Of a DNA stretch of 64,000 nucleotides, positions 1 to 64,000 are shown piece after piece. The DNA is from Eledone cirrhosa (lineage: Eukaryota), in NCBI GenBank assembly GCA_964016885.1, contig OZ024743.1:120342001-120406000 (forward strand), read 5' to 3'. Positions within the stretch are counted from its first letter, which is position 1; every line of letters starts with the position of its first letter. Both the position numbers and the translations under genes were made by a program. Under the pieces are notes generated by a model that made no database searches, was not told the origin of the DNA, and saw nothing but the letters and a program-made list of their open reading frames with translations.

Positions 1-1362
1 AAAGAGCCTCATCGTTATGGTTTTGACATCGTTGCTTTATCTAAAACGAGGTTAGTTGGAGATTGTCATCTTACGGAATATTGTGGGAAATATACATTCA
101 TTTGGAAAGAGAAAGATGAAAGGATTAGAAGAGCGGCTGGAGTAGCATTTGCTGTTAAGACTGCTCTTGTGGATAAGTTGGGAGAATTCCCAGTGGGGAT
201 TAGTGAGCATCTTATGTCCATGAAAATTCCATCGGACAAAGGAAGGAATGCGACCCTGGTTAGTGTGTATTCTCCAACTATGCACTCTGTTGATGCTTGC
301 ACTGCCCTAGGATCCAGTCTCAAGAAAACCGTTGTCATATACCAACCTGCCACTGGTAAACAGTTCAATGAACCAAATATCTATGTGTATGGTAAACGAC
401 TTGGAGTGGTTGATCAGTTTGTCTACCTGGGAAGCAATGTCAATCGATACAACAATCTTGATAATGATATTCCACTCAGGATTAGGAAAGCAAGTGATGC
501 TTTCGGAAAGCTAGAAAGGCGCTTCTGGCGTCGGCGAGACATATGCAAGAAAACAAAGGTAAAGGTGTACAAGGCATGTGAGCTCTCTTCGTTATGCCTG
601 CGAGACCTGGGTCACATATCGACACCACCTTAAACAGTTGAAACGTTTGCTTCAGCTGTGTCTCAGACGGATCCATGGCGTTCACTGGAGGGACAACATC
701 AGTGATGTCGAGATTTTGGAAAGCTCTGTGTGAAAGCATAGAAGCTCTTGTACTTAAGCAAAGACTCCAATGGAGTGGTCACTTTGCCAGGAAGGAGGAT
801 TCTAGGATAACAACTCTTTTATGGAGAGTTAGTTAAAAGAAAACGACCTCCACATAAACCAAAAAAGAGGTATCAGGATTCGTTAAAAGCCTCCTTGAAA
901 GACGCTAACCTCTCTGCTGATACATGGGAAAGCGTAGCTGCTGATCGTAATAAATGGAGAAAGATTGTACACGAGGGAAAAGTTGCTTTTGAAGCTTCGA
1001 GAATCGCATATGAGAAAGTAAAAAGTGATGTGAGGAAAGGCATTGTTGTTACATTTCCAGACAGGAAAGGCCCTCCTATGGCGCTGACATGCAGCAAGAT
1101 TCTGCCTCATCTTCGCAGTCATAAAGTGAGACCAATGGTTGACAACCAGGCTGCTGTCGGAGATGCTACTCATCATACCTGTCAAGCACGTGGAGAAGAG
1201 TGTAGATCAGCAGGAGGGCTCAAACGACATGCAAAAGTACATAACGACCAACCACAGCCGGCTATTGCCAGTGAATGTTTTTATCATGATTGCCAACTCT
1301 GTGCAAGACATTTTAGATCATTAGCTGGGCTAAAAAGCCACATTCGATCGCAGCACCGTTAA
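1..1362 (+). mobile_element. Degenerate RTE-clade LINE, internally deleted, with C-terminal C2H2 zinc fingers
   Basis: APE N-terminus (DIVALSKTRL, GVAFAV, VSVYSPT) jumps at about 295 to post-RT sequence (FVYLGS, KASDAFGKL, TKVKVYKA). ORF 895-1362 has WESVAADRNKWR and ends in CQLCARHFRSLAGLKSHIRSQH. Several frameshifts. Confidence 0.8.
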
Positions 1363-1421
1363 TTATTAATATATATATATATATATGTGAGAAAAACCAC
1401 AGACCCTCCATCTCAACTCTA

Positions 1422-1457
1422 CTTTTGAAAAGCAGAAGAACTGCGAAACCGGTAAAG
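1422..1457 (+). ncRNA. Degenerate minimal hammerhead-like motif (PLE remnant)
   Basis: ctt-TTGAAAA-GCAG aagaa CTGC-GAAAC-CG-GTA-aag. Stem II GCAG/CTGC, palindromic stem III ACCGGT, stem I ctt/aag. The core deviates from CUGANGA. Confidence 0.45.
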
Positions 1458-1592
1458 GAACCAAATAAATATATATATTTTTTAAAAAATAAGACTCCAG
1501 TTGCATTTTCGATTTCATCTTTTTTCTTTATACTTTCACTCGTGTAGGACACCTCGGTTATTTTTCATTTTGTAAAAAAAACCTCACTTTCT

Positions 1593-1715
<123 letters not shown>

Positions 1716-2064
1716 CATATGTTATATGTGTATTTTTTATCGTGCAATGGCCATACGCGATAACGAAGGGGCAGCCATCATGTACGTATGTATGTATGTT
1801 TTTTATTTCACAGGATGTCCAAAATCACCCTCCTCAACAACCAAGCTTGGTGGGGTTGCCGGTTTAGTCGCTGACAATCCGACCATGCACATGTTGTACT
1901 GGGTTACATGTTACCAGTAGTGCGTAAATTCAATGACTATCCCCCAAACTTTTTTTTTTGTGGACCGAGAGACCCCTAGTCTTCATTAAGACATCTCTCT
2001 AGGTGAAGGTCACTCTGATATAAAATCTGTGACTTCGTTTGCATCCAATGATGTAGACCAGTTC

Positions 2065-2279
2065 TTTTTGGGTAAATGCATTCGATGTTCAGAAAGTGGG
2101 ATTTGCCCCGTGCAAAGCCTTTCCCCACTTAAAAAAAGCTCAGGTATCGCTTCACATGTGACATTTCTTTTTGGGTAAATGCATTCAATATTCAAAGAGT
2201 GGGATTGGTCCCGTGAAAACGCCTTTCCTCGCTTTAAAAAGCTTCAAGCACAGGTATCGTTTGGTCTGTGACATTTTTT
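2065..2279. repeat. Imperfect tandem duplication, about 103-bp period
   Basis: tttttgggtaaatgcattc...gtggga...caggtatcg...tgtgacattt occurs twice in succession. Confidence 0.75.
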
Positions 2280-2399
2280 CGATGCATGGAATTGCTGGTC
2301 ATAGGCAATTCCCTAGTAGGACGATAAGCCACGTCCGTGATGCTCATTCTTGAGTATCAAACGATGGCATTACTCGAAATCGAATTGAAATCATCATCG

Positions 2400-2720
2400 C
2401 CATCATGTATGTGAACTTCAACGGGACACATTCAGAGCCAATTTCAGTAGAAAACGGTTTCAAACAACGCGACATACCTGCACTCACTCTGTTCTCCATC
2501 TTCTTTGCCGTGCTGCTGACATATGCCTTCTAAGACTTCGAAATCGGTGTATACTTGCGAATTAGAACCTCTGGCAAAATCTTTAATCTAAGATGGTTTA
2601 ACACCAAGTTCAAAACATTTGGCACTCCTGTTAGGGAGTGCCTGTATACTGATGATGCAGATTTTGCAGCTCACACAACAGAGGACATGTAGTTGATATT
2701 GGACACATCCAATACATGCA
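2400..2720 (+). pseudogene. RTE-clade reverse transcriptase fragment
   Basis: Translates as SEPISVENGFKQRDIPALTLFSIFF...RTSGKIFNLR...RECLYTDDADF, a decayed QG motif and YADD region, with stops. Confidence 0.75.
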
Positions 2721-3166
2721 CTGTAGATGATTAATATGCGCTTGGCTATCTTAAGCATCTTAAAACTCAGCTATATTTGCAAATCGAAATTTATATGACT
2801 GTGGGAATACGTGAGTACAGCAGACAAGAGTGACAGAAGAGACAAAGAGATAAGTAATACAAGAGAGTGAAAGAGATAACACGAAGAGCAGTTAAAAAAT
2901 GGTAATACTATCAAATTAAATTTAAAATACGTAACGTACTTGGAAAATTCATAAAAGGTTTTGTTGGTAGGATATGCACATAGTTAACTCATACAACCCT
3001 AAAATTCAGAGGCGTTTGAATCGACCTTATTATACATAGTTGTGTGAACACGCGAATATCACTGAAGGCACAGAGAAGGGAGATATGATATACCCCCCCA
3101 CCACCATCACACACACATATATATATAGGAACAAGTATGACCACGACGGCAGAGCTCAAGCCGTTT

Positions 3167-3212
<46 letters not shown>

Positions 3213-3380
3213 GACATACTATATTAATACCGTTAAAGCAGCTTACTTTTTATACCTCCTTGCCCTAAATAAGCAATCATCGCTCCCTATAAGAATTACA
3301 CAATGCCGTGTCATTAAGAACCAAAGGATATATCGGTGAGTTCGAGTGTTGGTGATATTCTCTGATGCTTAGAAAGAGGT

Positions 3381-3737
3381 GCCCACTTTGGGTAAGTCCT
3401 AATACATTGGGTTAACTGCCCACTTTGTATAAATCAATCATAATACGTCAATCTAACTGCTCCCTTTGTGTAAGTCATTATACCTTTGTCGAGGGTCCCA
3501 GCTTGGGTAAGTCATAATATATTAGTCTAAGTTACCACTTTAGACAAGTTCTAAAACATTAGTCTAAATGCCCACTTCGGATAAGTCATTAAACCTTAGT
3601 CTAACTACCGACTTCGTGTAAGTAATAATACCTTGCACAAAGATTTTTCTTTGAGTAAGTCATGATATATAAATTTAGGTTTCAAGTAAGTCATAATACA
3701 TTAGTCTAGATTTCCAATTTGAACAAGTCAAAATACC
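3381..3737. repeat. Degenerate minisatellite, about 37-bp unit, about 10 copies
   Basis: Units resemble GCCCACTTTGGGTAAGTCATAATACATTAGTCTAACT, head to tail without unique spacers. Confidence 0.85.
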
Positions 3738-4178
3738 AGGGATAAAGTAAATCTTTTTGAGGCACTAGGCTCGCACCATCATTCTGTTTGCACCATGTCA
3801 GACGGTCTCTCGCTAGTGATAAGTATTAGGGTGCTGTTCGAAGATCTGGGATATCTCGGCACGTATTGCATGATGCCACAGTTGGTGTGGTTGTGACCCT
3901 CTCAAATGCTCATCACAGTGGTGTGTATATCATGTGACATTCAGTCGATTCGGATGGCTCTTCCGAGGATCTTTTTTATCGAGTATCTGGACTAGCTGAT
4001 ACACTTACTGTGAAAAAAAATCATAGTTCTCAGAGTGAACAAGGCCGGTTTATATACGGACAGTATGGAATGATAAAAAAATAACCGCGCTGGCGCATTC
4101 TCCGTTCCTGACCAAGCAATCATCGACGGTGAGCAATCGGAACCACTCGTATTACGAGGCTTTCGGCGAAATTTTCGA

Positions 4179-4790
<612 letters not shown>

Positions 4791-5318
4791 TCACTCTCTT
4801 TCTTAGTCTGTCTTTTTAGATAGATACATAGCTATAACGTCGCGCCTTTATAATATCTGTCTGTATGCCTGGCTGTCTGCATTACGACATTATGAAAACA
4901 TTGACTTCTCTATCTGTGTGTGTGTATATATATGTATATATAGTGTGTATATATATATATATATTGTTCTCATTGCTGACGTATTATCTTCGCTATTTTC
5001 CGTTCATTGCCAGGGAACGTCTTCACGAACCAAAATATCGTTTTCCTGTTTTCCTTCGGCTGCAACGTTTTTCGAAATATTTACTTCTGCGTTCACAGAT
5101 TGATTTTTTTAGTTTCAGAAGATCCCGTTAAGGGTGAAAGCAGCGATTCTTTGCTTAAACTTTAATCTGTTATTTTAATATATATATATGATATTTTTGC
5201 ATACACAAAAACAAAATATAAACAAACGTATTTGTTTCACGAAAGCACAAAATGTAGACACCATCCCGAGGCCGAGGTATTCCGTACTTCTCTGTAATGT
5301 TATATATATATATATATT

Positions 5319-5937
5319 AGTATTTTTCAACCTAGCTAACTTGGTCATTTGCAATTCGAACACATGTATACTTGTGTTCATCCCTCCCATATATTCAATT
5401 GTATTACACATCTCGGAAGATTCCCTTGCTTGTAAAATACTATTTTGAGTTTCTATATTCTCGGCTCCATACGTAGAGCTAACTCTAGTCCCATAAAACC
5501 GGCTGCTACTTTTAGCGGTAGGAGTATGAGACGCGCTAGGCGCTGTAACATGTGCGTTTACCAGCATATAGTTCAGTCTTCTTAGATCTTTTGAAGTGAA
5601 AGGTACGAATTTTCTGGATACCCGCAGAAGAGCCTAGGAATGGTGACCTTCACTTAATAATTGTTGCGAAACGGATTTAGATCTATTCGGGTATCAAACG
5701 GCGATTGCCCAATATAGGTTTGTTATTTTTATTGATTTATTACTTTAAATCGAGACAGGCAAACCATATTGTTTTAAATTGGTACTTTTTCAACCTAGCT
5801 AACTTGGTCATTTGCAATTCGAACACATGTATACTTATATCGGTGTTTATCCCACTCATATATTCAATTGTATTACACGGCTCGGAAAGATTCCCTTCCT
5901 TGAGCTATTTAATTGTAAAAGACTATTTTGAGTTTCT
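5319..5937 (+). mobile_element. PLE pseudo-LTR remnant with partial tandem repeat and hammerhead-like motif
   Basis: Direct repeats at 5319-5455 and 5782-5937. Between them (5617-5695) lies GATACCCG-CAGAAGA...GAAAC-ggatttagatct-ATT-CGGGTATC, with a perfect 8-bp stem I. Confidence 0.55.
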
Positions 5938-5965
5938 AACTCAATCTATGATATATATATACTCA

Positions 5966-6043
5966 CGGGGCGTCCTTAAAAATGTATATACACTTTAACA
6001 TCATTCTAATAAAAGTGTGCATACATTTTTTCGGAACGTCCTG
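5966..6043. mobile_element. Short Tc1/mariner-type MITE, decayed
   Basis: Similar to the CAGGGTGTCCCAAAAATGTATACAC MITE at 24007-24104. Confidence 0.55.
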
Positions 6044-6078
6044 TATATATACCTATGCATATATATATATGTATTGTG

Positions 6079-6200
6079 AAGGCGCGTGGCTGACTGGTAA
6101 ATGAATTGAATTCGCAATCGTGAGGTTGTGAGTTTGATTCCTGGACAAGGCGATGCGTTATGTCCTTGAGCAAGATACTTTATTTCACGTTGTTCCTTCT
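6079..6200 (+). mobile_element. tRNA-derived SINE head with CORE-like segment
   Basis: GGCGCGTGGC..TGGTA A-box-like and GAGTTTGATTCC B-box-like sequences, followed by GTCCTTGAGCAAGATACTTTATTTCAC. Confidence 0.6.
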
Positions 6201-6402
6201 ACCCGGAGTATTAGCAATTGGAAAGACCAACGGAAACATTGTTTCCTCGGTCCGATTTGACGAAGTCGATCGACTGTCGATATATGTATTGACCCGTAAC
6301 TCCTGATGGAGTAGTAGGGGTGACGTAGTGACACACAGTGTCTTAAGGACTTTGAGCTTTGCGGAGTACAGCCGATTGATATAGAAATAGAATTTGGATT
6401 GA

Positions 6403-6533
6403 CACTTATTTTTATCGACTTCAAAAGGATGAAAAGCAAAACTGACGTCAACGGAATTTGAAATCAGAGATCAAGGACGAATACCGCAAAACATTCTCTC
6501 CGACGTTCTAACAACTCTAACAATTTGTCGCCT
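6403..6533 (-). mobile_element. tRNA-derived SINE (Meta/MESC-like domain), decayed
   Basis: Reverse complement matches TTCAAATTCCG...TTTGCTTTTCATCCTTTT.AAGTCGATAAAAATAAGT, as in the other copies. Confidence 0.7.
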
Positions 6534-7420
6534 ACACTAAAAATCCTACTTTAAATGCACTTCATCTTTGGATTGAGTTTTATAATAACTTCACCATTAA
6601 ACAGCTGCGGTCCAACATAGCTCGATATATTTTACTGAATGTTACTAAGATTATATAGTGGAGTTATGTATTATGTTACTATACTAGACTAAAGTGTGGT
6701 AAATCTAGTGATGTTAGTTTTATCTTTAATTCTGATTGATCGTCTCCCGGCCCATTAAAGGCTGCTTACTATTTTGCCTAAGATATTTTATAATAATGAA
6801 AGAGTTGCTCCCCTTGTGTTAATAAGATTTGGAAGAATCCATTTATTTTTTTTACTCCTGGCATATCGCAGGCAATTTCGAGAGTATACTTTCTCCACAA
6901 TGGGTAACATAAGTTAATGTTGCATCGGTAAAAGAATTTTGATTTTTCTTTCTTCAAATTTAATGATATTCATACAAAATAATGAAATGAATTCTAATTT
7001 TAAAAATATAAAATTAACATAAAATAATATTAAATAAACCACATAAATATATGAAAATAAATAAAATATCCATAAAATTTACTACAGCTATGCTAGGCTA
7101 AAACGATTCATAAAGTTTCTCATACTAGAAATTAGTATTAAAGAAAGAAACGATTTGAACAAAAGGTAAAAAAAGAATTTGAAAAAAAAAAAAAAAAGAA
7201 ATATATAGTTTTTTCTCTGTTAACCATTCGTCAAAATAAGAGTAGAGAGTGAAAGTAAAACGTTACTCGCTTAAACGCTATAAGCATTCGCTTTTAATTC
7301 ATAAAAGGCTGCTATATTAAAATATATATACTACACAGTCTATATCCCCCTCTCTCTCTCTCTCTCTCTCTCATACGTACATACATACATATATACATAC
7401 ATGTATACATACATACATAT

Positions 7421-7479
<59 letters not shown>

Positions 7480-7525
7480 CACACATATATGTATATATAT
7501 ATGTGTGTATATATGTATATATATA

Positions 7526-7564
<39 letters not shown>

Positions 7565-8188
7565 ATATATATTTATATTTATGTATGTATGTATGTGTGT
7601 GTATCAGAGAGAGAGAGAGTGAGAGAGAGAGGGAGAGAGAGAGAAGAGAGAGAGAATATAAGAGAGAGAGGATGATGATACTTTTCAATAGTCAATGTTT
7701 CCTCATAAAATCTACTTGACACGTCTACTTCGAAATGTCTGTGTTCTTATACACTCTTCATTTGATATATATTTTCAACAATTTGCAGGACTATGTAATT
7801 AGAGACTTTATTATTGAAATGCACTTTATAATGATAATCTGCACTGCTTCAACATTTTATATTTTACACTATAATATTTTGTATATTAATGCACGGAAAT
7901 AGAATTTTTTTAGCAGGTTTCTAGTATATTTTGTCTGGCTAGGTTTAATAAAGTGTGTTCTTAAATGCTTCAATACCCCCCCCCCCCTCCAAACAAAAAA
8001 CACACTGCCTCTCCTCCACACACACCATCAGATTAAATACTATAAGCACCATATTACTTAATCATAGTATTTATATTCTTTTGGCAATATTGAAGACATG
8101 TTATTTGTTTAATTTCAATAAATATTAAATATTAAATTAATAACCACTTTTATTTAATATGAAATAATATAAATAGGCTCTGAAAATA

Positions 8189-8288
8189 CAGGATGTTTCC
8201 CAAAAATGTATACACAGTTCAACAGCATTCTAATAAATATTGCCTGTACAGGTAGTCAAAGTGTGTATACATTTTTTTTGACACCCTT
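8189..8288. mobile_element. About 100-bp Tc1/mariner-type MITE
   Basis: TA-CAGGATGTTTCCCAAAAATGTATACAC...GTGTATACATTTTTTTTGACACCCT. Same family as 23875-24104. Confidence 0.7.
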
Positions 8289-8381
8289 GGACACTTCACG
8301 GGTATAGTATTTAGAAATATACAATGGCGGTGCCCCAGCATGGCCTCAGCCTGTCTGTTGGACCACCGATAATTATGATGT

Positions 8382-8460
<79 letters not shown>

Positions 8461-8496
8461 TAATGTATGTATATATACATACATATACATATATAT

Positions 8497-8531
<35 letters not shown>

Positions 8532-8571
8532 CATACATACATATACTAATGTACATATATATATATTTTTA

Positions 8572-8770
8572 TTTTTATTTTATAGAAGGAGCTTCTACAG
8601 GACTAGTACTGTTTCATTCAGATGAAATCTTCAGGAAATCCTGAAGATTTCATCTGAATGAAACAGTACTAGTCCTGTAGAAGCTCCTTCTATAAAATAA
8701 AAAAATTTACTCTGCCATGTATTGAGTACCTTACTTACTGTGGTTATCCCCGACTCAACTCGGGACCTAC

Positions 8771-8771
<1 letters not shown>
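8572..8771 (+). mobile_element. Fold-back mini-element with hammerhead core (PLE-derived) between (TA)n tracts
   Basis: Perfect 65-bp inverted arms (8572-8636 and 8639-8703) with a 2-nt loop. Each arm reads CTGAAGA-tttcatctgaat-GAAAC-agtacta-GTC. A tail of about 70 bp is shared with 18726-18800. Confidence 0.75.
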
Positions 8772-8812
<41 letters not shown>

Positions 8813-9639
8813 AGGAAAATGGTATTAATAGAACCTTCATTCTTAATAGTCAATGAATAAGAGACTCTGCTACACTATATGTTCACCTGCTTCATATTAT
8901 ACCGGTTCATAAATACGATCCATTTCCAGATAATAACAGTAACAGTGAATTACTAAATATACACTCTTATTTTGCGTGTATATAGGCTAGGTATGTATCA
9001 ATATGTGATTAATTTTAAATACAGGATGGTGGAATGTAACGGAGCAGAAAAAATATACGGAATATATAAACAATCATACACTCAAACCGCGTACTGTTAG
9101 ACATAATATTTTGATTGGAAAACATACACATATGTATTATCTACTTTAATAAAATATTTCATCTTGCTTATTTGAGTACAAATAAAATATATTTGAAATA
9201 TGGAGATTACTGTATTATGTGCTACGAGAACAGTCTCTAATTTGATCCGTGCTTCTCTACAATGTGGTTTAGTAATTGAGCTACAAACGGAATTAAAAAC
9301 GAAAATAGGGAGAGCTTATAAAAATGTTTTGATGAATGATCAAGTCTGAGTGCTACTTTATTAGAAAGATTTAACTGTTATTTATTTATTTATTTATTTA
9401 TTTATCTATTTACTATTTTTTTTTTTGGCATGTCATGATTTTTCCTATAAACACCTCATTGCTATGTTTTCTATTCTTTGGCTTCTGTTGTTTCCGATTG
9501 GGTTCTAAAACAATTCCATTTTTTGAAGTGACGTATTCTTCACCCTTCATTTTGATATCTTCAGTAAATTTATAACAGCGAAAGTGAGTTTCATGGCAAC
9601 ATCGTCATTAAGCTTAGATACAAGGCATTTAAATGCCTC

Positions 9640-10250
9640 AGTTCTTTGCTGAGTTCGTCGATCAAGTATGGAAAATATCTACTCATTCTAAGAAAGCTAT
9701 ATCCGACATTTGATAGCTCTAGGTTCATCATAGATTGTCTTAGACAAACAAGCATTGGCACCCTCTACTACACTCTGGCAGGCATCGCTCCGCCAGATAT
9801 TGGCAGATCAATAGCTAGTATGAAGGCGCGCCACAGGCACATATAGATGGACGTCATCTTATGTTCGATCCAATTTCATTTCTTAAATGTAACACTACCC
9901 TTAAGGCAAGTATCACAATAACTGAAGTAACAACATTCTTGTTGGAGGAAAAAAAACAACAGTCTACCGTTCTACACAACAATGAGAATGGCGGTAATTG
10001 AACAGCTATTATGTGGTGTGGATACCAGTTGGGTAATGAGAATAACTTAAACGACCAGGAACCGAAATTGGCAAAGACAAGGTGACACCCCCCACTAAAA
10101 AATGAGGATACAGTTCTTTTAACAAACTATGAAACAGACCCACAAATTATGGCGTACTTGTTGAGATGAACGCTACCTTGAGACCGCTGACCTTGCACAT
10201 TGAAGATGCAATTTTGGCTGAACACAAATTCGACTCGATAACATGTGACT
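9640..10250 (+). pseudogene. Decayed LINE 3' region (Ingi/Vingi-like)
   Basis: RFIIDCLRQTSIGTLYYTLAGIAPPDIGR resembles the R.ITGCL..T....L..LAGIAPP.IRR post-RT motif. Boundaries approximate. Confidence 0.55.
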
Positions 10251-10619
10251 TAATATGATTTGAAGATACGCGAGGAAATTGTGGTTCACAAAATTATGAA
10301 GTATTGTCGTATACATATATAATCTTCTTAGAATTCTCTTTAGTTCAGAGTGCCCATATATTTCGAATTATTTATTACATATATTTTTAATATTATGTTC
10401 ACGCCTAAGGTATATTTCAGAAGCTGTTATTCTTAATCCATGAAATAAATCTACCGATTCGAAGTGCTCATTAAATTTTAAATTTACTGGACTGATCTTT
10501 TGTAATTTTAAATTGTCTTTTTCGATCACCACTTATAACTGTTGGCGTGACAAGAACAACATATTCTATTAAATCAAAATGGTTATTTTCACAGCATTTC
10601 AGCTTTACTCTGAAATATT

Positions 10620-11043
10620 GTGAAGTTATGTAACATCACCGATACCCCATGGCACCAAGGGGAAAGATGCTTCACTGGAACTACTCTGCCAGCAATTATA
10701 GTTAATATAAGCTCTTTTGCTATTGTTACTTTTGCTTGAAACAACTTAAACTTGAAAAGCGGAATAAATCATTTCCCTCTAATCGTTCTTCAAGGCATCT
10801 GGAAGTTGTTCATATTGATCCTCGAAATAGCTGTATTTCAACTTTAGTATAATTTTCTTTTGCATCTTGCCAGTTTCGGATGAAGATAAATCTATCAAAA
10901 GTGTTGATCATTGATAAATACTTGCAATTTAATCTAAGAAACAACTGCATGTGATGGAAACATTTCCGCATATTGGAACCATTATCACAAGCATAGATGC
11001 ATTTGAAGTTGAGATGAACTTTCAAAGAAGAGTACCCACTCAT
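10620..11043 (-). pseudogene. Decayed hAT transposase fragment
   Basis: CDNGSNMRKCFHHMQL resembles the hAT TDNGSNM...C..H.LQL motif. Confidence 0.45.
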
Positions 11044-11604
11044 AATTAGCTATATGAGCGTGGGTAGGATAACAAAAACAAAACAAAACAAAAACATATT
11101 CATTATACTAAAATATGCATGATATGTGTATCTCTTTTTATATAAAAAAAGTCATCGGAGTGGGGATGGAGGGCAGTGTCAAAATACTTTTTCAGGGCCT
11201 ACTAGAATGAACTAATACTGACAAAAATAGAAGGTGTGAATTGCAGAAGGAAAATAACCTTCCTAATGCATTGTAAAGACAATAATGTATGATGAAGGAT
11301 GATAGGCCATAATGATGATAATGGTCGTATAGGGTGTTGTGTTTTCTTGGAACCACTCATCACCCTCACTAATAACTGTTAATTTACTTTCTTGGATAAC
11401 AGTCTAATATTTTTGGAGGAGTTCTGGGGAGAAAATAGTTGAATAGAGTATGATGTTTATTATTGTACGATTTTAAGTGTGCTATAATAACTAATGTGTT
11501 GTCATATAGTAAACTATTAAGTTAATAAATGAATTATATTTTGTACACCCAATATCTCGAGTAACTGTTGGCCAATTTAGACTTCGTTGTTTGTGACCAG
11601 ATAT

Positions 11605-12148
11605 ACAGTGTGGTGCACGAAAATGTACCCCGGGTTCCATAGCATAGTGTAAATACAGAAATAAATTTACACACACACACACAAAGGACCCAACCTTTCG
11701 TTTGCGAGGGTCGTGTTATTTCGACCGTTTGTAACTGCTGAACAAAGTTGGTGCACTAGCCGACTGCTGCATCATTCTCACCGCATGCTCACCATATTAG
11801 TTGATTGTAAGATCGCATTGAGTGAACATCTCTAGCCCTTTCTGTAAGATGACATAGTCAATAAGGGAAGATTGTGGAAGCTTATGAGAGAATGGTTTCT
11901 CTTAAGCAAACGTGTGAAATGTTTGAAGTCAAGTTTCCGGGTAAAGGCTTACCGGCAAAGAGAACGATACAAATGTTGATTAAAAAGTGGCGCGCTACGG
12001 GGTCGGTGCACAACATCCCCAAAACAAAGAGTCCTTACAGTTCGAACGCTGAAGTTATTCAGGACATTCACCAAAGGATTTCTCGAAGTCCAAAGAAATC
12101 AACATTATGCTACGGAAACCGGGCTGCTTTTTCGTGCGCCAACCTATA
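11605..12148 (+). mobile_element. Internally deleted Tc1/mariner-superfamily element with N-terminal HTH remnant
   Basis: TA-CAGTGTGGTGCACGAAAA left end and imperfect inverted TTTTCGTGCGCCAACCTATA right end. ORF 11874-12158 has PAKRTIQMLIKKWRATGSV...RSPKKST (DUF4817-like HTH). Confidence 0.7.
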
Positions 12149-12331
12149 TAAAGAATAAATTATGAACACCCTTATAAAACCACGGTTAAGGTCCTAACGA
12201 AGAATAATACAGATGGACTAAGGACACTGATGATAGAGTGTGGTATGTGACGCCTAATTCATCATGTACGAAAGTGAATACTGTAGTTGACAGATGTTAA
12301 TGAAAGTGATGATGATGATAATGATAATGAT

Positions 12332-12521
12332 AATTGTTTCTACTTTTGGCACAAGGCCAACAATTATCCCAGTGCATTACTACTACTTTATTTTATCGAC
12401 CCCGTAAGGATGAAAGGTAAAGTTAACCTCAGCGGGATTTGAACTCAGACCATAAAGGGACGTAATTCTATGCTGGAAAGCATGGTGTTCGACCCTCTAC
12501 TGATACTGCCAATCCACCGCC
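12332..12521 (-). mobile_element. tRNA-derived SINE, near full length
   Basis: Reverse complement reads GGCGGTGGATTGGCAG...GAGTTCAAATCCCG...TTTCATCCTTACGGGGTCGATAAAATAAAGTA...GGCCTTGTGCCAAAAGTAGAAACAATT. Flanked by GAT/AAT repeats. Confidence 0.9.
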
Positions 12522-12995
12522 GTAAAAGATGTTGATAATGATAATGATGGCAATGATGTTGAATATTTTCTTTAAGAATTGTAAAATACACTTGTCTCAC
12601 GTAATATGGTAAATATTATTTATGCATATTTTCATTAGATAGTAATTTTTTAGTGTGATGCAGATGAATACCGCAAAATATTGTTGGTATCTAATGATTC
12701 TTGACACTATAAATTCTCAATTTGGTTTGAATCTAGTGGCAATTGAGGTTTAATACACATATATTGCGACAATCGTTTATATTTGCCTTACTAATATGTT
12801 ATGATGACAGTCCTGATGTTAGAGAAAGACTATCATTAATATCTACATTATTCGAGCTGTGGGGTGTAATACTGTTATGCTTTCAAATTATTCTCCAAAG
12901 ATGTTGGCCATTATTAGCACAAATTGGAAACTCATAGCATTCTTTCCAGCTGTTCGCATATATAATTAATTTTCTATTTCAAATGGAACTGCTCT

Positions 12996-13040
<45 letters not shown>

Positions 13041-13463
13041 TCCATTATAACAGATAGTATTAGTATTTTTCTTGAAGATCATACCATTCTCAGTCTATGA
13101 TGTGATAGAGCTTCTTCAGTTAGAACACGTGGAAACTGGTAGATCACATTTTGGAGAAGACAATGAACATACTATCGATCAATGTTAATAAAAAATAAAA
13201 TGTTGAGTTTTAATGCCTGAGTAAATTCACACATAAGAGGGAAATTTTGTCTCTCTTTCTCTCACTCACATCTCTCTCTGTATATATATATATATATATA
13301 TATAGTCAATCTGTAAACGCAGAAGTGAATATTTAAAAAAACGTTGCAACCGGATATACTATCTGTTATTTTAATAAATATGTGCTCTACGGTTCTTATA
13401 TATTTGATATATATTTATCCTTACGAGCCCTCTTTGGATTTTAGTCTTCAATTTTATTATTAT

Positions 13464-13558
<95 letters not shown>

Positions 13559-14419
13559 GAGAGATGTGATATATATATATACGTAACTATTTTAGAAAGT
13601 GACACATTGAGACACTACAATTGACAACTAGCCTTAAGGGAAGAGTACTTTTATATAATTTTAGTAGTGACACATTGAATCGCGATCATATTACTAAAAA
13701 AACATTAAGAGTACTGAATTTCTGTAGAACGTAGATGATATTCATTTTAAAGATTTATCGGCTTGGTGTAAGAGGAAATTTGATATTTAGCTTAAATGCA
13801 TATTTATAGCCACATAATTCAATAAACTTTCATCGATAATTTCCACAATACAAAACGCCTGCAACACAGTAGACAGTATATCGATTAAATTATAAAGAAA
13901 GCTGTTATTTATCTTTTTTAGGCTTCGAAAATCAATCGAATAGTAATGTTTTTAAACTTAAATAACTCCACGACCCTGCCACCCAAATGGTCAAATTATG
14001 ATTTAGTTTCACAAATAAATTCACAATGTTGATCAATTTCAATTGTAATATATATTGAAAAATATAATACACCAGCTTAAGTTTTTTTCTCAAGTATATA
14101 GCCTTTAGTTGCTTTTAAACACTGTCATCTATATCACTTTTAACGGGCTTTACTATCACTTTAGATTGGAAGATTCTCTTGATAATTCAAATTCACAATG
14201 TAATTGCCTCATAAGTAACACCTGTCTACTAAACGGTAAAGGTAATCAGAACAGTGTTATATGATGTGCTAAAATTGCCACCGGTGACAGTATAAAAACC
14301 ACTTAGATCTGAATGAATTTAAAAAACAAATAGATAATGGGACAAATACATAAGGTGCTGGAAATTGTGGTCCTGCAACAGTTGGTCTCAGTTTGAGATG
14401 AGAGGGTCTCAATATTTCT

Positions 14420-14640
14420 AGGTGGATTGGCATTAACGGTGGAGCGTTGGACAACATGCTTTATGGCATAGTGATACACCTCTTTATGATCTGAGGAGTT
14501 CAAATCCTGCCGTGGTTAACATTGCCTTTTATACTTATGGGGTCGATAAAATAAAGTACCAGTAATGCAGTGTGGTCGATTTAATCGACTTTCCTCTCCC
14601 CCAAATTGCTGGCCTTGTGCCTAAATCAGAAACCAATATT
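14420..14640 (+). mobile_element. tRNA-derived SINE, same family, longer variant
   Basis: GGTGGATTGGC...GAGTTCAAATCC...GGGGTCGATAAAATAAAGTACCAG...GGCCTTGTGCCTAAATCAGAAACC. Confidence 0.85.
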
Positions 14641-15296
14641 TCTAGGTATTGATTATCTTGTTTATTGATAGCTCTGGTGTATTCCCGAGCTCTTCTGAAT
14701 CTGTGGTAATCAAATGAATCTGCTTTACTTAAGTTTGAAGTTACATAGGTACTCAATTTCTTTATTAATAAGTAGTACACTGTAGCGCTCTTTAGACAAA
14801 GGGTAGTAGCTAGAGTTACTTCCTGTAGAATTCTAGAGTATTCCTTGAACTTCCGTTCTAGGAATTATAAAGGAGGGAGCAAAGAGCAATCTCTCTCTTT
14901 AAGTATTTGGTTTTGTTCACAGGTTGAGGATTTGATTTTGTTCAAAAGTGTGTTATCCACATTTCTTGCTTCTTCCACGTCATAACTTTAAAGCGTTAAT
15001 TGTTCTAGTGATTTATTTTTGTAAATATTTATTCATAACAATAATTGTTCCGGCTTTTTCAGCTTCTTTTAGAATAATTAAATTTTCAGTTTTCAATGTC
15101 TCTGGGGCTTCTTTCTCTCCGCTCTAAATCTTTGTTTGTTTGTTTATTTATTTGTTTGTTTGTATGCATGTTTGCGTGTGTGTATCCGTATCTACTGCTC
15201 CCCTCTCCTGTTTATATAGCAATTGTTTGTTCCTCTATAGAAAATAAAAAAGAAGATCCAAAAACTACCCCCCCCCCCCTCGCACCCCCCTCCTCG

Positions 15297-15373
15297 TCTT
15301 CTTCTTCTTCTTCTTCTTCTTCTTCTTCTTCTTCTTCTTCTTCTTCTTCTTCTTCTTCTTCTTCTTCTTCTTC
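15297..15373. repeat. (CTT)n microsatellite
   Basis: Read directly. Confidence 0.95.
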
Positions 15374-15399
15374 GTGGAGGTCGTGGAGGAAGAATGCTC

Positions 15400-15800
15400 A
15401 AGTACTCCTTCTAGCGCGTTCTGTCGGTAGCAACCGTCTCCAGTTGAGCTGGCTGGGTCCCCAAGCGAGACCAACCGAGCTTATGGATGTTATTTAATTA
15501 TATTGCCCGTGGTCTACCCCACAGTCTCTTGCAGGTTGGTTTTGCTTGTAAAATCATCTGTCCAGTGATTCTTTCCTGAGACATTCTAACCACAGTAGTA
15601 GTGGTTTTACTTGGAGCTATCGAGTAATGTTACTTCAAAGATATTTCGGAGGAATCCCATTTCGGCCGCTTATATTTGCAATCTTATTCTTTCGGTCATT
15701 ACCCAAGATTCATGACTGTGGGTAAAAGGTTGATACGAATACGGAATTGAAGATAGCGAGTTTGACTTTTACAGCTACCTCCTTTCTGTTGACCGAATGC
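15400..15800 (-). pseudogene. RTE-clade (Expander/Rex3-like) LINE 3' fragment
   Basis: Minus strand reads HESWVMTERIRLQI*AAEMGFLRNI. Confidence 0.65.
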
Positions 15801-16275
15801 GGACATTTGATATCGTAGAATGAAATTATCACTGACTTGGAGTTATAATATAAAGAGAAATTAATAACTTGATTTCAAGAACTCTAAGACGTAAATTATT
15901 TGGAAATACAAGTTTCTATTTCGAGTGGCAAATGGTGTGGAAATGTAAACAAAGAAGCAATAGTAAGCGATAAGAGAACATAAAAATATGGGAGGTACTA
16001 TTTTTGATTTTGTTTTACTTTCACTTTCACCAAATTCTGTGTTTCTATTTAATATGCTTGAATTTTGTATATGTCATTTACACAATAAGATTATGAAATA
16101 TATTATTCATATTAAGAATGAATATTTAGGACAGTGCATTAGATATATGACTGCTTTAAATGTAGTGGAAAGTAATTTCATTGATTACATGAAAGAAATT
16201 TCAAGAGAAATCAAATAATATTTCATTAAATTGGATATAAATTCATTTTCTGATCTATTTATAACTAATTTTCAT

Positions 16276-16302
16276 CCTGGGCAACGTCGGGTATTCTCTT
16301 GG
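16276..16302 (+). mobile_element. Decayed Helitron 3' terminal hairpin
   Basis: TCCTGGGCAACGTCGGGTATTCTCTTG resembles the intact CCCGGGCAACGCCGGGTACTTCTGCTAG end at 63759-63786. Confidence 0.5.
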
Positions 16303-17392
16303 CATGATTACTAATAGGGAATTTCGATATCTTATTGATATACGTATCCAAATGTTCATTTCTCCCTTCATACATTGTGAAGTTTTATTTATTCCCTCCA
16401 ATGGAATCATCATTTCCATTCTTATTGTCAAAAACTTTCCCTTAGGCAGGGGCGTTAATTGAAGCTTTGAATGTTTGTATTTATTTCAGTGATATTTGAT
16501 ATTGGTATAGGAGTAAACTTGAATTACTTCAACAATAAGACAATTTCATTTTCGTTAAATTTACAATTTTCGCATCAACATTTTACGTAGATTTGTTTTG
16601 TTTTCTTCTTCCATCGAATCTTTTCTCCATAAAAAAGAATTCGCAATGTTAGTTCGTCCTTCTCTTTATCTATGACTTCTGTTATTATTTTATAGGTATC
16701 TGAATGACTATCGTCCTTTGTGTCGTCTTCTCTATCTCGTTTGCTTCTTCGCCCCCATCATCACATGTTAATCTATCAAAGATTTTCGGCATTTTTGATT
16801 GCACAGGGTTTCCGAATGGGCTGCAACCTCTTTTCTATTCTGACCGTTTATTCCTAATATTTTTTCTTGAACATTATTCCATTCTAGAGTTTCGGCATTG
16901 TTGCAGATTGTTTTCTCGATCGTGTGCGGTTGTTTGTGGAAATGTTACGTTTTGAATTCCTAGTATGTGTTTCCAATTTGAGTTTGAGGTGTTCTTGAGA
17001 CAGCTCGTGCATACGTTTCAGAACTCTTGGTAGACCGGTCTCTTTGTCTAGGTCCTTTCTAATAAGTTTCCTACTTTATCCTGATTTTCCATGTTTTATT
17101 CTTTTATGGTTTTGCTTTCATTACAGAGTTTTCTTTATATTTTCTTTCGTCATTGTCAAACTATTGTTGTTTTTCTGTCGCAATACTCATCAGGAAGTTT
17201 CGCCTTTTCTTTTTGTTGACATATATAATCAGCTTACGATTTATATTCATTTTCCTATATACACAATTGACCATGCATTCAAACCGATTTGCTAACTGAA
17301 TATAATGTGCTGTGGAGATCTAAGAAGATCGAAACATGCCTGTTGTTTTCACCAAGTCGGCCCACACACACTAAAAATATTCCAAAAATTTA

Positions 17393-17837
<445 letters not shown>

Positions 17838-18088
17838 CGTCATTACAACAGCAGAAGTCCGACGAGCTTTTGATTCCAGAGTCGGGCCAGATCGATACAG
17901 ATCGAACCTTGAACTGATCAATAGCGAAACGCGCGTCATCCATCAATAAACGTAATGAAGGCTTAATAAATCGTCCTTGCATTATTATATTGCACTCTGT
18001 TTAGCTCTACACTTCACTACTGACGTGAACCTAAACATCGAGTGCTCACCTGGGTGAACCTATAGTAACCTCACGGTACACTTCCTGA

Positions 18089-18126
<38 letters not shown>

Positions 18127-18130
<4 letters not shown>

Positions 18131-18646
18131 GTAATCTGAGTTTTTCGAATATTAATAACAACATTCGATTCGTTTGCAATTATGCAAACAAGCCTCATTT
18201 TTAAAGCCATGTCAGTAGAATGAGCACCTCATTCTTGCTCTTGTGTTGGCATGTAAACAGAACTGCAGACACTAATCTTTCTGGGTATTACCCTTCATCA
18301 GTACAGCTCACTGTTCACTGCCAACAGTCAGAGCTAATGAAAATATATGCTATTTTCTAAAATATACAGCCACAGATTGGCCTCATTTGCATATTAGCAG
18401 ACTGGCTGATCAGTCAGATCAGTCAGATCTGCATATTAGCAGATCCACTGATTAACCAGATTTGCATATCAGCAGACTGGGCAGTCAGTTTCCTGTATAC
18501 GAGCGAAAAATGGCCGGCTTTGCAACATTCCATTAAAAAAAAATGTTTTCGCTCTACATAGGCTCAATTGCAAACGAATCGAATGTTATTATTAATATTG
18601 GAAAAACTCAGATTACATTTATTGTATTCAGCCATGTAGAGCGAAA

Positions 18647-18650
<4 letters not shown>
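18127..18650 (-). mobile_element. PLE-derived non-autonomous element with inverted ends and a hammerhead motif, flanked by (TA)n
   Basis: Inverted arms at 18127-18181 and about 18565-18620. Minus strand 18260-18309 reads GAGCTGTA-CTGATGA-aGGGTaatACCCa-GAAAgattagt-GTC-TGCAGTTC, with an 8-bp stem I. Confidence 0.7.
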
Positions 18651-18721
<71 letters not shown>

Positions 18722-18725
18722 TATA

Positions 18726-18996
<271 letters not shown>

Positions 18997-19134
18997 CTTC
19001 GGCAATGTTTAACTTAATAGCACCATCTGATCAAATAATTTAAACCATAATTAATATCTAACCCATTCTATATAGGCATCATAGCCCACTAAAGTAGGGA
19101 GTTCTCATTTATGAAAATCTATTCAGATGTGGAG

Positions 19135-19320
19135 GGTGGTAAATTGGTGGAGTCGTTAGAACGGCAGATGAAATGCTTTCCGGTATTCCGGTATTTTGCA
19201 CTCTGCGTTCAATTTTGCCTTTCCTTCTTTTAAGGTCGATAAAAGAGTACCAGTTCAGTCCAGTCTAATACTGGGATCAATTCTTCCTCTATATCTCTTT
19301 CTCACTTCCCCTTCACAATT
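19135..19320 (+). mobile_element. tRNA-derived SINE, decayed
   Basis: GGTGGTAAATTGGTGGAGTCGTTAGA...TTTTGCCTTTCCTTCTTTTAAGGTCGATAAAAGAGTACCAG. Confidence 0.65.
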
Positions 19321-20278
19321 CTCTCTCCTTGTCTGCCAGAAATCGGCTGTGTTCAGATCTGGGGAGGAGATGGGCTCCACCAGTTTTCAAATGCCCTAGA
19401 GTTGTCATATGTCAGGGTGGTGCTCTTATGAATAAACCACGAGTTATGGGTCTATACATAGAGCCAGAGGTAGATGGTTTGTTAGTTTTGGGATGAACTT
19501 GTCCAAATACTGTTTGAAGGTTTCGGAGTCAAGTTACTTCGGGATTTTTATCTAATGTAAAATAGAACAGGGGCCTGTTGATGTAAAATAGTTTCGGAGC
19601 CAAGATTTTATGTGCTATGAGGTCAATTTTTGTAAGGCCGTATAGGGAAATTGGGGTGGTGGAAGTGAAGCCTTGGACGATATTTAAACTTGATGCCAGC
19701 AAAATTTGGGTAACGTTGATATAATATTTTCCATATCGTACAGCTGATGTAGCACCCACGGCGGTAAGAGTAGAGTCTGAACATTCCGATGAGATTTTAA
19801 TAATAGTATGGCCAACCATACTATTCATTCTCGTTTTTGACATTGCCCTCTGGAGAGTCTCAGTTCTCATAATATCTTATTTGCTATGGCGTGACCATAG
19901 TGGACAACAGTATTTTAGGTGTGACCACACAACGGTGGAGAAATTATGGATGACGACGTTTGGTTCTCTAGACTGGAAAGTTCTGAGGATCTAAAAGCAC
20001 ATTCAGTGAATCATATCAACTTCATATGGGTACTCCAGCTGACGTTGTTGTTAACTTCCAAGTCTCTGATATTGTTAGATGTTACGATCGGTTCTCTCCG
20101 AAGAAGTGTATATATAGCTGTTTAAGTATGAGTATATGGCCGTTTCCCAAAGTGGATGAACTCAAAGTTTCCCTAGTTTAGCAGTGCCAAATTGTTATTT
20201 CACACACTAGCATGCAGCATGTACATCAGAGTTTTTCTCAATCGCCGGTAATATACACAATACATCCAACATTAAAAA

Positions 20279-20385
20279 TAATTGTTTCTTCTTTAGGCAC
20301 AAGGCCAGCAATTATCCAGTACATTACTGGTACTTTATTTTATCGACCCCGTAAGGATGAAAGGCAAAGTTAACCTTGGCGGGAT
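20279..20385 (-). mobile_element. 5'-truncated SINE
   Basis: aattgtttc...ggcacaaggccagc...ttatcgaccccgtaaggatgaaaggcaaag. Confidence 0.85.
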
Positions 20386-21190
20386 AAAAATAATGTAATG
20401 TGGTATGTACATTTGTTTTGTGTATTAATGATTGTTAGGCTAAATGATAAATGTATTGTGAATATACATTGTCTTCTTTCCAAAGAACAAGCAAATCTTC
20501 GTATCTTAAAGAGACACCACAAAGAAAGAAATTTTTGGCGAGAATAACTAGTGAAAATATGAATCTGACTGACAGAGATCCGGAAAGAATTTAGGAGATT
20601 CTTCGAATTCTGGAAATATCTATCGGGTTTTATAACTTGCTGTGATGTGACAGAAAAATTCTAGAACATTCTGAATAAGAATGGGGTTGAACACACAACT
20701 TTGATATATAAGTTGACAGGTTAATATAACAAGAGTACAAATATGTCATTCACTGAGAGAGGCTGTCCATTTCCTTAGTGTGTCCGAAGGGAGTGTATGT
20801 CTATTCTATAATATCACAAACGCCAGCAAATGCTGCAAAATGAAAATATTTGCAGATGTCTATTATCCCCAGATAGTCATCAATGGAGACAGCGATCGAC
20901 AAAAACGAGGATGTACTTAAACAGCCATATAAATAAAAAGATATAATTAGTACAGAGTTTCCACTGTTTGTTATTTAATAAACTATTTCCCTGAGTTCCT
21001 AACATTTTAATTTTTCTTTTGCATATATTTTCTGAATAAAATTTGTGACTCCGTCAAAGAAATATTCGGCACACAATTTTAAATTATAATATTTATTAAT
21101 AGTGCTGGTGCCCTGAGAAAATGACCCAGCGCACTCTTTAAAGTGCAGAAATGTAAGTGGGCGTTAAATGATGATGATGATGATATATAA

Positions 21191-23630
21191 GAATTATAAG
21201 AATCAAAGACCTGTTCAAAACATTTTTATGCTTACAACTGTTTCCTCCAAACCGAGGTTTGTTTTTTCGGAGCTATTTATTATTGAATGAACACTTATAT
21301 GACCTCCTTTTCACCCAAGAGACATACAGATACATATGCAAATATTGTGGGTCAACATTCATTACAGCATTTAGTGTGGCAGTACACATTTAGAGATTAC
21401 ATTCATATTAAAAGATACAATCAAAAATACAGGTTAAAATACAACATGAAATTAAGCGGTTATAGAGTGCAATGGTTATATGTGTGGCAAGCACGTGCGT
21501 CTTGTTTATATAGTGTGGCAGAGAGTTACGTGTAATAGAAGTACTTAAGCAGGTAATCAAGAATGTTAAAGGGGTTGATCTGGTAATGAATTCCTTATAT
21601 GATTGTTATAGCCTGTGTGTGGAGAAATAATATAAGTATTAAAAATAATGTAAGCATTAAAAATATTGGAGATGCGTAGCGAAGCGATGATATGGATTTC
21701 ATGCACTGCGACATTTTCATAATCTGGGGAGCGTATTTTTCAGATTATATGCCCTTCACATAATCCACGACGATTTGATATTGGGCGTTTGACAATCCAG
21801 TTAGAGAATCGTAGTCTGATGTTCTTTAGTTCAATACAGGAGGATGTTACGTTGTGAGAATCGACATCGAAATATTACCCGGAAGTGTGTGTGTGGCTAA
21901 GGGGAGTTAATGCATGAGGGGAGGTAACTCAGTGGTTTCTATTACTAACTATTAAATTGTGTCTCAAAATAGTCCCTAACTTATATGGTTATGCGCAGTT
22001 TCTAAAAAAATTCTAAAAATTTAAAGTGTTTTAACTATAAAGTAGTCTATTAGGTTGTGCTGAAGGTGTTCCTATTATGGTAATTAACCTCCATCGTAGA
22101 GAGCCACAAATGAATATTATACACGACGAGCGAGATTTCTAAATTAATGATCACTGTGATTGTAGTCTACTCAAAGAACCAGGCAAGGTGATTACAGAAT
22201 CACTTCAACACACAATGATCCCTGGTAAGTTCCGGGTCAGTGCATGCTATATTGGATGTCGAAAGATAATCATCAACAGGGCCGACCAGAGGCCAATCCA
22301 CACTCCTCATGTCTCCAATCTGACCATCAAATCATACATATATGTACAACTCATACGCCTCTTGCAATACATTCATTGCACTCAGCATACCGGTCGTACA
22401 GCACATCAACGTTACTAGATTAATTAGTTTTCCATTTATCCAACGGTGGCACTTCCTCCGCATAGCACCAACAATACAATCAATTCAATGCTTAAATTTT
22501 ACATTAACTATAAAGTGGTGTAGTGCAGTTCAAGCAACTGGATGTAGTCACACCTGAAGTAGAAGTATAAATGGGTATTCCCACTGTGAAGGGTTCTAGA
22601 GGGATGTCCCGATTTGTGTTATATTAGATCAATGAGCGTGGGGATGTGGTATAAGGTGTGCCCCTGGTGTTTGATGCTAGAGGTGGTGTCTGGTTCAAGC
22701 CCGACATTGCTATATATTGGGCTTAAAGTTTTGGAAGGAATGTCTGAAGCGGTGTTGGCAAGTTGCAAACACTTCAGGTTTTTTGTTAAAACACTTTAAA
22801 TTTTTAGAAATTTTTTAGAAACTGCACATAACCATATAAGTTAGGGACTATTTTGAGACACAATTTAATAGTTAGTAATAGAAACCACTGAGTTGCCTCC
22901 CCTCATGCATTAACTCCCCTTAGCCACACACACACTTCCGGGTAACATTTCGATGTCGATTCTCACAATGTAACATCCTCCTGTATTGAACTAAAGAACA
23001 TCAGACTACGATTCTCTAACTGGATTGTCAAACGCCCAATATCAAATCGTCGTGGATTATGTGAAGGGCATATAATCTGAAAAATACGCTCCCCAGACTA
23101 TGAAAATGTCGCAGTGCATGAAATCCATATCATCGCTTCGCTACGCATCTCCAATATTTTTAATGCTTACATTATTTTTAATACTTATATTATTTCTCCA
23201 CACACAGGCTATAACAATCATATAAGGAATTCATTACCAGATCAACCCCTTTAACATTCTTGATTACCTGATTAAGTACTTCTATTACACGTAACTCTCT
23301 GCCACACTATATAAACAAGACGCACGTGCTTGCCACACATATAACCATTGCACTCTATAACCGCTTAATTTCATGTTGTATTTTAACCTGTATTTTTGAT
23401 TGTATCTTTTAATATGAATGTAATCTCTAAATGTGTACTGCCACACTAAATGCTGTAATGAATGTTGACCCACAATATTTGCATATGTATCTGTATGTCT
23501 CTTGGGTGAAAAGGAGGTCATATAAGTGTTCATTCAATAATAAATAGCTCCGAAAAATCCAAACCTCGGTTTGGAGGAAACAGTTGTAAGCATAAAAATG
23601 TTTTGAACAGGTCTTTGATTCTTATAATTC
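21191..23630. mobile_element. 2.4-kb fold-back element: about 845-bp near-identical inverted arms around a 749-bp spacer, probably PLE-derived
   Basis: Arms at 21191-22035 and 22785-23630. The same 82-aa spurious ORF appears on both strands. Hammerhead-like motif near the outer ends (23547-23591: gct-CCGAAAA-TCCAAACC/GGTTTGGA-GAAAC-agtt-GTA-agc). Confidence 0.8.
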
Positions 23631-23793
23631 ATATAACTGCTCTGTAAATCATCTGATGTTATTACATTGAGCTATTTATCTTACTGGTAATAAGGTAGTA
23701 ATATATAACTGCCTACCACTATTTAGGGTTTATAAAAATATATATAACTACAAAAGGTTTCTGTATTTGCATAACCATAAATAGTATAATTAA

Positions 23794-23874
<81 letters not shown>

Positions 23875-23876
<2 letters not shown>

Positions 23877-23970
23877 GGGTGTCACCCAAAAATGTATACA
23901 CATTATGATTAGTTGTACAGGCAATATTTATTAGAATGCTGTTGATGTGTGTATACATTTTTTGGGACAC

Positions 23971-24009
<39 letters not shown>

Positions 24010-24101
24010 GGTGTCCCAAAAATGTATACACACATCAACAGCATTCTAATAAATATCGCCTGTACAACTAATCAAAGTGTGTATACAGTTTTGGGTGAAC
24101 C

Positions 24102-24104
<3 letters not shown>
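23875..24104. mobile_element. Two about 100-bp Tc1/mariner-type MITEs in opposite orientation inside (TA)n
   Basis: 23875-23974 and 24007-24104. TIR CAGGGTGTCCCAAAAATGTATACAC with TA flanks. Confidence 0.85.
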
Positions 24105-24157
<53 letters not shown>

Positions 24158-24160
<3 letters not shown>

Positions 24161-25913
24161 TATTAACACAACAGTTAGTTCACCATACCGAGAAAAATTG
24201 TTTCACCTTATACGGATCTTTAGCTCGGACTGGTAATGGTTATACGGAATAGGAAATACAACTATATGAACGCACATGCGCAGACACGGTCATTTCACCC
24301 AGCGAGACAAAACCACGGGCGAAAGGTATAAGGGAGATAACTGCGAATGTCCGGAATAAAATGTTCGAGTTGATTAGAAAATTAGAATGTTGTTGTTATT
24401 CAATCCGGAGTATTTGTAGTTATGCAAGAGGTGTTTCCAGACATGTGGACAACGTGAGAAGATTTCATTTTTTGAATTTAGGCAATCGCTATTGCGTAAT
24501 CTCCTTAGAATATTTATCCTTTCTTCAATACACAGTCGACAAGACGGATTACCCCTTGCGTATAGCTTGGACTTAGTGATAGCTTTCCAATGAATGGTGT
24601 AGTCTATACCTGAGTCTTTGAGGGACCATACGTTGTTCGCGAGCTTCGTGGATGATCGTTTGTCCGGGTACCTAAAGGTCGGCTGATGGTTCAGAAAGCG
24701 TTCTTTAAATCGGCCCTCCGCCATACATACATAGGATTTGACGTCCTGTGGTTGATCTGGTCGGTTGGAAGTGACCACAGCTTCATAAACTACAGCGGAT
24801 GTGTTGCATTGCTGTTGAAGGGGACAAGCTTTAGGCTTTCGGCAAGATCATCTTGGTGGGGTTCCGCTCTTAGGACTGTTGGTGATATGGGCCTTAATAT
24901 TCTTAGCGCAGGAGTACCCTAGTTTTACTCTGTGTCTGTTACAGATGGAGCGGTATTTGTGACCTATGGGAAAGTGTCTATCTAAGAGGGCTAAACATTT
25001 TTTCCCTACATTAGTTTTAACGTTGAGTGAGAAGGGAGAACACAACCAGATAGTTTGTGTATTGTTACAATTTCTTTTCTTATTGCTGTTGGTCTTAGTA
25101 GGGGAGTAAGTAATTGGTTGGGAGAAGCCGCTGTTAGCTAGCGCCGTGTTGTAGTAGGGGGCTGCTCTGTCAAAGATTGGTCACTTCCAAGAGACCAAAT
25201 AAACCACAAGTTGGGTATGGCGGAGGGCCGATTTAAGGAACGCTTCCTAAACCATCAGTCGACGATTAGTTACCCGGACAAACGATCATTCATGAAGCTC
25301 GCGAACCACGTATGGTCCATCAAAGACTCAGGTATAGACTACTCCATTCAATGGAAAGCTATCACTAAGTCCAAGCCATACGCTAGGGGCTATCCTTATT
25401 GTGGACTGTGTATTGAAGAAAGGATAAATATTCTAAGGAGATTACGCAATAGCGATTGCCTAAATTCAAAAATTGAAATCTTCTTACGTTGTCCACATGT
25501 CTGGAAACACCTCTTGCATAACTACAAAGCTCCGGATTGAATAACAACAACATTCTAATTTTCTAATCAACTCGAACATTTTATTCCGGACGTTCGCAGT
25601 TATCTCCCTTATACCTTTCGCCCGTGGTAAATAACAAACAGTAGAAACTCTGTACTAATTATATCTTTTTATTTATATGGCTGTTTAAGTACATCTTCGT
25701 TTGTCTCTCTGGGTGAAATCACTGTTTCTGCGCATGCGCGTTCATACGGCTGTATTATTCCGTATAACCATTACCAGTCTGAGCTGAAGATCCGCATAAG
25801 GTGAAACAATTGTTCTCGGTATGGTGAACTAACTGTTGCGTTAATACTTCTAGCAAACTCGTCCCATGGATTGAGTGCTCTACCACTACGGATATTACCT
25901 TCCAGTGTTCTAC

Positions 25914-25918
<5 letters not shown>
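24158..25918. mobile_element. Penelope-like element remnant with inverted pseudo-LTRs and a GIY-YIG endonuclease fragment
   Basis: ORFs 24374-24778 (-) and 25211-25540 (+) have MAEGRFKERFLNH...C.LCIEER...LNSK.EIF.RCPH. Linker PFSLNVKTNVGKK...YSCAKNIK at 24848-25045 (-). Arms at about 24158-24777 and 25179-25849. Flanked by (TA)n. Confidence 0.9.
25779..25819 (+). ncRNA. Minimal type I hammerhead ribozyme motif in the PLE pseudo-LTR
   Basis: CTGAG-CTGAAGA-tccgcataaggt-GAAAC-AATT-GTT-CTCGG. Intact core, palindromic stem III ACAATTGT, weak stem II. A mutated twin lies at 24188-24228 (-). Confidence 0.7.
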
Positions 25919-25989
<71 letters not shown>

Positions 25990-26096
25990 ATATATATATA
26001 TATATGTATGTAAAAGGTAAACAGAAATAACAACACAATCGGTACAGAATATGGAAGGAATATATTAGGTTAATGCTTGAAATACCAGGAACAGGG

Positions 26097-26132
26097 TCTT
26101 AACGTTTCGGACGCTAGTTTTTCATCAGAAGA
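26097..26132 (-). ncRNA. Minimal hammerhead-like motif (PLE remnant)
   Basis: TCTT-CTGATGA-aaaactagcgtcc-GAAAC-GTT-AAGA. Stem I tctt/aaga, loopless palindromic stem III, poor stem II. Confidence 0.55.
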
Positions 26133-26241
26133 AAGCATGAGAAATAAGATAGATTAAAGGGACAGGTGGGGTGGAATTGGAAAAATGTCTTTAGATAAAA
26201 AATAACAGGTCCATTCATGTTGACATCTCTTGGAAAACTGT

Positions 26242-26285
<44 letters not shown>

Positions 26286-26286
26286 G

Positions 26287-26327
<41 letters not shown>

Positions 26328-26704
26328 ACACACATATATATATATATATATCCACTCACACATACATACACTTATGATATGATATTTAATTCTTAATTTA
26401 TTTTTCATACCAGCTTAATACTGTATTCATCAAAGATACATTATTGTATCGAAGTATCAAATAAATCCTATTCTTTGTTTGGCTTCTATCATTACTGAAG
26501 TTAATTCTGAACATATTGTAGCAACATGACTGAGATAATAAACGCATTGTGTGTAGGTGTGTATGTGAGTATAAATGTTAACATGTTACAGACGGAGATA
26601 TGTATAAATATATAAACACGCATGGCGTATTATTATAGTTGATGATAAAAAGACGTAGTTAGATCGCAAATAAAACGAGCTTTATATGTAGAAGAAAGAG
26701 GGGG

Positions 26705-26839
26705 ATATATATATACATATATAGATAGATAGATAGATAGATAGATAGAAAGAGAGATAGAGAGAGATAGGTAGAGATAGATATATAGATAGATAGATGG
26801 ATAGATAGAGATAGATAGATAGATAGATAGAGAGAGCGA

Positions 26840-26910
<71 letters not shown>
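26705..26910. repeat. (GATA)n/(GA)n compound microsatellite
   Basis: Read directly. Confidence 0.95.
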
Positions 26911-26913
<3 letters not shown>

Positions 26914-29575
26914 AAGAGACAGAGATATATATAGGAGAGAAGGTGAGATGTATAGTGGGAGAGAGAGAAGATTTTGATGAAGAGATTATGAATACTAGGT
27001 GGAGTTATATTGAAAAAGTTAAATGTACGTTGGATATGGGAGATACTTATATCTTGAGACTTCTGCAGTAAAACTTAAAAAAAATATTTGATTCCAGCAC
27101 TAGATTTAGATATTGATTATGATACGAAAATTACAATATCAAGAAAATGGAGTACTGTATTAGCAGGAATATTTGCGTATGCTATTTATTTACATTATAT
27201 AACTAAAATATGTGTATTTTCCTATTATTTGTGTTATTTTGATTTATGTACTAGTAAACTGAACCATCAATCGTTAGTAAAGTTGTAATTCTAGACAAAT
27301 ATTCAATAATATATTATTTTTAGTATGTAATTTCTGTAGATTTTCTATTAAAAACAGGGTTAGTAAAAGTACTTTACTAGCAGGGTATAACTAAAATTAT
27401 AAGCTCTTACATCCCCATATCTGAGAGTTAGAGACTATAAATATTACCATGTTACACTTGAAACTCTTACAGTCTCATATCAGAGATTTAGAGACTATAA
27501 ATACTATAGACAGGGTCAAAAGTTTCCAATTCCATTTCCCCCTATATTGTGGGTGAGCTGAACTCAGCACTACATACCAACAAATATTCATCAGTTTTAC
27601 AGTGGTATTACTGGATACTGTAAGAAATTATTTAAATTTATCTTATGTACATACAAGTAGCTGGTGTCGTCCATCGAGTGCTAAGCTTTAATTTTATTGA
27701 TTCCGAAATATATGATATCAGAGTTATAGTTAGTTTTAAGGTAAAGAAACAGTTAGCCATGTATCGAAAGTTGTTGAAGGATGGATTCATCAGAAAACAT
27801 AGAAGGCAAGCAAGCAATGTGTCACAGAACAGTATTCACTTGGTTTGCAAAAGTCAGATCAAACATAAAGAGCATAATGATAAATGGTACAAGCAAATGA
27901 ATAATACAATAAATGTCCATGTCAGTTACCATTGACAGAGAAACTGTATTTCATTTGCCAGTTGTTTAAATTAATAAATAACTAAACCATTCCATTTGTT
28001 GTTTATTAAAGGGTTTTCATAGCTATAGAATTCATCACTATTAATGAAGACAATGTTCTCTTTTATTCATGAGAGAACATTAATCGATCCACCATAACCA
28101 TGTTCCCACTTGAAATGAAAATATTTGCATAGTTTAATTCTATCTTGGGAATTATGTTTTAAAACAGTTGTCTTTCGGTATCGATCTGAATGTCAAGGCA
28201 GAAACAAATATCTTCATTTCACTATAAACATTATGACATGGCTAAACTTTTACAGAGAAAAAACTAATAGCCGTAGAAGTGATAACAAGATAAAGTGCCT
28301 TTAACTTGACATTGATTAATGTCTAGTGTAAGCTTCGACCTAATTACAATATAAATCTTTGACAGTTATGCGGAAAGGTAGAAATGGAAGGCCTTAGAAA
28401 GGTAGAAATAAAATGCATAACATAAACAAGTAAAATAGTTATAAGTAGCATGAATTAACGGTGCCATATTCATAAAAGGAATTCTGGCAGAATTTCGCAT
28501 ATATTGGTTTTAAATAAGTAGCACTTGTTGATCTAATCAAAAATATAAACCGAAAATTATATCCTAATCATCTAATTTTTTCTTTAGATCTCACAAATAA
28601 GCTATGTTAGTGAAGTGAAATGATTAGAATCGGAAATTTAACAGCAGACATGTTTGATTCACAGCAAGAGTTTGCCTCTACTCTAATATTGATAGTTTCG
28701 CTTACATAGCGCCAAATAGTATTTTATGATAGAAAATTATGACACGCATGCGATTTCATATAAAAGAGGAGTGAAAGGTTACAAGATATAACGTCACATA
28801 AATGTAAAAACTTATAAATAAATAAGAATGAAGAACACGCACACGAAACACACAAACACACTGACATACACACACATGCATACATCCTAGATATGCCAGC
28901 CAAGTAATTGACGAGCAAGTCAATTTGACGAAATTTAAGAGTTCTATTTTTTCAAAACTTTTTATGGTTAAGGTTTTTTTTTAGCTTTAAATTTGACATA
29001 TCTTAAAAACTTTTATAGTGTGATAAATTAGGAACATTTTCTTATTTTTATAAGTTCTCAATACCATTCTGTGTTGAAATAGTGAACACTAGCGGTACAT
29101 TCAACATCATGAAGATCGCGGTGAACTGGATATGAACAATAAATACACCGGTTCATGGGTAATGGAAGAAGGAAATAAATATAGAAATTATTTATACCAG
29201 TGCAAACCTGCATAGAGAGGTTACTGTCTCTCTTTCAAAATAGCACCACCATCCACAATTCAACGTTCAACAACATTTCAAACGTACAGTTATGGCCAAT
29301 TTCAGCATATCTAATCAGTTTACAAACCATTCAGCAATAATTTCTATTTCTTTCGAAATAATTGTTTTTCTTTCCTATTGCTCCTGTGGTCTGGTTAAAT
29401 AATGTTTTCTTTATTCCGCGAGAATTGTTTTTCGCTTGCCATTTTCAATTCTATAGTTTATTAAATTTATAATTCTGTATGAATCCTTGATTTGGTTTTA
29501 AATGTATCTTCTTTTTACTAACGTGTTTGTTTCTAGAAAATTTACCCGGTGATATATTAATTAGATCTGGAAATT

Positions 29576-30737
29576 AATTGTTTCTACGTTAGGCACAAGG
29601 CCAGCAATTACCCAGTGCATTACTGGTACTTTATTTTATCGACCCCGTAAGGATGAAAGGCAAAGTTAACCTCGGCGGGATTTGAACTCAGAATGGCAAG
29701 GGCTGTAACTCTATACGTCAAAGCATGGCGTCCGACCCTCTACCGATACTGCCAATCCACCGCCTGAAATTAATATCATGTAGATGTACAATCTTCTTCA
29801 TTTGTAATAATTAACAATCTTGCTATTAGCTTCCAAACAAATTTGCATTTAAAGATTTGGAATGTTTTTATTGTGTTGCCATAAGGGTGCTTGATTGTCA
29901 GAATCAGTAGGGCGTCGGACAACATGCCTTGCGGCATAGAGTTATGGCCCTTTACGCTCTGAGTTCAAATCCAGCCAAGGTTAGCTTTGCATTTCATCCT
30001 TACGAGATCTATAAAATAAAGTACCAGTAACGCACTGGGTCGATTTAATCGACTTCACCCTCCCCCAAATTGTTGACTTTGTGCGCAAATCAGTAACCTT
30101 TATTAGAATTGCCATTAGGGCGGTGGATTGGCAGAATCGGTAGAGCGTCGGACAACATGCTTTGCGACATATAGTTACGGTCCTTTACATTCTGAGTTCA
30201 AATCCCGCCGAGGTTAGCTTTGCCTGACTTCGTTACAGGGTCGATAAAATACAGTACCAGTAACACACTGGAGTCGATTTAATCTACTTTCCTTTTCCAT
30301 TCGAATTGCTGACTTTATGCTAAATGTAGAAACTATTAAAAATTGTTTCTACTTTTTACACTAGGCCAGCAATTATTTCAGTGCATTACTGGTACTTTAT
30401 TTTATCGACTCCGTAAGGATGAAGGATGAAAGGCAAAGTTAACCCCGGTGGGATTTGAACTCAGATCGTAAAGGGCCGTAGCTCTATGCTGCAAAGCATA
30501 TTAATGTTGCTATAAAAGGGCAGTGAAATGGCAGTAAGGGTAGAGCGTCGGACTCATGTTTTGCGGCATATAGTTACGGAGAATTGGTGGAATCATTTGG
30601 TCCGGCTTTTACGGTCTGTGTTTAAATACCACCGAGGTCAACTTTGTCTTTTATCCTTCCAAGGATACTAGGGTCGATATAATCAACGTTCTCCTCCCCA
30701 AATTGCTAGTCTTGTGTCAAAAGTAGAAATAATTATT
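29576..30737. mobile_element. Cluster of five SINE copies: 29576-29765 (-), 29885-30100 (+), 30117-30337 (+), 30341-30500 (-), 30517-30737 (+)
   Basis: Each has a B-box-like (GAGTTCAAATCC) segment and/or the TTTCATCCTTACGGGGTCGATAAAATAAAGTACCAG domain. Confidence 0.85.
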
Positions 30738-31418
30738 AGTTTTGCTATGAAAGAAGATTGGATAGAAATCCAGACAGTATTATATTTTACCGTGTTCGAA
30801 ATTATCTTTAATCTTTCTGTGGTTCATAAAATTAGGTTTGTTAGGTTGCGGTTCGCAATATATTGATCGCATTATGTTAACGAATGACGTGACATTTGTA
30901 TAGCAGCATAGTTTAGAAGATTATGATTAAATACTACAATTTTAGGGCACATTATAATGGAGTAGTAGTTATATTTTTTATTGTTCCATATATTATTCTG
31001 AATGTCATAATATAGTTAGTTACGTGTGTATAGAAAATTAAAGCACTAGCCGTGTTATTATGGAGAAGAAAAAAAATCTTAATACAACTTATAGCTTATA
31101 TTCAGATAGTTTTAAGCTTATATTAAGATTGTTTTGAGCATAAGTATATATATCGTGAGTATAAAGTGAGCTTAGGAACATGGAGTATAAACCTATTTTG
31201 TGGTTACCAGTTGATGTTTGAATGCATATAAACCCTCTTTATCTACTTGTAAGATAGAAACAGACCGAACACTTGAGATCACAGCAGAAGAATGAACCCG
31301 AAAAATTCCTGAAAGGAGAAACATAAAATTCATTATTAGCCTTGAAAGACTATATATCACTATATGAACATCTAATCAGTAAGACCAAAGCAGAAGTGAG
31401 TGCAATATTGCTGTCATT

Positions 31419-31605
31419 GTGGAATGGCAGTATCGGTAGAGGGTAGGACGCCATGCTTTGACACATAGAGTTACAGCCCTTGCCATTCTGAGTTCAAATC
31501 CCGCCGAGGTTAACTTTGCCTTTCATCCTTACGGGGTCGATAAAATAAAGTACCAGTAATACACTGTAACAATTGCTGGCCTTGTGCCAAAAGTAGAAAC
31601 AATTA
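31419..31605 (+). mobile_element. tRNA-derived SINE, well preserved
   Basis: GTGGAATGGCAGTATCGGTAGAG...GAGTTCAAATCCCGCCGAGG...GGCCTTGTGCCAAAAGTAGAAACAATT. Confidence 0.9.
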
Positions 31606-33354
31606 TATCTAGCATAATAGTTAAGTTGTATAAAACCGTTAAAAATAAAGCTTTAGCTCATATGAAGAGGTGTATAGTGTAATAATCAAGGAATACTTAA
31701 TATTTTATTTCGGTTTAATTCTAAAGCGTTGAAGTTAGATGGAAAAGCAAAGAGCCAGATAAATTTCAAACACACTCAGTTCCACTTCCAGATCACTTCA
31801 CGATTTCAGTTCATGTGGAGCTGATAAATGAGTGATAGTAAAATAACGGAATTGAAGCATTCGTCTTTACTTCCTCTCTTTACGCAATAAACCTTGTGCT
31901 TTAGAAAGAAATCAATATCGAAGTTCATCATGAGTGAGTAGCTTGAATTTATTTTAAGGAAGAAGAGGAGCTAAACTTAATCATAGTAAGAGGAACTAAA
32001 TTGTTTGCAAAACGTTTAATTACTTCAATCAATGATATTAAAATTACCTTTAAGATTGTTATATTTAACCATAAATTTCTCAAGACCTTTATTAGAAATG
32101 TTAGGATTACCGCCAATAACAGTGTATTAACATCATATGGTAGGCGGAATTTGATGGATTAAAATCAATATCATTAAAAAACCTAAACGAGAGTAAAGCA
32201 AAAGTTTACGATTGGAAGCACATATCTTTTTTTAAAGAGAATATTTAGAACATTCCCAACGTTTTACTATTTGTCACAAAGGTTTATATTATTCTGATGC
32301 TGCAACAATTCTTTTTGGGATGCTATAGATAGAACCTAGATATATTTTGTTTTAACGAGAAAAATTTAGAAATTGTTGTTTTGTGATTTTCTATGTATAT
32401 TGCAAAGTCTACATTGTGTGACGTATATAGGAAGTTAATGATAGAACGTTTGATCTGGGTGTTTAGAACAGCTTTCATGTTTAAAACACATATTATTACT
32501 TCAGTATTCACCGTTTGTTCGTGATTTTAGTTTAATCAAGCGTTTTTCGTTGTGTGATATTTTCATTGATATTGCGAATATAAACTCAAATTTTCAAGTG
32601 TTACTATTTTGTTAACTTAACCAAATTATAAGAAAAAAAAAAAAAAAAAGAAACGAACACAGTACTCAAGTTCTTCCACCTCACACATTGCAGTCGATTA
32701 TTTCACCCTCTACCCCAAAAAATCTTTACCAGCTTTTGGGAATTCTTTTTCTCTTCGCTTTTCAGTCATGATGACTCCCTAAGCTGTACTTCAGCAAAGA
32801 AACCCTTCATCATTCTATTCGTTTTCTATCTACCCTCCCAATGCACACTCACACTTAGATTTCTCCAAATCTTACAGTTTTTATTCTACTAGGCTCACCA
32901 TAATGTATACATACATGCTGAGTATAAAAGCATCTCCAGTCAATACACTTCAACACTAACTCCTAATATGGTTAAATTTCTATTTTGCGTCATCATTAAT
33001 AACCATATTCTCCAACGCCTTGCGTCAATTTCCTTCTTTAAAAGCCACCACTCCGGCTTCTGGAAACTTGCTTTCATATGTGATTCACCAGTGTGTCCTC
33101 GTCTCCGTGGAACTTAGTGAAAACTGAATTGCTGCATTTGATCGTGTTTAAATCAATACTGTAATACCAAATGTCATATTGAAAAGGAAACATAGGTCTG
33201 TTGAATAGAGTTCATTGATCATCTAAACACTAATTAACGCACCATCAACATGAGCAACACATGGAAACCGGAACAATTGATATATGAAACGTTATCAAAT
33301 AATTATAGTAGCTCTTCAAAGGATATAGAGCTCTCTAACAATTTGAATATAAAG

Positions 33355-33400
<46 letters not shown>

Positions 33401-33409
33401 CATCTCCCC

Positions 33410-33442
<33 letters not shown>

Positions 33443-33483
33443 ATAATAATTAATAATAATAATAATGATAATAATAATAATAA

Positions 33484-36400
33484 GAAGAAGAAAACGCACA
33501 TGGTGGATATATATCGTTATGGAATCGCTTCCGTAAGTTTTTGAATTTTACTTATTTAAAACAACTGTGATAGAATAATTCTTATTACAAATGAAATATA
33601 AGATTACAGTTTTGACTCTCAGCAAGCGACAACGCATCACATTACGACATTGGGCCCCAATATTTAATATTTAATTTTGGATCAGAAATATTATAGTCGA
33701 AAAAGAGAAAAATGGCTAAGTCGACAGACAGGCAAATAATTTCACCACCAACACCACCACCGCCACCATCACCACTACCACCCCAAAAACTCTAGTCAAG
33801 TTACTTCAACTTCTATTTCTACTTCAACTTCAACACCATCACTACAGTACTACGATCACATCATCACCATCACTGCCTCATTATCGCTACCGCCGCTATT
33901 CTCTCCCACTACCTCCTGCTAAGTACTACTAGCACATCGCCACCACTGCCTCATTATCGCTACCACCGCTATTCTCTCCCACTACCTCCTGCTAAGACAG
34001 ACATCGTAGTATTCCCACTAAATGAGGAAGGCATCAAAAGATATAAATAGACTGATTTGATGACCCGGTCAAAAAATCAAAAAATCAAAAAATCAAAAAT
34101 CAAAATCAAAACAGCACAGCAGAAAAGAAAAAAGAAAAGAAAAACAAACAGACAGACAAACAAACAAAAAACTAAGTCAGACATTCAAACATTACATTAC
34201 AATGAAACTTATGCTTATTTTTTGGGGTTTTTACCTATTTGTTTGTTTGTTTATTTATGTTCGTCTACAGCGTGATAGTGCCACGCTAAAATCACCGGGG
34301 ATGATGAAATCACCGGTGGTTATGTAATCATACATTCATCAATCCTCGATAAGAGTGTTTAAATGTCGAACCTAAACAGTTCGAATAACGGTGAAGTGGA
34401 GACTGGAATGTCATGTGACAGACTCTCACCCAGCAGGTGCTCCCTGGCTCAGCAGCAGGGACCTGGCTGAGAACCAAATACTGCTGGTGTCGGAGGAAGA
34501 AGAAGAAGGAAAGGGACCAGAACCAACTGGACGAAAGAATTGAATAGAACTGTTATGTAATGTTACCTGAAGAGTAACCCCAAGGAAAAAGGCTATAGGA
34601 AACGGATGCATAACATCCGGAACGAGATTGGTCTATTTAAATTAGATAAACAAAAATTGGCCGGGCAGGCTCGGGTAATAAGAACTAATGGGTGGATAAG
34701 CGAGCTGGAACTGGAGCAACTGTGCAGAGAGATTCGGTTGGAAATGGAGAGTGGAGTCTGCCAGGAAAACGAGCCAGTGGGAAATGAAGGTGAAGAGGTT
34801 GAGAGAACGAGGGAACCATCCGAAGCAGACAATGATCTGAATGCTGAAATAAATAATACCTGGAACAAAGATACGGCCATTGAGGAGATGAATGCTGACG
34901 GGCTAGGACAATATTTAGTTGATATCCTAAACTTAGTGGTAGATGAAATGAACAATGATAGTGGGAAACCTATGAACCTAAGATTTGTAGACAGGAAAAA
35001 GTTAAAAGAAACAGCAGCTAAGGTAAACAAAGTAATCCCATACCTTGAGGCGAGGAGCCTTCACCAGTGCAACAATATCCTCAAAGCAACAGCAAATGCG
35101 GTGAGGAAATTACTTGGCATAAAAGCGAGAGGAAACAACAAACAAGAAAACCTGGTGGAAGAAACGGCTGAATGGTCAAATCAGGGAAATGAGAAATGAC
35201 ATTGGAAAGCTTGAATCCCTACTGAATGGGACACTAAAAAACATAGACAGTAAAAATAGACTGGAAATAAAGTACAAAACTAGGAGGAAAAAGCTAAATA
35301 TTATCATAGAGGAACTGAAGCAACGCATTGTAGCAAAGAGTGCAAAAATTAGGCGATACGAGAGCAGAGTCAGTCAGTATAGACAGAACCGCATGTTTGA
35401 CAACAACCAGAAGATATTGTTTGGACAGCTTGAAGGGAAAGAAAGAGGCAACGACTTGATCCGTGAGGCGGAACAAACTAAAACATTCTGGAGAGGAATA
35501 TGGGAGCAGGATGTTAGACATAATGACCAGGCAGTGTGGATTGAGACAGTACAAAAGGAGATAGTGAACAGGCACACCAACAAACTGATTAGAGTATTAC
35601 AGTTGAAACTCTTAAGGGGCAGGACAAAAAACTAACCAACTGGAAATCACCAGGCCCAGATGGTATGCAGGGGTATTGGATTAAAAACGTAACATCCCTC
35701 CACCCGAAACTGACAACCATGTTCAATGACTGCTTGATGTCAGGTGAGGTACCAGAGTGGTTGACAAAAGGTACCACAGTTCTGGTAATGAAAGACCGAA
35801 TCAAGGGTAATGATGTTACCAACTATAGATCTATCACATGTCTGTCCGTAATGTGGAAACTGTTGACAAACATTGTGTCTGAGGAAATCTACCATCACCT
35901 CCACACAAACAACTTGTTACCGGACGAACAGAAAGGATGCCGAAAGAAGTCCCGTGGTACAAAAGACCAGTTACTTATTGATAAGATGGTAATGAGGAAT
36001 TGCAAGAGGAGAAACACTGGTCTTGCCATGGGATGGATAGACTACAAAAAGGCATTTGACATGGTGCCTCATTCTTGGATCACCAAAAGCCTAGAGATTT
36101 TCAAGGTAGCAGATAACATCAGACAGTTGTTGAGCAAAAGTATAAAGTCCTGGAAAACAGAGTTAAAATCGGCTGGAGAATTCTTGGGAGGCGTGAAGAT
36201 CAAGAGAGGTATCTTCCAGGGAGATAGTCTGTCCCCTCTGTTGTTTGTCCTTGCCCTGATGCCCCTGACCATTATACTGCGAAAAGTGAGAGCAGGATAC
36301 AAGTTGGGAAAGGGAGAGGTTACCATCAATCACCTCCTCTTCATGGACGATCTTAAGCTCTTCGGGAAGAGTGAGAAGGAGTTGGATGTGCTTGTTGACT

Positions 36401-37475
36401 AGGAAGCTATTGACTATCTACAACATGTTCCACAAGAGGAGTGATGTCGATAGACTCTACTTAAGGAGATCTGAAGGTGGAAGAGGTCTTATCAGCATAG
36501 AGGACTGTGTTCAGATGGAGAAAAACAACCTACACAAATACGTGACTGATAGTAAGGAGCCAATGCTCAGAATTGTACTGAAGGAGAGGACAATAGACCA
36601 GGGGATGTCCAAGGAGGAAATAACAACAAGGAGAAAGAGCAGGCTTCATGAAAAGTCCGTTCATAGTACCTTCTTTGAGAAAACTGAATTCAGAAATCCA
36701 CAGACATGGAACTGGTTGAAAAGAGGAGACCTTAAAAAGGCTACAGAAGGAATGCTAATGGCTGCGCAAGAGCAGGCTCTCAAAACGAAGTGGCTGAAAC
36801 ACCATATTTGCAAGGAGGAGGCTAGCCCACTGTGCAAGATCTGTGGAGAGAGGAGACTGTGGGCTCACATTGTATCCGAGTGTAAACACCTAGCCCAGAC
36901 TCACTATAAAGGCTGGAGACATGATGTGATGGGCAGGGTGATCCACTGGCACCTATGCAAAGTAAACAATTTACCACATTCTGAGAAGTGGTATGAGCAT
37001 AAGCCAGAGTCGGTGATAGAAAACGATCAGGTGAAGGTGCTGTGGGATTTTAGGATACAGACGGACAAGAAACTGGAACACAATAGACCTGACCTGGTGG
37101 TTTTGGACAAGGAAAAAAGATCGTGCCTGATTGTGGATGTGGCCTGCCCATTCGACACGAGAGTGCAAGAGAAGGAGAGGGAGAAAATTAACCGATACCA
37201 GGACTTAAAGTGGGGGGTAAAAAGGATTTGGAACTGCCATGAAGTTAAAGTAGTCCCGATTGTCATAGGCGCACTAGGTACTATCTCAAAGAGTTTCCAG
37301 GGATGGTTAAAGAAAATTGGCCCCGCCCCGATTTTTGGAACACTTCCAAAAGGCATGCTTGCTGGGAACAGCAAGAACCCTCCGATACGTCCTGAATATC
37401 TGAGGCTGCAGGTAGCGGCTTGATATTCATTTCAACAAACTTCCAGTTAAATAACATCAATGACTGAGACTCAAA

Positions 37476-37476
<1 letters not shown>
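33484..37476 (+). mobile_element. R4/Dong-clade RLE non-LTR retrotransposon, copy A (disrupted)
   Basis: RT motifs DYKKAFD, QGDSLSP, FMDD; CCHC remnant; RHD; RPDLVVLD..DVACPFD..KINRY. Likely ATG at 34363, in-frame stop at about 34558, frameshifts, and a 374-bp deletion at about 36398. (AAT)n at 33441-33483 and 37477-37527. The 5' boundary is inferred. Confidence 0.9.
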
Positions 37477-37529
<53 letters not shown>

Positions 37530-37789
37530 TTTCTTTATTAACCACAAGGGTTTACATAAAGTAGACATTAAGGACAGTGCAGGACAATGCAGGACGGTAC
37601 AAATGGGCATTTCTGCGTGTAAAAAAACAAAAACAGAGGATGTAACAAAAATAACAATGAAAATAACAATGAAAAATTCCCCAATAGGGGGGAGACTTCG
37701 GAGGGACATTTGTGGAGAAAGCCCAGTAAAAAGCCACAATGACCCTGACCACCAAGGCAAGTGCCCTCTCCCAGTTTTCCACCTTTAGT

Positions 37790-40700
37790 TTACAGATATA
37801 TACTCAGAGTCGGCCCATTCACTCGGGCCATTCTTGCTTCTCTCACCCATCTTTCAACAAAATGCTGGGAAGAGAGCACTTCCTTCTCTACTCTGATTTT
37901 CCTTTTCAAATGAAATTTGAAAAAGTCAATCAGAGCATCACCGAAGAGGTAAGTGCTCGTCTTCAGCCCTTTCAAACGTGTCCACCATACTATCTCTTTC
38001 GCCATGGCCACCAGACAGATAAAAACTGCCTGCCCTTCCCGGCTAAAGGAGGAGGGCGGGGCAATCCTCACGATAGACTCAGATGATAGCTGGATCCGTC
38101 CCAAACGCGACAGCAGGTGTTCGACATAAACCCACAAGTCAGCAATTTTCGGACACTGGACGAGTGCGTGCAGGACGGTTTCGTCGCCCTGCGCGCATCT
38201 CGGACATGCCCGGCTGACGGCACCTCCATGCCTGTAGAGTTTATCCCGAACTGGCAAGGCTCCTCGGTAGCACTGCCAGGCCAGAGATTTCTGGAAGTTG
38301 TCCATAGGCCCTGGCCCGAAAGTTCTTCCGAAGAGATTGGCTAGTTGATTTTCGTCGACGCCTAGAGTTTCCCCAAGTACGTCGTCGCTCTTCCCCTCCA
38401 CTAATCCTCTATAGAACGCCGAGGTGGAGTTTCCACCGATCACATTGCCCGATTGGTCGAGGGCTGTGAGCGCCTGAAGACATTCCAGTCTCCAGGCGCT
38501 CCCTCTCGGTCTTCGCTTGACCCAGGACTGCAGCTCCGTCAAGGAAACGAGCTGGGGAAAAACGCGTCTAGCAAACGGCGACCACACCTGATCACCGTCG
38601 AGGAAGAGGTGGAGATGTCGTAGCCTGAGCGCGTGCCTGCGCATCATCAGCCACGGCATGCCCAGCCCTCCACGTAGCGGGTGTTGACAACAGATGGACC
38701 GCCTGACCATCGGAGCACGTCCCTTCCACAAAAAGCGAAAGAGCAAACGCTCCAGCGCAGTCAGGCGAGGCTTAGGACAAGGTACGACGGTTAGGCGGTA
38801 GCAGATGACAGACGCGATGTACGCGTTAGCCACCTCCGCTCGACCTTTCAGGGATAGCTTCCTCTCCGCCCATTTCTGGGTGAGAGAAGCCACCCTGCTC
38901 GTTACCTCGTCCCAGTTTTTGTCCGTCTGGAGGTCCGGACCGAACCAGACCCCTAGCAATTTAACCGGTCCGTCCGTCCAGCGCCCGACGACGCTGTTGG
39001 ACGGCATGGACCTGCCTCTCCAGGTGCCGAGCTGCAGGCCCACTGACTTTTCCTGGTTGATCATTGCTCCTGTCACCGCTTCGTATTCTCTTAGTGTAGT
39101 GCCGATCGCCTCGATGTGTTTGGCGTTCGACACCACTACGGTGACATCGTCCGCATATGCTGACACGGATCTTCCGCATCCTAGTTCGCGCGGGACTCCC
39201 CTCAACGTCTCCAGTTTGTGCAGTAATGGCTCGAGAGTCAATACGTACAAGAGGGACGAGAGGGGACATCCTTGGCGGACCGAGCGCATGATGTTGAACG
39301 GTTCCGACAGGTGACCGTTCACTCTCACCACAGAGCAGATGTCGCTGTGCATGGCAGCGATCCAGCCTCTGAAGACGGGCCCAAAGCCAGCCGCCCTCAG
39401 GACTGCCGCTAGGTAACGATGGTCGACCCTATCGAAAGCTTTCGACTGATCTAAATTGATCAAGGACCCACCCGTGCCAGGTTCCCTAGCTACCCTCTCT
39501 ACGATGTATCGCATGAGGTGGAGGTTGTCGTGGATGGATCTGTCGGGAATGGCGCATGTCTGCGCCTCTCCCACCAGACCACCAACGACAAGCGCCAACC
39601 TCTTTGCTAGCACCTTGGCCAAAATCTTAAACTCTGTGTTTAGCAGAGTTATGGGCCGGAAATTGTCTATGTTATCCCCCTTGTTCGGATCCTTTCTCAG
39701 CAGTGCCACCGCTCCTCGGCTCACAGAACTGGGAATTCTCCCGTTCTGTTGCCAGTTGCAGTAGACGTCCGCCAAGAGGCCTCCGAACAAGTCTGGCATC
39801 TGTACGTAAAGTTCATAGGGCAGACCATCCAAACCAGGCGATTTACCCCTTGTGCAGCCAGTCATTGCCTCCCGTACTTCAGCGGCTGTTATCGGCTTTT
39901 CGCAACACTTCGCCTCAGTGGCCGAGAGCCGCGGCAGTCCGTCGAGGTAGACACTAAAGTCCATCCCTCTACCCGGCCCCCCGCTGCCCCCGAACAGCTG
40001 AGCGAAGTGTCGCTGAAAAGCTTCACACATTTGCCCGGGATCGAGTAGCATGCGCCCGTCGTGGTCCACCAAAGACCGGATCGTGGCTTTGTTGCCACGA
40101 CGCGCCTCCGCCACTCGGGCCCATTGAACGGCTTTCGTCCCCTCGTGTCTGAGAGCACGCACCCTAGCTCTGACAACGCAGCCTTCGTGCTTTGCATTGA
40201 AGAATTGGTCAAGGGCCAATTTCGCCGCAAGCACGTCGGTCGCAATGCCTTTGCTAAGCGCCTCGTCTAATTTTCTAACTAGTTCTCCCTCTGCTCTATT
40301 TTTCTCTATTGCTAAAGCCTTACTAAACCTAATCGATTCTATTCTAATCGCTCTTTTCAGAGCAAACCACCACTTGTTGTTGACGATGGCCCCCGTCAAC
40401 GCCCGCTTAACTAGTTCGCTAATCCGGTCTCTGTAGGCCTTGCGCGCTGGTAAGGACGCGTTTTGCTTCCAGTAGCCGGGTCCTCGTCTATGAAGCCTAT
40501 CTAAGTCAAGCACACAGATCACGAATTTGTGGTCCGTGTAGCTGACTATCTTGAATTGTGGACAGCCTATGCTAGACCTATCTATTTCCCTACAAAATAC
40601 TCTATCTAGATATGATCTGGATGACCCTATGCGGTTTGTCCAAGTCCACATTGGCACATTCGGGAAATCCAATCGGTACCTGTCAGACAGTTCAAAACGC

Positions 40701-41209
40701 CTGAGCAGGTTGGTGAGACTCTTGCACCCTCCACCCCTATCCGCTAATCCCACACAGTCCCAGCGTGCATCTAAGATCCCGTTCCAGTCGCCCACTAACA
40801 CTAAAGAGCGGGACGTTCCAAGAAAGGTCTCCAGACGCCGGAAGAAATCAGGCCGCCCTGCTCCTGTCGGGGCATAGACGGCCACTAGCCTGAAAGCTTG
40901 CCCGTCTCCGCTGGTCACGTCCAGCACCACCAGCTTACCCTCTGGGTCCAGGAAGATGGCCCGTATGGCGAGATCCAAACCTCTCCGAAAAAGCACAGCA
41001 ACTCCTCCACCCGATCCAGGACGGCTGGGAGATGCGTACACATCGTAGCCGCCGAAGATCGGTGCGAAAGCCTGTGCTTCGGAGATTCTGGTCTCGCTGA
41101 TGGCCACTACATCTATGTTTAGTGACCTGAGGTCGTTGAGCAGGTGACCCTGCTTCCATGACGACCCCAAGCCACGCGCATTTATGCTGCCTATTCTGAG
41201 TGAGGTCAT
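37790..41209 (-). CDS. Tx1-like ORF2: APE endonuclease, reverse transcriptase and C-terminal CCHC (1139 aa)
   Basis: INARGL, ISETR, VYAP, GDWN, SYLDRVF, TDHK; KSPGLDG, FRPITLLN, DQSKAFDRV, QGCPLS, YADD; CPRC..ETVLHALVQC. Confidence 0.95.
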   Translation of the reverse strand: MTSLRIGSINARGLGSSWKQGHLLNDLRSLNIDVVAISETRISEAQAFAPIFGGYDVYASPSRPGSGGGVAVLFRRGLDLAIRAIFLDPEGKLVVLDVTSGDGQAFRLVAVYAPTGAGRPDFFRRLETFLGTSRSLVLVGDWNGILDARWDCVGLADRGGGCKSLTNLLRRFELSDRYRLDFPNVPMWTWTNRIGSSRSYLDRVFCREIDRSSIGCPQFKIVSYTDHKFVICVLDLDRLHRRGPGYWKQNASLPARKAYRDRISELVKRALTGAIVNNKWWFALKRAIRIESIRFSKALAIEKNRAEGELVRKLDEALSKGIATDVLAAKLALDQFFNAKHEGCVVRARVRALRHEGTKAVQWARVAEARRGNKATIRSLVDHDGRMLLDPGQMCEAFQRHFAQLFGGSGGPGRGMDFSVYLDGLPRLSATEAKCCEKPITAAEVREAMTGCTRGKSPGLDGLPYELYVQMPDLFGGLLADVYCNWQQNGRIPSSVSRGAVALLRKDPNKGDNIDNFRPITLLNTEFKILAKVLAKRLALVVGGLVGEAQTCAIPDRSIHDNLHLMRYIVERVAREPGTGGSLINLDQSKAFDRVDHRYLAAVLRAAGFGPVFRGWIAAMHSDICSVVRVNGHLSEPFNIMRSVRQGCPLSSLLYVLTLEPLLHKLETLRGVPRELGCGRSVSAYADDVTVVVSNAKHIEAIGTTLREYEAVTGAMINQEKSVGLQLGTWRGRSMPSNSVVGRWTDGPVKLLGVWFGPDLQTDKNWDEVTSRVASLTQKWAERKLSLKGRAEVANAYIASVICYRLTVVPCPKPRLTALERLLFRFLWKGRAPMVRRSICCQHPLRGGLGMPWLMMRRHALRLRHLHLFLDGDQVWSPFARRVFPQLVSLTELQSWVKRRPRGSAWRLECLQALTALDQSGNVIGGNSTSAFYRGLVEGKSDDVLGETLGVDENQLANLFGRTFGPGPMDNFQKSLAWQCYRGALPVRDKLYRHGGAVSRACPRCAQGDETVLHALVQCPKIADLWVYVEHLLSRLGRIQLSSESIVRIAPPSSFSREGQAVFICLVAMAKEIVWWTRLKGLKTSTYLFGDALIDFFKFHLKRKIRVEKEVLSSQHFVERWVREARMARVNGPTLSIYL

Positions 41210-41243
41210 GTTTAAATAGAGTGGAAAAGATGGGAAAGACCAC

Positions 41244-43337
41244 TTACCGTACTTTTGGTAGAGGAGGGATGGTTTTTACATCCCTTTTCACTTGATCGTC
41301 TGGTGAAGGGACCGTTGAATCGTCCCTTCGGCTGGTCGTCGGCTCTTCTAAGAGAATGTCTGAATATACTCTTCGATTGATGGTTCCTCCTAGGTCCCTG
41401 AAATCACCAACTGCGTTGGGGAATTTCGTTTTAATGTTTGTGTATTGTTTCTGTGCTATTTTTAGCAGTCTTATGTTAGTTGGCGTTTTGATTGGTGCTG
41501 GTATTATGTAGTCCTGTTGTGAAATGTCTGTGTGTTCAATTATGTAAGTCATTAGTTTCTTGTTGTGTGTGTTTATTGCCGTGCATTTGTTTTTCTGGGG
41601 GTGGGGTGTGGTTCTGCTATTTTCTTGTCGTTGTTGCTGGGTGTGTGTGTTTTGTTGTTGTGTTTGCGATGTTGGTGCTTGTGGTGGTGGTGTTGAAGGT
41701 GTTGTTGGCGGTGGGGTTGTCGCCGGTGGTGATGGTGGTGCTGGTGTGGGTGGTGATGGTGTTGGTGGTGTTGCTGCTATGGGTCTCTTTGCAGTAGACT
41801 TTACCCTTTTCTCATTTCTTTCCTCCCTTTTCAAAGGCGACGATGCGCTGCTTCTGCGTTTGTGCCTTCTTGCGATCTTTTGCCATCCCTCTCCCACCTC
41901 ACACTCCATGTCTGATTCTGTAAGGTCGGGGAGGGGTACCAGCTCCACTCTTTCACTTGTTGTTGTTGGTGATGTTTGCACTGGAGTCTCTGTTGCAGCT
42001 GCATTTGGTATTGCTGTTGTTGTTGTTAATATTTCCACTGCTGCTGGTGTCTTTGATTTCCGTGGAGTGGGTATGGGTGCCACGGACCTATCGTTCCTGG
42101 TTGCCGCTTGTCCTGTTGCTGGTAGCCGTGGAGCCGGATTCGGAAGGAGGGGGGTTTTCTCCTTTCTCAGGGTCTTCTCGTTGCAGAAGGCCCTGAGGTG
42201 AGTCTTCGATCCACAGCGAAAGCATTTCGGGCGTTTGCCCTCAACACTTATGGGCAGTTGAGTGCCGTTATCGAAGTCTATCACATCCGGGATAGCTTCG
42301 ATGCACTCCTGGTTGGTTTGGATTAGCATCTCAATGGAGGAGCCGACCCAATCTTCTCTTACTTTTTTCTGTACTTGCAGTACAGTTGTTTTGTCCTCGA
42401 TTCCGACGAGGACAGACGCGGCCAGCCAAGAAGGGGTCATTCCGGGGGGGACGTGGGTCAGTTTGACCCTCACAATTTTTTGCCCGCAGTAGGAGGGCAC
42501 CAACACCATTTCCTCGCTCCTTAGGGTCACTACTGATTGGGCCTTTGCCTCCTGGGGTGTGGCAAAAAGTACGTCTACGGTGGCGTATTTTTTGCCTCGG
42601 GTGATGTGCGTTTTCCTCTGCCACACAGACCCCAAGGCTTTTTGTATTTGGGCCTCTGTGGCTCTTTCCACCCTACGGGATTTTGTACTTACTGTACGGT
42701 ACGTGACCGTACAGTGCTCTTGGGTTTCGAAAAAATTTTTCGCTGCCTTGCAGATTGCTCGGTGTCCGTTCTTTGTCACCATCTTCTTCGCTTCCTCTAA
42801 TTCCTCATTTGTTATGAGGATTGTTTCCAAGTTTTTCGCAATACCTGCAAATGAGATTGGTTTTTCTCTGCTGTTGTTGTTGTCGTCAGAGCTGCTGGTA
42901 CTTTTGTTGCTGCAGGTACTACGACTACTGCCTCCGCCGCTGTTGCTGTGGTTGTTGTTGGTGTTGCTGCTGCTAATGCTGTTGTTGTTTATGCTGCTGG
43001 TGATGCTGTTGCGGCTGCTACTGTTGTTTTCATTGTCACTGTTGCTGTTGTTATTACGGCTGCTACTGCTATTATTCCTGACGTCAGACGAATGAACTGG
43101 GTTTTCGTATTTCCCGCACACCTGTTTCGTCGCTGTCGTCGTCGTCGTGGAGAAACCTTGCACGCTTTGCACGAGACTTTTCTTTTCTTTCGTCGCTTGC
43201 GAAAGAGAAGGGAGGGAGAGAGACACATTTAAAGAAGGGAGGGAGAGAGACAATCTTCTCTCTGCTGTAGTGATGATTGAGGAAGAAGAAGACGGAATGA
43301 GTGGGAGTGACGTATGAAATTTCTTTTTGGTAGCCAT
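41244..43337 (-). CDS. Tx1-like ORF1 with gag-type zinc knuckle (type A)
   Basis: Open frame from MATKKK (ATG at 43337). Contains CFRCGSKTHLRAFC and Ser/Asn- and Pro/Thr-rich low-complexity flanks. Confidence 0.85.
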   Translation of the reverse strand: MATKKKFHTSLPLIPSSSSSIITTAERRLSLSLPSLNVSLSLPSLSQATKEKKSLVQSVQGFSTTTTTATKQVCGKYENPVHSSDVRNNSSSSRNNNSNSDNENNSSSRNSITSSINNNSISSSNTNNNHSNSGGGSSRSTCSNKSTSSSDDNNNSREKPISFAGIAKNLETILITNEELEEAKKMVTKNGHRAICKAAKNFFETQEHCTVTYRTVSTKSRRVERATEAQIQKALGSVWQRKTHITRGKKYATVDVLFATPQEAKAQSVVTLRSEEMVLVPSYCGQKIVRVKLTHVPPGMTPSWLAASVLVGIEDKTTVLQVQKKVREDWVGSSIEMLIQTNQECIEAIPDVIDFDNGTQLPISVEGKRPKCFRCGSKTHLRAFCNEKTLRKEKTPLLPNPAPRLPATGQAATRNDRSVAPIPTPRKSKTPAAVEILTTTTAIPNAAATETPVQTSPTTTSERVELVPLPDLTESDMECEVGEGWQKIARRHKRRSSASSPLKREERNEKRVKSTAKRPIAATPPTPSPPTPAPPSPPATTPPPTTPSTPPPQAPTSQTQQQNTHTQQQRQENSRTTPHPQKNKCTAINTHNKKLMTYIIEHTDISQQDYIIPAPIKTPTNIRLLKIAQKQYTNIKTKFPNAVGDFRDLGGTINRRVYSDILLEEPTTSRRDDSTVPSPDDQVKRDVKTIPPLPKVR

Positions 43338-43550
43338 GTTTTTTTGTTTAAAATGAAATTTTGGGTACAAAACCCCAATAACTGGTTATTTAACCCCGAA
43401 GGGCCAAATAACGGACAGAAAGACCCCTCTCACGAGGAGGAGGGTGTCTTTATCAACAATTTGGTTCAAGTTTTAAACAATTTACAATTGTTTTAACGGT
43501 TAAAAATTACTATACCTTACAGAGCCGAGCCTCCGTCAACCATGGCATTC

Positions 43551-43582
<32 letters not shown>

Positions 43583-43584
<2 letters not shown>

Positions 43585-46500
43585 TTGTTTTCTTAACCAC
43601 AAGGGTTCACATAAAGTAGACATTAAGGACAGTACAGGACAATACAGGACGGTACAAATGGGCATTTCTGCGTGTAAAAAAACAGAGGTTGAAATAAAAT
43701 AACAAAGAAAAATTCCCCAATAGGGGGGAGACTTCCAAGGGACATTTGTGGAGAAAGCCCATTAAAAGACCACAGTGGCCCAGACCACCAGGGCAAGTGC
43801 CCTCTCCCAGTTTTCCACCTTTAATTTACAGACACATACTCAGAGAAGGCCCATTCATTCGGGCCATACTTGCTTCTCTCACCCATCTTTCAACAAAATG
43901 CTGGGAAGAGAGCACTTCCCTCTCTACCCTGATTTTCCTTTTCAAATGAAATTTGAAAAAGTTAATCAGGGCATCACCGAAGAGGTAAGTGCTCGTCTTC
44001 AGCCCTTTCAAACGTGTCCACCATACTATCTCTTTCGCCATGGCCACCATACAGATAAAAACTGCCTGCCCTTCCAGGCAGGGGGTGGGGCAATCCTCAC
44101 TATGGACTCAGCTGATAGCTGGATAGGTCCTACACGTGACAGCAGGTGTTCGACATAAACCCACAAGTCAGCAATGCTCGGACACTGGACGAGTGCGTGC
44201 AGGACGGTTTCGTCGCCCTGCGCGCATCTCGGACATGCCCGGCTGACGGCACCTCCATGCCTGTAGAGTTTATCCCGAACTGGCAAAGCTCCTCGGTAGC
44301 ACTGCCAGGCCAGGGATTTCTGGAAGTTGTCCATAGGCCCCGGCCCGAAAGTCCTTCCGAAGAGATTGGCTAGTTCATTTTCGTCGACGCCTAGAGTTTC
44401 TCCAAGTACGTCGTCGCTCTTCCCCTCCACTAATCCCCTATAGAACGCCAAGGTGGAGTTTCCACCGATCACATTGCCCGATTGGTCGAGGGCTGTGAGC
44501 GCCTGAAGACATTCCAGTCTCCAAGCGCTCCCTCTCGGTCTTCGCTTGACCCAGGACTGCAGCTCAGTCAAGGAGACGAGCTGGGGAAAAACGTGTCTTG
44601 CAAACGGCGACCACACCTGATCACCGTCGAGGAAGAGGTGGAGATGTCGTAGCCTGAGCGCGTGTCAGCGCATCATCAGCCACGGCATGCCCAGCCCTCC
44701 ACGTAGCGGGTGTTGACAGCAGATGGACCGCCTGACCATCGGAGCGCGTCCCTTCCACAAGAAGCGAAAGAGCAAACGCTCCAGCGCAGTCAGGCGGGGC
44801 TTAGGACAAGGTACGACGGATGCGATGCGATGAACGGATTCGCCACCTCCGCTCGACCTTTCAGGGATAGCTTCCTCTCCGCCCATTTCTGGGTGAGAGA
44901 AGCCACCCTGCTCGTCACCTCGTCCCAGTTTTTGTCCGTCTGGAGGTCTGGACCGAACCAGACCCCTAGCAATTTAACCGGTCCGTCCGTCCAGCGCCCG
45001 ACGACGCTGTTGGACGGCATGGACCTGCCTCTCCAGGTGCCGAGCTGCAGGCCCACTGACTTTTCCTGATTGATCATTGCTCCTGTCACCGCTTCGTATT
45101 CTCTTAGTGTAGTGCCGATCGCCTCGATGTGTTTGGCGTTCGACACCACTACGGTGACATCGTCGGCATATGCTGACACGGATCTTCCGCATCCTAGTTC
45201 GCGCGGGACCCCCCTCAACATCTCCAGTTTGTGCAGTAATGGCTCGAGAGTCAATACGTACAATAGGGACGAGAGGGGACATCCTTGGCGGACCGAGCGC
45301 ATGATGTTGAACGGTTCCGAAAGGTGACCGTTCACTCTCACTACAGAGCAGATGTCGCTGTGCATGGCAGCGATCCAGCCTCTGAAGACGGGCCCAAAGC
45401 CAGCCGCCCTCAGGACTGCCGTTAGGTAACGATGGTCGACCCTATCGAAGGCTTTCGACTGATCTAAATTGATCAAAGACCCACCCGTGCCAGGTTCCCT
45501 AGCTACCCTCTCTACGATGTATCGCATGAGGTGGAGGTTGTCGTGGATGGATCTGTCGGGAATGGCGCATGTCTGCGCCTCTCCCACCAGACCACCAACG
45601 ACAAGCGCCAACCTCTTTGCTAGCACCTTGGCCAAAATCTTGAACTCTGTGTTTAGCAGAGTTATGGGCCTAAAATTATCTATGTTATCCCCCTTGTTCG
45701 GATCCTTTCTCAGCAGCGCCACCGCTCCTCGGCTCACAGAGCTGGGAATTCTCCCGTTCTGTTGCCAGTTGCAGTAGACGTCCGCCAAGAGGCCTCCGAA
45801 CAAGTTTGGCATTTGTACGTAAAGTTCATAGGGCAGACCATCCAAACCAGGCGATTTACCCCTTGTGCAACTAGTCATTGCATCCCGTACTTCAGCGGTT
45901 GTTATCGGCTTTTCGCAACACTTCGCCTCAGTGGCCGAAAGCCGCGGCAGTCCGTCGAGGTAGACACTAAAGTCCATCCCTCGATCCGGCCCGCCACTGC
46001 CCCCGAACAGTTGAGCGAAGTGTCGCTGAAAAGCTTCACACATTTGCCCGGGATCGAGTAGCATGCGCCCGTCGTGGTCCACCAAAGACCGGTTCTGGCT
46101 TTGTTGCCACGACGCGTCTCCGCCACTCGGGCCCATTGAACGGCTTTCGTCCCCTCGTGTCTGAGAGCACGCACCCTAGCTCTGACAACGCAGCCTTCGT
46201 GCTTTGCATTGAAGAATTGGTCAAGGGCCAATTTCGCCGCAAGTACGTCGGTCGCGATACCTTTGCTAAGCGCCTCATCTAATTTTCTAACTAATTCTCC
46301 CTCTGCTCTATTTTTCTCTATTGCTAAAGTCTTACTAAACCTGATGGACTCTATTCTAATTGCTCTTTTCAGAGCAAACCACCACTTGTTGTTGACGATG
46401 GCCCCCGTCAACGCCCGCTTAACTAGCTCGCTAATCCGGTCTCTGTAGGCCTTGCGCGCTGGTAAGGACGCGTTTAGCTTCCAGTAGCCGGGTCCTTGTC

Positions 46501-49432
46501 TATGAAGCCTATCTAAGTCAAGCACACAGATCACGAATTTGTGGTCCGTGTAGCTGACTATCTTGAATTGTGGACAGCCTATGCTAGACCTATCTATTTC
46601 CCTACAAAATACTCTATCTAGATATGATCTGGATGACCCTATGCGATTTGTCCGAGTCCACATTGGTACATTCGGGAAATCCATTCGGTACCTGTCAGAC
46701 AGTTCAAAACGTCTGAGCAGGTTGGTGAGACTCTTGCACCCTCCTTCCCTATCCACTAATCCCACACAATCCCAGCGTGCATCTAAGATCCCGTTCCAGT
46801 CGCCCACTAACACTAAAGAGCGGGAGTTCCAAGAAAGGTCTCCAGACGCCGGAAGAAATCAGGCCGCCCTGCTCCTGTCGGGGCATAGACGGCCACTAAT
46901 CTGAAAGCTTGCCCGTCTCCGCTGGTCACGTCCAGCACCACCAACTTACCTTCTGGGTCCAGGAAGATGGCCCGTATGGCAAGATCCAAACCTCTCCGAA
47001 AAAGCACAGCAACTCCTCCCCCGATCCCGGACGGCTGGGAGATGCGTACACATCGTAGCCGCCGAAGATCGGTGCGAAAGCCTGTGCTTCGGAGATTCTG
47101 GTCTCGCTGATGGCCACTACATCTATGTTTAGTGACCTGAGGTCGTTGAGCAGGTGGCCCTGCTTCCATGACGACCCCAAGCCACGCGCATTTATGCTGC
47201 CTATTCTGAGTGAGGTCATGTTGAAAAGGAGTGGAAAAGATGGGAAAGACCACTTACCTTACTTCTCGTAGGGGAAGGACGGCTTTTCCATCCTTTTCAC
47301 TGCTTGTGGCCTCCTCAGGAAGGATGTCCTTATAAATCCTCCTGGAGAGTGCTTGTCGGAAGTCTCCGATGTCTTTGGGGAATTTTTGTTTTAGTGTCAT
47401 ATACGTTTTCTGTGTGATGCGAGTGATTTGTATGTGTGGAGGTGGTGTGAATTTTGGGGTTGTTGTGTAGTCTTTTTCTGTGATGCTGGTGTTGTGTTGG
47501 ATGTAGTGTAATAATTGCTTGTTGTTCAAATTTAATGCTGTGTAGTGTGTATCGTTTTGGTTGTTTTGTTTTGTTTGCGTTTGTTGTGGGTTTGTTTCTG
47601 TTTCGTATTTTGGTGACTTTTGTGGTGTAGGTGATGGTGGTGCTGGGGATAATGATGGTGATGGTGTTGGTGTTTGGGTTGATGGGGTTGGTGATGCTGG
47701 TGTGGATGGTGGCATATCTGTCCTAACTTTTTTGTTTCTTAGTTTATTTGTTTCCCTCTGTATTTTGTTTTTGGAGGGGGAAGGAAGAGAATTTTTTCTT
47801 TTTTGGTTTCTTTTTTTTTTTCCGGATATCGTTTCCCACTCCTCGTCGTCACAATCTGTCTCCAGTTGTGATAGGCCGGGGAGTGGAAAATCCTCCACAG
47901 CCGTTAGTTTTGGTTGTGGTGTGGTGGATGGTGTAGGCGCTGGTGCTAGTTCTGAAGCGTTGGGTGGTGGTGGTGTTGGTTTTGCTGGTGGTGGTAGTGG
48001 TGTTGGTTTTGCTACTGTTGCTGGGGTTGTTGCTGTTATAGTTGCTTCTGTTGTTGCTGGCATCTCTGCTACTGGTAGTGTTGATGGTTGTGTCACTGGG
48101 GTGGGTAGGAGAGGTGGCCTCAACCTTTTAGCCTGAGGGCAGAAAGCCCTTAGGTGGGTTCCTTCACCACAAACGACACACCTAGGTCTTCTGCCCTCGA
48201 CAATTACCGTGAGGTGGCTGCCGTCAGTGAGGTCTATTACCTCTGGGATCTCCTCAATGCTTTTTTGGTTCGCTTGGATCAGGAGCTCCATCCCAGATCC
48301 GGACCAGTTTTCCTGCTTTTCTTTTGCTATTGTTATTATTTTCGTGTTGGCCTCGATGCCGGCGATGACAGCCGCTATTAGCCAGGGAATTTCGATGGCC
48401 GGTGGAACGTGGGTCACCCTGATCTTTACGAGTCTCTGGCCACAATAGCTTGGGACGAGTGTGAAGTCGTCACTTTTTAATGGGGCCATGGAGTGTTCTC
48501 TAGCCTCCTCTGGTGTTTCAAAGAACACATCCACGGTTCCATACTTTTGCCCACGTCTGATGTGGGTTTTTCTTGCCCACACATGTCCCAAAGCTTTTTG
48601 GATTTGGGACTCGGATGCCCGTTCCACTCAGCGCGATTTTACATTTATTGTTCTATACGACACGGTGCACAGGCGCCGATGCTCCATTTTATTAGGTGGG
48701 GGGTGAGGCTGACCCTGTACCCATCTTTCTTTACGATTTGTTTGGCATTTTCTAAATCTTCTTGAGTTACCGTGAACGCTTCGAATTGTTTTGCTACGAT
48801 GGCGAAACTGAGGGTCGGTTTTATAATGTCATTGTTGTTGTTGTTGCTATCGTTAATATTAATTTTATTTTCAGTTGTGGTGGTGGTGACATCAGTTGTC
48901 TTTGGTGGGGAAGAGTCCATTTTGCTTGATTTCATTTCGACGTCACGAGTTAATTTATTTTTTTCTTCTTTTGTTTCTGTTGTCGCGGTGGTGGTGGTGA
49001 TGGTGGTTGTCGCAGTGGTGGTGGTGGTGGAGGGTTTAACACCTGCAGTCATTGGTAATGGCGGGAAATGAATGTCTGCCTGAGACAAATTTAAAATATT
49101 GCTACTGCTTATATTTTTTTTTGTGTTGGCAAACGTAGTAACATTTACAATGGTGGTGTCGGTGTGAGGTGTTATTTTGTGAGGAAGGCTTTCAGCTGCT
49201 TCGTGCAGAGGTGAAGTAGCCATTTTTTTTCAAAGAAATTTTTTGATAATAATAAAAGTTAAAATTTTGGGCACAAGGCCCCAATCTTTTTAGGTGTCCT
49301 TTTCGGAAAACAATGTATGTGTGCTTATAAACAGTTAACAATAAAATTATCCATAAATGGCAATTTTTAAACAAACGGAAATAACAAACCTTTGCGGAGC
49401 TCACGATAATACGATTTCCTACGTAGGTCGCC
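43583..49432 (-). mobile_element. Full-length Tx1-clade LINE, copy 2 (frameshifted), with a different 5'UTR/ORF1
   Basis: ORF2 pieces from 43826 to 47219 are nearly identical to copy 1. ORF1 is split (48645-49223 and 47254-48627) and has CVVCGEGTHLRAFC. (AAT)n at 43551-43582 and 49433-49491. Confidence 0.93.
47254..49223 (-). pseudogene. Tx1-like ORF1 type B (frameshifted near 48650-48700)
   Basis: Homologous to but divergent from copy-1 ORF1 (QIQKALG, LVPSYCGQ, VEGRRPRC..C....HLRAFC). Confidence 0.85.
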
Positions 49433-49490
<58 letters not shown>

Positions 49491-49491
<1 letters not shown>

Positions 49492-52389
49492 GTGGGAGAC
49501 CTATGAACCTAAGATTTGTAGACAGGAAAAAGTTAAAAGAAACAACAGCTAAGGTAAACAAAGTCATCCCATACCTTGAGGCGAGGAGCCTTCACCAGTG
49601 CAACAATATCCTCAAAGCAACAGCAAATACGGTGAGGAAACTACTTGGTATAAAAGCGAGAGGAAACAACAGACAAGAAAGAGCAGAGCCGTGGTGGAAG
49701 AAACGACTGAGTGGTCAGATCGGGGAAATGAGAAATGACATAGGAAAGCTTGAGTCACTACTGAATGGGACACTAAAAAACATAGGCACTAAAAATAGAC
49801 TGGAAATAAAGTACAAAACTAGGAGGAAAAAGCTAAATATTATCATAGAGGAACTGAAGCAACGCATTGTAGCAAAGAGTGCAAAAATCAGGCGATACGA
49901 GAACAGAGTCAGTCAGTATAAACAGAACCGCATGTTCGACAACAACCAGAAGATGCTGTTTGGACAGCTTGAGGGGAAAGAAAGAGGCAACGACTTGATC
50001 CCTGGGGCGGAGCAAACTAAAACATTCTGGAGAGGAATATGGGAGCAGGATGTTAGACATAATGTCCAGGCAGGGTGGATTGAGACAGTACAGAGGTAGA
50101 TCGGTGAGCAGACACACCAACAAACTGATTTGAGTATCACAGTTGAAACTCTTAAGGGGCAGGCCAAAAAACTAACCAACTGGAAATCACCAGGCTCAGA
50201 TGGTGTGCAGGGGTATTGGATTAAACATTTAACATCCCTCCACCCGAAGCTGACGGTCATGTTCAATGACTGCTTGGTGTCGGGTGAGGTGCCAGAGTGG
50301 TTGACAAAAGGTACCACAGTTCTGATAATGAAAGACCGAATCAAGGGTAATGATGTTACCAACTATAGACCTATCACATGTCTGTCCGTAATGTGGAAAC
50401 TGTTGACGAGCATTGTGTCTGAGGAAATCTACCATCACCTCCACACAAACAACTTGTTACCGGACGAACAGAAAGGATGCCGAAAGAAGTCACGTGGTAC
50501 AAAGGACCAGTTACTTATTGATAAGATGGTAATGGGGAATTGCAGGAGGAGACACACTGATCTTGCCATGGGATGGATAGACTACAGAAAGGCATTTGAC
50601 ATGGTGCCTCATTCTTGGATCACCAAAAGCCTGGAGATCTTCAGGGTGGCAGATAACATCAGACAGTTGCTGGGCAGGAGTATGGGGTCCTGGGAGACAG
50701 AGTTGACATCAACTGGAGTATCCTTGGGAATCGTGAAGATCAAGAGAGGTATCTTCCAGGGAGATAGCCTGTCCCCTCTGTTGTTTGTCCTTGCCCTGAT
50801 GCCCTTGACCATTATGCTGCGAAAAGTGAGAGCAGGATACAAGTTGGGAAAGGGAGAGCTTACCATCAATCACCCCCTCTTCATGGACGATCTTAAGCTC
50901 TTCGGGAAAAGTGAGAAGGAGTTGGATGTGCTTGTTGACACTGTCCGTATTTTCAGCAGTGATATATGTATGCAGTTTGGTATTAGTAAATGTGGAGTCA
51001 TTGTGATGAGGAGGGGTATGTTGAGCAGAAGTAACGGGATCCAGATACCAACAGGTGAGATGATAAAGGAAATTGACTCTGAGGAAGGATACAAGTATTT
51101 GGGCGTTCTGGAGGCTGATGGCATAAAGAACAAAAAAATGAAGGAATTGTTAAGAACTGAATACATTCGGAGAGTAAGGAGCGTATTGAAGTCACATCTG
51201 AACAGCAGAAATGCCATAAGCGCAGTAAATTCCCGAGCTGTGTCTATTATTAGGTATAGTGCGGGAATTCTGAGATGGAATGTTGCTGAACAAAAAGAAA
51301 TGGATAGGAAGACTAGGAAGCTATTGACTATCTACAACATGTTCCACAAGAGGAGTGATGTCGATAGACTCTACCTAAGGAGATCTGAGGGTGGAAGAGG
51401 TCTTATCAGCATAGAGGACTGTGTTCGGATGGAGAAAAACAACCTATACAAATACGTGACCTATAGTAAGGAGCCAATGCTCAGAACTGTACTGAAGGAG
51501 GGGACAGTAGGCCAGGGGATGTCCAAGGAGGAAATAACATCAAGGAGGAAGAGCAGGCTTAAGGGAAAATCCCTTCATAGTACCTTCTTTGAGAAAACTG
51601 AATTTAGAGATCCACAGACATGGAACTGGTTGAGAAGAGGAGACCTCAAAAAGGCTACAGAAGGAATGCTAATGGCTGCGCAGGAGCAGGCCCTCAAAAT
51701 GAAGTGGTTGAAGCACCATATTTACAAGGAGGAGGCTAGCCCACTGTGCAGGATCTGTGGAGAGAGAGGAGACTGTGGCTCACATTGTGTCCGAGTGTAA
51801 ACACCTAGCCCAGACCCACTATAAGGGCTGGAGACACGATGTGATGGGCAGGGTGATCCACTGGCACCTGTGCAAAGTAAACAATTTACCACATTCTGAG
51901 AAATGGTATGAGCATAGGCCAGAGGCGGTGATGGAGAACAATCAGGTGAAGGTGCTGTGGGATTTTAGGATACAGACGGACAAAACTGGAACACAATAGA
52001 CCTGACCTGGTGGTTGTGGACAAAGAAAAAAGATCGTGTCTGATTGTGGATGTGGCCTGCCCTTTCGACACGAGAGTGCAAGAGAAGGAGAGGGAGAAAA
52101 TTAACCGATACCAGGACCTAAAGTGGGAGGTGAAAAGGATTTGGAACTGCCATGAAGTCAAAGTGATCCCGATTGTCATAGGCGCACTGGGGACTATCTC
52201 CAAAAGTTTCCAGGGATGGTTAAAGAAAATCGGCCCCTTCACGCTTTTTGGAACGCTTCAAAAGGCATGCTTGCTTGGAACAGCAAGAACCCTCCGATAC
52301 GTCCTGAATATCTGAGGCTGCAGGTAGTGGCTTGATATTCATTCCAACGGACTTTCCAGTTAACCAACATCAATGACTGAGATTCAAGG
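49491..52389 (+). mobile_element. R4/Dong-clade element, copy B (5'-truncated)
   Basis: Starts at (AAT)n-AGTGGGAGACCTATG and is nearly identical to copy C. Stop at about 50097 and frameshifts near 51765 and 51985. AAC/AAT tail at 52390-52424. Confidence 0.93.
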
Positions 52390-52422
52390 AATAACAACAA
52401 TAATAATAATAATAATAATAAT

Positions 52423-52566
52423 AATTGTTTCTACTTTTTGGCACAAGGCCAGCAATTATCCCAGTGTATCACTGGTACTTTATTTTATCGACCCCGTAAG
52501 GATGAAAGGCCAAGTTAACCTCGGCGGGATTTGAACTCAGTCCATAAAGGGACGTAACTGTGCTGG
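52423..52566 (-). mobile_element. 5'-truncated SINE in the (AAT)n tail of Dong copy B, fused to a Tx1 3'UTR
   Basis: aattgtttctactttttggcacaagg...gatttgaactcag, followed directly by the Tx1 3'UTR sequence aatagggggg. Confidence 0.9.
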
Positions 52567-53332
52567 AATAGGGGGGAGACTGCCGAGGGACATTCCTGGA
52601 GAAAGCCCATTAAAAAGCCACAGTGACCCTGACCACCAGGGCAAGTGCCCTCTCCCAGTTTTCTACCTTTAATTTACAGACACATACTCAGAGTAGGCAT
52701 ATTCACTCGGGCCATTTTTGCCTCTCTCACCCATCTTTCAACAAAATGCTGGGAAGAGAGCACTTCCCTTTCTACCCTGATTTTCCTTTTTAAATAAAAT
52801 TAGGGCATCACCGAAGAGTAAGTGCTCGTCTTCAGCCCTTTCAAACGTGCCCACCATACTATCTCTTTCGCCATGGCCACCAGACAGATAAAAACTGCCT
52901 GCCCTTCCCGGCTAAAGGAAGAGGGCGGGGCAATCCTCACGATGGACTCAGCTGATAGCTGGATCCGTTCTACACGCGACAGCAGGTGTTCGATAAACCC
53001 ATAAGTCAGCAATGCTCGGACACTGGACGAGTGCGTGCAGGACGGTTTCGTCGCCCTGCGCGCATCTCGGACATGCCCGGCTGACGGCACCTCCATGCCT
53101 ATAGAGTTTATCCCGAACTGGCAAGGCTCCTCAGCAGCACTGCCAGGCCAGAGGTCCCGGCCCGAAAGTTCTTCCGAAGAGATTGGCTAGTTGATTTTCG
53201 TCGACGCCTAGAGTTTCCCCAAGTACGTCGTCGCTCTTCCCCTCCACTAATCCTCTATAGAACTGAACATACAACTGAAAATAACAAACCTTTGCGGAGC
53301 TCACGATGATACGATTTACTACGTAGTTCGCC
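52567..53332 (-). mobile_element. Internally deleted Tx1 derivative (copy 3): about 70-nt 5' end joined to the ORF2 3' end
   Basis: 53264-53332 resembles the 5' terminus of copy 2 (49370-49432). 52567-53263 matches the ORF2 C-terminus and 3'UTR, with small deletions. Confidence 0.88.
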
Positions 53333-53386
<54 letters not shown>

Positions 53387-53387
<1 letters not shown>

Positions 53388-55303
53388 TTTTCTTTATTAA
53401 CCACAAAGGTTTACATAAAGTAGACATTAAGGACAGTACAGGACAATACAGGACGGTACAAATGGACATTTCTGCGTGTAAAAAAAACAGAGGATGAAAT
53501 AAAATAACAAAGAAAAATTCCCCAATAGGGGGGAGACTTCCGAGGGACATTTGTGGAGAAAGCCCATTAAAAGACCACAGTGGCCCTGACCACCAGGGCA
53601 AGTGCCCTCTCCCAGTTTTCCACCTTTAATTTACAGACACATACTCAGAGAAGGCCCATTCATTCGGGCCATACATGCTTCTCTCACCCATCTTTCAACA
53701 AAATGCTGGGAAGAGAGCACTTCCCTCTCTACCCTGATTTTCCTTTTCAGATGAAATTTGAAAAAGTTAATCAGGGCATCACCGAAGAGGTAAGTGCTCG
53801 TCTTCAGCCCTTTCAAACGTGTCCACCATACTATCTCTTTCGCCATGGCCACCAGACAGATAAAAAATGCCTGCCCTTCCCGGCTAAAGGAAGGGGGCGG
53901 GGCAACCCTCACGATGGACTCAGCTGATAGCCGGATCCGTCCTACACGTGACAGCAGGTGTTCGACATAAACCCACAAGTCAGCAATGCTCGGACACTGG
54001 ACGAGTGCGGTTAGGACGGTTTCGTCGCCCTGCGCGCATCTCGGACATGCCCGGCTGACGGCACCTCCATGCCTGTAGAGTTTATCCCGAACTGGCAAAG
54101 CTCCTCGGTAGCACTGCCAGACCAGGGATTTCTGGAAGTTGTCCATAGGCCCCGGCCCGAAAGTCCTTCCGAAGAGATTGGCTAGTTGATTTTCGTCGAC
54201 GCCTAGAGTTTCTCCAAGTACGTCGTCGCTCTTCCCCTCCACTAATCCCCTATAGAACGCCAAGGTGGAGTTTCCACCGATCACATTGCCCGATTGGTCG
54301 AGGGCTGTGAGCGCCTGAAGACATTCCAGTCTCCAAGCGCTCCCTCTCGGTCTTCGCTTGACCCAGGACTGCAGCTCCGTCAAGGAGACGAGCTGGGGAA
54401 AAACGCTTCTAGCAAACGGCGACCACACCTGATCACCGTCGAGGAAGAGGTGGAGATGTCGTAGCCTGAGCGCGTGTCTGCGCATCATCAGCCACGGCAT
54501 GCCCAGCCCTCCACGTAGCGGGTGTTGACAGCAGATGGACCGCCTGACCATCGGAGCGCGTCCCTTTCACAAGAAGCGAAAGAGCAAACGCTCCAGCGCA
54601 GTCAGGCGGGGCTTAGGACAAGGTACGACGGTCAGGCGGTAGTAAATGACGGATGCGATGTACGCATTCGCCACCTCCGCTCGACCTTTCAGGGATATCT
54701 TCCTCTCGGCCCATTTCTGGGTGAGAGAAGCCACCCTGCTCGTCACCTCGTCCCAGTTTTTGTCCGTCTGGAGGTCTGGACCGAACCAGACCCCTAGCAA
54801 TTTAACCGGTCCGTCCGTCCAGCGCCCGACGACGCTGTTGGACGGCATGGACCTGCCTCTCCAGGTGCCGAGCTGCAGGCCCACTGACTTTTCCTGGTTG
54901 ATCATTGCTCCTGTCACCGCTTCGTATTCTCTTAGTGTAGTGCCGATCGCCTCGATGTGTTTGGCGTTCGACACCACTACGGTGACATCGTCGGCATATG
55001 CTGACACGGATCTTCCGCATCCTAGTTCGCGCGGGACCCCCTCAACGTCTCCAGTTTGTGCAGTAATGGCTCGAGAGTCAATACGTACAATAGGGACGAG
55101 AGGGGACATCCTTGGCGGACCGAGCGCATGATGTTGAACGGTTCCGAAAGGTGACCGTTCACTCTCACTACAGAGCAGATGTCGCTGTGCATGGCAGCGA
55201 TCCAGCCTCTGAAGACGGGCTGAAAGCCAGCCGCCCTCAGGACTGCCGCTAGGTAACGATGGTCGACCCTATCGAAGGCTTTCGACTGATCTAAATTGAT
55301 CAA
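53387..55303 (-). mobile_element. 5'-truncated Tx1-clade LINE, copy 4
   Basis: Runs from INLDQSKAFD to the 3'UTR, with frameshifts. (AAT)n on both sides. Confidence 0.93.
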
Positions 55304-55320
55304 ATAATAATAATAATAAT

Positions 55321-55508
55321 AATTGTTTCTACGTTAGGCACAAGGCCAGCAATTACCCAGTGCATTACTGGTACTTTATTTTATCGACCGTAAGGATGAA
55401 AGGCAAAGTTAGCTTTGGCGGGATTTGAACTCAGGATGGCAAGGACCGTAACTCTATACGTCAAAGCATGGCGTCCGACCCTGTACCAATACTGCCAATC
55501 CACCGCCC
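55321..55508 (-). mobile_element. Full-length SINE flanked by (AAT)n on both sides
   Basis: Reverse complement reads GGGCGGTGGATTGGCAG...GAGTTCAAATCCCGCC...CCTTGTGCCTAACGTAGAAACAATT(ATT)n. Confidence 0.92.
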
Positions 55509-55563
<55 letters not shown>

Positions 55564-55564
<1 letters not shown>

Positions 55565-55593
55565 TTCAACTTTGTATTGTACACTGTATATCC

Positions 55594-55625
<32 letters not shown>

Positions 55626-58600
55626 TATAAATGGAAGAAGAAGAACCCCCCCCTCCTCTCCTCTGGCTACACTATATAGGACAGCTAAACTCACCAACAC
55701 CAGAAACTAGATACACCACCCACCCCATCATCTGTGTACACTAAACACAACAGCATTTTCACCTTCACCGCCACCGCTCACTACGGCCATCATTACCACC
55801 ACTATCCCATCACCGCCGCCACCACCCCTTGACTCCTTCACTGCTGCTGCCACCGCTACAGCACCATCACTATAGTAATACGGTCGCATCATCGCCACCA
55901 CTGCCTCGGTATCGACATCACCACCACCACTGTCTCAGTATCGCCAACGCCGCCCTCTCCCACTTCTCCCTGCTGGCTGCTACTACTTCCACATTATAGA
56001 ATCCCTACTACTAACAAAGAGGAAGGCATCAAAATATATAGATAGACTCAAAAGAAAAAAGAAAAAACAAACAACAAAACCAAAGCAGCACAGCAACAAC
56101 AGCAAAAAACGAGAAAAACAAACAGAGAAAAACAAAAACAAAAAAAGAAACCCCAAAAACGTAAAGAAAATAAGAATGAAGAGAGAAGCAGGCGGACGGA
56201 CAGAGAAGAGGGGGGAAAAAGTAAAACTTAAAAAACAAAAACTAAGTCAGACATTCGAATACTACATTACAATGAAACTTATGCTTATTCATTTTTGGGG
56301 CCCTTTCTGCCCGTGTGTTTGTTTTTTTATGTGTGTTCGTATACAGCGTGGTGATAATGCCACACAAGGGCCAAGTGGGATGGCGGATCCACAGATGGCT
56401 ATGTAAACATACATTCGCCAATCCTCGATAAGAGTGTTTAAATATCGAACATAAACAGTTCGAATAACGGTGAAATGGAGACTAGAACGTCATGTGACAG
56501 ACTCTCACCCAACAGGTGCCCCCTGGCTCAGCAGCAGGAACCTGACTGTCAACCAAATACTGCTGATGTTGGAGGAAGAAGAAGAAGGAAAGGGGCCAGA
56601 ACCAACTGGACGAAAGAATTGAATAGAACTGTTATGCAATGCTACCTGAAAAGTAACCCCAAGGAGAGGGGCTACAGGAGACGGATGCATAACATCTGGA
56701 ACGAGATTGGTTTATTTAAATTAGATGAACAAAAATTGGCCGGGCAGGCTCGGGTAATAAGAACTAATGGGTGGATAAGCGAGCTGGAACTGGAGGAACT
56801 GAGCAGAGAGAATGGCTTGGAGATGGCGGGTGTAGTATGCCAGACAAGCGAGCCGGTGGGAAATGAAGGTGAGGAGGTCCTGAGAACGGAGGAACCACCC
56901 GAAGCAGACAATGATCTGAATACTGAGATAAATAATACCTGGAACAGAGATACGGCCACTGAGGAGATGAATGCTGACGGGCTAGGACAAGATTCGGTTG
57001 ACATCCTAAATCTAGTGGTAGATGAATTGAACAATGATAGTGGGAGACCTATGAACCTAAGATTTGTAGACAGGAAAAAGTTAAAAGAAACAACAGCTAA
57101 GGTAAACAAAGTCATCCCATACCTTGAGGCGAGGAGTCTTCACCAGTGCAACAATATCCTCAAAGCAACAGCAAATACGGTGAGGAAACTACTTGGTATA
57201 AAAGCGAGAGGAAACAACAGACAAGAAAGAGCAGAGCCGTGGTGGAAGAAGCGACTGAGTGGGCAAATCGGGGAAATGAGAAATGACATAGGAAAGCTTG
57301 AGTCACTACTGAATGGGACACTAAAAAACATAGGCACTAAAAATAGACTGGAAATAAAATACAAAACTAGGAGTAAAAAGCTAAATATTATCATAGAGGA
57401 ATTGAAGCAACGCATTGTAGCAAAGAGTGCCAAAATCAGGCGATACGAGAACAGAGTCAGTCAGTATAAACAGAACCGCATGTTCGACAACAACCAGAAG
57501 ATGCTGTTTGGACAGCTTGAGGGGAAAGAAAGAGGCAACGACTTGATCCCTGGGGCGGAACAAGCTAAAACATTCTGGAGAGGAATATGGGAGCAGGATG
57601 TTAGACACAATGCCCAGGCAGGGTGGATTGAGACAGTACAGAGGGAGATCGGTGAGAAGGCACAACAACAGACTGATTTGAGTATCACAGTTGAAACTCT
57701 TAAGGGGCAAGCCAAAAAACTATAAACTGGAAATCACCAGGCCCAGATGGTGTGCAGGGGTATTGGATTAAACATTTAACATCCCTCCACCCGAAGCTGA
57801 CGGCCATGTTCAATGACTGCTTGGTGTCGGGTGAGGTGCCAGAGTGGTTGACAAAAGGTACCACAGTTCTGATAATGAAAGACCGAATCAAGGGTAATGA
57901 TGTTACCAACTATAGACCTATCACATGTCTGCCCGTAATGTGGAAACTGTTGACGAGCATTGTGTCTGAGGAAATCTACCATCACCTCCACACAAACAAC
58001 TTGTTACCGGACGAACAGAAAGGATGCCGAAAGAAGTCACGTGGTACAAAGGACCAGTTGCTTATTGATAAGATGGTAATGGGGAATTGCAGGAGGAGAC
58101 ACACTGATCTTGCCATGGGATGGATAGACTACAGAAAGGCATTTGACATGGTGCCTCATTCCTGGATGACCAAAAGCCTGGAGGTCTTCAGGGTGGCAGA
58201 TAACATCAGACAGTTGCTGGGCAGGAGTATGGGGTCCTGGGAGACAGAGTTGACATCAACTGGAGTATCCTTGGGAAGCGTGAAGATCAAGAGAGGTATC
58301 TTCCAGGGAGATAGCCTGTCCCCTCTGTTGTTTGTCCTTGCCCTGATGCCCTTGACCATTATGCTGCGAAAAGTGAGAGCAGGATACAAGTTGGGAAGGG
58401 GAGAGCTTACCATCAATCACCTCCTCTTCATGGACGATCTTAAGCTCTTCGGGAAAAGTGAGAAGGAGTTGGATGTGCTTGTTGACACTGTCCGTATTTT
58501 CAGCAGTGATATATGTATGCAGTTTGGTATTGGTAAATGTGGAGTCATTGTGATGAGGAGGGGTAGGTTGAGCAGAAGTAACGGGATCCAGATACCAACA

Positions 58601-59940
58601 GGTGAGATGATAAAGGAAATTGACTCTGAGGAAGGATACAAGTATTTGGGCGTTCTGGAGGCTGATGGCATAAAGAACAAAAAAATGAAGGAATTGTTAA
58701 GAACTGAATACATTCGGAGAGTAAGGAGCGTATTGAAGTCACATCTGAACAGCAGAAATGCCATAAGCGCAGTAAATTCCCGAGCTGTGTCTATTATTAG
58801 GTACAGTGCTGGAATTCTGAGATGGAATGTTGCTGAACAAAAAGAAATGGATAGGAAGACTAGGAAGCTATTGACTATCTACAACATGTTCCACAAGAGG
58901 AGTGATGTCGATAGACTCTACCTAAGGAGATCTGAGGGTGGAAGAGGTCTTATCAGCATAGAGGACTGTGTTCAGATGGAGAAAAACAACCTATACAAAT
59001 ACGTGACCTATAGTAAGGAGCCAATGCTCAGAACTGTACTGAAGGAGGGGACAGTAGGCCAGGGGATATCCAAGGAGGAAATAACATCAAGGAGGAAGAG
59101 CAGCCTTAAGGGAAAATCCCTTCATAGTACCTTCTTTGAGAAAACTGAATTTAGAGATCCACAGACATGGAACTGGTTGAGAAGAGGAGACCTCAAAAAG
59201 GCTACAGAAGGAATGCTAATGGCTGCGCAGGAGCAGGCCCTCAAAACGAAGTGGTTGAAGCACCATATCTACAAGGAGGAGGCTAGCCCACTGTGCAGGA
59301 TCTGTGGAGAGAGAGAGGAGACTGTGGCTCACATTGTGTCCGAGTGTAAACACCTAGCCCAGACCCACTATAAGGGCTGGAGACACGATGTGATGGGCAG
59401 GGTGATCCACTGGCACCTGTGCAAAGTAAACAATCTACCACATTCTGAGAAATGGTATGAGCATAGGCCAGAGGCGGTGATGGAGAACAGTCAGGTGAAG
59501 GTGCTGTGGGATTTTAGGATACAGACGGACAAAAAACTGGAACACAATAGACCTGACCTGGTGGTTGTGGACAAAGAAAAAAGATCGTGCCTGATTGTGG
59601 ATGTGGCCTGCCCGTTCGACACGAGAGTGCAAGAGAAGGAGAGGGAGAAAATTAACCGATACCAGGACCTAAAGTGGGAGGTGAAAAGGATTTGGAACTG
59701 CCATGAAGTCAAAGTGATCCCGATTGTCATAGGCGCACTGGGGACTATCTCCAAAGGTTTCCAGGGATGGTTAAAGAAAATCGGCCCCTTCACGCTCTTT
59801 GGAACGCTTCAAAAGGCATGCTTGCTTGGAACAGCAAGAACCCTCCGATACGTCCTGAATATCTGAGGCTGCAGGTAGTGGCTTGATATTCAATCCAACG
59901 GACTTTCCAGTTAACCAACATCAATGACTGAGATTCAAGG
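55564..59940 (+). mobile_element. R4/Dong-clade element, copy C (full length, one frameshift)
   Basis: A 5' region of about 900 nt is partly shared with copy A. ORFs 56475-57725 and 57752-59866. Tail (AAC/AAT)n at 59941-59982; (AAT)n upstream at 55510-55563. Confidence 0.93.
56475..59866 (+). pseudogene. R4/Dong ORF: RT, CCHC and PD-(D/E)xK restriction-like endonuclease, with one frameshift at about 57721
   Basis: YRPITCL, EQKG, DYRKAFD, QGDSLSP, FMDD, YKYLG, CRICGEREETVAHIVSEC, RHD, RPDLVVVD. Reads aaactataaactgg where copies A and B have aaactaaccaactgg. Confidence 0.92.
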
Positions 59941-59952
59941 AATAACAATAAC

Positions 59953-59984
<32 letters not shown>

Positions 59985-60095
59985 GTATAACCGAAGTTGC
60001 AGCTGCGAGTAGCAGATTCGCATCTGATTTTCAAAGGCTGTCACAAAGGACCCAATGAGAGAGTAATCAATAAATTACTCCTCATATTAAACACA

Positions 60096-60655
60096 ATAAG
60101 TTAGGTAATAGTGACACAATGAAAATTGCGACCAGAGGCATGTTGCCACCTTAATACAACAACAACGAAAAATGCAGACAGGTTAAAGACGAACATGGAC
60201 CTGATCGTAATTGTTTGTTTGAAAGCCCAGGCTGTGAATAAATTCCGTTGTTCACACTTCTGAATGTACCCGCCAAAACCCGGATGTCACCTTCCTCTTA
60301 TTTTGAGAAAGAACACGTGACCTCAACCTCACTGCCAAACTTACTACTACAGTCGAAAGGCAATGTTGTCTCATTACCCATGGAAAGTGGATAATGGAAC
60401 GAAAAAGCTGTTGAAGAAAGGAAATCTTCGTTCCATCTTAGGATACATTATTGATTTGCATATACATTACGCAACTTGGAGTGTAACTTCCGAGTTCCCA
60501 GAAACCTATCGAAGATATTTATCGATTAATATCTAATATCTATCGATCAGGTCCAGATTCGTTTTCAACTTGTTTGTATTTTTCGTTAGTGTAGTATTAA
60601 GGTGACAACATGTCCCTGGTCGCATTTTTCATTGTGTCACTATTACCTAACTTAT
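60096..60655. repeat. About 60-bp inverted repeats bounding about 440 bp (MITE-like)
   Basis: ataagttaggtaatagtgacacaatgaaaa...caccttaatac (60096-60156) versus gtattaaggtg...ctattacctaacttat (60594-60655). Confidence 0.75.
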
Positions 60656-60663
60656 ATATATAT

Positions 60664-63140
60664 CAGTGGCGAAAGGTAACTTGGAAAGCAGGGCATGCAG
60701 TCCAATCGACATTGCGGAACACGGGGCTGTGGACTCTTCCCCCTCCTTCGCAAAATTATTCGTCGTCCTCTCCTTCATTTGTAAATGTGATATGAGCTAA
60801 TTTTGATATGAGAAAATGCACATCTACCAACAGAGTACACTTCAGGCTTGATACCCCTCTCCACTAGACATGATGTCTCCTTATTAGTAACAGCCTGGCG
60901 ACGAGCCTGTTATGATATTTATTACCTGAGAAATATGAGTAAATAATAAAACCTTCAAATAACATTTAAAATTCATTTGTAAATCAGTTCAATTCTTCAT
61001 TTGTTTTTGGCAAATTCATCGATCACTTTACTATAAAATGTATCAGCAGCAAGCTCCACCTTCATCTTCTTCAAAAGGTCTTTATCAACGGAAATGAAGA
61101 CCAAATTACACAATCTCTCTTCACTTTCAGAACACCTCATATAATTATTCACTCGCTTTAATGAAAAACAAATCTAACACATGAAGCAGATGTGGCAGGT
61201 ATGGTCAGAATCAGGCGTAATAATTTTGTTACTTCTGCCAGAGCTTGATTTAGTTCAAGATCCAGTATTATGGCAGCGACTTTCAGGATGCTTGACGCTT
61301 GCTTTGCAAAACCTGCATAAACTGATTTCAGCTCGCATTTCAATCCATCCAAATCCAATATGTTTATATAGACACCCAAGGATGAAAACGCTTTCATCGG
61401 AAATTTTCTTTTGTAGGCGTGAAAAAGCTTCAGATTCAACAATTCCAGAAATCTGAACTCTCCCATTGTTTTAAAATCTTTGCTCAACGCCAGCAATAAC
61501 TTCATCCAAAATGTTGTTAAACAAAGTTCTTAAAGCAGCTTCTGGTTATATCGACCACGCTTCTCTGGAGGTTCAGCAACACCATCAATAAAACACCGGC
61601 AATAGAATTCTTCAAACTTGTTGTTCTAGATATCAACCAATGGTTTCTGGAAGTTTTAAACCTCAGGAATGCACCTCGAAATATGAAGGGAACTTTTTTG
61701 AAGGATCAAAAACAGAATTTCTGAGTCACTCAATATGGCTTCAAAAACTACTAATAGAAATCTAAATTGAAAATCTTCTAGGATTGCAACGAATCCCCTT
61801 GTCTGTGCTAATTCTGAAGCATTCCAATCCTCTGGATTTTCTAATATTGTTGAAAATAGCTCAGGAAACTAATTTTATTGGATAAAATAGATACTTGTTG
61901 AAATGAATAATTCCAACGTGTCTCGAGTAATTTTGGAAATCGCCTTCCAACGATTTCATCCAATAGAGCTATTCAAGCCGTTGACTTGGAGAAAAATGTT
62001 GAAATTCCTTTTAAAGTTTGGAAGAAAATTCAACATTCACGAATACTTGAAGCTGATTGAGAGAGTACCAAATAAAGTGAATGCACAAAACAATGGACAA
62101 ATATGAAGTTCGCACCAAAAATGTCCTTTATTCTTGCTCGACATCGTTCAAATGTTCAGCCATCACGCTCGCTCCATCATAAGTTTGTGCAATGAATTTT
62201 TTTACCATAATTGAATTAATTAACCAATTTCCGAACTCCTGCAGCTCTTCTATTTTCTACTGACATCGACGTATCCCCCAAACCTCTCTTGAGGCTTTTC
62301 TTTCTCATCAACAAATCGTAAAACACATGATAATTGAGATTTCATTCGAAAATCCGTAGTCTCATCAAACAAAACAGCAACAAATGATGTTTTTTCGATC
62401 ATTGCCTTAATTTCACATTTAATTGTAGCAGCTATACAATTAATGATCTCGTTTTGAATATCACTTGAAAGCCCAGAAAATGTGCAGTTAGCATTTTTCT
62501 TCACGAAATCTAAATGTGATCTTAAACAATCATCGTATTCCGCTACATATGGCCAGAAAATTACCTTTATTGTTTGATTGTTCTGTTTCATCGTGTCCTC
62601 GAAATGATAATTTTTGACAGGCCAAAATTTCAATACAATGGATTAACCTTTTCAATATATTATGATTTTTCTCAACAGTTCTATAATGCAACTGAATCGT
62701 AGTTGCTTTCCAGTGAACGATCTCGGTATCAATTCGTTGTCGACCAATTCAGAGAAATTACGGAATTCAGGTGATTCAGAGATTTTTTGTGTCTTGTCAA
62801 AGCTGTAATCACATTGTTTAAATCATAGTAGCTGACAGTTGTCAATGTGTTCCTATGGTGACAAAATAACAGACATGGAAAACAACTTTTTGTTCAGAAT
62901 GAGATATCCTGCCATCCATTCATACTGTTCATAATCTTTGGAATCAAAATAACGATAACATTCCGTGCTGCCCCCTTTGGTTTTGGTTTTCAGTTCGAGA
63001 TTCGGTTTCTCTTTTCCGAGAATGATAATATTTTTTTTCTCTTCAAAGCTTCTTGTCGCAAAAGATCGAGAAAGTAGAGAGGAAACTGAGCTAATAGACT
63101 CTTTTTTGCCATCATGTCGGTAAATGAAAATGTGCAAAAT
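60664..63140 (-). mobile_element. Decayed hAT transposon (ZMYM1/DUF4371-type transposase)
   Basis: SSDIQNEIINCIA, FDETTD...QLSCVLRFV and LLRLILTIPATSASC motifs in broken ORFs. A CAGTGGCG terminus lies at 60664; the opposite TIR was not found. Confidence 0.85.
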
Positions 63141-63556
63141 GTTACAGGATATAATTTTTTAAATGAATCGAAAAAGAAATTTTTAAAAATAGCCGCGTGT
63201 ATGCTTTTTTTGCAGACCTTTAAAAAAAATAATTTGATATATTTAAAATATTAAAGTTTAAGGCATTGGAATGAATAAATGGATGAAAACTTGATCTTTT
63301 TAATCAGGGAAATTTCAACGGTTAGTCCCTAGCGTAAACTAGTTAATAAAAAATTTTGTGTACTAGCCACATGGTTTAAAATTGAACCAGACACAGAGAT
63401 ATGTTTATTTATTTATTCTTAGATACAGACATAGAGCAAAAAAAGTAAAATACATTTTTTGCTTTCTCTGAATGAACTCCCTTTTACACTAATAATTCAA
63501 AAGTATCGTTTCATAAAATAATATTGTGTGAGTCTCTGTTGGTGTATGTGTGTGTT

Positions 63557-63592
<36 letters not shown>

Positions 63593-63758
63593 GGTGTGTG
63601 TGTGTGTGTGTATGTGTGTGCGTATGTGTGTATGTGTGTGCGTGCGCGCGCGTGTGTGTTAGCCAGCAAGGATATTATAGCATGCATAGAAGAGGGGGCT
63701 ATGTAGCTTGTTTACAAATTATTCTAAGACACTAAGGGACGATATATATATATATATA

Positions 63759-64000
63759 CTAGCAGAAGTACCCGGCGTTGCCCGGGTGTAAGTCGACCTT
63801 TGCTCTGTTGTTAAAATGTGTGAAAGTTACTTTCCGCGCATCACAGGTGCAAAAACCATCGAACCTCAAGGAAAAAAAGAGGTTAGTAGACGCAGGTGTG
63901 TAATTGAGCATAAATAATGGATCAATTGTAGGTTCACAGTGTATGGTTGAAATTGTTCTTTGCACGACTGACGGAAGTCAAATTCACTTGAAATTGAATT
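63759..64000 (-). mobile_element. Helitron 3' end (the element continues beyond the window)
   Basis: Minus strand reads CCCGGGCAACGCCGGG hairpin-TACTTCTG-CTAG|T, adjoining (TA)n. Confidence 0.8.

What the first reader, a model, noticed from the sequence alone, without database searches (positions are those of the whole stretch)
37477..55323. Candidate (ATT)n-specific Tx1-clade LINE, one copy coding-intact
Seen: all four Tx1 copies have (ATT)n at the 5' junction, including 5'-truncated copy 4 (55303) and two different 5' termini (43550 versus 49432/53332). The three copies with intact 3' ends have (ATT)n tails, not poly(A). A 5' tract is not explained by a 3' tail, so it points to targeting. 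Known: Tx1-clade target-specific families include Kibi/Koshi (TC/TTC repeats), Keno (U2 snRNA) and Dewa (tRNA arrays). I do not recall a TAA-specific one but cannot verify novelty. Copy 1 has uninterrupted ORF1 and a 1139-aa ORF2.
Basis: partly seen in the sequence, partly recalled or inferred. Interest (0 to 1): 0.8.

Follow-up and report, generated by a model that had tools for sequence, protein, structure and literature searches.

The report
Octopod LINE inserting into ATT repeats
Four copies of an L1/Tx1-type jumping gene, probably from an octopus relative, all sit inside ATT repeats that they share with an unrelated TAA-seeking element, which suggests a repeat target not found for this group in the papers searched, though only one locus could be examined.

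Summary
Four minus-strand L1/Tx1-like LINE copies each have (ATT)7-19 directly at the 5' junction, the three with native 3' ends have (ATT)n tails, and copy 1 has intact ORF1 (697 aa) and ORF2 (1139 aa). The host is probably an octopod.

This is a 26-kb nest of three plus-strand Dong/R4-like elements (a known TAA-targeting kind), the four LINEs and a SINE, joined by eight AAT tracts. Three of the four 5' tracts are also the upstream neighbour's 3' tail, so they are not independent proof.

Targeting is still the best reading. Copy 2's 5' tract is nobody's tail, copy 1 looks younger than copy 2, and none of 40 other microsatellites in the window borders a copy. Against strict specificity: the endonuclease hairpin has L1 length, and a possibly partnered SINE uses short ATT sites outside repeats.

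The genome-wide flank test could not be run. Tx1 membership is inferred from domains, not from a tree with named references. No ATT-specific Tx1 turned up in ten searches; Repbase was not available. Verdict: a likely new target variant of a known kind.

The parts
33940..37476 (+). Dong/R4-like RLE element A; degenerate (374-nt deletion, frameshifts); 5' end not fixed
   Evidence: 90-93% blastn identity to B and C; 6.2% and 8.1% substitutions
37477..37527 (.). (AAT)17 tract shared tail-to-tail by element A and LINE copy 1
37528..43550 (-). LINE copy 1, full length (6023 nt), coding-intact
37790..41209 (-). Copy 1 ORF2, 1139 aa: APE endonuclease, RT (YADD at 685), C-terminal zf-RVT
   Evidence: Pfam PF03372, PF00078, PF13966; nearest solved EN is L1-type; motifs
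41244..43337 (-). Copy 1 ORF1, 697 aa: CCHC knuckle at 372, RRM-like region before it
   Evidence: Atlas feature hits to CCHC and ZCCHC3-type RNA-binding clusters, 0.89-0.93; no Pfam hit at E<=0.001
43551..43583 (.). (AAT)11 tract: 5' flank of copy 1 and 3' tail of copy 2
43584..49432 (-). LINE copy 2, full length (5849 nt); different 5'UTR and ORF1 (53% identical in the core); ORF1 frameshifted, 5 frameshifting deletions in ORF2
49433..49489 (.). (AAT)19 tract between two 5' ends (copy 2 and element B); not the tail of any element
49490..52398 (+). Dong/R4-like element B, 5'-truncated, 1.6% from element C
52399..52425 (.). (AAT)9 tract shared by element B tail and the SINE end of copy 3
52426..53332 (-). 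Copy 3, chimeric: 62-nt copy-2-type 5' end (53332-53271), ORF2 C-terminal/3'UTR piece with 4 deletions (53263-52567), SINE 3' part (about 52566-52426)
53333..53386 (.). (AAT)18 tract: 5' flank of copy 3 and 3' tail of copy 4
53387..55302 (-). LINE copy 4, 5'-truncated inside RT (1916 nt), same subfamily as copy 2
55303..55323 (.). (AAT)7 tract: 5' flank of copy 4 and tail of the SINE
55324..55508 (-). 185-nt SINE-like element with ATT repeats on both sides; related pieces dispersed in the window
   Evidence: 12 other blast hits; tRNA-like head judged by eye only, no Rfam match
55509..55562 (.). (TAA)18 tract 5' of the SINE and upstream of element C
55856..59952 (+). Dong/R4-like element C: RT followed by zinc knuckle and PD..D restriction-like endonuclease; near full length; 5' end not fixed
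   Evidence: nearest solved structures are R2 proteins, E 2e-29, with a C-terminal PDLV match
59953..59982 (.). (AAT)10 tail of element C; right edge of the nest

Best explanation
An L1-group, Tx1-like LINE family of octopods that preferentially inserts into (ATT)n microsatellites by target-primed reverse transcription. Inferred steps: the APE endonuclease nicks the (AAT)n strand, probably at a TpA step; the freed 3' end pairs with the (AUU)n RNA tail and primes reverse transcription; second-strand cleavage inside the same tract leaves ATT repeats on both sides. Each insertion leaves a new ATT tail, so the locus keeps offering targets. Dong/R4-like elements use the same tracts in the opposite orientation, and together they built this nest. 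Shown: anatomy, junctions, orientation, intact catalytic motifs. Inferred: nick site, priming, order of events, genome-wide preference.
For: 4 of 4 5' junctions and 3 of 3 native 3' ends abut ATT repeats in the same orientation. All 8 perfect AAT tracts of 18 nt or more in the window are element junctions; none of the 40 other perfect microsatellite tracts borders a copy, and no LINE copy lies outside the nest. The tract 5' of copy 2 lies between two 5' ends, so it must predate copy 2. Copy 1 looks younger than copy 2: in the 1891 columns shared by copies 1, 2 and 4, private changes are 30 synonymous/13 non-synonymous for copy 1 against 6/13 and 4/12 (Fisher p=0.0005), and ORF2 has 0 frameshifts in copy 1 against 5 in copy 2 (Poisson p=0.007-0.017). 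So copy 1 probably entered an existing tract between copy 2 and element A. Copies 1 and 2 differ in 5'UTR and ORF1, so they are not a tandem duplication. Microsatellite targeting is established in the Tx1 clade (PMC4494074).
Against: One locus, chosen because it looked striking. Three of four 5' tracts are also a neighbour's tail. Copy 3 is a LINE/SINE chimera, so template switching or recombination does occur here. The EN hairpin loop has 10 residues, as in human L1, against 12 in the LTX chimera. Five dispersed SINE copies with a 3' end are all followed by ATT, and 2 of 5 have a 9-nt duplication starting with ATT, yet none lies in a pure ATT tract; if this LINE is their partner, it needs only a short motif. 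None of the 21 loose ends displayed (of 3276) begins with AAT repeats, though these were internal low-complexity or divergent-family ends and junction rows were dropped. At copy 4 a TT is shared by both sides, so its phase is ambiguous.
Confidence: 0.6

Rival explanations
1. Relaxed preference. The enzyme needs only a short ATT motif that can pair with the RNA tail. Long tracts are local hot spots, and the nest reflects accumulation in a tolerant region; most genomic copies would not lie in microsatellites.
For: Dispersed SINE copies: 5 of 5 followed by ATT, 2 of 5 with target duplications that start with ATT in non-repeat DNA. The SINE's last 22 nt match copy 1's last 22 nt at 15 positions, the best of 6002 22-mers in copy 1. 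L1-length EN hairpin. The family appears highly repetitive in one run.
Against: The SINE-LINE partnership is only suggested: the 22-nt window was chosen after inspection, two other 22-mers score 14, and other copy pairs score 13-14 with offsets. No LINE copy in this window lies outside a long tract.
Confidence: 0.22
2. No target preference. Tandem runs arose by RT template jumping from one RNA's 5' end to the next RNA's AUU tail, or by recombination between tails, and Dong elements supplied the remaining tracts.
For: 3 of 4 5' tracts are upstream tails; copy 3 is a chimera with two switch points; both outer 5' tracts adjoin Dong-like elements.
Against: The tract 5' of copy 2 and the tract 5' of the SINE are not tails. 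Copy 1 and copy 2 differ in apparent age. Copy 3 carries 4 deletions in about 700 nt against 1 in the ORF2 part of copy 4.
Confidence: 0.1
3. The LINE uses breaks made in TAA tracts by the Dong restriction-like endonuclease rather than its own nick.
For: Every LINE block here is bounded by Dong-like elements, always in opposite orientation.
Against: Copy 1 keeps the APE catalytic motifs and its ORF2 lineage is under purifying selection. Sharing a target explains co-location without this.
Confidence: 0.05
4. Assembly artefact: repeats joined wrongly at shared AAT tracts.
For: Every junction is a simple repeat, and no read spanning a junction was seen.
Against: Copies are 3-5% apart with private mutations, and truncation points differ. 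A mis-join at a tract would still need ATT at each 5' end.
Confidence: 0.03

Closest known systems
Microsatellite-targeting Tx1-clade LINEs: Kibi (TC)n, Koshi (TTC)n, crocodilian Tx1 families on (TTCC)n/(TTTC)n (Kojima 2015, PMC4494074; passages and section 15 read)
   Same: Two-ORF APE-RT LINE of the L1 group with a microsatellite on both sides in fixed orientation.
   Different: The repeat here is (ATT)n, not a pyrimidine-rich TC-type unit; the host is a mollusc. Phylogenetic closeness to Kibi/Koshi was not testable.
Dong (Bombyx, Anopheles, Biomphalaria) and Rex6, which insert into TAA repeats (PMC3812793 and PMC1635306, passages)
   Same: Same microsatellite. Dong/R4-like elements are the direct neighbours here.
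   Different: Dong-type elements use a C-terminal restriction-like endonuclease (PMC1635306) and lie in the TAA orientation; this family has an N-terminal APE and lies in the ATT orientation.
Octopus vulgaris L1-Tx1 and Dong-R4 families (PMC13282606; parts 1-2 of 3 and a supplement search)
   Same: Both classes are abundant and recently active in octopus (13 L1-Tx1 families with 421 recent insertions; 5 Dong-R4 families with 1129). This family may well be among them.
   Different: The text read gives no target-site analysis; 'target' and 'microsatellite' do not occur in the supplement. The consensus library (Zenodo) could not be compared.
Human L1 ORF2p
   Same: Nearest solved endonuclease type; hairpin loop of equal length.
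   Different: Poly(A) tail and a non-CCHC ORF1 in mammalian L1 (PMC5203782; tail recalled).

Membership tests
L1 group non-LTR retrotransposon | ORF2 with N-terminal APE, RT and C-terminal zinc-binding domain | tested here: met
   Pfam hits above cut-off; EN's best PDB matches are L1-type ENs, E 4e-6 to 5e-5; motifs present
Tx1 clade | ORF1 of RRM plus CCHC type (consistent with Tx1 in non-mammalian animals, PMC5203782) | tested here: inconclusive
   CCHC knuckle present in copies 1 and 2; RRM-like only by Atlas features, 0.89-0.93; no Pfam hit. The feature is not unique to Tx1.
Tx1 clade | RT phylogeny groups it with reference Tx1 families | not testable with these tools
   The tree (169 rows kept from 278 proteins after coverage and redundancy filters) holds no named Tx1 or Repbase reference; 30 name look-ups gave only generic names
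Target-specific Tx1 family | One sequence type in more than 20% of flanks genome-wide (criterion in PMC4494074) | tested here: inconclusive
   4 of 4 at one nested locus; no genome held; read laying skipped the tract
Tx1L-type sequence-specific EN | Extended beta-hairpin loop (that LTX carries the Tx1L loop is recalled, not from a call) | tested here: not met
   10 residues, as in human L1, against 12 in PDB 2v0r LTX; 10 is also the commonest length among relatives (37 of 97 scored)
Dong/R4 (neighbouring plus-strand elements) | RT followed by zinc knuckle and PD-D/ExK endonuclease; TAA tail and flanks | tested here: met
   3 of 3 end in AAT repeats
Dong/R4 (neighbouring plus-strand elements) | RT phylogeny within the R4 clade | not tested
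   Only nearest solved relatives (R2 proteins) were obtained
MetaSINE (the SINE) | 66-bp Meta central domain | not tested
   Resemblance recalled from memory; the figure sequences of PMC4824008 are not held

The most novel reading that the evidence does not exclude
An APE-type Tx1 lineage has converged on the same microsatellite as the unrelated restriction-like Dong elements, entering from the opposite strand. It also mobilises an abundant octopod SINE through a shared 3' end. Because each insertion leaves a new ATT tract, the three families build self-extending mixed arrays genome-wide.
Probability: 0.25. Interest if true: 0.6.

Novelty: new variant of a known kind. Interest (0 to 1): 0.4.

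Why it matters
It would add (ATT)n to the list of targets reached by APE endonucleases and give a natural pair of unrelated nucleases aimed at one repeat, which is useful for asking whether specificity lies in the enzyme or in tail-target pairing. A coding-intact copy makes this directly testable. It could also name a partner LINE for an octopod SINE and help explain repeat hot spots in octopus genomes. The mechanism class itself is known, so the advance is incremental.

Tried and rejected
Genome-wide flanks: no genome is held. Laying four runs on 38000-44050 gave no junction data, because the tool skipped 43545-43596 and dropped rows there. Run X22 gave only low-complexity partial matches (526 reads, all partial). 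In X4 one contig starts 43 letters before 43597, which fits 13 nt of element plus 30 nt of tail, but the letters were not shown, so it is not counted. No RNA holder was listed; this says nothing about expression.

Related loci: none in viral contigs or prokaryote genomes.

An ORF1 homologue search found nothing. The Rfam scan was empty. A structure prediction was submitted but never returned. RNA folding of the 3' ends showed no hairpin shared by LINE and SINE. Tandem duplication of one copy was rejected. Four of five look-ups of earlier findings were empty.

Kojima and Fujiwara 2004 and Kojima's Genes Genet Syst review are not held. The supplement and Fig. 3 of PMC4494074, which list targets of known Tx1 families, could not be seen and may bear on novelty.
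Full report
OBSERVATION. The window is microsatellite-rich animal DNA (40% GC). Eight perfect AAT tracts of 18 nt or more occur, all between 37477 and 59982. Four related minus-strand elements start immediately after ATT repeats at 43550, 49432, 53332 and 55302; copies 1, 2 and 4 end in (ATT)n. Copy 1 is 6023 nt with a 697-aa ORF1 and a 1139-aa ORF2, both unbroken.

WHAT THE ELEMENT IS. ORF2 has an APE endonuclease, RT and zf-RVT domain, with the usual catalytic motifs in place. Its endonuclease is closest to L1-type ENs among solved structures. ORF1 has a CCHC knuckle and a region that resembles RRM/ZCCHC3-type proteins by language-model features only. This fits an L1-group, Tx1-like LINE (PMC5203782, passages). 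I could not place it against named Tx1 references: the RT tree held only unnamed or generically named proteins. The nearest named relatives are Argonauta hians proteins at 60-67% identity, so the host is probably an octopod (inference). The sequence index lists 20 runs holding part of the element, 11 of them with at least half its words. I laid four runs: X1, X4 and X6 cover all 30 bins, X22 gives only low-complexity matches. In X1 the summed depth over ORF2 is about 0.6-1.1 million, against 20-70 for most single joints. This suggests a highly repetitive family, but the tool warns it is not a copy number.

Three plus-strand elements (about 33940-37476, 49490-52398 and 55856-59952) encode RT followed by a zinc knuckle and a PD..D endonuclease; their nearest solved relatives are R2 proteins. 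All three end in AAT repeats. I read them as Dong/R4-like. Dong is known to target TAA repeats (PMC3812793 and PMC1635306, passages) and is abundant in octopus (PMC13282606; PMC9115989, passages). A 185-nt SINE at 55508-55324 has ATT repeats on both sides. The order is: Dong A, tract, copies 1 and 2, tract, Dong B, tract, copy 3, copy 4, SINE, tract, Dong C, tract. Every junction between elements is an AAT tract. Copy 3 is a chimera of a 62-nt 5' end, an ORF2 C-terminal piece and a SINE 3' half.

DOES THE 5' TRACT PROVE TARGETING? The tracts 5' of copies 1, 3 and 4 are at once the tails of copy 2, copy 4 and the SINE. Three points still favour targeting. First, the tract 5' of copy 2 lies between two 5' ends, so it existed before copy 2 arrived. 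Second, copy 1 appears younger than copy 2. Among 1891 columns shared by copies 1, 2 and 4, private coding changes are 30 synonymous to 13 non-synonymous in copy 1, against 6:13 and 4:12 in copies 2 and 4 (synonymous site fraction 0.24; Fisher p=0.0005). Copy 2 has 5 frameshifting ORF2 deletions and copy 1 none (p=0.007-0.017). One template-jump event is therefore unlikely to have made the pair. Third, none of the 40 other perfect microsatellite tracts in the window borders a copy, and no copy lies outside the nest. The junctions read ATT| in 4 of 4 cases, but at copy 4 a TT is shared by both sides.

EVIDENCE AGAINST STRICT SPECIFICITY. This is one selected locus. The EN hairpin loop is 10 residues, as in human L1, against 12 in the LTX chimera (that LTX carries the Tx1L loop is recalled). 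The SINE's last 22 nt match copy 1's last 22 nt at 15 positions, the best of 6002 windows in copy 1, although the window length was chosen after inspection and two other windows score 14. Five dispersed SINE copies with a 3' end are all followed by ATT, and two have 9-nt target duplications beginning with ATT in non-repeat DNA. If this LINE is their partner, a short ATT motif may be enough, and long tracts would be hot spots rather than obligatory sites. The direct test failed: no genome is held and the read-laying tool skipped the tract.

MECHANISM. Most likely (0.6): the APE nicks the AAT strand of an (ATT)n tract, the nick primes on the (AUU)n RNA tail, and the insertion ends up with repeats on both sides. 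Each new tail is a new target, and Dong-like elements use the same tracts from the other side. Only the anatomy is shown; the nick, priming and order are inferred from target-primed reverse transcription as established for LINEs. Rivals: relaxed short-motif preference (0.22), template jumping or tail recombination (0.10), use of Dong-made breaks (0.05), mis-assembly (0.03).

COMPARISON WITH WHAT IS KNOWN. It works like Kibi, Koshi and the crocodilian (TTCC)n/(TTTC)n Tx1 families (PMC4494074, passages and section 15), but on a different repeat. It shares its repeat with Dong and Rex6, which use a different endonuclease. Ten searches and passages of 13 papers showed no ATT- or TAA-specific Tx1 family. 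Non-poly(A) tails, including (TAA)n, are known in algal L1-clade families (PMC3747384). Repbase, Kojima and Fujiwara 2004, and the figure and supplement of PMC4494074 were not available, so prior description cannot be excluded. Intact L1-Tx1 copies are common in octopus.

VERDICT. The feature is real. It is probably an ATT-preferring Tx1-like LINE, a new target variant of a known kind, shown at one locus only. Interest 0.4.

Noticed in passing
window 33940-37476, 49490-52398, 55856-59952 (+): Three Dong/R4-like restriction-endonuclease elements interleaved with the LINE copies, always in opposite orientation; B and C differ by 1.6%.
   Followed up: partly
window 55324-55508 and dispersed copies at 12335-12521, 20283-20385, 29579-29764, 30344-30499, 31419-31601: SINE family whose 3' end is followed by ATT in 5 of 5 dispersed copies, two with ATT-initial target duplications; its last 22 nt resemble the LINE's last 22 nt (15 of 22).
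   Followed up: partly
window 52426-53332 (-): LINE/SINE chimera; the switch to SINE sequence falls right after an ATT in the LINE 3'UTR.
   Followed up: partly
window 43337-41244 versus 49223-47254 (-): Copies 1 and 2 have ORF2 about 3% apart but different 5'UTRs and only 53% identical ORF1 cores, which suggests 5' module swapping. In run X1 the copy-1 ORF1 region has roughly a quarter of the ORF2 depth.
   Followed up: partly
window 21186-22041 / 22779-23635: 857-bp inverted repeat, 98.6% identical, around a 740-bp spacer; possibly a young foldback or MITE-type DNA transposon.
   Followed up: no
window 24155-24777 / 25178-25852 and 60096-60207 / 60544-60655: Two further inverted-repeat elements (about 89% and 88% identical arms).
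   Followed up: no
protein cluster of P0107: A distant relative (30% identity) in Patella caerulea occurs as 11 listed proteins with near-consecutive locus tags SNE40_003393-003415, which suggests a tandem array of a site-preferring LINE.
   Followed up: no
window 33441-33482: Degenerate TAA tract a few hundred bases upstream of Dong-like element A; may be the old left edge of the nest.
   Followed up: no

Follow-up and report, generated by a model that had tools for sequence, protein, structure and literature searches.

A 5' splice-site motif at the ORF1 stop of Tx1-type LINEs in Eledone cirrhosa is shared with a distant family and may yield an ORF1-only mRNA

Results

LINE copies in the window

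We analyzed a window of 64,000 nucleotides from Eledone cirrhosa (contig OZ024743.1, positions 120,342,001 to 120,406,000), and the coordinates below count from its first letter. Copy 1 (37530..43550, minus strand, ends approximate) is a two-ORF L1/Tx1-type LINE with both ORFs open and (ATT)n at both flanks. Its ORF1 (41244..43337, minus) encodes 697 aa with a C-X2-C-X4-H-X4-C knuckle, and ORF2 (37790..41209, minus) starts at its own ATG and encodes 1139 aa with an APE endonuclease, an RT, and a zf-RVT domain. Copy 2 (43590..49435, minus) shares the ORF2 module with copy 1 at 95%; the 5' UTR and ORF1 differ, the ORF1 core being 49% identical in amino acids. The sequence-only reading of this DNA had called both copies full-length, which is right as to length, although copy 2 is not intact, with a frameshift in ORF1 and several indels in ORF2. 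Copy 3 (53333..55303, minus) is 5'-truncated. The 95% block common to copies 1 and 2 (37495-41292 versus 43551-47301) includes the inter-ORF spacer and ends some 45 nt to the 5' side of the donor described below. Because the spacer and ORF2 are shared at this level, the two copies were counted as one observation. Three copies end in (ATT)n and two start at it, all at one locus, where a target-site duplication is unreadable within the microsatellite. ORF1 is A-rich and ORF2 is G+C-rich.

The ORF2 product matched PF03372 (E 1e-14), PF00078 (E 1e-28), and PF13966, and L1 endonucleases were the best PDB matches of its endonuclease. The knuckle residues C372, C375, H380, and C385 were invariant in the ORF1 alignment, and seven of the ten aligned members gave a zf-CCHC domain match, the ORF1 of the window itself not being among them. 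With APE and RT in ORF2 and a separate ORF1 with a CCHC knuckle, the window elements are L1/Tx1-type LINEs. The phylogenetic tree took in fetched relatives only, one of which (L040) adjoins what we take to be U2-like sequence. The metagenome scans, four viral scans, and the first genome scan gave no relatives, an exact look-up of eight proteins found none in the protein collection, and a protein-cluster atlas returned generic EN-RT clusters only.

A 5' splice-site consensus at the ORF1 stop

The ORF1 stop of copy 1 (41246-41244) lies within a 5' splice-site consensus, ACG|GTAAGT (41242..41250, minus), upstream of the ORF2 ATG at 41209. The corresponding site of copy 2 is AAG|GTAAGT (47252..47260, minus). 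The two sites match the 9-nt consensus at 8/9 and 9/9 positions, and no other sense-strand site of copy 1 reaches 8/9. A second donor-like site lies 300 nt beyond the first, inside ORF2 (at 40938 and 46949), and is spelled by Gly-Lys codons (Glu-Gly-Lys in copy 1, 40933..40941, minus; perfect consensus in copy 2, 46944-46952). A related exon of gene model P0001 ends at this second motif.

The earlier reading had proposed that a 52-nt intron begins at the ORF1-stop donor, and the GT-AG stretch is indeed present in both copies (41196-41247 and 47206-47257, minus). Each stretch starts with GTAAGT after CG or AG, has AG solely at offsets 3 and 50, and ends in CACTCAG; excision in silico joins ORF1 to ORF2 in frame in both (...KVR/EVR-IGSINARG). 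The proposed proximal acceptor, the first AG after the donor, falls at ORF2 codon 5 (41196..41197 and 47206..47207, minus) and ranks 36 of 441 AGs in copy 1 and 9 of 390 in copy 2 on a crude score. The inter-ORF spacer (34 nt, 41210..41243, minus, in copy 1) is pyrimidine-rich in its first half. Its description as a pyrimidine-rich, AG-free tract suits the run at +7..+33 (81-85% Y), but not the 16 nt before the AG (56-62% Y).

Public contigs of the window subfamily have one additional spacer nucleotide, giving a stretch of 52 or 53 nt. In the contigs from four of six public runs (DNA or RNA not recorded), which tell of presence and not of absence, two cross the spacer unspliced (X4 record 9, X6 record 21), the indels over 40400-42000 include no 52-nt loss, 41195-41248 is not among the 15 of 85 contig joints listed, and no contig ends at 41248 among the 22 loose ends listed (660 further).

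For this window alone, the chance of a G before and a GT after a TAA stop is about 0.011, and 2.8% of 100,000 spacer shuffles placed a GT after the stop together with a first AG at codon 5. Within the window, persistence of the donor in the face of ORF1 divergence carries no weight as an argument, since both copies have the 95% block in common there. The donor rises above chance because of its match to a distant family.

Comparison with distant relatives

This distant family (family A, from host-derived arrays in MAG G001) is 52% identical to the window family in RT and about 25% in the ORF1 core, with an endonuclease path length of 1.58 changes per column. At its ORF1 end, 14 of 14 bases (AGTAAGGTAAGTGG) equal those of copy 2, where they enclose the AAG|GTAAGT donor, although they are read in another ORF1 frame. 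The motif TAAGGTAAGT occurs in all 59 family A junction reads and variation begins at +7; these reads are 21 distinct strings from overlapping loci and give no copy number. Since a family at 52% RT identity keeps the motif, the ORF1-stop donor is probably a real, selected signal.

The surroundings of the donor differ. In family A the stop precedes the main donor, whereas in the window family it lies inside, and the family A spacer is 14 nt. A usable in-frame proximal acceptor is absent in 19 of the 59 reads, and in the other 40 a weaker GT, upstream of the main donor, could be joined in frame to a CAG at a distance of 38 nt. In the comparison with relatives called for by the earlier reading, the donor is kept and neither the acceptor nor the phase is. 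In family B, which ORF1 places as the sister of A, the ORFs overlap in TAATG and the ORF1 stop has no more than a weak donor. The remark that ORF2 has its own ATG was confirmed in all relatives seen, the Met lying at the same place in 3/3 full N-termini and in families A and B. Lys occupies ORF2 residue 5 in two of three relatives, which is incompatible with an AG at codon 5. Among the DNA examined, the ORF1-stop motif was found in two families only, and in none of eight distinct G002 junctions. At the protein level, two of nine distinct full-length relatives (P0010 and P0013) have an ORF1 ending in Gly-Lys, which is donor-compatible, and two unrelated fragments end likewise.

Candidate acceptors in the 3' UTR and donors after ORF2

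A candidate distal acceptor, a U-rich tract followed by CAG, lies in the 3' UTR of copy 1 (37613..37640, minus; rank 2 of 441) and of copy 2 (43668..43690, minus; rank 1 of 390); copy 3 has the same candidate, with an exon start that would be 53471. In copy 1 it precedes a putative terminal exon (37552..37612, minus) and an AATAAA at 37539, and a splice from 41247 would extend ORF1 by 19 codons and supply a stop. A strong AG after a U-rich tract ahead of the last AATAAA ranks 4 of 370 in family A unit L008, and three of the top four acceptor scores of family B are such AGs. The score is home-made, the 3' UTRs are U-rich in any case, and the antisense strands score higher still (14.9 and 13.0). 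Among the three window copies, indels occur within the U tract and none across the 60 nt after the AG, with TAA, TGA, and TAA as stops. The family A 3' UTR is invariant in 286 of 490 columns, which leaves an invariant AG with little weight, and the last AATAAA is missing in copy 2.

Family A carries a second island, GTRAGTA, directly after the ORF2 stop in 8/8 clusters (42 ends), with A/G at +3 as the sole variation, and family B has CAG|GTAAGT 44 nt past the ORF2 stop; a good donor is lacking there in the window family. As families A and B carry donors past the ORF2 stop too, donors appear to track stop codons in this lineage. The window elements and family A present a copia-like anatomy, in which the structural ORF ends at a putative donor and a candidate acceptor follows ahead of the poly(A) signal.

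Predicted hairpin over the donor

In copy 2, the ORF1 end is predicted to pair with the pyrimidine run of the spacer in a long hairpin that covers the donor (47228..47303, minus; -26 kcal/mol, z -3.4 to -3.8). For copy 1, this shape costs 2.5 kcal/mol more than the minimum fold. These values are not exceptional, as folding windows with z <= -3 are common in these elements (14/149 and 18/144). Family A junctions fold weakly (z -2.1 to +0.1) and a two-copy consensus fold did not recover the long hairpin, which was rejected as a conserved element. Rfam gave no matches in 37000-50000.

Discussion

From the observed motifs, their positions, and their conservation, we infer that splicing occurs, together with its acceptor and its purpose, and the reading we prefer, tentatively and at somewhat less than an even chance, is an ORF1-only mRNA. 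In this lineage of Tx1-type LINEs, the ORF1 stop would retain a 5' splice site of the U1 type. The unspliced RNA would be the genome and the source of ORF2p through ORF2's own AUG, most likely by termination-reinitiation over the short spacer, by analogy with L1 and SART1. Part of the RNA would be spliced from the ORF1-stop donor to the 3' UTR acceptor, with the loss of all of ORF2 (about 3.6 kb), and the resulting copia-like mRNA would supply an excess of ORF1p; in the window family, the splice would swap the ORF1 stop and add 19 residues. That the stop lies inside the donor in the window family and before it in family A suits a splice without a frame requirement. No ORF1-only retrocopy was found in G001, where all 69 ORF1 C-terminal matches adjoin an endonuclease match (compared by eye), nor in the window. 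A fragment at 52567-53333 was rejected as a spliced copy, as it joins 5' UTR to the 3' part of ORF2 without GT-AG ends.

The donor more likely serves to remove the whole of ORF2 than to fuse the ORFs. The fusion proposed earlier, in which the 52-nt intron is excised and an ORF1-ORF2 protein carries endonuclease and RT, appears quite unlikely. Its frame holds in both copies, the 52/53-nt variation of the contigs would not upset it, and the endonuclease domain would stay whole, its first strand beginning with Val in place of Leu. Short Drosophila introns can have pyrimidine runs near the donor. In family A, however, the stop stays in the exon at the main donor, and the 38-nt join open to 40 of the 59 reads would lose most of the first endonuclease strand. 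The 19 reads without CAG have GAG as the next in-frame AG, at the cost of the Asn aligned with L1 Asn14. The conserved ORF2 Met and the Lys at residue 5 also count against it, as does the failure of all 150 ORF1 relatives to continue into the endonuclease N-terminus; the longest endonuclease frame is at most 1181 aa among 72 G001 matches. A weak search with ORF1 against proteins of 1221-3485 aa gave no fused protein in 192 candidates, and the ORF2 N-terminus gave one match near its length and four shorter, none preceded by ORF1. By cis-preference, the RNA that encodes RT gets copied (text passages of PMC5860796), so intronless fused copies would be expected to accumulate, which we counted against fusion. 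With neither acceptor nor phase kept in families A and B, the intron and its fusion protein are unsupported. A programmed frameshift was rejected, as copy 2 has an ORF2-frame stop immediately before the donor and spacer length differs by 1 nt between copies and contigs. A scheme of one donor and two acceptors, giving unspliced genome, ORF1-only mRNA, and, in the window family, fusion mRNA in a ratio set by the hairpin, seems very unlikely.

It is also unlikely, if to a smaller degree, that U1 snRNP binds at the donor with splicing a rare event, and that this binding blocks premature polyadenylation at AATAAA/ATTAAA in ORF1 or controls export of full-length RNA. Foamy virus is reportedly a precedent for such a U1 function. 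ORF2 lacks poly(A) hexamers in copies 1 and 2 and in family A, and those of ORF1 cluster some 190-700 nt ahead of the donor. In addition, the donor is retained without a retained proximal acceptor, and G001 gave no spliced retrocopies. The U1 site of Arabidopsis EVD prevents premature termination (passages of PMC5580714), and human L1 retains a donor that is seldom used (passages of PMC5860796). However, the hexamer distribution follows base composition, ORF2 offers no downstream poly(A) site needing protection, and the acceptor-like 3' UTR sites would go unexplained. A motif unrelated to U1 is about as unlikely; it could belong to a hairpin at the stop or to an element that couples translation, act as a signal in the DNA, or have arisen from codons and inheritance by coincidence. 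The copy 2 hairpin, reachable in copy 1, would account for the pyrimidine run, and chance consensus donors arise from Gly-Lys codons in ORF2. Against this stand the ordinary z values and weak family A folds described above, and the fit of the conserved islands to the donor consensus, A/G at +3 included.

Among known elements, Tx1, Kibi, Koshi, and Keno resemble the window elements in their two ORFs, APE, RT, C-terminal zinc motif, and CCHC-type ORF1, and Tx1-clade LINEs stack in tandem too and insert into microsatellites, as the window copies may have done; the Tx1-clade targets are (TC)n or (TTC)n, against (ATT)n here (passages of PMC4494074). A splice donor at the ORF1 stop, found here, had no description for Tx1-clade LINEs in the literature searched. 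Drosophila copia makes a Gag-only RNA by splicing out pol, and in copia and the plant Ty1/Copia element EVD the donor lies at the end of the structural gene and the enzyme part is removed, an arrangement that the window motifs resemble as a candidate splice; a U1 site of this type also influences 3' end formation (passages of PMC5580714). However, copia and EVD are single-ORF LTR elements, whereas the window elements are two-ORF LINEs with, by sequence, their own ORF2 start. Human L1, like the window element, is a LINE with a conserved donor, and its spliced RNAs are found again in the genome as SpIREs, which make up about 2% of full-length L1s (passages of PMC5860796). The L1 donor is a 5' UTR site that yields dead-end products, whereas the window donor lies at the ORF1 stop, and the window and G001 gave no spliced copy. 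The spacer before the ORF2 AUG is 34 nt here and 63 nt in L1, and the TAATG overlap of family B also occurs in SART1 (passages of PMC5972666). The last 90 nt before the window stop hold no UGGGA TURBS core. HAL1 elements are ORF1-only derivatives of L1 (passages of PMC5753468) and resemble the expected retrocopy of an ORF1-only mRNA, of which the window and G001 gave none. The largely open-access literature searched held no LINE intron at the ORF1 stop, no spliced fusion, no ORF1-only spliced RNA, and no octopus minimum intron length.

Control of the ORF1p:ORF2p ratio is described as unsettled for nearly all two-ORF LINE clades (passages of PMC3894237). Retention of a donor at the ORF1 stop in families with only 52% RT identity points to RNA processing as one of the determinants of this ratio. 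If the preferred reading is true, the genomic RNA of a LINE would carry an intron, a route to ORF1-only (HAL1-like) elements would exist, and the donation of exons by these elements to host gene models would be accounted for. Should the scheme of one donor and two acceptors be true instead, splicing-set protein ratios would be a strategy of LINEs as well as of LTR elements.

Organization of the LINE Copies

The two full-length Tx1-type copies, copy 1 (37530..43550) and copy 2 (43590..49435), are arranged head-to-tail on the minus strand, with (ATT)n on both sides of each. In copy 1 both ORFs are open, ORF1 with 697 aa and ORF2 with 1139 aa, the latter encoding APE endonuclease, RT, and zf-RVT domains; both ORFs of copy 2 are interrupted. 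A block of 95% agreement reaches from the 3' end past the GTAAGT-type donor at the ORF1 stop (41247 and 47257) and ends about 45 nt upstream of it; beyond, the copies diverge, with ORF1 cores only 49% identical in amino acids. They carry different ORF1s on one ORF2 module. The ORF1 and 5' UTR (41251-43550 vs 47261-49435) have been exchanged or are diverging fast, with ORF2 nearly identical, and family A arrays in the metagenome-assembled genome G001 show the same pattern (ORF1 C-terminus 59-100%, endonuclease branches < 0.07).

The sequence check found the 52-nt length, the GTAAGT start, CACTCAG as the first AG, and the in-frame join in both copies, as the sequence-only reading had described. 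That reading also stressed a donor persisting despite divergent ORF1s. The donor is indeed in both copies, but their common 95% block extends past it, so the copies are not independent and count as a single observation; for the window taken alone, the chance of the arrangement is about 1-3%. At window position 41184, ten contigs of a related family (set X1) diverge upstream of ORF2 codon 9, which reveals additional families in this genome whose junctions differ, on contigs too short to judge.

ORF2 contains a second consensus donor, spelled by Gly-Lys codons. In the O. sinensis gene model P0001 (tectonic-3-like), residues 41-102 are an exon derived from the element's endonuclease, which stops at the Asp-Pro-Glu-Gly-Lys donor motif of ORF2.

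Three plus-strand copies of a second LINE, which we take to be Dong/R4-like, lie at 34159-37519, 49481-52425, and 56230-59983. They encode an RT and, towards the C-terminus, a restriction-like endonuclease motif, and are interspersed among the Tx1-type copies at (ATT)n/(TAA)n runs, forming a nest of apparently microsatellite-targeting elements. On the minus strand at 52567-53333, about 65 nt of copy-2-type 5' UTR immediately adjoins the final 700 nt of ORF2; it was rejected as a spliced copy because the joint lacks GT-AG, and is instead an internal deletion or nested insertion. Inverted repeats at 21186-25852 comprise 857 bp at 98.6% (21186-22041, 22779-23635), a 340-bp palindrome (23821-24158), and a further 466 bp at 90%, and are likely DNA transposon or foldback elements. 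At a locus outside the window (L040:2440-2650), the poly(A) end of an element directly precedes a sequence presumably resembling part of U2 snRNA, and we take this element to be Keno-like and U2-targeting.

In its anatomy the Tx1-type element matches L1/Tx1 elements, and its insertion at (ATT)n may reflect their microsatellite targeting (PMC4494074, PMC5203782). Its ORF1 and endonuclease have named relatives in Octopus sinensis, O. bimaculoides, O. vulgaris, and Argonauta, which points to an octopod as the probable host. In addition, 13 recently active L1-Tx1 families are reported in O. vulgaris (PMC13282606). Octopus RTE and Dong elements are reported in the available portion of PMC9115989, which mentions neither Tx1 nor splicing.

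The Donor in Distant Relatives

An RT search of prokaryote assemblies returned 41 loci, 39 of them (L001-L039) in the bacterial G001, where about 19 contigs (CAXXMW01...) hold tandem arrays of such eukaryotic elements with 72 endonuclease matches. The arrays are presumably host DNA, and the contigs would then be host contamination within a reference genome set. Several more families are present in a second assembly, G002. The G001 relatives share 51-52% RT and 22-29% ORF1 core identity with the window element, at an endonuclease path of 1.58 changes per column in the tree.

Family A accounted for 44 of 47 junction reads, all 44 with GAG TAA GGTAAGT, 7 bases, and ATG. A second extraction, with 17 bases left free, gave 59 reads in 21 distinct strings, every one containing TAAGGTAAGT and varying only from +7; because loci overlap, these are not copy numbers. 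The 14 bases AGTAAGGTAAGTGG are identical in family A and copy 2, with unrelated flanks and a different ORF1 frame, so it is the nucleotide sequence itself that has been conserved or has converged. The donor motif was found in none of the eight distinct junctions of G002 (15 loci, endonuclease identity 26-31%). Judged by the family A match, the donor at the ORF1 stop is probably real and selected. Among the openly accessible papers searched, none was found that describes a splice donor where ORF1 of a LINE ends.

Alternative Explanations

Excision of the 52-nt stretch, from the donor to the codon-5 AG of ORF2 (41196, 47206), would give an ORF1-ORF2 fusion protein. This is quite unlikely, although in the window family the join would place Val for Leu and keep the first endonuclease strand whole, and the 52/53-nt length variation is compatible with it. 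Family A keeps the donor, but not the fusion intron, acceptor, or phase: its strong donor leaves the stop within the exon. The stop could be removed by way of a weaker GT lying five bases upstream, for which 40 of 59 reads have an in-frame CAG 38 nt away, but a join there would lose the greater part of the first endonuclease strand. In the remaining 19 reads GAG provides the first AG in frame, and joining removes an Asn aligned with L1 Asn14, presumably a catalytic residue. The ORF2 Met holds the same position in all three complete N-termini, and two of these have Lys at residue 5. None of the 150 ORF1 relatives listed (of 300) continues into the endonuclease N-terminus; P0107, an ORF1 relative, joins the knuckle to residue 136, another junction. 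The longest endonuclease frame in G001 is at most 1181 aa (72 matches). Since L1 proteins favour the RNA that encoded them and genomic copies arise from spliced L1 RNAs (PMC5860796), a reverse transcriptase encoded by spliced RNA would be expected to have produced fused copies.

A motif unrelated to splicing is unlikely, and a donor that binds U1 without splicing would be slightly less probable still. In copy 2, the ORF1 end and the spacer are predicted to pair into a hairpin (z -3.4 to -3.8) that encloses the donor. Such scores are frequent along the elements, in 14/149 and 18/144 windows with 25 shuffles per window, and family A lacks this hairpin, which leaves it the role of a local modulator at best.

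Possible Splicing to the 3' UTR

Our best guess, a tentative one, is that the donor may be spliced to a 3' UTR acceptor, giving an ORF1-only mRNA. A U-rich tract with CAG occurs in the 3' UTR of all three window copies, including the 5'-truncated copy 3 (53333..55303, minus strand), and indels among them are confined to the tract, with none after the AG. By a crude, home-made score, this candidate ranks 2 of 441 AGs in copy 1 and 1 of 390 in copy 2, and the codon-5 AG ranks 36 and 9, respectively, but antisense strands score equally high. The splice would remove ORF2 and extend ORF1 by 19 codons, placing the new stop immediately before the last AATAAA. Spliced RNAs with the donor within 50 nt of the stop would escape nonsense-mediated decay.

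Family A has a comparable acceptor (rank 4 of 370 in locus L008) and a GTRAGTA island 17 nt after the ORF2 stop in 8/8 clusters (42 ends), and family B has CAG/GTAAGT 44 nt after its own ORF2 stop. Against the ORF1-only splice, conservation is broad across the family A 3' UTR (286/490 columns), the family B donor at the ORF1 stop is weak, the window family has no good donor after the ORF2 stop, and no ORF1-only copy occurs among 69 ORF1 C-terminal matches in G001. The family A 3' UTR (L008:8150-8420 and equivalents) shows every feature expected of a retained intron, with the donor 17 nt past the ORF2 stop and acceptors near 40 and 250 nt; this candidate intron is retained in all 42 ends read.

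If at work, the candidate distal splice would resemble copia and EVD subgenomic splicing (PMC5580714), with ORF2 translated by reinitiation as in L1 or SART1 (PMC5972666, PMC3894237). In place of the family A junction, family B has a TAATG stop-start overlap between ORF1 and ORF2 (2 reads; L039:4660-4690), like SART1, and sister families therefore differ in ORF1-ORF2 coupling.
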